This document shows positions 1 through 64,000 of a stretch of DNA of 64,000 bases, piece after piece (position 1 is the stretch's first letter; each line of letters begins with the position of its first letter). Made by a program: the position numbers and the translations under genes. Location: assembly GCF_001194135.2 (NCBI RefSeq), contig NC_068982.1:119851826-119915825 (forward strand). The letters run 5' to 3'. Source of the DNA: Octopus bimaculoides (taxonomy: Eukaryota). The notes below the pieces were generated by a model that worked only from the letters and a program-made list of their open reading frames with translations, had not been told where the DNA came from and did not search any database.

Positions 1-123
1 ATATATATAATATAATATAATATAATATAATATAATATAATATATATATATAATATATACATATATGTTTATATATTAGATATATATAATTTATATATAA
101 TATATATATTATATATATATATA

Positions 124-165
<42 letters not shown>
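1..165. repeat. Compound microsatellite (TAATA)n/(TA)n/(TG)n
   Basis: Read directly from the sequence. Confidence 0.95.
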
Positions 166-171
<6 letters not shown>

Positions 172-723
172 CACACGCGCATACATACACGCATAATTCA
201 CACACGCATACTTATGTGTGTGTATGTGTATTCGTGTGTGTTTGTAAAGGGGCAGCGGTCGTGTAGATTTAAATGTATGTTCGTGTGAATGCATGTATTT
301 GTACAGGAAAAGAATTAAGGAATGAGTTGTCTCGTTGCATTGTTTATTCTTAACAGTTTTGCCAACATTTAAACTCAACCTAAGTCATTTCACCTTATTA
401 TACAATTTCAGCACAGCGTAACTCTGTTGAAAAGGCAAAACTGTGCCATTTCAATGATAGATCAAGAGAAACCCTACAGATAATGTTATTTGAATACAAA
501 ATAAAACCTTCAAATGTTTGCTTCTACTGTGTGATTTCTTTTTGTAAACTTTTTTTTCCAAAACACATAGCACATTTTGCTAACCACTCAGCAAAACAAT
601 TATTGCGAAATTGAAAAAAAAAAAGTAAATCGCCGATAGCTATTATAGATAATCTAATGTAGCCTTAAAATATTATCTGAACGAAGAATCTGAATTCATA
701 TATATGTATATATATATATATAT

Positions 724-1677
724 NNNNNNNNNNNNNNNNNNNNNNNNNNNNNNNNNNNNNNNNNNNNNNNNNNNNNNNNNNNNNNNNNNNNNNNNNNNNN
801 NNNNNNNNNNNNNNNNNNNNNNNNNNNNNNNNNNNNNNNNNNNNNNNNNNNNNNNNNNNNNNNNNNNNNNNNNNNNNNNNNNNNNNNNNNNNNNNNNNNN
901 NNNNNNNNNNNNNNNNNNNNNNNNNNNNNNNNNNNNNNNNNNNNNNNNNNNNNNNNNNNNNNNNNNNNNNNNNNNNNNNNNNNNNNNNNNNNNNNNNNNN
1001 NNNNNNNNNNNNNNNNNNNNNNNNNNNNNNNNNNNNNNNNNNNNNNNNNNNNNNNNNNNNNNNNNNNNNNNNNNNNNNNNNNNNNNNNNNNNNNNNNNNN
1101 NNNNNNNNNNNNNNNNNNNNNNNNNNNNNNNNNNNNNNNNNNNNNNNNNNNNNNNNNNNNNNNNNNNNNNNNNNNNNNNNNNNNNNNNNNNNNNNNNNNN
1201 NNNNNNNNNNNNNNNNNNNNNNNNNNNNNNNNNNNNNNNNNNNNNNNNNNNNNNNNNNNNNNNNNNNNNNNNNNNNNNNNNNNNNNNNNNNNNNNNNNNN
1301 NNNNNNNNNNNNNNNNNNNNNNNNNNNNNNNNNNNNNNNNNNNNNNNNNNNNNNNNNNNNNNNNNNNNNNNNNNNNNNNNNNNNNNNNNNNNNNNNNNNN
1401 NNNNNNNNNNNNNNNNNNNNNNNNNNNNNNNNNNNNNNNNNNNNNNNNNNNNNNNNNNNNNNNNNNNNNNNNNNNNNNNNNNNNNNNNNNNNNNNNNNNN
1501 NNNNNNNNNNNNNNNNNNNNNNNNNNNNNNNNNNNNNNNNNNNNNNNNNNNNNNNNNNNNNNNNNNNNNNNNNNNNNNNNNNNNNNNNNNNNNNNNNNNN
1601 NNNNNNNNNNNNNNNNNNNNNNNNNNNNNNNNNNNNNNNNNNNNNNNNNNNNNNNNNNNNNNNNNNNNNNNNNNNNN
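724..1677. other. Assembly gap (N run)
   Basis: N run opening from a (TA)n tract. Similar gaps lie near 9420-10174, 10988-11162, 12961-13029, 14638-14647, 16159-16773, 18073-19021, 26674-27170, 31984-32091, 36530-36539, 37553-37652 and 57486-58177. Confidence 0.99.
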
Positions 1678-2482
1678 AACTAAACATGGGTTAAAGACAG
1701 TATATTTTGTTTTTCTGTCAATACTTACTTAATGTTCCATTTATTTTGTAAACAAAGTGAGAAACAAATGCGTCAGAGGTTTATAGTTCAAATTTTAACA
1801 TAATTAAGGGGCACTTCCTGCTGTGCAAGTAATTTAATTGCATTTTCTTAAGTCAACAAAACGTAAATCTGAAAACATAAGTGATTTCCTACAGCGAAAT
1901 GCAGAAAACACAAAAAGCAATGTGGTGATGTGAAAACTCATTTCATAGCTATGTACTGGGTACGAGTGCAAAATCAGTCTCGATGGATCCTTCCATCTAC
2001 ATAATAGTGACCCCCCCCCCACTTCAGTCATTAAAATTAATTCATTTGGCTCTGAGCTGAGTACCGAATTTGGAGCAATATATAAGGAGTGCTTTCGTAT
2101 GTTTTACGCTATGACAGAAATGTTCTAATTCACTAAGATGTTTTATATTCATAATATAATATAAATGAGCTGTGGCATTCTATTCTTGTTCCCGAGTATT
2201 GACAATGCAATTGAAATGAAATGGAAACACCTGTGATTAGCAACCAGGAAAAAACTTTACTCTACTACCAACGATTCGTAAATGTAATATTCGTAAAGCA
2301 AGTGTTTATAAGGCGTACTGCACTTATTGCATGTGGCAAGTTCGTCAGTGGGATTTAAATCTCATAAATCTCAGTGACTGGTTCTCAGAAAGATCAGCAG
2401 AAATTCATGATTTACTTTTAGAAAACAAAATTTAGGAAATACCCTTCATTCTCAGTCCTTAAACCCCAACAGAAAGCTGAAA

Positions 2483-2775
2483 ATGAAAGTGCAGACAGCT
2501 CTAAGGAAAATTAAGCAGGAATGGTGGAATGATACAGCAAAAAGGGCACAAGAAGCAGCTGATAGAAATGATGCCAAGGGTTTTTACTCTTATGTTAAGG
2601 AGGTGTATAGCCCAAAATCTTCCTCAATACCTCCAGTGAGAATAGCAAATGAACGTTTTCTTTTGACTGACACCGCTTTTATTCATAAGAGTTGGGTAGA
2701 ACATTTTCCTGCACTTTTAAATAGACCATCATCCGTTTGCATGAGTACGATAGAAAGAATTAAACACCTTCCCGT
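2483..2775 (+). mobile_element. RTE (BovB-like) LINE fragment, linker between endonuclease and RT
   Basis: WWNDTAKRAQEAADRNDAKGFYSYVKEVYSP...LLTD...WVEHFPALLNRPS matches the RTE pattern W..KA.E.Q.AAD.ND.K.FY..LK.VYGP...RW.EHF..LLNRPS; it runs into a microsatellite. Confidence 0.85.
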
Positions 2776-3134
2776 GTGTAATTGTACGAACATGTCTATA
2801 TGTTTGTGTATATATGTGCATGTGTATATATGTATAAGTGTATACGTACATATAGATATAGACATTTGTGTTTTAATTAATTCTTACTTGTAGACTTATA
2901 TGCTATCAATTGTTTCCTCCTATTTGTTTCCTCCTTATACCTATCTTTATCTCACATTTCATTACATTTTCTATTGAAGTGCAATCCACCATACTACATA
3001 TTTATATCCTTTTTGATGTAACCGTGTTTGGTGTTATAATTTTTGTTGATATAACAGCAATTCTGCATATAATATACGTATAACTTTAATGCGGACATGG
3101 TAGACGAGTGTGTGCATACACTTTTTGTGCGTAT

Positions 3135-3155
3135 GCATATATATATATATATATA

Positions 3156-3218
<63 letters not shown>
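3135..3218. repeat. (TA)n microsatellite
   Basis: Read directly from the sequence. Confidence 0.95.
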
Positions 3219-3220
<2 letters not shown>

Positions 3221-3267
3221 CTGTGTATGTATACATGGAAGTGCTTATATATATGTATGTGTGAATG

Positions 3268-4200
3268 TATTATGTCATCCCATAAATAATGTGGTTTTTT
3301 AATACTTCTTTTATTTTTCAAAATTAAGATGAACAAAATTTTTCAACTCGAAAATATACTCTCCTCATTTTCTTCAATGATTTGCCATCTCTGTGGTAGA
3401 TTTGCAAGGCCCCTCTTCTAAAAATCAATTGATCGTCAACAAAACTACCCCTCCAGTAATGTTCTGACTTCATCTACAGATTTCATATTTTTTCCGTCCA
3501 AATGAGTTTGAAGACTACCAAATAAATGATAATCAGACGGGGGAATGTCCTGCGAATACGGTGGATGGGCCATCGTTTCCCATTCAAATTGCTCCAGCCT
3601 TTGGAATGTCATCCTCGCTGTATGTGGCCGAGCGTTATCCTGATGGATGAACACCTTTCGTCTTGAAGCCAAAGATGATCGTTTTTCTTCTAGCGCTGAA
3701 TTAAGCCACCCAAGCTTCTAGCAGAACATCTTCTTTGTTATCACTTGGTTTGGTCTTAAATTTCACAGTTGACTAAACCTTTCATATCTCACCAAACATA
3801 TGACAACACCTTACGTGGGTGATGTCATTACTTAGCTTGGGGTGCCGATTTTTTCCTTTCCCTACCCAATCTCTTCGGCTCTTGACATTTTTATAGAGAC
3901 CCCATTTCTCATCACCAGTCACTATTCAATCAAAAAAGAGGTTCATTTGCGAGACTTGACAGTAAAGAAGAGCACACATTCACTCTCTGCGCGTGATTAG
4001 ATTCGGAAAGTTTGTGAGGAACCCATTGACCCAATTTGCTGATCTTCCGATGGCACGCAAGTGTCGATGAAGTGTTTAATGACAAAACCCAAGCTTCTCT
4101 GCTAGTTCTTCAACAGTTACGATAGAATTTTCTTCGACCAGGGTTTGAAGGTTGTCCTCGTCGGAGCTCAATAGATCTTCTACGACGAGGCTCGTCTTCT
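3268..4200 (-). mobile_element. Degenerate mariner (DD34D) transposon
   Basis: Minus-strand motifs occur in order: EDEPR..R/VEELAEKL (HTH), WVPHKL (~4005-4030), IVTGDEKW (~3905-3930), HQDNARPHT and HPPYSQDIPPSDYHLF (3445-3672). A TA plus TIR-like ttatgtcatcccataaataatgtgg lies at 3268; the other end is lost. Confidence 0.92.
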
Positions 4201-4208
4201 AGATATTA

Positions 4209-4209
4209 T

Positions 4210-4260
<51 letters not shown>

Positions 4261-4289
4261 CTTACATACATACATACGTACATACATAT

Positions 4290-4322
<33 letters not shown>
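4209..4322. repeat. (TAGA)n-(TACA)n-(TA)n compound microsatellite
   Basis: Read directly from the sequence. Confidence 0.95.
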
Positions 4323-5329
4323 CACTCGTGCGCGCATTTGTGTGTACGTACCCACGTTGGAAATACGTAAATTTATATATGCTTGCATTTATAAATGCAT
4401 GTAAGCGTGGCTCTTATTATTGTACGTACATCTGTCATCATGTACGTACTCATTTCGATGGATTCTGAAGTAGTATTCGTAATTCCGCCGTTGGAACATC
4501 CGCTTTGACAGTTCTACCCTGTTAGCCCCTTATTCCATCTTCTTTTTCTTATTTTCCTACGCTTTCTCTCTCTCTCTCTCTTTCTCTCATCTATTTATCT
4601 AAAGATGCCAAACTGAAAGGATCAAGCCACATCTTGTTGTATCTTTTCACCCGAAACTAATTTTTTAATCACCTCACGGAAACGGTTTCTTCATGATGCA
4701 ATCGTTGTATTCGAACAATAAATAGTGCCTCCGAAACAGCTGTAGTGAATAAATCGTATTGAGTAAAAGAAAAATTTAAAAATTTAAAAATTTATAACTC
4801 TTCTTCGGTATATTTCGGATGTTTATTCCAAAGCATGGTACAATTAATTTATGATCAGTTATTTCGATAACAAATAACAAATATACAATTATTACTGAAA
4901 TGTTAAATAGTAATATATCAATTTAATATTACGAACAAACTTCTTTCAACACAAAAGCTTACTGGCAGTACTTTACTTCTATACTATATATTACTAAAAT
5001 ATAGGGATGATAGTATAAAATTCACACTATGTAACCGATTTTAATGAAAGTTCTCTTTCGCAGCAAACAAAAATCGCATTAGTTTTAATATACTACAAAA
5101 TTTTAATGTTTATTATACTAAAATGCTATTTATTATAATTTAAACAGTGTTATTTAATATATTAATAAAATTGTGAAAAAATTATAACGAACAATCATGA
5201 ATAATGCAAAAAGTTTTATAGAATTTTCATGGTAAAATTGATTAAAAACATCAATACGATCAATAGTAAACATTACACTGTATTTGTTTCCTGTGCCCTC
5301 AACTATATTCTGAAAACAAGTTTCAAATG

Positions 5330-6840
5330 AAATCACCCATCAATGTTTGATTCCACTTGCTCTGATATCGTTTTGCATCAGCTCTATATCCTGATGGAAA
5401 CATTGACCATGCTCTTCTGACTACGCAGAAAAATCCCCAAAATGAGAATGCAGATAGTGCACCTTAAGTGACATTTTATATGTCATATTTCTGTAAATTT
5501 CAAACAGTTCCCCATTAAAGATCGTGTACTTCTTCATCGTGTTGCTGCTCAGAAACCAATGGACAACCTTCTTTAATGCATTCCAAGTTGTTTTCGCCAA
5601 AACCGTCAATTTTATATTCAGAGTTTCGCATAGAAGTCTCTACTTCAAATACAGCACAATAAGCACAGGAACTAAATTTGCACAGATCAATTTCACCTAA
5701 ATTGTTCGTATATTGGTATAAGTTTTGCGTATAGTGATTTAGGGTTGTGAATAAAGTATTTTATCAAGCCTAATTTAATAGGGTGGAGAGGATACATCGT
5801 GCTTTACATCTTGAGTACTCGGCTGTTTGCTTTTGTCTATCCCTGTTATCTCATATAAAACGAAAGGATGCATAGTCTATCTCCCACTGTAATCTGAGCA
5901 TGAATACCAACATCTTGAAATCATCTTATACTTCCGACATAGAGTCATCATATTTAATCTCTTAGAGCAAGACATTGATATTTTGGTTATCTTCTTTCAA
6001 GTTACCGCATTTACCACCAGAGATGAGTGGAAACAGGTTGCCACTGAGAAGCAGCACTGCTTTCAGACTTCTAATAGAGTTGTCAATGAACGTGATTGAT
6101 TTTAGACAACAGTCTTTGATCAGGCTGGAGGTAAAATCAATCACTTCAGACCTTTTATATCAGAACAGAAGCGCACTGAACAGAAACGGGGAAAGCTGCA
6201 TCCTATGCCCGGCACCTCAAAATTGTTATTTTTGCATCAAGTAGGTTTTATTCCTCCATTCCAAACTCTAGTAGATTTAGTTAGATTCAGGTCTCTTAGA
6301 AAGTAATCAAGTTTTTCCTAGTTTAGGAAGTGTATTTTTTTGTTTGTTTGTTTTTTTTTAACACAAGCATGCTGTTTCCTTCCAATTTTCATTGTAATGT
6401 TAAATTCATCTGTTTATTCCAAAGCTAAACAGGCTCAAAATCGTCAGGTCTTCATCAAGTGGCACCGGTGCAACTGAGATGACATGTTCAGATAGAGCGT
6501 ATTCTTCCAATATTGTGGTCCGTTATTAGTAGACATTTCTGCTACATAGAAATAACAGTCGCTTAGAAGTTCTGTCGGATCTTGGCGGATTCTTGACATA
6601 GTTAATGTCATTCATTTACTGCTGCAAACACATCCATACCTCAACTGTATATTAGCAACTACCACAACAATTATCAGAAACACGTGTCTTTTTCATGTTT
6701 ACCAATGGAAGCGCTGAAGTGTATTTCAAACGTGACATAACATTTGGTACTCTTCATCGCGTCTTACTTGTTTTGAGCCAATATAATATCTACACAGTTA
6801 ACGTATTCGGTCAGGTGATATCTTGCTGTATTTAGAAGCC
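5330..6840 (-). mobile_element. Chapaev3-like (CMC superfamily) DNA transposase fossil
   Basis: Frameshifted minus-strand motifs occur in order: CCGSC (~6670), SDCYF (~6560), RDLNL (~6290), FIDNSIRSLKAVLL (~6070), PLHPIKLGLIK (~5780), MSLKVHYLHSH and SEEHGQCFHQDI...KRYQSKW (5350-5480). They match recalled Chapaev3 motifs PH.CC..C, DCYFC, FIDSSK.SLKAVLLH, PPLHIKLGLMK and SDEHGERFHQDI. Confidence 0.8.
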
Positions 6841-7086
6841 GTCGTTATACCGCCAAACACTAAAATTAATGCAATTTAACCATCATTATACAATAATACA
6901 ATTAAACTAAAACTAATGCAATATTGTGAAGGGAAACATATGACGTGAGTAGAATAACGAACCATTTTGGGATTCTTTTTTTTTTCTATTTACATCTTGT
7001 ACAACTTTTAAGTTTTCAAAATACCACCTACCTTGAATATCTGTAGCAAGTATTTTATAAATACATATACATATGTATTCATAAAA

Positions 7087-7259
7087 CAGGTGTTGGCATG
7101 GCTGTGTGGTAAGAAGTTTGCGTCTTAACCACATGTTTAAAGATTCAGTCCCACAGCGTGGCACCTTCGGCAAGTGGCTCCTACTATAGCCTCGAGCTGA
7201 GACCAAAGCCTGGTCAGTGGATTTGGTAGACAGAAGCTTAAAGAAATCTGTCATATGTA

Positions 7260-7331
<72 letters not shown>

Positions 7332-7567
7332 TGTATGTATGTATGTATGTATGTATGTGTGTATGTACCTGTGCGTGTGTGTCTTTGTGTGTTCTTGTCC
7401 TACACCACTGCTGGACAACTACTGTTGGTGTTTTTACGTCTCCGTAACCAAGCGGTTTGGCAAAACTAACCGATAGAGTCAGTACCAGGCTTAAAAAGAA
7501 AGTAATTAGTGGAGTCGGTTCATTCGATTAAAAATCTTTTAGTCGAAAGGCTAAAACAAGTAAAAGA
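7087..7567 (+). mobile_element. SINE family C: tRNA-like head, internal (TA/TG)n, 3' body
   Basis: Head ggcatggctgtgtggtaagaag...agattcagtccc...gtggatttggtagac, then a microsatellite at 7255-7380, then a body ending aaacaagtaaaaga. Homologous copies lie at 9262, 56520 and 58226. Confidence 0.85.
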
Positions 7568-7927
7568 CATTTTGTTGGGTTTTCCCGTTCTGCTATGGCT
7601 TAGCGTTCTATTAATAACATCATTTCTGGTCTCCAGTTTACACTTCCCAGCATCTCTTCAAACGTTCAGCCCTACAGTCTCAATTTTCCTAGCCTGTTTT
7701 CCTTCAATACATTCTACTGACTATACATACACACGACATACGAATATGTACACACTAGCAACACGCACAACACGTACATACGCAAAATAACGCGCACTCA
7801 AAGTAGACACAAGCTAATTTCAATACAAACACATACTTCTGCATTTATATACTATGAACAATGCTCACATTTTTCAGCAGACAGTAGACGCATACAAACG
7901 TAAATATCATTTATAAATACTGATTGA

Positions 7928-8097
7928 AAATTTTGGCATACGGCCAGCAATTTCGTGGATGGGGACTAGTCAATTGCACCGACCCTAAAGTTCAACTGAG
8001 AATCATTTTATCGAACACCGAGGGTGAAAGGCAAAGACGTCCTCAGCCTATTTTGAAGCCAGAAAGTAAAGGCGGGCGAAATGCCAGCTCACTGCCT
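7928..8097 (-). mobile_element. Diverged SINE family A copy with an internal deletion
   Basis: tgaaaggcaaagac...ttttgaagccagaaagtaaa...gcgaaatgccagctcactgcc aligns to the A copies at 24700 and 32602. Confidence 0.65.
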
Positions 8098-8158
8098 TAA
8101 TATCACACATACGTATTATTACCATCACATTGTTATGTGAGATGCATACTTATTTGTT

Positions 8159-8530
8159 GACGACGACGTTGCCATCTATAAGTCTTATCCTACATTTTGT
8201 GAGTTGATAGATGTGAAAATATTCCGATCCTGGAATGGCATGTCCTTGAACACAAATGATACGAGGAGCTGCCCATTATGTTGTAGGTGAATCTAAGATG
8301 ACGTTAATGTCTCTTTTCTTCAAGTTTCTCACGTCGAATTAGTTCAAAGTGTGCAGCTCATTCGTCGCGGAGGGAGCGCCTGATTTGTTAAGTGTTCGAG
8401 TTGTGCCGGTTGAATGTTGCAGGAGTTGAGGACAAGCTTAAGATGGTTCCTCGAACTCTCTTCTTGAGTTTCCTGTGCGGGTGAACGCCGGTTGATAGCT
8501 CTCCGAAGAAGACCAATGTGGGATAACCTT
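8159..8530 (-). mobile_element. RTE (BovB-like) LINE 3' end
   Basis: Minus strand reads VFFGELSTGV..., then a terminal CSRTCHSRIGIFSHLSTHK* (C2H2-like end typical of RTE ORFs), then a short (GTC)n tail. Confidence 0.8.
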
Positions 8531-9261
8531 TATATGAATATTTCAATGACCCATTATTTGTAAAGTGTATCATTTTAAATCTGGAATGTCCTGTATAGAA
8601 ACAAAAGTGTAATGCAAGTGCAATTTTAAGACACAAAATTAAACATGCATTAATCTATCACCATGTACACATTCAACTGGAGATATGACGATTAAAACAT
8701 TTTTATTCACAAGGATTATCCTAAATAACCCTCACCTCCCTTTAATTCCATGGATTTCGCAATTGCCAATTTTCCCCCATCAGAAAAATTAACATACTCC
8801 ACCTACACACAGTATTGATCAATAGAAAAACTTACCTATTTTATTGTATGTTCCTTATGCTGCTTCCGGCTAAGAACCGTAATATACCACTAGGCTTAGA
8901 CAAAATAGCGGAGTATATAATTCTCGCCTGCCCATGTAAATTACAGTTTACCAACAATAATGTTGGTCACGCAAGTCAGCTACATTAATACATGATAATG
9001 TTTGTCACTAAAACATAATAACCTAAGTTACACTCAGCTGTACCACGTTGAGATCTCAATAAAGGAGCTCATGTGAATATAAAAACAAAAATATAGTAAC
9101 ATTAAAAACCAATAGATGCTTAAATACGCTCACTTAATAACCGTTTAAATTTTGTATAAAAAGTCTGCACATAGTTTTCAGGGCTCTAAAACTTATAAAG
9201 ATTTAAGTAGTGCTATTCATTACATATATCTCAAAACAAATGTGCGGCATGCTGCATTCAT

Positions 9262-9365
9262 ATGGCCCAGCGGCTGTTTGGTAGGTAGCTTGCTTAGCAA
9301 CCACACGTTCCGGGTTCAGCCTTGTGAGTGGATTTGGTAGGGGGAAACTGAAAGAAACCCATCGC

Positions 9366-9419
<54 letters not shown>
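9262..9419 (+). mobile_element. SINE family C head, internally deleted, running into (TG)n and a gap
   Basis: ggctgtttggtaggtagcttgcttagcaaccacacgttccgggttcag|ccttgtgagtggatttggtag...aaactgaaagaaaccc. Confidence 0.8.
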
Positions 9420-10174
9420 NNNNNNNNNNNNNNNNNNNNNNNNNNNNNNNNNNNNNNNNNNNNNNNNNNNNNNNNNNNNNNNNNNNNNNNNNNNNNNNNN
9501 NNNNNNNNNNNNNNNNNNNNNNNNNNNNNNNNNNNNNNNNNNNNNNNNNNNNNNNNNNNNNNNNNNNNNNNNNNNNNNNNNNNNNNNNNNNNNNNNNNNN
9601 NNNNNNNNNNNNNNNNNNNNNNNNNNNNNNNNNNNNNNNNNNNNNNNNNNNNNNNNNNNNNNNNNNNNNNNNNNNNNNNNNNNNNNNNNNNNNNNNNNNN
9701 NNNNNNNNNNNNNNNNNNNNNNNNNNNNNNNNNNNNNNNNNNNNNNNNNNNNNNNNNNNNNNNNNNNNNNNNNNNNNNNNNNNNNNNNNNNNNNNNNNNN
9801 NNNNNNNNNNNNNNNNNNNNNNNNNNNNNNNNNNNNNNNNNNNNNNNNNNNNNNNNNNNNNNNNNNNNNNNNNNNNNNNNNNNNNNNNNNNNNNNNNNNN
9901 NNNNNNNNNNNNNNNNNNNNNNNNNNNNNNNNNNNNNNNNNNNNNNNNNNNNNNNNNNNNNNNNNNNNNNNNNNNNNNNNNNNNNNNNNNNNNNNNNNNN
10001 NNNNNNNNNNNNNNNNNNNNNNNNNNNNNNNNNNNNNNNNNNNNNNNNNNNNNNNNNNNNNNNNNNNNNNNNNNNNNNNNNNNNNNNNNNNNNNNNNNNN
10101 NNNNNNNNNNNNNNNNNNNNNNNNNNNNNNNNNNNNNNNNNNNNNNNNNNNNNNNNNNNNNNNNNNNNNNNNNN

Positions 10175-10214
<40 letters not shown>

Positions 10215-10699
10215 TATATGTTGGTTTTGCGTCTTCGTGTGAATGTTATATAGATGTTTGTTTATGATTGCATGTTTTGTCTGTGCGGGAATGTGTTCTT
10301 GTACAGGTCTTATGTTACGTGTATGTTCCTGTGTATTAATTATAATCATTGCCTCGGTACATATATGTACGCGATTATAAGTAAACCAGATGACAAGAAA
10401 TAAAAGAACCGTTACATATTTGGAATAATGTTGGTAGCTATGCTTATATTTGTGTTTTGGCAATGTAATATTTTGGTGTTTAATTCGTTTTGCCTTTGTT
10501 TCCTTGTCTTTTTTTTATTATTTGAAATAGAGATTGAAATATATGTATCATAAATATTGTAGGGTACATAGTGACATCAACACCCCCATCACAAGCTTTG
10601 TTTTTTTTTTACTTGACAGTTATAAAGTGAGACCAGCTATGATTAGCAGAAAATAACTACATGAAACAGACTAGTTACTATAGCAACACCAGTCCGCAA

Positions 10700-10830
10700 A
10701 TGTCGCCGTCAACCCCAATACACACACATCAGAGCAACGAACTTTTCCTATCCTCTAATTGTCCACATGTCCTGATGAAGGGATCATAACCTCGAAATAT
10801 AGAAATAAAACTCCAACTACCCTTACTTTT
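10700..10830 (+). mobile_element. Probable Penelope pLTR relic with a degenerate hammerhead core
   Basis: CTGATGA at 10772-10778, a short stem II with one A-C mismatch, GAAA at 10794-10797; no intact stems I or III. Confidence 0.35.
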
Positions 10831-11433
10831 ATTTTAAAAGTTAACTTTTTATCTTATTTCGCATTCTTCTAGACTTACCGAGCAAGTTTTTACAATGTAA
10901 AATCACACAATGCTTCTCTGTAACAAGTTCAAACATATACATATATACATCCATGTATATATATAAATATATATATATATAAATATANNNNNNNNNNNNN
11001 NNNNNNNNNNNNNNNNNNNNNNNNNNNNNNNNNNNNNNNNNNNNNNNNNNNNNNNNNNNNNNNNNNNNNNNNNNNNNNNNNNNNNNNNNNNNNNNNNNNN
11101 NNNNNNNNNNNNNNNNNNNNNNNNNNNNNNNNNNNNNNNNNNNNNNNNNNNNNNNNNNNNNNTAAAGCAAATTTTAGAGGTAATACTTGATAATGGCAAG
11201 CACCTGTATATGCCAGATAGTGGCCGAGGTGAAAGAATAGAAAACGTAAAATTAAAATAGAACACAAAGGATTCCGCGGTACAAGTGTTTCAAGCTTTAT
11301 ACACAAAAAGTCGTTGCATCATTATATGGGTATATAATTGATAGACAGGATGGTATAAACCTATCTTCAGCCGCAAAAATATTATTTCCCAAGATTATAT
11401 CACAAAGAAGAAATCACCAAGAATAAAGAAAAA

Positions 11434-11481
11434 GAGAGAGAAGCAGGAGAGAGAAGCAGGAGAGAGAAGCAGGAGAGAGAA
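11434..11481. repeat. 13-bp tandem repeat gagagagaagcag, 3.7 copies
   Basis: Read directly from the sequence. Confidence 0.9.
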
Positions 11482-11565
11482 AAGGGGAAGTCCACTTGGT
11501 ATTATCCATTGTAATATCCATTGTAATATGTTTACATATTACAATATGTTTACGTTTTCTCTCAC

Positions 11566-11935
11566 CTAGGCTGTCGCACCTGCATCTACACTACATCCCC
11601 AACTATACTATCCTCTCCGTCACCCACCATCTATCATGTCACCGACTCCTTTCTCTGCATCTCCAGCAAGGTCATTTACTGAATCTCCTTCTCACTCTGT
11701 TCTTCCCTGTACATTGCTCAAATGGGATGCCATCTGGCCCTCTGGTTCTCTGAGCACCTCCGAGTCATCAGACTCGGAAGTGACACACTTGGTTTGCCGC
11801 ACTTCCGCTCCACCGATCATTCGCTACAATTGTCTGTGTTCTAACTATCACCCGGATCCCGCCTCTTCTTTGAACAGGTATTGATCTCTCTGCATTCCTT
11901 TGTTCAAAATGGCCTTAATTTTCCTCCTCTCTTCA
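11566..11935 (+). mobile_element. Penelope-like element, GIY-YIG endonuclease fragment
   Basis: GCRTCIY...VTDSFLCISSKVIY*ISFSLCSSLYIAQMG...FSEHLR...HFRSTDHS...EQVLI..NGLN matches the PLE pattern C..C...F.C.S.NVIY.I.C..C..LYIG.TG...RF.EH...HF...E..LI...GLN. Confidence 0.85.
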
Positions 11936-12640
11936 CCCAAAATCAATCCCACACATATTCCCACACGCTTCTCACCTTTAACTGTCACTTTCCTCCACCC
12001 CACACCTGTACACCGTCTAACTCAGTACCCTCATTACACACACCCTTATCGAAACAGCCATGCACACTGTTCATCTCAGTACTCACAGCACATACCAAAA
12101 TACATGCACCCACACACACAGGAACATGCACTCACTTACACACCACAAACACCCATGCACTCTGTTTAACTCAGTACCCACACCACACACCATTATGCAC
12201 AGGTACACAACACACCTAAACACAGACAATATACGTACGCACACAACATGCATAAACACATACAAATTTCGCAATAAACATACTCAAAAATCACGCACAA
12301 AATAGGATCTACACACACTTCATCCATCACACATGTGCATACACCACTCGTTAAGTGCTACACACAAACGTTTGCACACACACACACGAGCGCGCGCGAT
12401 ATCCCCATACACATACGATTCACAGTCTCACACATATAAACACAAGTCCATACAGACACACATACACACACAAAAATACACGAAACACACATCACTCCAC
12501 ACAATGCACGCAACAGAATACTCATGCATAAGCACACAGAGGCCCACATAAATTTAAGCTCACCTATTCATTCACACACACTCTCTCCCATTCACACACA
12601 CACTCACAAACACCATTCTTACATACTCAGACACGCGTGC
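11935..12640. repeat. Cryptic CA-rich low-complexity tract with a degenerate ~35-bp subrepeat
   Basis: actcagtacc/atctcagtac near 12020, 12075 and 12170; ccatgcac.ctgtt near 12058 and 12155. Confidence 0.7.
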
Positions 12641-12739
12641 ACATCGTAGTTCAGTCAGGTCACTGTTATTATCTCCCCTTGAGTCATCTTCCAGTCATTT
12701 CACGTTGAACCGTTCAGCTCTACACATTATGTTCTCTCT

Positions 12740-12912
12740 CTGTTCTTTCTTTTTTTTTCTTTTGCTCTCATTGTATTTTTTCCTCTCAATCCTTTCTGTC
12801 GAAGAGTATAGACTAGAAACATGGAAGAGGTTTCCATTCTCCCCGAGTGTTAAACTAAGTTACCTGTTTGCTGTTCCCTCACCTGTGCTCGTCTATCGTT
12901 TCCTGCAAAATT
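12740..12912 (+). mobile_element. Probable Penelope 3'/pLTR segment with a hammerhead-like relic
   Basis: ctgtcga (12796-12802), an agt/act stem, gaaac (12816-12820), then an atggaa/ttccat hairpin; lies downstream of the GIY-YIG fragment. Confidence 0.4.
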
Positions 12913-12919
12913 GAAATAT

Positions 12920-12960
<41 letters not shown>

Positions 12961-13029
12961 NNNNNNNNNNNNNNNNNNNNNNNNNNNNNNNNNNNNNNNN
13001 NNNNNNNNNNNNNNNNNNNNNNNNNNNNN

Positions 13030-13086
<57 letters not shown>
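13030..13086. repeat. (TAA)n microsatellite
   Basis: Read directly from the sequence. Confidence 0.95.
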
Positions 13087-13087
<1 letters not shown>

Positions 13088-13399
13088 GGCACAATGCTAA
13101 AATGAAAGCATATTTTAATATACATGTGTATAAGGAGGATTAAAAAGGATTTCTAACCGGCTTTCATTGCATGGCAATTTTTAAGAAGAGAGAAAATGAA
13201 AATAATGTTTTTTACAAAACAATAAAACTATTAAAATATATAAAAAAATAAATATACCAATACATTATATTGTCTCTGAGTTTTTAAAGCTCAATGGTAA
13301 TCCATATAGATAATTGTTAGAAAGATTAGGATGCATGTAATTAAGAATGGTGTTGTGTTTAAAAAAGGCTGAAAGTTTATGTGTTAAACAGGAAGTGTG

Positions 13400-13880
13400 T
13401 GTAAGGGAAGACAATTCTGTGGGTTTTATACTCTTTCGAGGAGTTCTGGACTCTGTCAACAGGAAGTTTATGTCTGTTCTTAGAGAAACAAAAAATAAAT
13501 TTGTAGGTATTTCATTGGGTAGGTGAGAGAAGGGAAAATGGTCACCGAGGAGTTTGTATGTTAAGAAGCGTTTGGAATTTCTTTATAAAATACTCTCCTT
13601 GTTGATTCTTTCTTGTGTAGAGATTCTGTCTTTACATTGATAGAAAGGGAATAGAAGGAATCTTGCGCATGTGCATAACTCAAGATCCTGACATGCTAGA
13701 ACAATTCTGAGTGCGGATACGGAATCAGCATCCTTGATTTAGTCTAAAACACATGCTTTTACCCCAGTAGCAAAATCTTTGTTGTCCAGTGTAATAGATT
13801 AATATCGAAGCGAGTGCGAGATAGAACCGAACACAACCCAATTTCCATATTACGTAAACACTATAAATAAGCAAATAAAA
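13400..13880 (-). mobile_element. Second Penelope-like GIY-YIG 3' fragment plus a hammerhead-like relic
   Basis: Minus strand reads VYVI...YYTGQ and FLLFPFYQCKDRISTQERINKE, like a PLE endonuclease C-terminus. CTGTTGA-stem(GAGT/ACTC)-GAAA follows at 13462-13434. Confidence 0.55.
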
Positions 13881-13919
13881 ATAAAAATGCAGCAAACAGC
13901 AAACAACATGCAAGACAAG

Positions 13920-14637
13920 CACACACGCCTCCTACAATCTCACTTATTCACATACACATAAAAGTGTTATAAACAGGCGGACACACGTTTCCATGCATTA
14001 TCACCCCACACAGTCAATATATACATGCATACACAAAATCCAAACGTACACATACACACAACGAACTCAAACAGTACATATCACCACACAACTAAACAGC
14101 ACATTGGAACGACAGTACAATAATTCAGAAACTCACACGAAATACGAAGGACTTCACATTCATTCAACAATCACATACCTTCGTACATTTCTTTCAGACA
14201 TGCACACGCACGCGTCCGCGCGCGCTTTAAACATCGTAAAACAAAATCATACACACAAAGAACTGAAAATACACATGCACAGATATGTATATTAAAAATA
14301 CACGCAGACGCACTACAAACTAATGTACACACAATACACATACACATCGCTTTGCAACACAACTGTACAAACACGCCCAGCATTGAGATACAGCAAAAGC
14401 ATGTAAAAAAAAACATACACATGTAAGAAACACTACCATACAAAAATCCATAGATATATTTAACTTTTAAATACAAACCCAGTCCACACACACACACACA
14501 CACACACTTACACACATACTTATAGAAAACCGCAGCACACACTAGGCTCGCAGAAAGATGTTCAAACACATATATATGAACACAAGTGAAATCTGACAGT
14601 GAAAAATAAAAAAAAGGAAGACGTCAAAACACACACG
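13920..14637. repeat. Cryptic CA-rich low-complexity tract
   Basis: Base composition; decayed (CA)n. Confidence 0.7.
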
Positions 14638-15077
14638 NNNNNNNNNNAAATCCTGTAACGATCTGCTTTGTATGAAGACTTTTCCTTTTTGTCTCTTTTT
14701 TATCATTTTCCAAAATGGTAACGGTAATGATGTAAGAATCGCTTGACTTTCTTATGAGTCTACCTTTTTTTTTTTTTTTTGTTCTTACCCTCATTATTTC
14801 ACTCCCTTTCCATCGTAATTCTTACCGCCAAAATGTTAGAAGATTTACAAATCTATTCCTTCGCGTGTGGAACTGAATATAAATGTTCTTACGATTTTCA
14901 TTGACTCGAATTTGGCTGCTATCATGCTTTCATTAATTTTTTTTCCCCATTTATCACACACTAATTTTGACATCAACATCCATAAATTCTGCTTTGGATA
15001 TCGGTGTTCTTACAGCATTAGATTAATACCTGACATTAAAATAGATGGTTCATCATACACACACGTACACAAACATA

Positions 15078-15153
<76 letters not shown>

Positions 15154-15229
15154 CACACATACACACGAACAACGCGGGCATTGACAGGAAGTGTACCCTA
15201 AACTAGACCGGCAATAGACACATTAGATC

Positions 15230-15430
15230 CAACTTATAAGGATATGCCTTCGCTATCTAGGAACAGCAGAGATGTACTGCATATCAGATAGACAAGGAGG
15301 AACAAAGATACCACCAAACCTCCAGATCGTGATAAAAAAATGTCGGCTGTGCTATGTAAGTGTGAAAGACATCATCCACATCAGCAGCAACTACCCCCAA
15401 AATCTCTGAGTTACTACCTAAACCGGGGGA
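15230..15430 (+). mobile_element. R4/Dong-like (RLE) non-LTR fragment, CCHC region
   Basis: YAFAI*EQ...KCRLCYVSVKDIIHISSNYPKIS resembles GY.FAIQEQE...CRLC...EDV.HIIS.CP.M. Confidence 0.65.
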
Positions 15431-15867
15431 ATAATATAGTTACAAAGAAAATTTGCAAAACTATCCGCAAAAATTTGTAGCGTAAATTGCAGCTCTTGTA
15501 CCCTGGCTATAAATTCATATTTGTACCTATTATCATAGGTGTATTGGATTATGTACCAAGAAATTTTCACAAAATCATAGAGATACTTTGTTTCGAGGAA
15601 AAGGAGCAAAAAAACTGACGCGGATTCTCGAAATCCAATCTATTAGTGTCACAATGAAGATTTGTAAGATATGCCAAAAATTCTCCATGCGAGATGCTTA
15701 TGTGAATAGATGCACACTTGGGTGTAGGCATTGGCAGTTCAACGAATGCACGAACATAATTACATATGTACAAACACCGGAAACTCTCTTTATTCAAAAG
15801 GTGTTGTCGCTTTGTTAGCGACCGGCTTGAAGTCTCTCAAGAAGAACATAAATGAAACTGAAAGGAA

Positions 15868-16002
15868 AATCATACATACATACATACATACATACATACA
15901 TACATGCATACATGCATACATACATACATACATACATACATGCATACATACATACATACATACATACATACATACATACTTACTTACTTACTTACTTACT
16001 TA
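15868..16002. repeat. (TACA)n changing to (TACT)n
   Basis: Read directly from the sequence. Confidence 0.95.
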
Positions 16003-16883
16003 GTAGACAGCAGATGAGGATTCGGCTAAAATTTTCCCGACAACATGCACAGCTGATTTGTCTATAGTGATCAAATTGATGTTACATCGCACACATCATC
16101 AAACAGACATTACCATGTATATGTATGTATGTATGTTTGTATATATATATATATATATNNNNNNNNNNNNNNNNNNNNNNNNNNNNNNNNNNNNNNNNNN
16201 NNNNNNNNNNNNNNNNNNNNNNNNNNNNNNNNNNNNNNNNNNNNNNNNNNNNNNNNNNNNNNNNNNNNNNNNNNNNNNNNNNNNNNNNNNNNNNNNNNNN
16301 NNNNNNNNNNNNNNNNNNNNNNNNNNNNNNNNNNNNNNNNNNNNNNNNNNNNNNNNNNNNNNNNNNNNNNNNNNNNNNNNNNNNNNNNNNNNNNNNNNNN
16401 NNNNNNNNNNNNNNNNNNNNNNNNNNNNNNNNNNNNNNNNNNNNNNNNNNNNNNNNNNNNNNNNNNNNNNNNNNNNNNNNNNNNNNNNNNNNNNNNNNNN
16501 NNNNNNNNNNNNNNNNNNNNNNNNNNNNNNNNNNNNNNNNNNNNNNNNNNNNNNNNNNNNNNNNNNNNNNNNNNNNNNNNNNNNNNNNNNNNNNNNNNNN
16601 NNNNNNNNNNNNNNNNNNNNNNNNNNNNNNNNNNNNNNNNNNNNNNNNNNNNNNNNNNNNNNNNNNNNNNNNNNNNNNNNNNNNNNNNNNNNNNNNNNNN
16701 NNNNNNNNNNNNNNNNNNNNNNNNNNNNNNNNNNNNNNNNNNNNNNNNNNNNNNNNNNNNNNNNNNNNNNNNNCTTCGTGTACCTGATGTGTTTATAATA
16801 CTACATCCATAGTTCAACAGTATATCTGTGGATCGGCTTTTCAAATTCTGCAGTTGCTATCCCTGCAAATGTATTCCTCAAAA

Positions 16884-17118
16884 TATTTGTTTCGTCATTG
16901 CCCACAGCGGCTAAACATAGAGGGGACAAACAAGAACAGAGAATGGGATTAAGTCGATTACATCGACCCTAGTGCGTAACTGGTACTTATTTAATCGAGC
17001 CTGAAAGGATGAAAGGCAAAGTCGACCTCAGCAGAATTTGAACTCAGAACGTAACGGCAGTCGAAATACCGCTAAGCATTTGGCCTGGCGTGCTAACGAT
17101 TCTGCGGGGTAGTCGCCC
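16884..17118 (-). mobile_element. SINE family B, full length
   Basis: Body shared with family A; B-type tail gtcccctctatgtttagccgctgtgggcaat; approximate TSD tcct(c/a)aaaatatt near 16875 and 17125. Confidence 0.9.
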
Positions 17119-17749
17119 TATTTCTCCTAAAAATATTGACTTACAAATGATTCAGAGGTTCTGCTGAATCATTGGGTTTAATTAAATTGTTTCGAGTAAT
17201 GTTCCCTTGAATTCTGAACAGGGAGCCCCCTCAGTATATTAGCGGCATACATTACTACTGGAACGTGTTGTTGTACTGCAAAGATGTTTTTCATTACCAC
17301 TTCTATTGTTCTCCATTCACACTTTTGCTTATGATAATTTTATAACTTTTACGCTTACTTTGTACACCCTAATTCGGTTGCATTGACAAAATCTGGAAAA
17401 TTGCAATGCATCGTTCTGCTGCTTACAGCTTGGATTCATGCTATTTATATTTCTGATCATATTCTATGCAATTGTTTTCTGACATAGGGAAACTCTGGTT
17501 CGCTTAGTGGCCATAAGTTCTGCATACTTTTAATACAAGTAATTTTTTTCCATCATCTATATTTTCTAGATATATTTCCGCAAAAAGAGAACAAAATGTG
17601 ACTCACACTTGTACCTTGTCCAAAACTGATGGGTAGATAGCTTCTGGCAAGCCAATGTGTTTTAATACCGAAAATATGAATAAAGAACACCCATATAGTA
17701 GACTTTGTAAGGGTGATGATAAATGTACTCTGCATGTGCCAATCTTGGA

Positions 17750-17805
<56 letters not shown>

Positions 17806-19021
17806 TGCAAGTGTGTGTGTGTGTGTACAGAATTTTGCCCTCCTCGTATAATATAGACAAGACCTAATTAATGTGTATATGCTATTGTGTATGTGTATGT
17901 ATGATGTATTATCTTATGTTTATGCAACTGGGTGCTTCACATTGCTGATTAATTTTCTGAAATTTTACTTTGAAAAGAAATCAACTCAATGAAAATTCCA
18001 TACAGAAATTCCATTTCATGAAACAGATCTGGTGAAAATTGAATACGAAAAAATATTCAAAAGCAAAATATTNNNNNNNNNNNNNNNNNNNNNNNNNNNN
18101 NNNNNNNNNNNNNNNNNNNNNNNNNNNNNNNNNNNNNNNNNNNNNNNNNNNNNNNNNNNNNNNNNNNNNNNNNNNNNNNNNNNNNNNNNNNNNNNNNNNN
18201 NNNNNNNNNNNNNNNNNNNNNNNNNNNNNNNNNNNNNNNNNNNNNNNNNNNNNNNNNNNNNNNNNNNNNNNNNNNNNNNNNNNNNNNNNNNNNNNNNNNN
18301 NNNNNNNNNNNNNNNNNNNNNNNNNNNNNNNNNNNNNNNNNNNNNNNNNNNNNNNNNNNNNNNNNNNNNNNNNNNNNNNNNNNNNNNNNNNNNNNNNNNN
18401 NNNNNNNNNNNNNNNNNNNNNNNNNNNNNNNNNNNNNNNNNNNNNNNNNNNNNNNNNNNNNNNNNNNNNNNNNNNNNNNNNNNNNNNNNNNNNNNNNNNN
18501 NNNNNNNNNNNNNNNNNNNNNNNNNNNNNNNNNNNNNNNNNNNNNNNNNNNNNNNNNNNNNNNNNNNNNNNNNNNNNNNNNNNNNNNNNNNNNNNNNNNN
18601 NNNNNNNNNNNNNNNNNNNNNNNNNNNNNNNNNNNNNNNNNNNNNNNNNNNNNNNNNNNNNNNNNNNNNNNNNNNNNNNNNNNNNNNNNNNNNNNNNNNN
18701 NNNNNNNNNNNNNNNNNNNNNNNNNNNNNNNNNNNNNNNNNNNNNNNNNNNNNNNNNNNNNNNNNNNNNNNNNNNNNNNNNNNNNNNNNNNNNNNNNNNN
18801 NNNNNNNNNNNNNNNNNNNNNNNNNNNNNNNNNNNNNNNNNNNNNNNNNNNNNNNNNNNNNNNNNNNNNNNNNNNNNNNNNNNNNNNNNNNNNNNNNNNN
18901 NNNNNNNNNNNNNNNNNNNNNNNNNNNNNNNNNNNNNNNNNNNNNNNNNNNNNNNNNNNNNNNNNNNNNNNNNNNNNNNNNNNNNNNNNNNNNNNNNNNN
19001 NNNNNNNNNNNNNNNNNNNNN

Positions 19022-19052
<31 letters not shown>

Positions 19053-19172
19053 GATATAGAACTATAGAAGTATACATGTATATATATGTATATATGTATA
19101 AATGTATTTTCATTCATATGTATATATACATGCACACACGTACACATATGCATGCCTGTATGTATATTCGTG

Positions 19173-19210
<38 letters not shown>

Positions 19211-21665
19211 TGCAGGCACACACACATACACGTACGCACACTTCCGTACAGTATTTAGTATCATTCGCATGACATATCAACTATTTTTTCTTCTGCTTAG
19301 TAGAATTGTATTGATTTCTTTTTTTTTTTTTTAATTTCATTTGCTACCTAAAATCTTTTGTTACAAAATGTAGCTTAAACGTTCGAATCGTGTAAAAGTA
19401 AGTTTTATACATAATTCATTTCACCCATCTTCAATGTATAAACTAGCGCTAATGTCGTATTCATATTTAGTCAAGCCATTCGATTGCTACTGGTAACATG
19501 TACTATAAGTGGATTGTTCATGACTAAACAGGCAAACCAATCGTGTTTTCTTGATGAAAAGAACTATTAGAAACCTAGCAGATCAAAAAAGCATACGATC
19601 TAACAAGAGTACATGGGAAAGTAGAATTAAGCAAGATGGTGTACCTGCGCACTTACCGACAAATTTCAGAGTGTTGAACACCTAGTTATTTTCATATCAC
19701 GTATTCTGAAGTAAAGCTTGGTGATCGTTGAGCATCTTTTCGTAACATCAACTACTGTACCACCATGTGCAAAAATTCTGACGAATTAATAGAATTTTTT
19801 ACAAGCTATATTCACTCTCCTCAATTTCAGTTACCAGAACTTCATAGATCAGAGAATGGAGCTTTCATGAAATACTGCGATGCCTGTGTATCTACACTCG
19901 TAGCGACTTACAAGAGCAGCCACACCACACATCGTCTGCATGGTAACAGTTACTGTTGCAACTGCTCTTTGAGAAATGAAATATGTCTGTAAGAAGTGTT
20001 CACATTTCGATACAATTTGACATAGTCTATGTGTGTATATATGCATGTCTGTTTGATGTAAACATATATGTATCAATATACGTACGTATGTCTGGTGACC
20101 ATAAATATGCTGCTAGAAAACAACTAAAATTGTTCCAGATGTGAGTAGTTGGGCTGTCAGGAACTAAACCGACCAACTCGGCTAGTTTTCATTGGACCCC
20201 TGTAGGAGGAAAACCAAACTTGTCAAAAAGCAGAAAAACAAATGCTTTCATGAGAAGCAGCAGCGATACAATAGTGCTTTTTCTTTTGAATGAACATACG
20301 CTTGTGCATATGTATCTAAATAATTTCTGAGAAAGCTCGTCTTACTTTTTTGATCCTTGTTGTTAGTTTAAAGGCTTTAAACACTCCTGGAGTTGTCTTC
20401 TTATCGTATTGTTGATTGCCACTACAAAAAATAAAGTCGAGAAACTAGCTTTTTGAAACTACAAATACGTGGAAGATTTTTCTCTGTGGCAGTCGAGGAA
20501 TTAGCCAGGTATATGATAATGAAATCGCGCCACTTCCCTATTTCCAAATCTCCCTCCCATATGACGACACAAGTCAATACTTATCTATTGCTTACTAATT
20601 TCTGGAATGTTTTACATATTTTGTACTGACACATTAATGCCTTGAAATTTCTGGATTCACCGTTTCCTTTCGAATTTTATAAAGCTCAGATTCTCGAAAT
20701 TGGTAGTGAGGCAGGTGTTACCCTAATAACTACACGTATAATTATATAAAGACAGAGTGAAGTATCTTCAGGTTTCTCATTACTTCGATGTCGTAGTTCA
20801 CTATTCTCTTATTTTTAATTTTGTTAACTCCCACTAGGGAAGCTAGTTGTTTACAAATGTACTCCGCTGTACGATATTGAAAACCTTTTACAATTAACGT
20901 TACAACCTGGACATTTCGCTTTTGCCTCAGGCTGAAGTGTCCTAATATCACTCTTGTTGTAGCAATTTCGGGTAGTTTTAAAATTCTTGGCGGCTTGAAT
21001 TTTCTGTTCGTTTCCAAATCGTTTAGGAGAGGGTTTTGCATTTTGTTCTGCTCAAAACAGATCGTCTAGCTTTTAAGACTGTTGTAGCCAAGTTGTTTTT
21101 ATTCTTTTGATATATTTTGCATATATTTATTGAAGCTGCCTACAGATAAATTATATGTTATGTTGGTGTAAATGTCTTCTTATTAGGCGTTTGCGTATCC
21201 GTTATATTCATCAACAAAAAGGGATGTTTCTTTGAAAATATATTTATTAACATAGAAAAATGTTGTCTAGATATATATTTATCCACACTTTATTGTATCA
21301 GTGGTAGATTCTGGATACTAATTATCATATCTGCAACTTTAACGAGTCTAGGGGATTTTGACATCCACTAATGGAGAAAAAGTTCGTATGTTTCAGATAA
21401 TCCAGCCTAACTAGAAACATATTCCTCCTTTATGGTCGCATCTTTGAGATCACGGTTTTGCTGATACGGTGTAGAGCATATTTCCAGACTCCCGGCTTAT
21501 TATTCAGCTGAGTTGATGTTAGTGTTTTGATATGATATTTCCATATATATAAGTATGTCGTTCTGATCATATTTAAAATTTTTCATTGATATACAGGTAC
21601 CTAATTTCTAACAAAATATAAGACCCTTTCATTCGGATTTAGGGAACTATGTGATCGGGCGATAG

Positions 21666-21754
<89 letters not shown>

Positions 21755-23027
21755 TATAGATACATGCACACATACATAACATACATAAATATGAATCTAT
21801 ATAAGTATAGATGTGTGTTAGTACACGTATATATGTATGCAAACATGGATATGATTGCATGTATTGAATTTGTATGTATTGACTTTGATATGTGTTCACA
21901 TAGATATGTTAACATATCTGTGCGAGTAGATTGGATACTAAATATGAAGAATGTATTACATATTACAAAAGTGCTTTTAACTGCTTGTGGCCGTAATAAC
22001 TCAGATGGCCATTGTTTATCTGGTAATATGATGACTTCTCAAGAAGACATTTTTTACGTTTCCCGAGGCCAAAACTTTTGGCATGAATCTAAATATGCTA
22101 TGCAAAATAACTGGAAGATTTCTCGTTAACTCGGCATACAGGTTTACTATTTTTCTTATTAATCTTTAACATTATATCCACATTCGCAGAGAAATATATT
22201 ATTATGTCTCATCTGGTATGCATCGATTTTACTTAGGTCTTGACAGGCATTCAGGCAGTATTCGTTTACGACATTTATGTATGTATGTATGTATGTATGT
22301 ATGTATGTATGTATGTATGTATGTGTGTATGTATGTATGTATGTATGCATGTGTGTAGATATAACTGTGCAGTTAATACCTCTCGCGAATAATTAATCCA
22401 TGTGGAAATTATTTTTCTATTCCCATTCTATAATCACTTTTATTGTTATTCTTATTCAAACTGATGGTGATAGATTATAACACTGATTTTGTTATTACTT
22501 ATTGCCACAAATATTAACTTATTATTATTAGAAATAGTATTAATATATTATTGCTATTATGCTTATCTCTGTTATCATTAATAATAGTATTGTTTGTTTT
22601 TTTCTTTATTATCAACACTATCATCAGTATTATTAGTATTTTCGTTTAAATGGAAAAATTGGGATTGAAGATATTGAAATAAGAAATTTATCGATTGTCC
22701 ATTCAGCCTCCGGTGAAGGAAAACTAAATTTTATTGTACATGACATTTCCAGATGATGGCATCCAATCATTGTAAGAGCCAGATAGAGTGATAGGATAGA
22801 TGGAAAGACTGTGAAGAAGTGAGGGAGTAAGTGGGAGATACAGATGGTGGGTAAGTGCAAAAGACAGAGGGTTGGTGACTGAGAGACAGTCAAATATGTA
22901 CAAGCCTACGCACACACCACACCCGTGCTTAGTTTACACATACATAGATATATATATACATGTATATAAACATACATACATATATATGTATGTATATATG
23001 CGTGTGTGTATCCATGTATATATATGC

Positions 23028-23099
<72 letters not shown>

Positions 23100-23407
23100 G
23101 TACATACACGTGTATTTGTGTTTGCGTAGAGATGTGAACGTATATTTATGTATATGTATGTTATACACATTACATACTCATATGTATGTATGTAATGTAT
23201 GTATGTATGTATGTATGTATGTATGCATGCATGCATATATGTTCGTATGTATGTACGTAAGGGAAAGAAAGAGAGGGGAGAGATGAAAAAATATGGACTG
23301 GAAAAATAATTACATTTTTGAATGATGTGAGAAAAATTTGAACGCCGATAAAGATGTAAAATGAAGATGTGTTTTAGACATTTAGTGACGAAACCATACG
23401 GTGTAAG

Positions 23408-23454
<47 letters not shown>

Positions 23455-23630
23455 TATGACGACGACGAGGAGGAGCAGGAGGAGAAGAAAAAGAAGAAGA
23501 AGAAGAAGAAGAAGAAGAAGAAGAAGAAGAACAAGAACAACAACAACAACAACAACAGCAGCAGCAGCAGCAGCAGCAACTACAATAACACCAACAGCAT
23601 CTCAAACATCAATAACAATAATAATAATTT
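23408..23630. repeat. Compound trinucleotide microsatellite ATA-ATG-ACG-AGG-AGA-ACA-GCA
   Basis: Read directly from the sequence. Confidence 0.95.
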
Positions 23631-23980
23631 CGAATGTTGGCCGCTAGTTTGACTTCGGAAGGTGCATTACAGAAGCAAATACAGCGACATCGTTAGTTTA
23701 CATAGGAAATGTTTATAATAAAAGAAGAAATATTACATACCTTATAAATTTATTTGACATAGAACGCAGAGACCTTAGGCGTCATCTAAGCCAGCCGAAA
23801 AACTTATCAGATCCAAGAATGCCTTACTACATTTTGCAGCTAAGTATCCGCTCCCAAATGTTATTCTTCGGCATACAGGTTAAGAGAAGATCGATTAAAT
23901 CTTAGCCTGGTTAAGAGAAGATCGGTTAACTCACACCATGTGTTATTTAATTGCTGTGTGATTGTTGACACCCACATTTG

Positions 23981-24176
23981 TCTTTTCTGTTGTCAGCACA
24001 AGGCTCGAATTTTTTCTGGAGGGGTAGTCGGTTAAACAGACCCCAGTACGCAACTTGTTCTTAATTTATCGACCCCGAAAGATGAAAGGCAAAGTCGATC
24101 TCGGCAGAAATTGAACTCAAAACGTAAAGATAGACGAAATACCGCTAAGCATTTCGCCCGGCGTGCTAACGATTCT
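23981..24176 (-). mobile_element. SINE family A, lacking the first ~15 nt of the head
   Basis: A-type tail (ccttgtgc...agaaaaga); directly abuts the B copy; TSD cacccacattt at 23969 and 24413 encloses both. Confidence 0.9.
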
Positions 24177-24412
24177 TATTTCTTTATTGCCCACAAGGGG
24201 CTAAACATAGAGGGGACAAACAAGGACAGACAAAGGGATTAAGTCGATTACATCGACCCAAGTGCGTAAGTGCTACTTAATTTATCGACCCCGAAAGGAT
24301 GAAAGACAAAGTCGACCTCGGCGGAATTTGAACTCAGAACGTAACGGCAGACGAAATACCACTAAGCATTTCGCCCGGCATGCTAACGTTTCTGCCAGCT
24401 CGCCGTCTTTGT
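24176..24412 (-). mobile_element. SINE family B, full length
   Basis: Head cggcgagctggcagaaacgttagc, B-box-like gagttcaaattcc, tail gtcccctctatgtttagccccttgtgggcaataaagaataagaa. Confidence 0.92.
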
Positions 24413-24699
24413 CACCCACATTTTTACGAATATACTGGAAAAGAGCTTTCTTTCTTGACCCTCACATGCCTTTCCAAAATTGCTCTTGAAAAAAATGCCG
24501 TTATGGCTTGGACAAAGAGGAGAATGATTATTGTCAGTCTTTTTAGTTTCTTCCAACGTACAAACTCTTTCACCAAATCCATCCGTCAGCGCGAAAGCGC
24601 TTGGTAAAAGGGGATGCAGCTGTATTTACAGTAGTCACCCTTTATAATTAGATTCGTCACGCGAACATTATTCTGCGAAACACCACAATCTATTAACCT

Positions 24700-24911
24700 T
24701 TTTTCTACTCTAGGCACAAAGCTCATTATTTTGGAAGAGGGAGCCAGTGATTCATTCAACCCCAGTACGCAACTGGTACTTAAATTGTCAACCCCGAAAG
24801 GATGAAAAGCAAAGTTGACCTCGACGAAATTTGAACTCAGAACTTAATGACAAACGAAATACCGCTTAGCATTTCGCCCGACGTGCTAACGTTTCTGCTA
24901 GCTCACGGCCT
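24700..24911 (-). mobile_element. SINE family A, full length with TSD
   Basis: 15-bp TSD accacaat(c/t)tattaa at 24682-24696 and 24913-24927. Confidence 0.92.
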
Positions 24912-26602
24912 TACCACAATTTATTAATACCCTGACACTGAACGCTTGTGTACAGAAAGGTTTGCCTGCCATTTCTCGTCTAATCAGGTTCAATTAACTG
25001 CACTTTCACACCGGTAAAGTTCAGCATTAAGTGGTAATGCCTTTCCAGAACAAAGATTTGTGGAAATTATCCATATTCCCCAGTCAAACACTACGGTATA
25101 ATTTCATTCTCAACGATATGCAGATGTTCTCTAAGAACATCATCAAACCTCCTTTCAATTAAGCCACAATAGATTGCTCACTTCTGTTTTTGCAGAGACA
25201 GGATATACTAAAACGATGAGATGATATACTAAAAATCAGTTCATAGAAGTGTCCATTTAATTTGAATATGGCAGATGATGCTGCAAATTCATCAGTCCAG
25301 ATATTGATATAAGAACCGACATCGATTGCACTGATTACAACCAATAGATAGGGAATATTGGCTCTATCAAAAGCGTACACTCGATCCATACTGATCAGAG
25401 ACCTTTCAATGCGAAGTTACCAGCTTTCAATGCGAAGCTTACACAGGTTCACAGTACCGTATCATATGACACGTAAGCTGCAGTTTATTGACTTTTCTTT
25501 TTTCAGGATTGTGCAGGTTTGAACTTTCCTAACTAAACAGCCTACAGCAAGAGCTAACTGTGTGCTAACATCTTGGCCAAACTCGTAAGTTCTGTGATCA
25601 AAAGAATCAGGGGACTGAAATTATCCTACGAAAACCCCGTTGTTCACATTCTTATTCAGCCCTGTCGCAACTCGCTGGTTCACAAAAGTGAGAATTATTC
25701 CGTTTTACTGCCATTTGTGGTAGGACGGTAGGAATCTCAGCTAAAATATCGGTGAAGAAATCTGATATGAATATGTTAAGTTCATCCAAGCAACGTTATT
25801 TCTCTTCGCAAAAACACATACTGCTCTCCGTATTTCTGCGTCTGTAATTTTATCTTTTATCAGCACTTCGTAACTTCTTCCAAGTATCAGAGGAAGCCAG
25901 CGGCGTAGGTGCTCAAGCCCACTTCAGCCAGTGGTCTATCGTTCCACATAAATAATTCAGCAAAAAGCTGCTGAAAAACTGTACACTTTTGTTTGGAGTA
26001 GAGTACAGTAATATGTCATATTTCATTATATTTCAGCGTATGTGCAGGGAAGATTAGTATACCCACTAGTTCGTCGCTATTTATCATTTCAAAGAAGTAT
26101 ACGGAATCTAGATGCTAATAAATGAAACTGTTACTTTTGTCGAGGGCTGAAGGAAGTCAATTTGGGCCCCTAAAGAAGACAAAGAATAGCTGGCATGTAC
26201 TGAAATGGTCAATTCTCAACATACTTATTACTCAGTTACCTCTAAATATTTGGCAATGTTATTACCAGTTCGAATATGTCAGTGGCAAGTTTGAATTCGT
26301 AAACAAGCTATTCACTGTATTTTGTTATGGGGAAAATTTCTTTCCGTAGACAAGCGGTATAAATATACCTAAATCAGCTCGTGACACCACCTTTCTAGAC
26401 TGTGAGATGCAAGGATTTCGGAGTGGCTTCGAAGAGGACGTTTAACATTTTGGATGTAAGATAAGGATTGGATTGCACTGCATCTAACCTACCTACTACA
26501 TGTGTGAGAATGCGTCGAAACAATTCCAGTGAATTTTAAAGAAAGTCGTTAATTTTATTTACCTATATATCTCATCTACCAGCACTCCATCCGGATCACC
26601 AC

Positions 26603-26673
<71 letters not shown>

Positions 26674-27389
26674 NNNNNNNNNNNNNNNNNNNNNNNNNNN
26701 NNNNNNNNNNNNNNNNNNNNNNNNNNNNNNNNNNNNNNNNNNNNNNNNNNNNNNNNNNNNNNNNNNNNNNNNNNNNNNNNNNNNNNNNNNNNNNNNNNNN
26801 NNNNNNNNNNNNNNNNNNNNNNNNNNNNNNNNNNNNNNNNNNNNNNNNNNNNNNNNNNNNNNNNNNNNNNNNNNNNNNNNNNNNNNNNNNNNNNNNNNNN
26901 NNNNNNNNNNNNNNNNNNNNNNNNNNNNNNNNNNNNNNNNNNNNNNNNNNNNNNNNNNNNNNNNNNNNNNNNNNNNNNNNNNNNNNNNNNNNNNNNNNNN
27001 NNNNNNNNNNNNNNNNNNNNNNNNNNNNNNNNNNNNNNNNNNNNNNNNNNNNNNNNNNNNNNNNNNNNNNNNNNNNNNNNNNNNNNNNNNNNNNNNNNNN
27101 NNNNNNNNNNNNNNNNNNNNNNNNNNNNNNNNNNNNNNNNNNNNNNNNNNNNNNNNNNNNNNNNNNNNNNATATATACACACACACACACACAGAAAGAC
27201 AGAGAGAGAGAGAGACAGAGAGACAGACATACGGACAGTTAGATATGTATGTATATGCGTGTATATATATATATATACACACATACCTGTATATGTGGGT
27301 ATGTGGGTATATATATGTGTATGTGTGTGTATATATGTATATACATATGTGTGTGTATGTGTGTATGCATGTATGCAGGGATGTATGTT

Positions 27390-28600
27390 GCTGGTTTTGA
27401 TTGCATAACCTTCAGTTGAGGATAACCTGAAGCGATTCCCAGAAACATTTATTCTGTTTGCCCTGCAGTGATGTTTTCCAGTTTTACATGTCATAGTTGA
27501 TGGACTTTGTTAATGTTGTTGATGGTTTATTCATATGCAGTGTCCCTAATATTCCAAAGTGATGTTTTCAATGAAACGCTTTTGATTAAACAGTCCATGT
27601 CATGCTAAGTTTATTTTCCCGTCTTTGATAAATGCTGGTTTAACAATTGCTGCTCTTTAAAATCTTGCATCCCTTTCCGACACTGCTGCTCCGCTCCTAG
27701 TAAACTATTATTATTTTCCGGGTGAGCTGTCATTATGCTATAGAATACAGATGTAACGAATTGTATGTCGTTGCGAAACACATCATACGTCGGCAGTTTT
27801 GCAGAGCCTCTTGTGGTTATCTCTTTTCGGAATCAATATAGTTTTGCAATCTAGTAACAATTCTAGTGTTAACTCTGGTCCCTTTATAAATTCAGTGAAT
27901 ATTGTTAAAATAAATGAATAATAGTTACGTATTTCAACAAGTGTTTAGGATGCTTCGTTAATTCTGGGAACTTTCCGGCTGCTTGCAGTTTTACTACGTT
28001 AAATTCCTTGCTTGTTTTGCTCCGTCATGCTTGCTGCGTTATTGCAATTTCTTACACTATTTCCCTTCAAATCCATTCTGCATTTTGATTCTTTTGAATG
28101 CTGTTTTTCCATATTTTCATTCAATATGTTTTATCTGCTACCAATGCTGCTGCAGCATCAAGTTGTTTTCCATTCCTTTCTGTGTTTTTGCTTTGTATTT
28201 ATTGCCTCCTCATAAACTGTTGGTATTGATTCAGATACATTGTTCTTCTGCAAGAAGAGGTCCATGCTTTCGAAATGTCTTACAAGTCTTTGTTGATAGG
28301 ATCTTCTTATGTATTTCATTGTCGTCCAGGATACGTACGTTAGCATTGACGTCATATTTTCCGACAAAATCAAGCGTTTGCACTTTTAAATATATTATAC
28401 CTCCCTCTTATCCATTTTGATATGTAATCCAACATTTCGTCGCTTTTTTTCTTTTATTTCTTGTTTCTTTTTCAAATTTTAAAGGGAATGTTCTCATTGT
28501 ACGTTTTGTGAAGTTTAGTATTCAATAATATTAAGACTCCTAATTATCGAAGAAAACCGTTCATTGTGTTGGCACTGAAGTTTGTTTCTTTCGTAGAGCT
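27390..28600 (-). mobile_element. Degenerate R4/Dong-like non-LTR element (pre-RT and early RT)
   Basis: Minus-strand motifs in order: RLVRHFE..FLQKNN, KIWKNSIQKNQNAEWI, QAAG, CKTILIPKRDN, QQCRKG..FKEQ. Confidence 0.7.
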
Positions 28601-28649
28601 ACATATTTGAAATTACCTACGGTAACGATTTCTATTTATACAGGTTTGT

Positions 28650-30960
28650 TTGAATTTGTCCTTAAGAATTTCAATTTTTGTTTCTTACCGATAGATTTTC
28701 GAAAAAAAAACTTGTATCTTATTGTGCAGTGATAGATGTAATCGACTGATACCCGCCATCAAAATTACTGTCGTAAATTGGACACCATCAATATTAGGGC
28801 ACTGAATTGGCAGAATCACCGAAGCATCTGGAAAGCATGTTTCAGTGATTTCTTTGATATTTCTAACCACATCAAATAGTTTTACCTTACGATGCACAAC
28901 ATACCTTTTCAACCCATAAATTTCAGATTTGATGGTATGGTATATTCTGCATTTAACAAACCTCTTCTGTTGTTTCTTCTCAGAAAACAGATTGCCTTGA
29001 TAAAATCATCTCGATGTAGTTTTTATATCAAGCACCTTCTTTCGTATTCATTGGAGTGGAGAATTTCTCGCTCATTTCCTTTTCCATTACCTCATTATCC
29101 AAGAGCAACCACGGCTATATATACTCTTCATTATCCTTCAGCGATCTAGTTATCTTATCGTATATATATCCTATCAGAGGTACTCTTTGGATTTCCCTTC
29201 ATAACATCATAATTAAATTGTACACTTTTTCATTCCAAACTCTTACTAATATTCTCTTTATTGTTTTATTTTATCTTCGGTGTATAGTTTCAAATCATCA
29301 TTGTTTATTAGGCTATATATTTTCTCCCTGGTCTTAGCAAGCTTTTAAGTAATTCTGGAATTTCATATTATTATTGTCAAAGTTATCATCACAATCATGA
29401 AAAGTAATCGAGAAGGCAAATTTTCCTGAAACATTACTCTATTAATTTTCCTAATTTTTTTCTTCCACACTTTGCTTCTATTTCCTCCGATTTCAATATT
29501 TTTCTGGAAAAATTGCTATTTTTCTCATGGATTAAAGTGTCCTGACCCAATCCAAATGTAAGCTTCCTGGAATATTATTGTATGTTGTCTTATTTATTAT
29601 TCGTACATCACATCTTGCAATTGATGGACAATATATCAGCAGTTCTCCTAGTCTTTTTTCAGTATTTTTTTCGATCTTTTTTCTTCCCCAGAAAGCTAAG
29701 CAATTTAATCGCTTTAAGAATAGTTAACCATTTCCCGCGCAATGATAGTAAGCATATAATAGGCCTGTATTTACTGGCCTTCCCTATCTTTCCCTTTATC
29801 TTTCCCTATTAGCACTCATTGTCTTTTCGATTATCAGACATTGCTATTGATCCATTTTCAATTCAATCAATAGGATCGGTCTTAAATACTTATACTTAAT
29901 TGTAAGATTTTAAGACTAGAATCCCGGACTACCATCAGATTCAGTAGCTTCCCAATTTGATTTTTGTGAAGCAGCTTTTCTAATGTTTTTCTCTATAATA
30001 TTTATATTATTTTGTTTTTTTTACATCTTTTCTATATCTGTTTGAATCTCACGTGCATATTCTGCTTCTTTATTGTCTTTAATACTCTTGTTCTAATATA
30101 TGAATGTTCCACAACGCTATAGTATTTTTAATATGATTCTCCTGATGTTCAGTTTCATTGTTTAGCTGTTGATAAAATTCTTTCTGGAAGCGCGGCTCTG
30201 CTGGTACTGATATGTTTTGCTTGTCTCGAGTATTTTTACATGACTCAACAGTCTGTAACATTCTTATCTGTTTTTATATTTCATTCTGAAATTCTGTATT
30301 ACTTTAATCTTTAGTCGTCTTACTTTATTTGCCTTCCATTTAGCTTTCCTAGATATCTTGAATTGCAACTACCTTTACTACCATGGGTCTTTGCAGCATT
30401 TTTCCCGCTCAACTTTTAATTCCATGAACTTTGACAGTAACTGTCGTTTACATCAGTTATATTCACGGTTTTTGATTTTCCCTAATAGTTTATTCAGTCT
30501 CTATACTGTTTTCTGTAGTTTTTCACTTTCAAATAAATCCTCTTATAATTGATACCCACGTTCCGTTCCTAAAACCTGGCTCATTTTAAAGTTGAAGCAA
30601 TTTTCTTCGTTTTCTATTATACCTTTTCTCTATATGAAGTAAAACATTATTACTCTCACTGATACGTGTTTTCTCCTATGATTCATTGATCGTTCTACTT
30701 CTACTGCTTGTTCCATTTCATCAACTGTGTATCCATACTTTTCATCACTCACTATTCTGTTCCACAAGCTTTAGTGAGTCATTACTTTCTTATGTTTTTT
30801 TTTTTTAAATATTTAGACATCTTTGTTTTGTGACACAGAAAATATCAATGTCTATCCATATTATTTCGTAGATATATTGCATCTATATTAAATTTGAGAT
30901 GTTGATTCAGCATGCAGATTTTTGTTTTCTAATATTGTCGTGTACTTAGGTGTTCAATTT
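28650..30960 (-). mobile_element. Old, near-full-length R4/Dong-like non-LTR element
   Basis: Minus-strand motifs in order: VTKQR, NKLLGKIKTVNIT, KDPW, FQKEFYQQLN, SNWEATESDG (like NWKAPGPDG), SKYRPIICL, NNDDLKLY (like MDDLKLY), FGMKKC, RRGLLNAE (like GGRGL). Confidence 0.78.
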
Positions 30961-31355
30961 TGTATATGCTTCAAACCGTTTGTAGTTTATCTATTGTGCT
31001 TGTAATTTTCACTAATTTCACGAAAAGCATTTATTAACTGGGAACTTTATTTCAATTGATAGGGTAAAACTTGCCTTTCATCTTTCCACTATTGATAAAA
31101 TGGTATTGAATATTCCACTCCTTTAAAAAAACAAATTGACTTTTCCTTCTCGTTAATGAACGATTACTATTCTCATAATTCTAAGTTCGTGGGTGTGACA
31201 TATTAGTGACATGCCGAATAATTAAAGAGTTTGTGTATTAATTAGGTTGTAATAAATTCCGCCAAAACAACTTTCAATTCTTTCCTTCCAGATTACATAC
31301 TGGGCTTCATCGAAACTACACTCGTATTTTTCTACAGTATTCTAACCCTGTATTA

Positions 31356-31401
31356 ATGTGGAAAGTCATTATCACCAGCGTCTTAATTATTCAGAGTTAC
31401 G
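31356..31401 (+). CDS. Candidate signal-peptide exon MWKVIITSVLIIQSY(G), phase-1 donor
   Basis: Acceptor tttttctacag ends at 31337; ATG at 31356; donor ACG|GTACAA is weak; no homology support. Confidence 0.2.
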
Positions 31402-32091
31402 GTACAATATTTGCAAATAACGCTGAAATGTTAAATATTTTCTATTTGATTAACTCTTCTTATTTTGAGATATTCTATATGGTTCATTCTTCTATTATTA
31501 ATTTCTTTGAACAGAAAATGTTTTTCTTCGTTGTTCAGGCGCTGCATTGAATTAAGTATAATGACTGATTGAGTTTGGTCGTTGGTTAAGGGAGATTAAG
31601 ATCTTTGGAAAACGGCAATGGCGACATAGTTCTGGGTCGATATTAGTTGATGATACTTGAGAATCGTTACATAATTACTCTCTAATGATACACACATATT
31701 AATCATTAAGTTTAATCAAATGTATTCTTCTTTAACCGTGCAAAAACCTTTATTGTTTTTTTTTCCCTGAAAAAAAAAGAGATTGCTGAAATAATTTGGG
31801 AATTATTTCTTATTAAGAAATATATGTCCCTTATATAAGAACTATCAGATAATTATATATTTCGTTTGCAATCTGGAATTGTTTCTAACTTATATATCAT
31901 ACTTTAACATAGATGCATAAATGAATTCATAGATGCGCACGCTCGAATACACAAGCACACAAACAAACACACACACACACACANNNNNNNNNNNNNNNNN
32001 NNNNNNNNNNNNNNNNNNNNNNNNNNNNNNNNNNNNNNNNNNNNNNNNNNNNNNNNNNNNNNNNNNNNNNNNNNNNNNNNNNNNNNNNNNN

Positions 32092-32131
<40 letters not shown>

Positions 32132-32601
32132 ATTCGTATTCATTTTTTTATAAGTTATAATTTCCTTTCGCAACAAGGAAACAAAGCAGGAAACTCGATA
32201 ACAAAACTGTTACATGTTAAATGTTAGAAATGTCTTACATAGCTATACTGTTCCAGTCTAAAGATTGGGTTTGAAAAATACATGTCAGGAGATGACTTTG
32301 CTTGCCAACACTAAATACCATAAATCTTGTAAGTCTACATAGCGAAGAAGCAACATCCGGAACCAAATGTGGTTTAATTTCATCATTTGTCCTAATCTCA
32401 ACAACACTACAATGTTTAATAATTAACCTAAGGTAAATTTTTAGACACCTTGGATGATTTTATTTTACTCTTTGTTCCGTTACGTTACGTATTTACTGAG
32501 GAACCTATTCGGAATTTTTTTTTTTAAATCACCAAACTTACATGTGTCCATGATACAAAATTTATCATTTCTATTCCTGTGTCAATACTTCTTATATTCA
32601 A

Positions 32602-32820
32602 AGGCGGTGAGCTGCTACAATCGTTAGCACGCCGGGCGAAATGCTTAGCAGTATTTCGTCTGTTTTTACGTTCTGAGTTCTAATTCCGCCGAGGTCAACT
32701 TTGTCTTTCATCCTTTCGGGGTTGATAAATTAAGTACAAGTTGCGTACTGGAGGTCGATCCTATCGACTGGCCCCGCTACAAAAATGTCGGACCGTGTGC
32801 CTAGCGTTGAAAAAAAAGAT
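32602..32820 (+). mobile_element. SINE family A, copy 1 of a tandem pair
   Basis: ggcggtgagctg...gttctgagttctaattccgcc...gtgcctagcgttgaaaa. Confidence 0.92.
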
Positions 32821-32835
32821 ACTTCTTAAATTCAA

Positions 32836-33045
32836 AGGTGGTGAGCTGGCAGAATCGTTAGCACGCCGGGAAAAATGCTTAGCGGTATTTCGTCTGTCTT
32901 TACGTTCTGAGTTCAAATTCCACCGACGTCGAATTTGCCTTTCATTCTTTCGGAGTCGATAACTTAAGTACTAGTTGCGTACTGGGGACGATCTAATCGA
33001 CTAGCCCCCTCCCTATAAAATTCGAGCTTTGAATATAAAAGAATA
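32836..33045 (+). mobile_element. SINE family A, copy 2 of a tandem pair
   Basis: ggtggtgagctggcagaatcgttagc...gagttcaaattcc...aaaagaat. Confidence 0.92.
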
Positions 33046-33977
33046 CTTCTAAATTTCAAGTAACAGAATTAGTCATATTTTTACTTTGAATCCAATGGAC
33101 GTTTTCTCGTAGAAACGATTGAATTTCGGCGAAGAGGTAACAGAATTTACTAATATTAGAGCAATATGTACAACGAAAGAGAAACTTCTATCGGCAAACA
33201 TGAAACAAGGAACCGTATATCACATGGAAAGAAAACCCAGTATTTTAACCCAGTTGTCTATGGGGTGAAGTGCCTTTTACGTAAAATTTTACTATCATTG
33301 AATGATAACAAAGGAAAAAGTTATATCACTTATTTCCTAAATTGACTCTTCCGATAGTTGAAGATTTATTTACTATATTACAACGGTTACTTGATAGACG
33401 GAGTAAAGTTCAACATTATGGCATGATAGTTTAGTAGACTGAAGTGGTGCCCTGCCAGAGTCACGGGCGAAGTCAATCGATTGAATGTGGTGATAATAAA
33501 ATACTGAAAATATATGAGTATGCGATATTTACAAAAGGTCAACAATCGATGATGCACTGAAAATAAAGCTTACTGAAATTTGCCATTAATATATCCGATG
33601 TCTTCTGATGGACGTATCACTGTCTCTCTTTTCATATACTTTATGAAAACCTGTCAGCTTAAACATTCACATATACAGATAGAGTAGAAGAGACAAGAGA
33701 CAGAGAGACAAATTACTAAAGATAGATAAATCGATATATCTTTGTATTCATACATATGATAATGTTGGTGTGCATTTGTTTATATACATTCACATATGTG
33801 TTCGTGTGTGTGCGCGTGAGTGCGTGCGTGCATGCATGTATATATAAACACATATGCATATGCATACATGAGCTTATCCATTTCACACATGTATATATAT
33901 ATTGATATACGTATATGATCATATATATATATATATATATATTACGTGTGTGTGGGTAGGTGTGTGTACATACATAT

Positions 33978-34063
<86 letters not shown>

Positions 34064-36349
34064 TGGGGTGCGTGTATACGTGAACTTATTTATAAATGCA
34101 TATGTATATGCACACACACACATATATATATAGATATGTAAATACATGTGTGTGTGCGTGTCTCTATTGTCTCTTGTCTGTTGTTTGTTTGTTCTACTTC
34201 ATCTGTTTCTCTTCTCCTTTCTCATACATACAAAATAGTTTTACAATGCTTAAGTGGCAGCAGGCGAGAAGGAGGTCAAATAAAGCCAATCGACCAATGA
34301 ACTTTGTATTAAAAGAAATAAATCAAACGTTGAACGTTGAGTAAAATCTGATGCAAAAAAATCCCCCTCACCGCTTCGTATGAATGAGTCACCAACCTTA
34401 TTGAAACCTACAAGATTGTTTTTAGATTTTAGCTTGTTCAAGATATAAATAAAAATGGGATATACAAATTTATATATCTGTCTACATATGATGACGCATC
34501 GCGGGTTCCAAATTTACACATACCTGAGCCATTGGAGATGCGTGTTACGTGATCATTAAATATCTATAATACGCACACTACAGACTTAAACCTGATAATA
34601 CGAAGAATATGATGCCAGAGATCCCCAAAAGACGCGTTGAACATAGTTTTCATGCTTATGATCATATGTTTGTTCAATCAGATTTTGACCTTGACTCATA
34701 CAAAAAATGTTGCAAGAAACACCAAAAGTGATGCCCGAGCTATGTTTATAGTGACAACCATCGGTTTGGCCACTACTTGAATTTCAAATCAACACGCAAT
34801 GACATGTTTGGCAGTTTAGAGTCTGGTTTCTTATATTTTGTTTTCAGAATACCACTGACGTAACATCTTTCATCATGTGGGGACGATATACCAGTTTGGT
34901 AGTGGAGTGGTGGAATCGTTATTGGGTTGTATGAGCTGCCTTAAATTATTCGTAGCAGCTCTTTGCTTTCAGAGTTCATTGTTGGAACGTTTAAATGCCT
35001 CTCGATTTAACACTCTGCTTGATCCTTAGGGTTTCTAGTGAAGTTCACTTTATTGCATGTATTCGAACCAGTTCTACGATTTTGAAGAGACTTTCATCCA
35101 CCCCACTTCTAATTACATCGTAGCCGCTGGAAAAGTACATGGACATTGCCTATTTTAGTTCGCATGCTTCGCTCATTAATTTGCTTAATCACGACTGAAC
35201 TGTGGCTAAAGTAAACAACAGTAACAAATGATACTATGTTAAAGATATACTATGTATTACAAAAGAAAATAGAACAACAACATCACCTTCAAACCGTGAT
35301 ACTTAATAGACGTAAACCGAAATACAATAAAATTGTGTTGTTTCTGCTCGTCGCTATTCACTGCTGACCGATCAGGCTTTCAAACTACGGCATTCCATTT
35401 TAACCATCACGTACTAACCATCAAGCACTACGTTATCCAATGCGACCTTTCTTTTCAAGTCAGGTCTCTCCGAATTTATAATGACCACCAGCATTTCATG
35501 CACAATTCAGTAGGGTAGATAATCCTATTTGCCGATTGCAACTGTATGTTAACAATCGAAACCATAATTCTGCAATAGATTAGACTTTAAGATTTCGAAA
35601 GTTATCATAAATAATTCTTCAAACAGCAGTATGATGAGAACGTAGAAACTTTGGATTAAAGAACTTACAGTATTCAAATTTTTCAGCTAGTATTCTGAAG
35701 TGAAATCCTTGTTGTATCCCTTAAATAGGATATTCCGTTATCCCCAAAATTAATTTCTGGTGAAGAACTAGGGTCGAGTTGCTCTTGGAGAGCCATTTCC
35801 AGTGTTTGTATAAGAATTCATCAACACTGTCAGTATTATGTTGTTATTGTTTGGCCCCAGGTCTGCAGAGCTGTGATCAAAGCACTCGAACCGTGACCAT
35901 ACTGCCTGCTCTAGATCTAACCAATGTGTTCTAGCTTTGAGAATGGGACTAGGATATGATTTGAAGGATTTCAGTAACAATTTATAAAAAGTTGAGTGAC
36001 CGTAAGTGTACAGGTATTCTCATTCTTTTGTTTCTCGCTTAATCAATTGTTCCGGTTTTTCTCAAAGATAATGTTTAAACGTTGTCGAAGATTGAAAATC
36101 TGTTTCAGATTATAATATAATATATTGCTGGTAACGATATGTAATTACCATAAAATCTATGTTAGATGGAATAATTTGTACAAAGCCAAAGTAACTAGAG
36201 GTATGTCGTTACATCACGTTACATAAATTCATATCTCACTGAGGTCGACTTTGCTTTTCAACATTACAGGTTCGATTTAAAGTGTACGTGAAATTTACAC
36301 AAAGAAGCACCTTACACAAAAGTATTTGTCAATGTATCTATCTCAGGAT

Positions 36350-36830
36350 GGCGGCGAGCTGGCAGAAACGTTAGCACGCCGGGCGAAATGCTTAGCGGTA
36401 TTTACGAAAATCCGCCGACATCCACTTTGCCTTTCATCCTTTTGGGGTCGATAAATTAAGTACCAGTTACGCACTGGGGTCGACGTAATCGACTTAATCC
36501 GTTTGTCTGTCTTTGTTTGTCCCCTCTGTNNNNNNNNNNTCATCCTTTTGGGGTCGATAAATTAAGTACCAGTTACGCACTGGGGTCGACGTAATCGACT
36601 TAATCCGTTTGTCTGTCTTTGTTTGTCCCCTCTGTGTGTGGCCCCTTTTGGGCAGTAAAGAAATAAGAATTTCGTCGTCTTTACGTACTGAGTTCAAATT
36701 ACGCCGAGGTCAACTTTTCCTTTCATCCTTCGGGGTCGATAAATTAAGTACCAGTTGCGTACTGGGGTCGATCTAATCGACTGGCCCCCTCTCCCAAAAT
36801 TTCGGGTCTTGTGCCTAGAGTAGAAAATAA
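36350..36830 (+). mobile_element. Composite SINE: head, B body and tail, then the remainder of an A copy
   Basis: B tail ends at 36669; A body runs 36670-36830; TSD aatgtatctatc at 36331 and 36829; includes a 96-bp duplication across a 10-N gap. Confidence 0.9.
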
Positions 36831-37652
36831 TGTATCTATCGTATGACTTTCTTTATAAATGTCATAGTAAACAGTAAAGATTCCAATTTCGCAAAAGAAT
36901 TAGTTTTGATTAAAAGCATTACAATTGAGTTTGCTCAATGCTATTCCTGATAGACTTCTAAAATAATACCCGTCATACACAGCATAGATTTAATGGACTT
37001 GATGCATTCCTTCGCAAAACCAGGTCACGTGTCTATCCAACAGCGATCAGAGCTCATATTTTCCCCCACTTTCCCTGTCAGGCCAATATTTTCTTTCTTT
37101 GCCATCCGCCTAATCTATACTTAATAATCCTTCCGTGATGCAAGCTCTATACAACTTCGAGACAGATTAGATGTTTGGACTGGTTCACCATATGTGCACC
37201 ACCCACATAACTATTTATGTTAGCGCAGTTTGGTATGTTAATAATATTTTAATAGACTATCTCGTTTTATTGTGCTTCAAACGGACATTTCCGATATCGA
37301 ATATCACAGATAGATATACTATGTCTGATATTGTCAATTCAATGAACAAATGATATTGATGAGAAAGAATTGATATTATATTTCTTTCAGTACACATTTA
37401 GGTTGCCTTTATCAATACGATAGGATATCCACTTCCTATTTGATTCATGTATCGATCACGAATTACTCACTATTGGTCTATTAATTCATGCATGCATGCA
37501 AGTTTATATACATACGTATATATGCGTACAGATGCGCTTGCACGTATATATANNNNNNNNNNNNNNNNNNNNNNNNNNNNNNNNNNNNNNNNNNNNNNNN
37601 NNNNNNNNNNNNNNNNNNNNNNNNNNNNNNNNNNNNNNNNNNNNNNNNNNNN

Positions 37653-37697
<45 letters not shown>

Positions 37698-38810
37698 CAT
37701 TCACCCTCAATACATTTCTGATACTGCTATGCTATATTGAATAACGTGTTGTTTCGAAGCTATAAAACTTGAAATAAAATTAAATATAACTACACCTAGA
37801 CTCTGCAAAAGAATTTGCAGAGAACCAATGAAATATGAGTAAATTAACTTAAACGTTGACAGATATTATTAGTTGAACGTGTAATGAAAGATGGCGGTTA
37901 TGAATGTAAGTTACATAGAACAAAATCACATTGGCTAGATAAATCATGGATTATATACATACATACAGAGGACCACACATATACATATGTGTGTGTGTCT
38001 AGGTATGTATGTATATACACGTATATATTTATACATACATACATGTATATATATATATATATATGTGTGTGTGTTGTGTATGTGTGTGTATAAATTCATA
38101 CGTATTTATGAATGTATATGTCTCTTCCTATATATATGTGTGTGTATCTATATATATGTGTGTGTGTATGTGTGCAGATATGCACGCACACATACACACA
38201 CAGACTCATACACATATATATTGAGAGAGAGAGGGAGAGGAGAAGGAGGAGAAGAGAGAGAAGACCAAAAATTATGCTTCAAAATATGAAATATTTTGTT
38301 TATATCTATTTGTTACGTTTTCTTTCTCTCAATATTTTTCTGAAGATAGATTGGTCCTTATGAGAAAGAATGCTTTAATATTTTACTTGTTTTTGTTAGT
38401 TCGTTTTTTCCCCATGTTTTTGCCATTATTTGTATTTATTGATTGTTATGTTGGTTGATATTGTTGCTGACATTGCAGTTAGAGTTATTTTATTTTTCAT
38501 CATGATTTCTGTTTTTCACATGTAAATTCTGACTTTTTATTTGATGCTTGTATTTCCTTGTTATTGTTGTTGTTGCTGTTGTTTTTTATTGTTTTATTGT
38601 GTTTTTTTTTTGTGGTGTCGTTGGTTGCAGCGGTAACGTTATTGCCGATATTATTGTTGTTGTCTCATCGTTTTGTGGTTTGCTTTTATATTTTATTTAA
38701 GAAAAGGAAAGCAAGTAGAAGTCAAGACTGTGTTATGAAAACCGTTCCCAGAACGTTCAAAACTGAGAATATTTGCTTCTGTGACTTTAATAGTTTTTCA
38801 ATATTTTCAG

Positions 38811-38929
38811 TTTCTGAAATTCCGCTAACAATTGAATCCAATGACAGAGAAATTAAAAACGAAAATTTAAATTCTGACAAAGAATACTTTTCGAATATGG
38901 CGTCAAAACTTCTAAGACATCTGTGGTGA
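38811..38929 (+). CDS. Candidate last coding exon (V)SEIPLTIESNDREIKNENLNSDKEYFSNMASKLLRHLW*
   Basis: Strong acceptor tttttcaatattttcag| at 38810; only the phase-1 frame is open; possible 172-nt intron 38926-39097; AATAAA at 39254; no recognised homolog. Confidence 0.3.
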
Positions 38930-39275
38930 ATACAGCAGAGGAAATGGTAGGCTCCAAGCGATTCAACACTACCATATGTATTTGATTACCCGTTAAAGTC
39001 AGTTCACTTCATCTTGTACTGTTAATGCTCTTCAGAAAGCATGATCCTAAAATATTTCATTTAAATCATTTTACATTATATAACTACTTTCTTACAGGTG
39101 AATGGAAAACATTATATCATAATGCAGAATTATTATTGGGACTGTGGCGTTTCTTTGTACAGAAACTATGATAATCGTAACTAGAAAATCGTCATCAAGT
39201 AGAGTGGTAAATAATTCTCCGACCGCAACATTACAAATGTTGTGTCACAGACGAATAAAAAGTAAATCTGATTAG

Positions 39276-39304
39276 TTCTCTCTCTTTCTATCTCTCTATC
39301 TCCC

Positions 39305-39335
<31 letters not shown>

Positions 39336-39365
39336 CCCTCTCTCTCTTTCCTTCTCTCTCCTCTC
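39276..39365. repeat. Degenerate (CT)n microsatellite
   Basis: Read directly from the sequence. Confidence 0.9.
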
Positions 39366-39549
39366 TTGTTGTTTCCCTTTTTCTAACTATTTCTCTTTTT
39401 CTCCCGCTCTTTCTGTCTCTTTCACCATTCCCTTCTCTCTTTACAACTGCTTTCCTCTCCGAACGAAAATTTTCGAACCATGCCTATCTAAACAAGCTCA
39501 TTACTCCCGCTCAAACATCTGCTTTCTTTGTTTCTCATGTCCCATTCCA

Positions 39550-39790
39550 AATAAACCACACTGAACACGTTGACAAATAATTTATTCTAAGTGCTAAGAA
39601 GCTGAGAAACCCGCAAATCCCTAAGTGTTTATTGATGCTTTGCATTAGGCGAGATTGATTTTGATCGTCGCTCTGCTCGATCAAATCTCGCCTAATGCAA
39701 AGCATCAATAAACACTTAGGGATTTGCGGGTTTCTCAGCTTCTTAGCACTTAGAATAAATTATTTGTCAACGTGTTCAGTGTGGTTTATT
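39550..39790. repeat. Perfect 107-bp inverted repeat with a 27-nt spacer
   Basis: 39550-39656 is the exact reverse complement of 39684-39790, compared base by base. Confidence 0.97.
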
Positions 39791-40378
39791 GTATGTAGTA
39801 CTAAGTTATCTATGTCCCTTGATTTTTAGCATTGCAGGGTGTTATCTGAGGGGTGCTTTCTATTGCAGTTCTATGGAAGGATATGACACACATGCATCAA
39901 CCTAACTACAAAAGTTAGAAAGAACGAGAGAGCTTATATGTTCTCAGCCACAACACAGTGGTAAGTTCCACTGAACTCATTATTGTGTTGTGGCTAACTT
40001 AGAATTTCCACACAACAATGTAATCTTCATTAAGATAATCTCAGCCTGATGATTAGATATGTTGATCAATGTTCATTGCATAACAATTGCATCATGTGCT
40101 TCAGCTTTTTACGAAACATATGTAGCGTACATTTTACATGTTCCGCTCACTCAATTTGGATTTTCTGTTCGCATTTTCGCAGTATTAGTTGCTAACAATG
40201 AACTGTATAGAAACTCGCAGCAACTTAGATACCGAGAAAAGTGTGTAACTCTATGCCAATAAATTATTGTTGTTTCTTATCGTATACTGTTCACTTTTTG
40301 TTCTCTATACCAGCCACTTACTGCTTGAAGCTGAGAAACTTCCCACACTCGATTTCCCGAATCATATTTGTATGTGAG

Positions 40379-40439
<61 letters not shown>

Positions 40440-43140
40440 CGTGAACTTATATTTACGCATTTATTTAAATATGGGGTTTATAATGACGAAGAGAAGTATA
40501 CGTATGTATTACTTTCAGAGTAAATGTTATTTATCATTCACTCACCTCTGCACTCCCTCTCATTCACTTCTCTCTTTCTCTATTTTCATACAGCAATATG
40601 TCTCTATGTCGTCATTTCTCTCTTGATCTATTATTATTTCTCTTGTAGAATTTATACCCAGTGCAGGATTGTATACGGTTTTGCTATCAGAGCAAGTAAT
40701 AACCTATTTAATATTACTAACCAATGCATTCGAAAATAGAAGTCATTTTCTGAACACTTTCCGCGCCAAATGTTCTGCAGGATAAAACTTACTGTGTCTA
40801 TCAATTTAAATCGGAACGAAAACCATTGAAGGCAAATCGTTGAAAGCCTCATTAATATCAGTAATGCATAGAGAGGAAGGTGATGTTCTGTAATATATAA
40901 TCATTGTATAGCTTTGTCTTGGAAACCTAAACGAAAGTCTTAGATTTTCCATTTCTGTTTGGAGAAGTTACAATTTAGCCATAAACAACACTACCGGATT
41001 AAGTATCCTATAGTATCCTACCACAAAATAAAACAAGATTTTGACAGTGAAATTTATGACTTCTTTTTTACTCCTTTCATTTTCATTTTTCCCTTTCAGT
41101 TTTGTATTGCCTCAAATGACCTGCAACAATTTCGTTAGTTTGCAATTCAGTGATCCGTTACTGTGTGTTTAATGTCTCCATGTTACAGCACGTTGACTTA
41201 AGAATATTGCCAAAAATCTGTTCTACGAATTTCATTGTGTCAATATACTTTAGTTTACAGAACTATAAGAAATGATTAGTAGATTTACCATTAAATGTTT
41301 CCTGAGATAGACTAGCAACTTGTACATTGAATGTTGAGTATCTCTTAATCGTACTGGATTTATGCCTGCATACATAGCGTCATTACCATTATCGGCAATT
41401 ACTATGTCATAAAATCTTTTTCGAAATGAGTGAGTCCAAAATTTTGAGTCTGTGAATAACAAGTTCTAATCTGTAACTTCTTAGTTTAATCTCAACGAGC
41501 TTTATATAAGGTATCTTGAAACCAAACGTCTTCAATATACAATTTCGTGTAATATTTTCTGCACATTTTGAATATCACATTTCCCATATTTCATAAGTTA
41601 AGTTATGCCATTGATATCGTTCACATCTGACCATATGATTAAGAAGGGATGCATTTCCTCTTGAGTGGTATACTAGCTCTGTAGCCCAGTTCAACAGCAC
41701 TATCTGGCACCCTGAACTTTCGCTTTGTTGAAAGTATTCAGACAAAGTCTCTGTAGCCTGTATTAAAACCAGTGTTCTTCTTCGCTTTCTCCACTAATCT
41801 GCGCGGTCATGTAATAAAGCATCATTGGCGATACCAATCCTCTTAAACCAAGCCTCAAAACCTCAAAACAGAACTTCTTATCGCTCGTCCAGGTTCTTTA
41901 TAATTTCTATTACGTTTCTTTCTAGTACTATTGATGTTTTATAGGAATAGAGTCACTACTATTTAGCAGGTACTTTATTTAATCAACCCTGAAAGAATTA
42001 AATATAGTACACTTTGAAGTCCTTCTCCGAGCAGAAACCAACGGAGTCTTCTTAGTGATATAAGAGGACTTGTTAAGTTCATTAGACAACATATGGGAAG
42101 GGAAACTTTGAACATTTGGTGATAACTAAGGAATTGATGGAAAGAAACGGTGAAAACAGAAAATAATTAATGGATTTACAAGTTGATTAGAGAAAGACCG
42201 GATCAATAACTAAGTAATGAGTGAGGCAGGAAGGGTAGCGATCCATGTTCGTCGATACGTGTACACACAGAACATGAAGTGGGAGGAGGTATCGATGAAC
42301 CTGATAAACACCAGTTACTTTAACTTGCTTCCAATTTTCTTGGGAAGACAATTCACTCCATTTATGCAAATTTGAGGAATCACTAAAGAAATTAAAAGCT
42401 AGATAAAGGTAAACGACCCGAAAGCTAGTATTGTAAAGATTATTAGATTTCGGCAAATTGGTTTAATTCTGTCTATCGTCAAATTTACTGTTAATTACAA
42501 TGTAACATTTTTCGTGCAACCTTTCGCTCTATGAAATGTACAAGACAAATGTTGATGAGCAGAAAATGCATTTTAACAGCGTGGGACGCCTCTTTTTTAA
42601 ACTTATTGAAGAAAAGAAGAAATGCAGTTATGTGATAATGAAAATGAGAATATGAAGTGGGCGAATTTGGCTGAGCAGCACACATTGACATTTAAACTTC
42701 AATTTATTTTGAAATGAATGAAGTATCAACTTCACTCGTGTCAAGGTAGATTGATCGGTTTCATACCATGAGGAAGAGCTGAGGATTGTAAAATTTCTAG
42801 AATGAAGATAAAAGAAAGAAAACATGTATCAGGTGAACTTCGATGTGAGTAAATCTTAGCTGAATAGTTCACAGCATTCGGAGCTCTTGAAAGTTTTGAA
42901 AGAGAAAGAGCTACAGCGAAGGCAATGCGTCTGTCAGTCAGTTCATAGTACATGCCTGTTGAGTTAATCTTTACGAGTCTGATGGAACTTCATTGGGGAT
43001 ATTCAATGTCTGTATATGTAGCAGCAAGAACATCCTAGATTAGAAATTTAATGTGGGTTATACTTGAGATTAGTAGAAAATCAACTGACCTAGTCTTAAA
43101 GAAAAGATACATTTTTGCCAACATCATATGATAGGTGAAG

Positions 43141-43256
<116 letters not shown>

Positions 43257-44274
43257 TATGTTTTTATCACTAGATCTATCATTTACAGAGCCCATACAGA
43301 GAGTGTAGGGGAGTGTAAGTGAATTTGCGAAGGATATAGCTTAAATATGAACTGCACTTGTTATTTTAAGATAAACACTATTTTAAAAAGCAGTGAGTTA
43401 AATTAAAGCGTTCGGTACTTTACTGATTCATTTGTTATCCTTTGTTGTGGCTCATTATTTTTTGTAATTTTCTATTGTGTTTTAAATTTTGCATGATTTA
43501 ATTTTGATGCTGTGCGTCTTCTTATTTTGTATTCAAGCAATTCATGAATTGTTCACTTTTTATTTCCTTTCATTATCAGCTGCTTTTGACATTTGGATTG
43601 GAGATGTGCACGGTTTATTCTGTTATTCATCTGCACTACGAGATAAGAGAAAGAAAAAATTAATGGTTTTACATGTTTGTCGAACTTCATTAGGTTTCAT
43701 TTGTTTTCAGTTTTTTCTCAGAAACTAAGTGACAATCAGAGAAATGTGATTAGAATAAATAACTATTTCTTTATTGGCCACAAGGGTTTAGAATAAATAA
43801 CAAAATCAATTAACAGTTCATAAATCTATAATTTGAAACATGAGTTAAAATGGAACAAATGAATTGTATTAGCTTTTGCTTGAATATTTATAACATGATT
43901 ATATTTTAACTTCATACAGAAAGGTTCTTAAAATTCCAAAACATTCAAAACTGGGAACAATAAAAACATCTCAGAATAATTGATTTGTATAGGGGTATCC
44001 AAGTTTATTCGGTGTTTCATCTCTAACGTGTTAACATAACACAAAAAAATTACTTTCTACGATTTAGCTGTGTTTGCAAAGAAAGTTCCATATGTGGTTT
44101 ATTGCGAAGAAAATTATAGGTAAAATAATTCAGTGGACACAGTATGACAGAAGCGCTATATGTGTCATAATGGTAGATATTAAATGTTATAAAGGATTAA
44201 TTTCTTTGCCAGACTCATACAAACAGCCAACAAAATTTAAGATACATTTAGCAGGTCGTTTTCTGTTTGCATAG

Positions 44275-44367
44275 TTCATAGAAAAGCTTCCAGTTTCACA
44301 AAAGCAAATTTCAGATGCAGTGAAGCTTCCCATTACTATTACCTTCCAGCATTTTAGTGCAATTGCT
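44275..44367 (+). CDS. Candidate 93-nt phase 0-0 exon FIEKLPVSQKQISDAVKLPITITFQHFSAIA
   Basis: Acceptor gtcgttttctgtttgcatag|, donor GCT|GTGAGT; only frame 0 is open; no recognised homolog. Confidence 0.3.
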
Positions 44368-44799
44368 GTGAGTAATGTACTGTCTATTTTAGACACCGAT
44401 AAACCGGAGCGATGAACTTCATTTCTCAACTAAATTCATTTTGATTCACTTACTTTGCTACTGCTGAAAGTAAGTCATAAAGATTTTAGCATATCCTTTC
44501 GTGCTTTATGTAAATTGGGGTGCAGGTTATGTACCTGGTTCATATCACATCTTACAGGGGTCAAAGTGACATTATGATTCTCATTGAGATTTTCACAAAT
44601 CGGATTCGATTATTCAACTTATATGATGATTTTTTTTATACTATCATACGTCCACAAATGTTTAAATTAAAAGTAAAGTCACATGAATAGACCCCTTGTA
44701 TAGTTCCTCTGTACCAAAAATAAGGCAGTTACTTATTTTTGATCGACCGTGCATCAGGGAAAAGCAATGATGACCTCAATAGAATATTCTTAACTCAGA

Positions 44800-45235
44800 A
44801 ATTATTCGAATGTCAAATATATAACCACATACATTGCCAGCGCCCCTGGACTGGCTCTTGTGCGGGTCGCACATTAAATACACCATTTTGAGCGTGGTCG
44901 TTGCCAGTACCGCCTGACTGGCCTTAGTAGGATTTTCGAGCGAGATCGTTGCCAGTACCCCCTGGACTGGCTCCTGTGCAGATAGCACATAAAATACACC
45001 ATTTTGAGCGTGGCCGTTGCCAGTACCGCCTGACTGGCCTTCGTGCGGGTGACACGTAAAAGCACCCACTACACTCTCTGAGTGGTTGGCGTTAGAAAGG
45101 GCATCCAGCTGTAGAAACTCCCAAATCAGATTGGAGGCTGGTGTTGCCATCCGGTTTCACCAGTCCTCAGTCAAATCGTCCAACCCATGCTAGCATGGAC
45201 AGCGGACGTTAAACGATGATGATTATGATGATGAT
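44800..45235 (+). mobile_element. RTE-tailed SINE-like retroposon with internal tandem subrepeats
   Basis: Four gccag(t)...actggc units; 3' end gagtggttggcgttagaaagggcatcc...ccatgctagcatgg...cgttaaac(gat)n; short (GAT)n tails are characteristic of RTE-mobilised elements. Confidence 0.75.
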
Positions 45236-46329
45236 ACATTCACATGTTAAATACACTCAACAGATAGAAAAATTGTCACAACTTCCTATTTCTTTTCTCA
45301 CATAAATTTTAGCAACTTACATGCCTGTAATTTCGCTCGTGGTATATTCGAGTAGGTGCAATTACACTGACTTGTCACTTGATATAGACTTATATGACAT
45401 AAGGATTTTAAGATATATCTATGAAACAGCGTCTTTATGACAGATAAAACATAAAGCATTTACGTCGTAGCAACCAGTACAGAAACCTATGCGTGATCAT
45501 GCGTCTTCATACAAACAGTCGACGAATCTCAATAGTATCAAACTAACTTTTCAAAAGAGACGGACACATTGACTAATATAGTCTAATATGCACTATTTGA
45601 TTAAGTATGAATGGTTATCATAACTGATTTTTAGTTAGATAATAATAACAAAACACAGAATCTTCAGAATTCGCCCAATGTTCCAAAGAGTTGTCTTCAC
45701 TAATTTATTATTAGCAATTAAATTTATATCGAGGAAAAGCCATTTTAAAGATATAACAACAGCACTCAAAGCTGTCATAATCTCTTTTCGCTTATATTTA
45801 AATATGTCAAATATTTCGTCTGACTTTTGTGGCCTAGAACTCTTCTAAATTGATTGAAATTGAGTTACTAGCAATTTTCTATACGCTACAGTAGGTCTTC
45901 TTCTTCTAAGAGAAACTTTAGATTTCAGGGTCTATTGTATCGTTGCTGTCTGTACTTTTGTTACATGTTTTTTTTTTGTTTTAATCGCGATTAGGTTCGA
46001 GTCTTTGTTTTGATTCTATTACTGTATTGTATAGTTAAAATGCCATTGGGTAGAAAATTAAATTAGTGCTCTAATAACCGTTGGGTGTACGTACCTTAAG
46101 GACGGTGAAACAGCCATATTTACAATAAAATCGCTGAAAGAATAGCTTCACAGTCTTTTTACGGTACAGATAAAAATATTGAGAATAAAATCAGAGATCA
46201 CGAGAACACTCTATATTATGAACACGCGCATGAAACAGCTAGAAGCTATTCTGGTCAATGAGTTTAGAACATCATCTAACTCCATGGCACCAGTAAGTCG
46301 CTACTTCAATAATGCGTTATCTAGCTGCA

Positions 46330-47430
46330 AATAGCGCCTACTTTTGTTTCGTCATGTGACCTCATTCCACTCAGCCTTATCTCAGAAATTCGGACTTCTC
46401 TACAACAGGTAGATACTGAAAAACATGTCAGAATTTGAGAACATTGTCAGTTATAAATGTTCAAAACACGCTCCGACGAAACTCACAATACGCTCCCAAT
46501 GAAGAACAAACTCTCATAAGAAGAATCGTAAAGATTCAATATTAAAACATCAAGCATTTAAGATACTACCACCAACAACATCCACATTTAACGGAAAGAA
46601 GGAAGCTTGCATTAAAAAAATATCACCTGCAGACAGCTGGGAAACCTACAGCGACTATCAAAGATTTGCAGAGGAAAACTGGGTAATCCAAAAAAAATCA
46701 GACAGAACCCAAAAGTGTTCAATTCATATGCCAACAAACATAGGACCGTTGTCCCAACCGTTGGGTCCTTGATAGATGATAACAGAATTCTCTGTCATGA
46801 TTCTAAAGAAATGCCAGAAGTACTATAGAAACAATAGTGTTCTTTCCTTACTGATCCCTCTGATATTGACGCAAGGGATGTAAACGAAACCAAACCCCAA
46901 ATATTATCTCTGACATGATATTACTGCTTCATATATCATTGCAACAGTAAAGGAAGTATTATTTTGCTGCCCACTAATGTCCTTAAGGAAAGCAGACACG
47001 AACTTGCAACTCCTCTAACCAACCTCTGGAGAAATTTTTTCGACTCAGACTATGTACCGAAACAGTACTTATCCCAATCTGTCACCCTGGTCTTTAAAAA
47101 GGGAAACAAGTCCCTTGCAGTTAACTATCACCCAATCTCTCTCAACTCCCATATCATCAAAATGTGTCAAACAGTGGTGAGATCAAGTATAACTGGTTTC
47201 ATGGAGAAGCACAACCTCCTACATTTCAGCCAGCGTGGTTTTCACTGCGGCAGGGAGTGCCTAACAAGCGTTTACATCATAACGACGATGCCCTAAAAGC
47301 TTTGATCTCATGTTCAAACTCTGATGTCAAATATATTGACTTCAGCAAAGCGTTCGACAGAGGTGACAACAATATGCTCTTGTCAATATTGTCCAACATT
47401 TGAATCCGTGGTAAACTGCTATTAGAAGAT
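46330..47430 (+). mobile_element. CR1-like LINE fragment (pre-RT and RT motifs 1-3)
   Basis: NPKVFNSYANK...VGSLID; LKESRHELATPL..LWR...VTLVFKKGNKSLAVNYHPISLNSHIIK...QRGFHCGR; YIDFSKAFDR. Confidence 0.85.
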
Positions 47431-47617
47431 AGCTGCGCAATGTGCCGCGCAAGGTGTCGAATTAGAAACCTTAGGGCATGTCTGAAAAGTACCTCATATG
47501 ATAACTTAAAACATGTAATTTAGCTTAGCTCTGATATTTTAGGAACACGAAATAGGTTTTAGATGATATATTCTTTAAAACGCAGAGAAATCTCCAGGCT
47601 TTGTTATTTATTTAGAA

Positions 47618-47760
47618 TCAGCGAAACATATCAAGTAGTATTCAATCATATATCTTTACATTCGGAGTTCTAATGCTGTCGTAGTTAACTTTGCTTTTCA
47701 TTTTACTTGGATCGATAAAGCAAAATGCCAGTCAGATGTTTAGTCAATTTATTTCCTGTT
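47618..47760 (+). mobile_element. Highly diverged SINE family A copy
   Basis: atctttacattcggagttctaatgctgtcgtagttaactttgcttttcatt...gatcgataaa. Confidence 0.55.
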
Positions 47761-47959
47761 ACAAAAATACAATATATCCTGTTTCGTTGCTCTCTCACAA
47801 ATCATCGTTATTACATCATCATTAGTAATTTGCTAATTACGTATTCTTGTTTATCATAGCAGAGTCAACAGTTGCCTCATGGTTATTTCAAAGCAAACCA
47901 TCACATTCTATTAGTCCTATATTTTGTTTTCATAAACATCTTTAGCTTCACCAATGTAG

Positions 47960-47983
47960 GCATCATCATCATCATCGTCGTCG

Positions 47984-48017
<34 letters not shown>

Positions 48018-48230
48018 TATCGTCATCATCACCACCATCATCATCGTCAGTATCATTACCATTATGTTAATTCCGCCCTAGCATAGGCACTAATATAATC
48101 GTAATCATCATCATCTCTAACTTACACCGTTACCATGATCACCATCACCTACAATTTTATCATCATTATTGTCATCTCCATCGTAATCATATCAAATTAG
48201 CAACGTTAAGATACCACAAGGTGATATTGA
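47960..48230. repeat. Degenerate (CAT)n microsatellite
   Basis: Read directly from the sequence. Confidence 0.9.
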
Positions 48231-49984
48231 TGATGCTCAATACAAGAATGATTGCCCAAATTTCTTTAATAATTCTAAGTTTCTTGCAAAATTAATAATG
48301 GCAGTTTTCTGAATATTTTAACGATCTTTCATTAGATGCCAATTTATAATTATTTCTAAAAATTTCGATATTTTTGTTAGCTTTTCTAACACAAAATAAA
48401 TTTCAGACATTTTAAGATTTAATATCAACCTCACTTGATCCTACTACCTGTCGATATTTCCGCTTTCTTTCGATCTGAGCCTGCTCTCTACGTAATGCCA
48501 AAATTACTTATTAGCGTGTGACATATTTTCATTATTAATTTCGCGTTACATCCGACCATTATCCATCTTAAAACTGATGCCCTAGAGTAGTAATGTCCTA
48601 TGGATATTTTATTGCTTGGCCTGAGGGACAACTGACCTGAATTACAACAACTGCTTAAAAGATCATTAGAATTTAAGTCTGGTGGGCATTCTCATATTGA
48701 TGTACATATGTTTCTTACTGACTTACAGAACAAATCTCACTTAAGTTTGCTTCTTCCAAATTGTTTTTTAAACTCTCTTCCTGATACTCATTACATGCTA
48801 ATATTATCAAAGGTAACCAGGTACCCTATACTTTTCCTACAGCTAGATAGGAACACCAGGCAAATACCCTGCAATTATACTGTAATGGTTTCTATAAGGG
48901 AATGGTACATTGAAGATTTCAGTCGCAAAGGACAAGAAAAGGAAGGAATGGTAACGACTGAAAATCTTTTAATAATATGCTTGTTCTGTCATCGGTAAAC
49001 TGTGCTAAATAGCATGTAATATAGTAGGTGCCATACCTAGCATAACTTGAGCAGCTTACAAATGCTGTCGAGCATGGTGATGAAAGAATTCTGACAAACT
49101 AAATGGTTGATTGATTGATTGACTGATCATCTGATCGACCGATTAGTTAAGCAGTCCTAATTACTTAATTTGTTGTCTAGTTAAAACAAAAAATCAAATA
49201 AAATCCGTGCATATGTTTTAATTACCAAAAATTACCAAAATTACACCTCCCAAATTAAGACATCTGCTTCTACACGCGGTTTGACACGAGGAATCTTTTA
49301 AAACTAATACGAAATCGAAACTTGTGGTATATATACACATTTATTTGTCATAAATATTGTTAATCGTTTCCAGACACCATATATTTCACGAAAGTGACCT
49401 TGTTAATTGAACATTATTTAACCCAACCACAAAACCGAAGCATGTGTCATATATGTACTAAATGTTCATTACATAAATGTGTATTATAGATGTGTAACAT
49501 ATACAAAGCATTTTCATATTGTTATGAAAATTGTTGTGCATATTCGAAGTCAAAACACCCAAATATTATGTTAAAACGCATCAGAAAAAAAATGCGTTTC
49601 CTAATTAGTGTACCAATCACAACAGACGACGAAGAAAATTGTGACACTATCCAAATATAAAGTTCTCAAAATAGACATAACAAGAATGTGGACATTGGAA
49701 TGAAAACCACGTGAAGTTTGGGAACAGGTGCCGTCGCAGTGCTTTGCTGCTTTCACCACTTATCGGTATATTCCCGCGTCCGGCCTGGTGACCCGTCGAG
49801 CAGAGTCCCTGTCAGCTTCCTTCTCTGCCAGAGAGACCTCCTCATGAGCCGCCAACCCAGCTGGATACTCAGTGAAGAGAATACAGTAAGCAAGGTCTAA
49901 GAAAATCAAACAACATGGTCAAATAGTCTGCCCCCAAGCACAAAAGTGAGCGAGAGCTAACCGACGGCGAAAGTTGTATTTACT

Positions 49985-51075
49985 CTTAAGAAAACAGTTT
50001 GCGGTGCTATATCAAGGATGCTGTAGAACCTCTACTGGTTCAGATGGGAATATCTCGTATAGTCAGAACAGATACTGAGTTAGGGACAGGGGATCTCAAA
50101 GTAAAAATAAAATGTAAAGAGGACGAAAGTAGATGTAATGGAAAATCATGTACGGACAGTTCGCGGAAGGTATACAGGAATACATATGCCGATGAAAGAT
50201 AACACTGGTTAAGAACGAACGACGTGAAGTCAGTGAGAGAAGCTTTTATCTGTACCACGCAGTAACAAGCACTTGAGATAAATTATACCAAGTGCGGAGT
50301 TGAAAATACAGAAGAAAGTAACAAATGCAGAAAGTATCAATACAGCAGAAAGAAACAAGGTGAGTCTGCATGGCGTATTTTGACTGAATTCACTAAGCTG
50401 TCCGAAAATGAATACAACAGAAGACACGATAATGCCGCAAGAAATATTGATTGGCAAATGTGTGGCAATTATTGATTGAATAGTGCAAAGAAGTGTTATG
50501 GGCAAACCTCAGAAACAATAGTCGAAAATGAAAGGGTAAAGATACTGCAAGATTTGATTATCCAATGTGATCATGAACCTGAACCGGAAAACTGGTTATA
50601 GAGGTTATTTCATACAGAGGCAAAACATGCTTAACCATGGATATCAAATGTTCTGCTGATGACAGAATGTAGGAAAGCGAAGGAAAGCAGGTCAGATGTG
50701 ATGATTTGAAATTAACGATAAAGAGAATGAAGTCATCGGGGAGTGGCACAAGAAATTATAGATGCCACGGATAAGAAAGTATAAGAGATGATATACCAAG
50801 GTAGAAAGTCCCTGAACCAGATGGTGTTCAGAGTTTCAGTCACAAGAATCTCCTAAGTATGCACAGTTATATATGGCCATTTTTAATTGCTTGCATTATA
50901 AACGGAATATCAGAATGGATGACAATGATTGTAGGAGCACTTGGAATGATCAAAAACAGAACTGAAAATTATTTAAGAATTATCCTTGTCTTAGTATTCA
51001 TGCAGAAAGTGCAAAAGATTGTCTTAACTGGTGGTACGTCACATGTTTTAAGAAGAGCATTGTCGTTGCGATTTT
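49985..51075 (+). mobile_element. R4/Dong-like non-LTR element, 3' part (post-RT, CCHC, RLE) with an out-of-order insert
   Basis: YIKDAVEPLL; MYGQF; QALEINY; KCRK; EYNRRHDNAARNIDWQMC; KILQD; IVGALGMIK...QKIVLTG..HVLRRALS. Confidence 0.85.
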
Positions 51076-51639
51076 TTTCCTTTTCTCCCTTTTATTTTCT
51101 GTTTACTATTTTTTTTTTAACTTTTTCTCTCTGTGTTCTCCTTTATCTCTATCACATGGCTTTGTAAATGAACATTCTGGTGTGCTTATGTCAATGAATT
51201 ATGTACGTTTCTCTGCCCTGGGTGTCAGGGAGACACTCGGCAAGAAATGGAAACAGAATTGAAAGAAGATGATAATGAAAATGATAATGTGTTCGCATTA
51301 GACGGAAGAAGAGAGGAATGTTGATAAGGAACAAGTAAAAAAAGAGAAAGGGAGAAAGAAACTGGAATGATTAAAATAAAGTATTTAAGATATATAAAAT
51401 TCGTTGGTTAAAGCAGGTTAGAAAATTCACGAAAGAAGCGAATCTGGTCGCATGTGCTGCCTTTACAAAGACCAAATAGTTTCCACGCTGGTTGTCGTAT
51501 AAAAACAAGAAAAATACCGAGAGAGATGTGATGGAATGAAGAGAAACAAGGACGAATATAATAAACTGTATTGTGCGTATTTTGTGTATCCGGAAAACTA
51601 TTCAATATAAGACTCTCTGTTGCAGACTCAAATGTCATA

Positions 51640-51875
51640 TCCTCATTCCTAAGAAAATTTCTCTAAACAGATGACTGTGACCTCTTTGATCGCTCCCAAG
51701 AAGACACACAACATATTATAGACCCATTTCCAATGCATGCTCTGCGCTAGGCCTGATAATGTCTTATATCAGCCTGCCCAAGGTGGGCTACATTTGAAAA
51801 CAGATATACGAGTGCATGGTTGGAAGCTCGAAGTTGCAGATAGGTTTGTGCATCTTGGCAACAGATTTAGCATAT
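51640..51875 (+). mobile_element. RTE (BovB-like) RT fragment
   Basis: TDDCDL...EDTQHIID (like YADDCDL), then LYQPAQG...IRVHGWKLEVADRFVHLGNRFS. Confidence 0.8.
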
Positions 51876-52699
51876 AATGAAGCATGTGAATGAAATCTCG
51901 TTTCCAAACAGTAAAACCAGTAATGCTTGGAAAAAGGTCAGTTGTCTCAACGTAGTATCTTTACTGACTGTAAAGTGAAGATTTATATTGCTGTCTCTTC
52001 GAGGTCTCTTAAAGATTTTTCTCGTATGGAGTACATATACATAAAAAGTAGTTTCTCCCAGATACAGCACCCGAGCAATATATGCATACAAATGTAAACA
52101 TATGTACGTAAAAATGTAAACACTGCAATATTTCTATACGAAAACTACAAACCTGTGGGCAAAATTTTAAATTTTAAATTACTTATACTTCCATATTTAT
52201 ACAAGACTTCTATATATATGCACATTGCTGTTTCTTCTCGGTCTCTCGCATATACATCAATAATAATTATAACTACGGAAGAAAAATCAACACACGTTCA
52301 TGGGTTCTTTTCAGTTAAAAAAGGAAAGGCTGTAAAAACGTACCCGGAACCGATAACAAAACGAAGCAAATGAGAAAGAACGGTGGACAGATAACCATAA
52401 ATACTATGAAATAGTTGATTCATGATTTACATACGCTCCTACGCAGCACTCCTCTAAAAACATACAGGAATAAACCCATACTACAAATACCCAACAAAAT
52501 TAACAGAGCCTACACCATGTACCATAGAATGCCGATACCCGACAGAAGAACACAACCTGTGCTGCACAAACAACACATGATACAAAAACTAATACAACAG
52601 ATGACTCAAGCCAAACCCCGTAACAAATCATACTGATAGAATACAATACCCCCACCAAACATATCAACCTACCAGCACAAAGGTGCAAAAATGATGCAA

Positions 52700-55290
52700 T
52701 AGAAATTTGCTTGAGAAAATCAGATGTCGAAGATTAATAGTGGTAATAAGGTTGGTAACGAGTGTTACGTTGCCTGAGTTTATGAGAGACAGGAGTTTCC
52801 GAAGAAACTCTAGTGGTAAGAGCGAAAAGGAAGCTGGACCTTTAAGGGAGGGTCTCTCGCTTGGCAGCGGTTCAGTAAAGATGCAGACTGACTCTAGTTC
52901 TTATCCTGGTACGGCATCAGCAGATAATAGAGCAAGGAGGAGGAAGTGGACTCGCGAAGAAAACAGGATAATAATGCAGTGCTACTTAGAAGGTAAACCT
53001 AAAGGAAGGGACTATAGACAACGGATGTTAACATTTTGGGTAGAGAAGAATAATCTGAAGTAACTGCGCAGAGATTTATAGACCAAGCTAATGTTTGGCA
53101 CCAACGACTTAAGTGATTTAAGTAAGGAAAATCAGAAGATTTTAGATGAGTTGCTGGAAGTAATGAGTAAAGAAGTAAAAAGATTCCTAGCATTAAAAGA
53201 CACCAGCAGTAGGAAGCAACTAGAAATACCTTGGAAAAGAAATTCTGTTATCAGCAGGATAGATTCTAAAAATATAGGAAACTCTAACTTAATGATCTAT
53301 GCAGGAAGGTTAGTAGTCAATAGAAGATGAGATATCTCACAGGAAAGATTACAAAATAGCAAATGTGGAAAAGTAGACTACAAAAAAGCGTGAAGACTTC
53401 AAGACAAGATCTGAGTAGAGTAGAATTAGGAAACACAAGAAACGAATCTCCCCTTGAGAAAAGATACTTAGTCAAAGAGAAAGGATTTGAACAGGAATAG
53501 AAGAGTTGATACAGCGTATCGTAACAGTAGCAGGAAAGCTCTCCAAATATCAGAAAAAATAGGTCATTATCAACAGAATAGATTATTTGAGACAGACCAG
53601 AGGAGATTTTATAACTTAAAAAATAGTGGAGAAAGAAATACTGAAGATGACAAAACTAATGTAGAAGAAGCTAGAAAATTCTGGAGTAATACTTGGGATA
53701 AACCAGAAAAACAAAAAGGTTTGAAGAAGACGGCTAGAGGAACGCATGATCTATTATACATAGACAAAGGAGTACTAAATGAAGTAAAAGCTACAAAGAC
53801 AAATCGAACTATAGCATGGATAGATTATAGGAAAGCCTATGACACAATCCCACACACCTTGATAAGTAAATGTTTGAATATATTCGGTATAGCAGACAAC
53901 ATACGAGAGTTAATTAGCTTTAGCAGGAGGAAATGGAAAGTAGATCTCTTACTCAGGTGACACAGTATTCGGAAATGTTAATATCAAAAGAGGAATTTTC
54001 CAAGAGGAATCGTTTTCCCCTTTAATATTTGTCTTATGTTTGATCCCACTCTGTTTAGTATTAAGGAAGGCAAAGGCAGAGTAATGGGAAAATTAACAAT
54101 TTGCTCTACATAGATGATCTGAACCTTTTCAGTAAGACTGAAAAAGAGATAGATTCCTTAATACAGACTGTACGACTGTTCAGCAAAGATATAGGCATGG
54201 AATTTGGCATAGATATGTATGCAATATTAGTCATGAGAAGGGGACAGGTAGTCAACAGCGATGGCATCCATTTACCAGATGGCCAGACAATACAATCATT
54301 GAAAAGAGGTGAGTGTTATAAGTATCTAGGAGTATGAGAATCTGACAGAGTACTAATTATAGAAAACGAAAATTGAGGTGTACTTTAGAAGGTTGAGGAG
54401 GTTAATGAAGTCGAAGCTGTAAATACATGGGCACTATCATTACTAATATACTCAGTAGCTTTTGTAGATTGGCAACAACTGAATTAGTAAAGCTAAACAA
54501 AAGAACTAGGAAAGAATTCAATATGAATAGAGGACTCCACCCAAGATCAGGAGTAGCAAGATTATACTTACCTAGAAATGAAGGGGAAAGAGGATTAATA
54601 TCAGTAGAAGGCTACGTGGAGTTAGCTGGAGTAGGCATAGATTCCTACGTAGGTAATAGTGAAGAAACTTGATTGCAGAAAAGGGCGACAGAGTTGGTTA
54701 GTAGCAGCACAAGATCAAGAATTTAGGACTAATTGGATAAAAAGCCAAAATAGAAAAAAAAACAAGCAGATTCCCAATGTAGGTTATACAAATCAAAAGA
54801 GAAAATGGTTGCTCATACAGTAAGTGAATGTAGCACGCTGGCACAGAAAAAAATACCAGAAAAGACACAACAACCTAGTGAGAGTAATACACTGGGAATT
54901 ATGTAGAAAACAAGGATTTGAACATACTGATAAATGGTATGAGCATGAACCTAATAAAATACTAGAAAGTAATAAATACAAGATTTTGTGGGACTTTAAA
55001 ATTCAGACTGAGAGAATATTAGAAGCTTGAAGACCTGATTTAGTAGTTGTAGACAAAAGGAATAGAACGTGTCAGACAATTGACTTTACAGTCCCAAATT
55101 ATGAAAATAGGAATACCAGATGTATAGAAAAACTAGCAAAGTACCAGGACCTAGCCGTTGAATTACAGAAACTATGGAAAGTGCGGGGAAAATGTATCGT
55201 AGTAGTTATAGGTGCATCGGAAACTATCGCTAAAGATTTGAACAGATGGATGGAGGAAATAGGTATAAAACCTAGTTTGTAACAATCATG
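52700..55290 (+). mobile_element. Near-full-length, frameshifted R4/Dong-like non-LTR retrotransposon
   Basis: Myb-like RRKWTREENRIIMQCY; QQNRLFETDQRRFY; AWIDYRKAYDTIPH; KRGIFQEESFSPL; YIDDLNLF; YKYLGV; ARLYLPRNEGERGL; SQCRLY...HTVSEC; KILWDFKIQT...RPD; KYQDLA; internal deletions near 53705 and 54670. Confidence 0.93.
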
Positions 55291-55298
55291 TATGATGA

Positions 55299-55299
55299 A

Positions 55300-55370
<71 letters not shown>
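55299..55370. repeat. (TAA)n microsatellite between two R4/Dong-like pieces
   Basis: Read directly from the sequence. Confidence 0.95.
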
Positions 55371-55371
<1 letters not shown>

Positions 55372-55389
55372 CTGAAACAGTTATATTAG

Positions 55390-55560
55390 TTGATTCTCAA
55401 AACTATACCAAAAGGAGTACAAAAAGTGCCATGTCAATGTGAGAGTGCGAATACACTAGGAATTATGCAAACAGTGTGGGCTAGAATGATCCAACACCTG
55501 GTATGTTCATTACCCTTTGCCTGCAGTAGAGACTGTTCAGGTGAAACCCAAGTGAATCCT
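55390..55560 (+). mobile_element. Short R4/Dong-like RLE-region fragment
   Basis: QKEYKKCHVNVRVRIH*ELCKQCGLE*SNTWYVHYPLPAVET resembles QKEYKRRHD.VA..IHWELC...W..H.P. Confidence 0.75.
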
Positions 55561-55595
55561 ATTAGGAATAAGACCGAGCCTGAGCCAAACCAAAG

Positions 55596-55697
55596 GAAGA
55601 AGAAGAAGAAGAAGAAGAAGAAGAAGAAGAAGAAGAAGAAGAAGAAGAAGAAGAAGAAGAAGAAGAAGAAGAAGAAGAAGAAGAAGAAGAAGAAGAA
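55596..55697. repeat. Perfect (GAA)n microsatellite
   Basis: Read directly from the sequence. Confidence 0.97.
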
Positions 55698-56519
55698 ACA
55701 GCAATGACAATGATAATATTTATAATATTTTAATTTAGTAACAAATACACTAATTTTCAAGGGCGTGGATTAGTCGATAGCTTCAACCTCATTACTTGAC
55801 TGGTACGGTATTTTATCGATTTTGTTCTCTAGTCTTCTAGGACTACTTTCGTATAGTTGCTAAATTATTCATATGGAAGCTTAATAGGCTATCTAGGCGA
55901 CAGTATTAAGTTACAAGTACTAGTGATTTTAGTTATTGATAAAATAATCTGTCAGCTCGCCTAAACATAAAAACTGACACGGGAACTCATAAAGTTAAAT
56001 CATAGATCGAGTTTCAGCTGCGTCTGGCCGTTAAGAAGACATTCACACTATATCATTTACATTAATTTTATTGATCCTGTATTCTTTCGCTGACTTTTGA
56101 TTGCTGGAACTGTGTAAAACAAGTACAAATTTGACCAAAACAATCTAAAATAAAACTGTTATTGAAAATCCTTTACGTACATTTTCATTACTTTCTATTA
56201 GCATATGACATATGTACTCAAGAATAACTATTAGTGCTCTAATTATCATTTCCAACCAGTAAATTGGCAAAATCGTTTTTTGCAACGGGAAAAATACATT
56301 GCAGCATTTAGCTACGGGTTTTTTTACCATCTGAATTCATTTCTTGCCTAAGTCAAAATTTACCTTTGAAAATTTAAGGTCATCTATGCGAACGGATTTA
56401 ATCGTTGTTACTTCCCATCCTAAAAAATGCTTGGCTTTATGACAAAATGAAGAATCGCATTCTCAATATCCTTATCTCTGAGTCATCAATATCTTCATTC
56501 TGATGATATTATCGCGTGT

Positions 56520-56884
56520 CTTTTATCTGGTATTTCCTTCAGTCATTTGTCTGCCGCCATGATGAGGAACGATCTTGAAGGGTTTTAGTCGAACAAATCG
56601 ATCCTAGGACGTATTTTTTAATCTACTTAATCTACTTAATCTACCCGTCGCCCTTACTGAACTAATAAGTTACTGGGTCGTTAACTCCGGTTCTCAAGCA
56701 CAGACACAAAGACACGTACATTGATCTCTACATATATACATCGAGCTTCTTTCAGTTTCCGTCTACCGAATCCACTCACACGGTATTGGACAGTCCGAGG
56801 ATAGAACAGAAGACAAGGTGACACGCAGTGGCAATGAACCCGGAACCATGTGGTTGGGAAGCAAGCTTCTTATCACACAGCCAT
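56520..56884 (-). mobile_element. SINE family C, near full length
   Basis: Reverse complement of the head atggctgtgtgataagaagcttgcttcccaaccacatggttccgggttc; short internal microsatellite; a 9-bp taatctact triplication at 56619-56646. Confidence 0.85.
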
Positions 56885-58177
56885 CAACATAATTTATCAT
56901 TAAGGCTAAAGAAAATGTGGGTATTTTATTTCATAGATTTCTAAGATTTTTAACAGACGGTCTAATGTCTACTAATTTTGCAGGAGGATGGAGTCCATTA
57001 TATCAGCAAATTATTTGATTGATACTTAATATGTCATTTTTGGAATTAGATATCGGTAAGATTTGAAATTTGAAATTAAAAGAGAACACAACACTGTGTT
57101 GGTAGTTGTCTAATGTTCAATGATTTCCCCTCTGATTGATAATATTCCCAAATTAATCACATAATACGCAAAGATAAAAAAAACACACTTTCATGTAATT
57201 GAAAAATTTGGAGTCAACGAAGAGTAAGTTTGGATATTTATTTTCAGTCACTACAATTGTTTACGCAACGTAGTTCTCCGGACGTGCAGGTACTTCATTA
57301 TGCAATTTTTTTCATTTTTTTAAGTTATCAATTCACACACAACAGAAGCCCGAACACATAGCCGGAAGTACGTATAATACTGAATAGGACAGGGTTAAAT
57401 TAGAAGGTGGACTAGATTTATATTGTACTCTACTGCATTCTTAACAGAATATAACATAACTATATATGTATATATATATATATATNNNNNNNNNNNNNNN
57501 NNNNNNNNNNNNNNNNNNNNNNNNNNNNNNNNNNNNNNNNNNNNNNNNNNNNNNNNNNNNNNNNNNNNNNNNNNNNNNNNNNNNNNNNNNNNNNNNNNNN
57601 NNNNNNNNNNNNNNNNNNNNNNNNNNNNNNNNNNNNNNNNNNNNNNNNNNNNNNNNNNNNNNNNNNNNNNNNNNNNNNNNNNNNNNNNNNNNNNNNNNNN
57701 NNNNNNNNNNNNNNNNNNNNNNNNNNNNNNNNNNNNNNNNNNNNNNNNNNNNNNNNNNNNNNNNNNNNNNNNNNNNNNNNNNNNNNNNNNNNNNNNNNNN
57801 NNNNNNNNNNNNNNNNNNNNNNNNNNNNNNNNNNNNNNNNNNNNNNNNNNNNNNNNNNNNNNNNNNNNNNNNNNNNNNNNNNNNNNNNNNNNNNNNNNNN
57901 NNNNNNNNNNNNNNNNNNNNNNNNNNNNNNNNNNNNNNNNNNNNNNNNNNNNNNNNNNNNNNNNNNNNNNNNNNNNNNNNNNNNNNNNNNNNNNNNNNNN
58001 NNNNNNNNNNNNNNNNNNNNNNNNNNNNNNNNNNNNNNNNNNNNNNNNNNNNNNNNNNNNNNNNNNNNNNNNNNNNNNNNNNNNNNNNNNNNNNNNNNNN
58101 NNNNNNNNNNNNNNNNNNNNNNNNNNNNNNNNNNNNNNNNNNNNNNNNNNNNNNNNNNNNNNNNNNNNNNNNNNNNN

Positions 58178-58222
<45 letters not shown>

Positions 58223-58225
58223 GAG

Positions 58226-58385
58226 AGACGGGCTTCTTGCAGCTTCTGTCAACAAACCCACTTACAAGGCTTTCATCGGCCCTAGGCTATAGAAGATGAC
58301 AATTACTTAATGTTCCACACAGTGGGACTGAACCTGGAACAATATCATTGGGAAGCAAATTGTTACCAGACTGCCAGACCTGTGT
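58226..58385 (-). mobile_element. SINE family C head running into (TA)n and a gap
   Basis: gacgggcttcttgcagcttctgtcaacaaacccacttacaaggc...cagtgggactgaacc. Confidence 0.8.
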
Positions 58386-58627
58386 CTGTGTATGTATATC
58401 TAAGAACTGCTGAATACCAGATCCGAAATCTTTAGAAGATGTAAACATATGGATAAGTTCTTGTTGCAAAATTGGAAAATACCACCTTCAATGAATTGAG
58501 TAGACTCTAAGCCCCTATCCATTCAATCTTATGACTTTATTGTCATAGGGGAAATAGTTCTATTTCTCCCCTTCTTTCTTTTCTCTGTTTTCTTTTTTGT
58601 TTTCCCCTCTTTTCAACTTTCTAGCTT

Positions 58628-58719
58628 TTAGATAGATAGATTGACAGACAGACAGACAGGTAAACAGACAAACAGTTAGACTGACAGACAAACAGACACA
58701 GACAAACAGACAGACAGAC

Positions 58720-58778
<59 letters not shown>
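58628..58778. repeat. (GATA)n/(GACA)n compound microsatellite
   Basis: Read directly from the sequence. Confidence 0.92.
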
Positions 58779-59805
58779 CTACACTGCGACAAATATATCA
58801 CAATGTATTTTGACAATATTGCACCAGTTAGCAACGTTGAGCAATGCTTGGACCCTCTTCATATCAAGATTTTTTTTTTCGCCTTTTATCGATTCTCTTA
58901 CCATACCATATAGCTGAGATGTCTGAACATATATCACAACAGTGACACGTGATGGACTTTGAAAAGAAAAATATCATTGTAAAATCATGTTTAAAATATT
59001 TCACTGAATTTCACATTGAGTTTTAATAATTCGGGTATGAATCTTAAAAATTTGTATTTTTCAGTACTACTTCTTACTAGACTAAAATAGTACATTCCTT
59101 AAAGTAACAGTTTATTTCAAATTACCGAATCTACAAGTTTTTTTTTGTTTTTTTTTTTCACTAGCTTCACTGTCTAGCACATCTTGATAATTGTATGGAT
59201 CTTGTTGTATGATTTAATTCGGTTACCGTTATTTACTAGATAAAAATTTGATGGCATCAAGTGTTAATAAATAGTATACGATTGCAAATGAAAACAGACA
59301 GAATTTATGTGATTGGTGCACTGACCTATATGGCGTTTCGGATAAAGATGATAAGCTCTTTATATATTTTGAGAAGATATGGTTGTGAGTAGATTTAGGC
59401 TTTCTAGCACTAAGAATCAATGTTTTTTTAATGAACTTATTTATATTCCATGCAGGATCTTTGCATTTAGAAGCTGCATATTTTAGTATTTCTCATACTG
59501 TTGTGATCAGGAAAATCACGAAACGATGGAGAGTTTTGTTAAATGTACGCTATTTTATTGTTATGTCTTTCATAATAAGTACACCATTGTAGAGTTGGTG
59601 GATAAATTAGTGATAAATGGAAGTAATGTTCAAGTGAGAGTTGTTATAAAAACGCACGCTGTTATAAGAAATCAAATTGAAGAACACCTTCCAACTCTGT
59701 ATTAAATTAATGGAATGCAAATAGTATTTCGTTTGATTCCTATCATGGACAATAGAATATGTTTATAAATTTATTAGCCAACTCTGTATGTTACGACGAC
59801 AGTAA

Positions 59806-59850
59806 ACAATACGTGTATACAATACGTGTATACAATACGTGTATACAATA
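59806..59850. repeat. 13-bp tandem repeat acaatacgtgtat, 3.5 copies
   Basis: Read directly from the sequence. Confidence 0.95.
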
Positions 59851-60650
59851 ATATAGGCGTATTAACATCATTTCATTTCGTTGCTACAATGAACCCAACC
59901 GTTGCTTTAACATTCAATACTATATATATTGCAACGAATGTAACAAATACTTTTCTGCAATATGTATCATACTGTGTTGACTAGTAAATTGGTAAATGCG
60001 AGTTGTGGGGGTGTTCTATAAGCCATTATATCAATGAAATGAAACATTGTTCATACACAAGTAATTTAATGTTCGAACTAATTAACAATGAAGTGTTAAA
60101 TATAGAAGCAGGTATAACTGTTAACGTTACTCGATTTATCAGAAGTGTATTCATTGATTGTTAATGAAAGTGTCCTGCTGTTGACAAACATCTCGAAATG
60201 TGCTAATACTGCTCCCCACCTATTATGGTCCACGAACATATTCTATAAACGTATTGTTTGTGTAATGTATTGTTTGATAATGAATTTATAATTATGTTCT
60301 ATATTACAATTAAATTTCCATCTTGTTTGGGCAACCCCTCACATCAGTGGGATTAGATATTATAGCAGGATATTTTCATAGAGATTGTAAATACGGGGAC
60401 TTATTTTAATTGAAGAATTTACTTCAAAATACAGCATGAAAGACAATAAATGACTTCGTTTTTAAGATGATTTTCGGAAAGAAAAACATATTTATCAAAA
60501 ATAGTTTCAGCTACGACATATTGTGCTTCTAATATGGAACGCTTCCATTTCCCCCATATCATTCTGTTAGAACTTGAACTTACGACTACGTGTTATGTAT
60601 CATTCAGTCTATCGCGTGTGTGCCTGTGTGTGAGTGTATGATGGTTAATT

Positions 60651-60733
60651 CTGATTGGTTCTTTTCTTATCTATAAAACCTGCTGTAAATTGTTTTGCAA
60701 AAAAAAATGTTTTTTAAGCCAGTCTTACGTCAT
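60651..60733 (+). promoter_or_regulatory. Candidate promoter motifs: inverted CCAAT box, TATA box, CRE-like site
   Basis: ctgattggtt 60651-60660, tataaaa 60672-60678, ttacgtcat 60725-60733; motif matches only. Confidence 0.3.
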
Positions 60734-60797
60734 TTTGTTGAATCGTTTATTGTTAAAATTGTTTCATGTTTTTTAAACACTTTGTTACACTTGTTTT

Positions 60798-62339
60798 ACT
60801 GCCTTACGGCAGCGTGTTAAAGATTTCCCCTTTCGAAGAAGGGTGTAGCACAAGTATTAACGATGGCGTACGAAAGCCTCACCTCCTTGGAGCTCACGTC
60901 TTCTGAGGAGGAACTACTGATGTATGTCGAAGTAATGGAGGAGCAGGTGAAGAAAATAAATTTTGCGGCTGTCGCCAAGAGCCACAGCAACGACGTCGAA
61001 CTAACAGTACTTAGTAAATATAAAACTATGCTTTGTAGGGAGGGGTGCGACGTAAAGGTGTCCCCTTCCCAAGGAATTTTGAAAACTACCAAGGAGAAAA
61101 CTATAATATATAGAACGTCCTCCATGAAAACAAAGAAAATCGAAATAATGACGACCACGCAAGTAGAAAAGGCCTTGAAACTAATCTGGCAAGAGATTTC
61201 GTACCTTGCCAGAGGAAGGAAGTTAGGAACAGTGGAGGTGCGCTTCCGAGAGGTAGCTACTGCCAGGTTACACTCGACAACCCCTTTAAAGACAGAAGAA
61301 ATGGTGCTTCTACCCATATACCTTGGGAGGCGTACCACCAGGGTTAGGGCAGATGTACCACCAAAGATTGATGTCGCCTGGCTACTAACTGCCATACTGC
61401 TGGGCAGTGAAGATACGCTTGTGGTCCTCCAAGCCACAAGAACAGTTCATAAAAATTGGCAAGTGCAGAACCTGGATATGATTATCCAGGCGGCCCTGGA
61501 GGACCTCAGGAGGGCAGGACCCCGCGTTGCTACAAGTGTGGCCTAAAAGACCGCATTAGAACGGATTGCCCTCCGCCGCTCAAAAGACCCTAAGAAAAGC
61601 CCGTAAGCAGGGAGGAAGTCGCACCTCCAGCACGAACAAAAGAAACCTCAAGTGCTGAGGAAGAAGAAGCAAACAACGAAGGAAATTATTGGGAAACGGT
61701 CGGAAGGAAAGAGGGAAAAGGTACACCCTGTGAATGTCGAACAACATCCCACAGCCACCCAAGACCCACCCACACCCACTTTGTCCCACCTGCCCTATAG
61801 ACACCAACCGCGCCCCACACCCCACCGACATAAAGAAAAACACAAACACACAGGAGCCCCAAAACTTCCCCTTCCCCTGCCTATGAAAAAACAAAATACA
61901 TAGTGTTATTCGACGGTTTAAACAAAGAAGTCTGCAACGAGATAAACACTTGGGAAGATGCAATAACAGTTAATACAGCAGATTATACTAGGATACGGTG
62001 GTGTTTTAATTGCATACTGTCAAACGGGTATCAAATGTCAAAATTAGTTAACTACAATAAAGATTTTGAATACTGGGAGAAGACAATGGACACCAGTCAA
62101 GTACCAAAGTATAGAAACGTTCGTAATCTCCGAGATGTTTTCAATATTGACATTCTACAGGAAGATTTTGATTGCATTTAAGGTCGTATTAACAGGATAG
62201 ATGAAGTCGCTCGGAGGTGGGGCTGAAAGGCTTCATTCATCTTTTCATTTTCATTTCATTTTTCTTTCATTCGTTTTTTTGTCACCACACATTTTGTGTA
62301 GTCCCCTCTATGTTTCACCCTTGTGGGTAATAAAGAAAT
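60798..62339 (+). mobile_element. L1/Tx1-like non-autonomous element retaining ORF1 only (HAL1-like)
   Basis: ORF1-like coding with a frameshifted CCHC knuckle; no APE or RT motifs; ~14-codon possible ORF2 C-terminal remnant; T-rich 3' UTR ending cccttgtgggtaataaagaaat. The clade call rests on ORF1 layout and recalled similarity. Confidence 0.7.
60863..61546 (+). CDS. Retrotransposon ORF1-like nucleic-acid-binding protein, 227 aa, frameshifted before the zinc knuckle
   Basis: Longest non-repeat ORF in the window; RGRKLGTVEVRF (RRM-like RNP); knuckle CYKCGLKDRIRTDC at 61528-61569 in the -1 frame (His replaced by Arg); further pieces at 61652-61903 and 61903-62181. Confidence 0.7.
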   Translation: MAYESLTSLELTSSEEELLMYVEVMEEQVKKINFAAVAKSHSNDVELTVLSKYKTMLCREGCDVKVSPSQGILKTTKEKTIIYRTSSMKTKKIEIMTTTQVEKALKLIWQEISYLARGRKLGTVEVRFREVATARLHSTTPLKTEEMVLLPIYLGRRTTRVRADVPPKIDVAWLLTAILLGSEDTLVVLQATRTVHKNWQVQNLDMIIQAALEDLRRAGPRVATSVA

Positions 62340-64000
62340 CAATCTTATCTACAGTGTGCGCTCGGTGTTCTGTTTTCAGTTAGGCTATGACTGGAATTAT
62401 ATATTACTGGAATTGGACTGGTACTTATTACATTCTATTATACATTAGGAAGTAGTCTGCACTAAAATATGTTTTACAGAGTTTGGTGATGTACCAACAG
62501 TAACCACAAAGATAGAAAATTTGACTACACCACAAAACAAGGATTTAATTTACAAGGACTAACTAGTACACAATACTCTACGGAGGCTGAGTCATGATCC
62601 AGTATTTGAAAGGTTTGTTGAATGTTTGAGTGAAAGTAGACAATTTTGTTTTGATGTACAAACCATGGAGCTTGATTTCCTTCCTCTAAATTAATTTGCT
62701 CTTCTTATTAAGCATATGTTTCACGGGCTGAACAAAATTTATACCGAAAGGCTTGGGGAAATCATATTTGAAACGACTAGAAGTAAACGCGTCATATTAC
62801 AACCGTATGAGTAAAACCTGAGTATTTCTAGAGAGGATATCTGAAAGAAACCGGTTGTAGTATCCAAATAAAATTTTCAAAACCGTTTACAGAAGTTTTA
62901 AGGACCGTGGTTGAAGTTTCCCTCTCAGTATGTGCAATTCAGAAAACTGGGGAAACAATAGAATTGATAAAATATTTTGAGGCGGGTTCCATGTATCTGA
63001 AATTAGATGCGGTTTAGTGGTTTGGATTTAACTGTACTAGAAATGCGATTTACCAACTTCCAATTCAAAGTTATTTGTATGCAAATTCCATTAAAGCAGA
63101 CCTAATGTGAAAGGAAAAGAACGAAATTGTGCACAAGTAATCGGGAATAAGCACCTTCTGAGGGTGTGGTATTACATCAATGATTGTACACTTTCACTAT
63201 ATTTTCAAATACAACTTACTCGGAACTAAATAACATCAAAACTAACACAAAATTGACAGAATAAGGATAACCTGTGTGGTGTCTGCGTAGCATTTAATTA
63301 TACAGGTTTAATTTCATCCACAGAGAACTATCTTCTTTAATTCGACAGAAAACTACCCTTAAATGTAAGATAAACATGCTTAAAATATCTCATTCTTAAA
63401 TTTCACTCTATCTATTCGTTAGAGTATTTTGAAATTTGAAGTTATAATTAATTAAACTTCGTAGTTTTATAAATATTTTAGTTACAAAGACCTTTTATCT
63501 CTACCCATTTACCTAAAACTGAAATAAGCGTTTAAAATTCTGACAACTAGGGCTAAAAGTCTTCGCTCTCATTGCCATTTAACAAGTGTCTATAGTACTT
63601 TTTATAAGTAAAGAAATAGCAATAAATAATATATAGCACAGATAAAATTTTTGTCGTCATTGACATTTCTGAGACCACATTTTTCATATTCAGTTACTAG
63701 TACTTGATGTATCAATGAATAATCAAAAGTGTAAGGAGGAAGGAGGGAAAGAAAGATATAGCTTCAACATAATATTTAAAATGATTGATTAGTTTGTCTG
63801 ATGCCTGCTGTCTGTTTATTATTTATTAGCAAGAATGCTATTTCAAAATGTGTTGTTTATGATACTTAATGATGAAACAATGATAGTCCATTTATTTTAT
63901 TTTATAAACTGCCAACATTATCGCAAATAAAATAACAATCTGTACTAATATTTAATAATACAGTCATTTACTTGTCTGAATCAGAATACGGTTCTCTAAC

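What the first reader, a model, noticed from the sequence alone, without database searches (positions are those of the whole stretch)
39550..39790. Perfect 107-bp inverted repeat in otherwise decayed DNA
Seen: the arms have no mismatches. The spacer extends the stem by ~7 bp (ttgatcg/cgatcaa) past a small bulge, leaving a 10-nt loop. There is no flanking TSD and I found no other copy in the window. Established: long perfect palindromes are unstable, and long dsRNA is a substrate for Dicer and ADAR; A-to-I editing is extensive in coleoids. Inference: a very recent fold-back duplication, a young MITE, a hairpin-RNA locus kept by selection or conversion, or a library artefact.
Basis: partly seen in the sequence, partly recalled or inferred. 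Interest (0 to 1): 0.7.

Follow-up and report, generated by a model that had tools for sequence, protein, structure and literature searches.

The report
Young perfect hairpin repeat in junk DNA
A 241-base stretch of non-coding DNA is folded back on itself almost perfectly, most likely a recent copying accident during DNA repair or replication, and nothing available here shows that it has a function.

Summary
Arms 39550-39656 and 39684-39790 are 107 nt and 100% complementary. The 27-nt spacer adds a 6-bp inner stem (TGATCG/CGATCA), a 5-nt bulge (GATTT) and a 10-nt loop. There is no second copy in the window and no non-palindromic target-site duplication.

The palindrome lies in TE-rich, decayed, non-coding DNA of a short-read scaffold, 1.9 kb and 17.7 kb from the nearest gaps. 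I found no adapter at its centre, no Rfam family, no protein domain within about 6 kb, and no match to a plasmid, phage, prokaryote, viral or metagenome collection.

Zero differences over 107 bp bound arm divergence at 2.8% or less (95%). Other repeats in the window are 9-23% diverged.

My best reading (about 0.4) is a real, young fold-back inverted duplication seeded at a short hairpin, and neutral. The rivals are a palindromic MITE whose TA duplication is hidden inside the arms (about 0.25), an assembly or gap-closure artefact (about 0.17), a selected hairpin-RNA locus (about 0.07), and an older repeat homogenised by gene conversion (about 0.06).

Genome-wide copy number, read support, transcription and the source organism could not be tested, because no eukaryotic genome or read data were reachable. 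"Coleoid" is unverified. Interest is low to moderate.

The parts
39550..39656 (.). Left arm of the palindrome (107 nt, 36% G+C, 3 CpG)
   Evidence: identical to the reverse complement of 39684-39790
39657..39661 (.). 5-nt asymmetry (GATTT) with no partner on the right side. It appears as a bulge in the hairpin and is the only departure from symmetry outside the loop.
   Evidence: Its placement is ambiguous by 2-3 nt because of flanking A/T runs.
39662..39667 (.). Inner stem, left half (TGATCG)
   Evidence: A flush stem of this kind arises in 0.7% of random spacers.
39668..39677 (.). 10-nt loop (TCGCTCTGCT), the centre of symmetry and the presumed turn-around point of fold-back synthesis
   Evidence: No significant similarity to sequencing adapters.
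39678..39683 (.). Inner stem, right half (CGATCA), directly abutting the right arm
39684..39790 (.). Right arm of the palindrome (107 nt)

Best explanation
This is a real and evolutionarily very young fold-back (inverted) duplication of about 113-118 bp of ordinary non-coding DNA.

Inferred mechanism: at a DNA break or a stalled fork, a 3' single-stranded end carrying a short natural inverted repeat (TGATCG-N10-CGATCA) snapped back on itself. It primed DNA synthesis that copied the strand it had just come from for about 110 nt. Synthesis then left the template and the end was rejoined to the downstream sequence (GTATG...). The 5-nt asymmetry next to the inner stem is either a mis-registered priming step or one later small indel. 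That kind of central change makes palindromes more stable.

The element is most likely neutral and transient. If the region is transcribed, either strand would fold into a 113-bp double-stranded RNA hairpin. That would be an ordinary substrate for ADAR hyper-editing, and for Dicer where such a pathway exists, but this is a by-product and not a demonstrated function.

What is shown: the structure, its uniqueness in the window, its youth relative to neighbouring repeats, and the absence of TE or coding hallmarks.

What is inferred: the mechanism, its neutrality, and that the assembly is correct at this point.
For: - The arms are 107/107 identical.
- Symmetry continues through a 6-bp inner stem to a 10-nt loop. 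Only 0.7% of random 27-nt spacers give this, so the duplication turns round at a small hairpin.
- Yeast fold-back inversions use single-stranded DNA hairpins with 4-15-bp stems, many with loops under 15 nt (PMC7467729, read).
- Zero differences bound arm divergence at 2.8% or less (95%). Other repeats in the window are 77-91% identical, and the TE coding remnants are frameshifted.
- There is no TSD other than trivially palindromic AT/TA.
- There is no second copy in 64 kb, although a SINE-like family has about 10 copies there.
- The arm shows no similarity to the end of the one DNA-transposon remnant in the window.
- Both flanks are distinct unique sequence inside a 19.8-kb gap-free stretch.
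- No protein domains occur within about 6 kb.
Against: - The 5-nt bulge is not predicted by a simple one-step snap-back and needs an extra event.
- There is no microhomology at the outer right junction (TTTATT|GTATG) that would mark the return switch.
- Templated fold-back insertions over 100 nt are, to my knowledge, at the long end of what is reported for polymerase-theta-type repair.
- I could not see an empty or ancestral allele, so which arm is the original is unknown.
- Genome-wide copy number is untested, so a TE origin is not excluded.
- No read-level evidence was available, so an assembly error is not excluded.
Confidence: 0.4

Rival explanations
1. It is a young copy of a palindromic non-autonomous DNA transposon (a MITE or foldback-type element, like MADE1 but longer). 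It would consist of two long identical terminal inverted repeats joined by a short centre. It would have inserted at a TA, and that duplication is hidden because TA is its own reverse complement.
For: - TA lies at 39552-39553 and 39787-39788, just inside the arm ends, in an AATA...TATT context.
- A mariner-type transposase once lived in this genome (remnant at about 3300-4170, SETMAR/Mos1 E about 1e-15).
- The size (233-241 bp), the A+T richness and the lack of coding capacity fit a MITE.
- An octopus repeat survey lists recently active Tc1-Mariner elements and MITE families (PMC13282606). This is relevant only if the host is related.
- Absence of a second copy in 64 kb says little for a family of moderate copy number.
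Against: - No non-trivial TSD is present.
- The sequence after the putative TA (AACCACAC...) is not a canonical Tc1/mariner end and does not resemble the end of the mariner remnant in the window.
- Recent insertion does not by itself make the two arms identical. The family consensus would also have to be a perfect 107-bp palindrome.
- A short-read assembly that breaks at every microsatellite runs straight through this element. That argues against a high-copy, near-identical family (inference).
- No related sequence turned up in any collection searched, although those collections hardly cover eukaryotes.
Confidence: 0.25
2. It is an assembly or gap-closure artefact: the genome carries one arm only, or the two arms lie at different loci.
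For: - The window is a scaffolded short-read draft with 12 N-gaps (4,934 N), and its contigs break at simple repeats.
- A 107-bp perfect inverted repeat is longer than usual k-mers. It therefore had to be resolved by pairing or gap filling, steps that can err.
- Palindromic chimeras are a known by-product of some library methods (PMC6218980, abstract seen).
Against: - It is not at a contig end or gap (1,898 bp and 17,696 bp away).
- The centre carries no adapter or linker. The best TruSeq score is matched by 4% of random windows, and 8 adapters were tried.
- A snap-back chimera would continue into the reverse complement of the left flank. Here the right flank is different, unique sequence.
- The 5-nt asymmetry and the 10-nt loop are not what a graph turn-back produces.
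- No other such structure occurs in the window.
Confidence: 0.17
3. It is a functional hairpin-RNA gene (an endo-siRNA or proto-microRNA precursor, or an ADAR-binding dsRNA) whose stem is kept perfect by selection.
For: - Either strand folds into a 113-bp stem with z about -29 to -30.
- Generic microRNA-precursor models respond to the shape.
- New hairpin-RNA genes are known to arise by inverted duplication (PMC3237417, title and abstract seen).
- Long near-perfect dsRNAs are the main ADAR hyper-editing targets across animals, octopus being extreme (PMC5625713).
Against: - All Rfam hits are far below the gathering scores (for example 52 against 245 bits). They reflect the hairpin shape, not homology.
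- Selection on a stem tolerates G-U pairs and compensatory changes, so absolute identity points to youth and not to constraint.
- No homologue of the arm was found at the protein level, so no target gene is evident.
- A mollusc-wide survey found no dedicated endo-siRNA pathway (PMC12479628).
- No transcription or conservation data exist here.
Confidence: 0.07
4. It is an older inverted repeat whose arms are kept identical by intrachromosomal gene conversion.
For: Arm-to-arm conversion is well established for large palindromes (established knowledge, from memory: human Y-chromosome palindromes and plastid inverted repeats). Zero substitutions alongside one indel at the centre is compatible with this.
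Against: Arms of 107 bp are short for efficient conversion (established knowledge). Youth explains the data with fewer assumptions. Orthologues could not be examined.
Confidence: 0.06

Closest known systems
Hairpin-primed fold-back inversions and snap-back templated insertions at DNA breaks or stalled forks (for example yeast fold-back inversions, PMC7467729)
   Same: An inverted copy lies directly next to its template. The turn-around is at a short inverted repeat (6-bp stem, 10-nt loop, within the 4-15-bp stems and the under-15-nt 'short-loop' class described). There is no TSD and the event is single-copy.
   Different: The described yeast and human events are chromosome-scale and need secondary rearrangements. 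This one is a 113-bp local event healed back into the same chromosome. It also has a 5-nt skip beside the stem that the simple model does not predict.
Palindromic MITEs such as human MADE1 (80 bp, Hsmar1-derived, source of miR-548; from memory) and the palindromic Harbinger repeat of Xenopus (PMC5625713)
   Same: Short, non-coding and A+T-rich, and almost the whole element is a hairpin. If transcribed it forms dsRNA that can be edited or diced. A TA duplication would be hidden in the palindrome.
   Different: No second copy, no recognisable transposon terminus and no demonstrable TSD. The arms (107-113 bp) are far longer than mariner TIRs (about 30 bp) and carry no mismatches at all.
Hairpin-RNA (hpRNA) endo-siRNA loci of Drosophila and young plant MIR genes formed by inverted duplication (PMC3237417)
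   Same: A long, near-perfect intramolecular stem created by inverted duplication.
   Different: Those loci are defined by transcription, small-RNA production and homology of the arms to a target gene. None of these is shown here, and the pathway may be absent in molluscs (PMC12479628).
Artificial palindromes from library preparation or whole-genome amplification (PMC6218980)
   Same: Perfect arms with a short turn-around.
   Different: Such chimeras are individual molecules whose second arm runs on into the reverse complement of the first flank. Here the two flanks differ and are embedded in a long contig.

Membership tests
MITE (Tc1/mariner-type, palindromic) | Terminal inverted repeats | tested here: met
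   The arms are perfect inverted repeats. This is trivially met by any palindrome.
MITE (Tc1/mariner-type, palindromic) | Target-site duplication flanking the TIRs (TA) | tested here: inconclusive
   Only AT or TA inside the arm ends fit. Being self-complementary, they cannot be told apart from arm sequence. No TSD of 3-12 bp was found. The 7-mer ATGTCCC in both flanks is not flush with the arms and is at chance level (5.8%).
MITE (Tc1/mariner-type, palindromic) | Multiple dispersed copies in the genome | not testable with these tools
   One copy in the 64-kb window. No eukaryotic genome collection was reachable. The arm is absent from the metagenome, viral and prokaryote collections and from the protein collections.
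MITE (Tc1/mariner-type, palindromic) | Termini shared with an autonomous transposon | tested here: not met
   The arm against the 3' end of the only transposase-bearing remnant in the window scores 11, against a null mean of 11.4. Other potential partners in the genome were not testable.
Fold-back / snap-back inverted duplication | Inverted copy immediately adjacent to its template, turning at a short hairpin (stem 4-15 bp, short loop) | tested here: met
   6-bp stem and 10-nt loop at the centre. P = 0.007 under a random spacer. Criteria taken from PMC7467729.
Fold-back / snap-back inverted duplication | Ancestral or empty allele retains one arm and the loop | not testable with these tools
   No orthologous or allelic sequence is available.
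microRNA precursor families (Rfam) | Covariance-model score at or above the family's gathering threshold | tested here: not met
   The best hit is MIR2646 at 52 bits against 245. All others are also below threshold, and there are no gathering-level hits in the whole window.
hpRNA / endo-siRNA locus | Transcription and 21-22-nt small RNAs from the stem | not testable with these tools
   No expression data are available.
hpRNA / endo-siRNA locus | Arms homologous to a target gene | tested here: inconclusive
   The ORF across the arm has no homologue. The single hit among 1.84 billion representatives is a translated tandem repeat at 29% identity and is spurious. This was a protein-level search in one frame only.
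Assembly or library artefact | Adapter or linker at the centre, position at a contig end or gap, or second flank equal to the reverse complement of the first | tested here: not met
   No adapter. The palindrome is 1.9 kb and 17.7 kb from gaps. The flanks are unrelated.
Assembly or library artefact | Lack of spanning reads | not testable with these tools
   No read data are available.

The most novel reading that the evidence does not exclude
The hairpin is the founding or currently active copy of a palindromic mobile element, or a newborn hairpin-RNA gene. It would be transcribed into a 113-bp perfect dsRNA that feeds ADAR hyper-editing or small-RNA production in an animal lineage where dsRNA handling is unusual. 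That would catch the birth of a regulatory hairpin in the act.
Probability: 0.07. Interest if true: 0.55.

Novelty: new member of a known kind. Interest (0 to 1): 0.25.

Why it matters
If real, it is a clean natural example of a very recent hairpin-primed inverted duplication. That is the raw material from which palindromic MITEs, hairpin-RNA genes and ADAR-edited dsRNAs are thought to arise, and it is also a potential fragile site. It would be mildly useful as a marker of recent repair or replication errors, and as a test locus for dsRNA editing if it is transcribed. On its own, as a single unreplicated locus in a draft assembly, it does not open a new question.

Tried and rejected
1. Copy number and independent sequence of the locus.
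   - Ten ORFs within about 1 kb of the palindrome were looked up by exact sequence, and none is in the protein collection.
   - The 57-aa ORF over the palindrome has no word-sharing candidate among 5.8 billion clusters.
   - The 74-aa open frame searched against 1.84 billion representatives gave only P0003. That is a translated roughly 65-aa tandem repeat matching at about 29% in three stretches, and I rejected it as spurious.
   - Two arm pieces (29 and 26 nt) are absent from the metagenome and prokaryote-genome collections, and the 29-mer is also absent from viral contigs.
   - These collections hold almost no animal DNA, so the negatives say little.

2. Identifying the organism.
   - ORF 60863-61546 hit only a Logan contig (SRR11869390/1, 44% identity). 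That gene had been called with TGA read as Trp.
   - The RT ORF at 53472-53957 hit only an ENA contig (ERZ25067901, 57% identity).
   - A literature search for the run accession found nothing relevant.
   - The organism remains unknown.

3. Rfam. There were no gathering-level hits. At E-value level only generic hairpin matches appeared.

4. Adapter or linker at the centre. The TruSeq resemblance (CGTCGCTCTGCTCGATC against CGACGCTCTTCCGATC) is not significant.

5. Vector, plasmid or phage origin: no match.

6. Derivation from the mariner remnant in the window: no similarity.

7. A 7-bp direct repeat (ATGTCCC) in both flanks as a TSD: it is not flush with the arms and is at chance level.

8. A parvovirus-like terminal hairpin or part of an autonomous element: no protein domain among the ORFs of 50 aa or more scanned across 33.7-46.3 kb.

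9. The published octopus "dsRNA potential" figure (0.44% of loci) as an expectation. In this window that measure is made up entirely of (AT)n microsatellites apart from this palindrome, so it is not a fair base rate.

Full report
**Observation**

The repeat finder reports arms 39550-39656 and 39684-39790, 107 nt, 100% complementary, 27 nt apart. A direct string comparison confirms identity. Symmetry stops at 39549 (A) against 39791 (G).

The spacer reads as follows:
- GATTT (39657-39661)
- TGATCG (39662-39667)
- TCGCTCTGCT (39668-39677)
- CGATCA (39678-39683)

The hairpin therefore continues past a 5-nt bulge for 6 more base pairs to a 10-nt loop. Either strand folds as RNA at about -199 to -202 kcal/mol, against about -59 for shuffles (z about -29 to -30). 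As DNA it folds at -138 kcal/mol (z = -34).

The inner stem is itself unlikely to be accidental. Only 0.7% of random 27-mers of this composition give a flush stem of 6 bp or more with a bulge of 8 nt or less. The true anatomy is therefore a palindrome of about 113 bp per side reaching a 10-nt loop, with one 5-nt indel and no substitutions.

**Context**

The window is a eukaryotic short-read scaffold. It has 12 runs of N (4,934 bases), nearly all flanked by microsatellites. The palindrome lies inside a 19.8-kb gap-free stretch (37653-57485), 1,898 bp from the upstream gap and 17,696 bp from the downstream gap.

The surroundings are non-coding and repeat-rich:
- A frameshifted mariner transposase remnant lies at about 3300-4170 on the minus strand (SETMAR/Mos1, E about 1e-15).
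- Weak reverse-transcriptase fragments lie around 53.5-54.3 kb.
- A SINE-like family has about ten copies at 77-91% identity.
- Of the ORFs of 50 aa or more scanned across 33.7-46.3 kb, none has a Pfam domain beyond one chance-level hit.
- There are no tRNA genes and no Rfam family at gathering level.

Apart from (AT)n and similar microsatellites, this is the only close, near-perfect inverted repeat in the window. No second copy of the arm or of either flank exists in the window, even at word size 7. "Otherwise decayed DNA" is a fair description.

**How young it is**

Zero differences in 107 aligned positions give a 95% upper bound of 2.8% on arm-to-arm divergence, with a median expectation of about 0.6%. 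That is much younger than the other repeats here, which are 9-23% diverged. It does not require selection or gene conversion. Any event within the last 1-1.5% of lineage divergence would look like this.

**Is it an artefact?**

I could not see reads, so this stays open, but the testable hallmarks are absent.
- The centre carries no adapter or linker. The best resemblance is to the TruSeq stem, and 4% of random windows match as well, with eight adapters tried.
- The element is not at a contig end.
- A snap-back chimeric molecule would run from the second arm into the reverse complement of the first flank. Here the right flank is different, unique sequence that continues for 17.7 kb.
- There is no plasmid or phage similarity.

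A k-mer-based assembly needs reads for both outer junctions and for the centre. The palindromic centre and both orientations of the arm are therefore probably present in the genome. This is an inference. A gap-closure error remains possible, at about 0.17.

**Is it a transposon?**

The only direct repeats that abut a symmetric boundary are AT (39551-2 / 39788-9) and TA (39552-3 / 39787-8). Both are self-complementary, so a Tc1/mariner TA duplication would be swallowed by the palindrome. A mariner-type transposase did once exist in this genome.

Against a MITE:
- The sequence inside the putative TA (AACCACAC...) is not a canonical terminus. It does not resemble the end of the mariner remnant (score 11 against a null mean of 11.4).
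- No TSD of 3-12 bp exists. A shared 7-mer in the flanks is not flush with the arms and is at chance level (5.8%).
- Recent insertion alone does not make the two arms identical. The family consensus would also have to be a perfect 107-bp palindrome.
- An assembler that breaks at every microsatellite ran through this element, which argues against a high-copy, near-identical family (inference).

Copy number in the source genome is the decisive test, and it could not be run. None of the reachable collections contains animal genomes in any systematic way, and every proxy came back empty.

**Is it an RNA gene?**

At E-value level Rfam returns only generic microRNA-precursor matches far below threshold (MIR2646 at 52 bits against 245, MIR6297 at 40 against 114, and so on). 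They respond to the hairpin shape, not to homology.

Selection for a stem tolerates G-U pairs and compensatory changes, so absolute identity speaks for youth and not for constraint. The arm has no detectable homologue that could be a target gene.

If the host is a mollusc, a clade-wide survey that included Octopus bimaculoides found no dedicated endo-siRNA pathway and suggested editing as the fate of long dsRNA (PMC12479628). Long, nearly perfect dsRNAs, including repeats that are themselves palindromes, are already known as the main hyper-editing substrates across Metazoa, with octopus at the extreme (PMC5625713). If the locus is transcribed, editing of this hairpin would be expected, but that would be an ordinary by-product.

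The premise that the host is a coleoid could not be verified. The two informative ORFs hit only an unnamed Logan read set and an unnamed ENA assembly at 44-57% identity.

**Best explanation**

The geometry is an inverted copy abutting its template, turning round at a 6-bp stem with a 10-nt loop. There is no TSD and only a single copy. This matches hairpin-primed fold-back synthesis.

In yeast, fold-back inversions arise when resected 3' single-stranded DNA forms hairpins with 4-15-bp stems, many with loops under 15 nt, and the 3' end is then extended (PMC7467729). I propose the same chemistry on a small scale. The steps would be snap-back at TGATCG-N10-CGATCA, about 110 nt of synthesis, then release and rejoining to the downstream sequence.

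Three points weaken this reading:
- The 5-nt asymmetry needs one extra step, either mis-registered priming in the A/T run or a later microhomology-flanked indel.
- No microhomology is visible at the outer right junction.
- 110 nt is long for such events.

I put this reading at about 0.4. The rivals are a MITE at about 0.25, an artefact at about 0.17, a selected hairpin-RNA locus at about 0.07, and conversion-maintained older arms at about 0.06.

**Comparison, novelty and score**

The element works like a fold-back duplication, and it would behave like a palindromic MITE or an hpRNA precursor if transcribed. Membership in the MITE, hpRNA or microRNA families is not established. The defining features were either not met (Rfam thresholds, transposon termini) or not testable (copy number, small RNAs). 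It is a new member of a known kind.

A specialist would not be surprised by one young perfect inverted repeat in a repeat-rich invertebrate-like genome. I score interest at 0.25. The most novel reading still allowed is a newborn, active palindromic element or hairpin-RNA gene, at about 0.07 probability and about 0.55 interest if true.

Noticed in passing
window 16899-17105, 23996-24411, 24699-24912, 32599-33031, 36407-36827: A SINE-like repeat family of about 120-210 bp has roughly ten copies, several in short tandem arrays, at 77-91% pairwise identity in both orientations. ARAGORN finds no tRNA-like head. The 10-N gap at 36530-36539 sits between two tandem copies.
   Followed up: partly
window ~3300-4170 (minus strand): A decayed mariner-type transposase remnant. 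The 90-aa piece at 3448-3717 matches the SETMAR and Mos1 catalytic domains at E about 1e-15. It carries several frameshifts and stops and is truncated at its 5' side by a microsatellite. The Pfam scan of the same piece returned nothing at E <= 0.01, which I did not resolve.
   Followed up: partly
window 46919-47400, 52695-55279, 2411-2890 (plus strand): Fragments of retroelement ORFs spread over several frames. There are weak RVT_1 hits at 53487-53960 and 54065-54334. The nearest database relative is an unnamed ENA contig at 57% identity.
   Followed up: partly
window 60863-61546 (plus strand): An intact 227-aa ATG-to-stop ORF with no Pfam domain. Its only homologue (44% identity over 40% of the query) is on Logan contigs from SRR11869390/1, where the gene was called with TGA read as Trp. 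It may be a retroelement ORF1/Gag-like protein.
   Followed up: partly
window 39946-39995: A small second hairpin lies 155 bp downstream of the palindrome. It has 23-nt arms, 83% complementary, 4 nt apart (AGCCACAACAC.../...GTGTTGTGGCT). Only sub-threshold Rfam hits were found.
   Followed up: no
window 39277-39445 and 39464-39475: An imperfect TC-rich low-complexity tract of about 170 bp ends about 100 bp upstream of the palindrome. A perfect 12-bp palindrome, CGAAAATTTTCG, lies between them.
   Followed up: no
window N-runs at 724, 9420, 10988, 12961, 16159, 18073, 26674, 31984, 37553, 57486: Almost every assembly gap is bordered by (AT)n, (GT)n, (TC)n or (AAT)n, so contigs end at microsatellites. 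Two gaps are exactly 10 N and one is exactly 100 N, which suggests more than one scaffolding stage.
   Followed up: yes
window 44779-45156 (minus strand): A 126-aa open frame contains an internal repeat (…KASQAVLAT..TLKMVY… occurs twice). It has no Pfam hit and is probably a translated tandem or SINE-type repeat.
   Followed up: no
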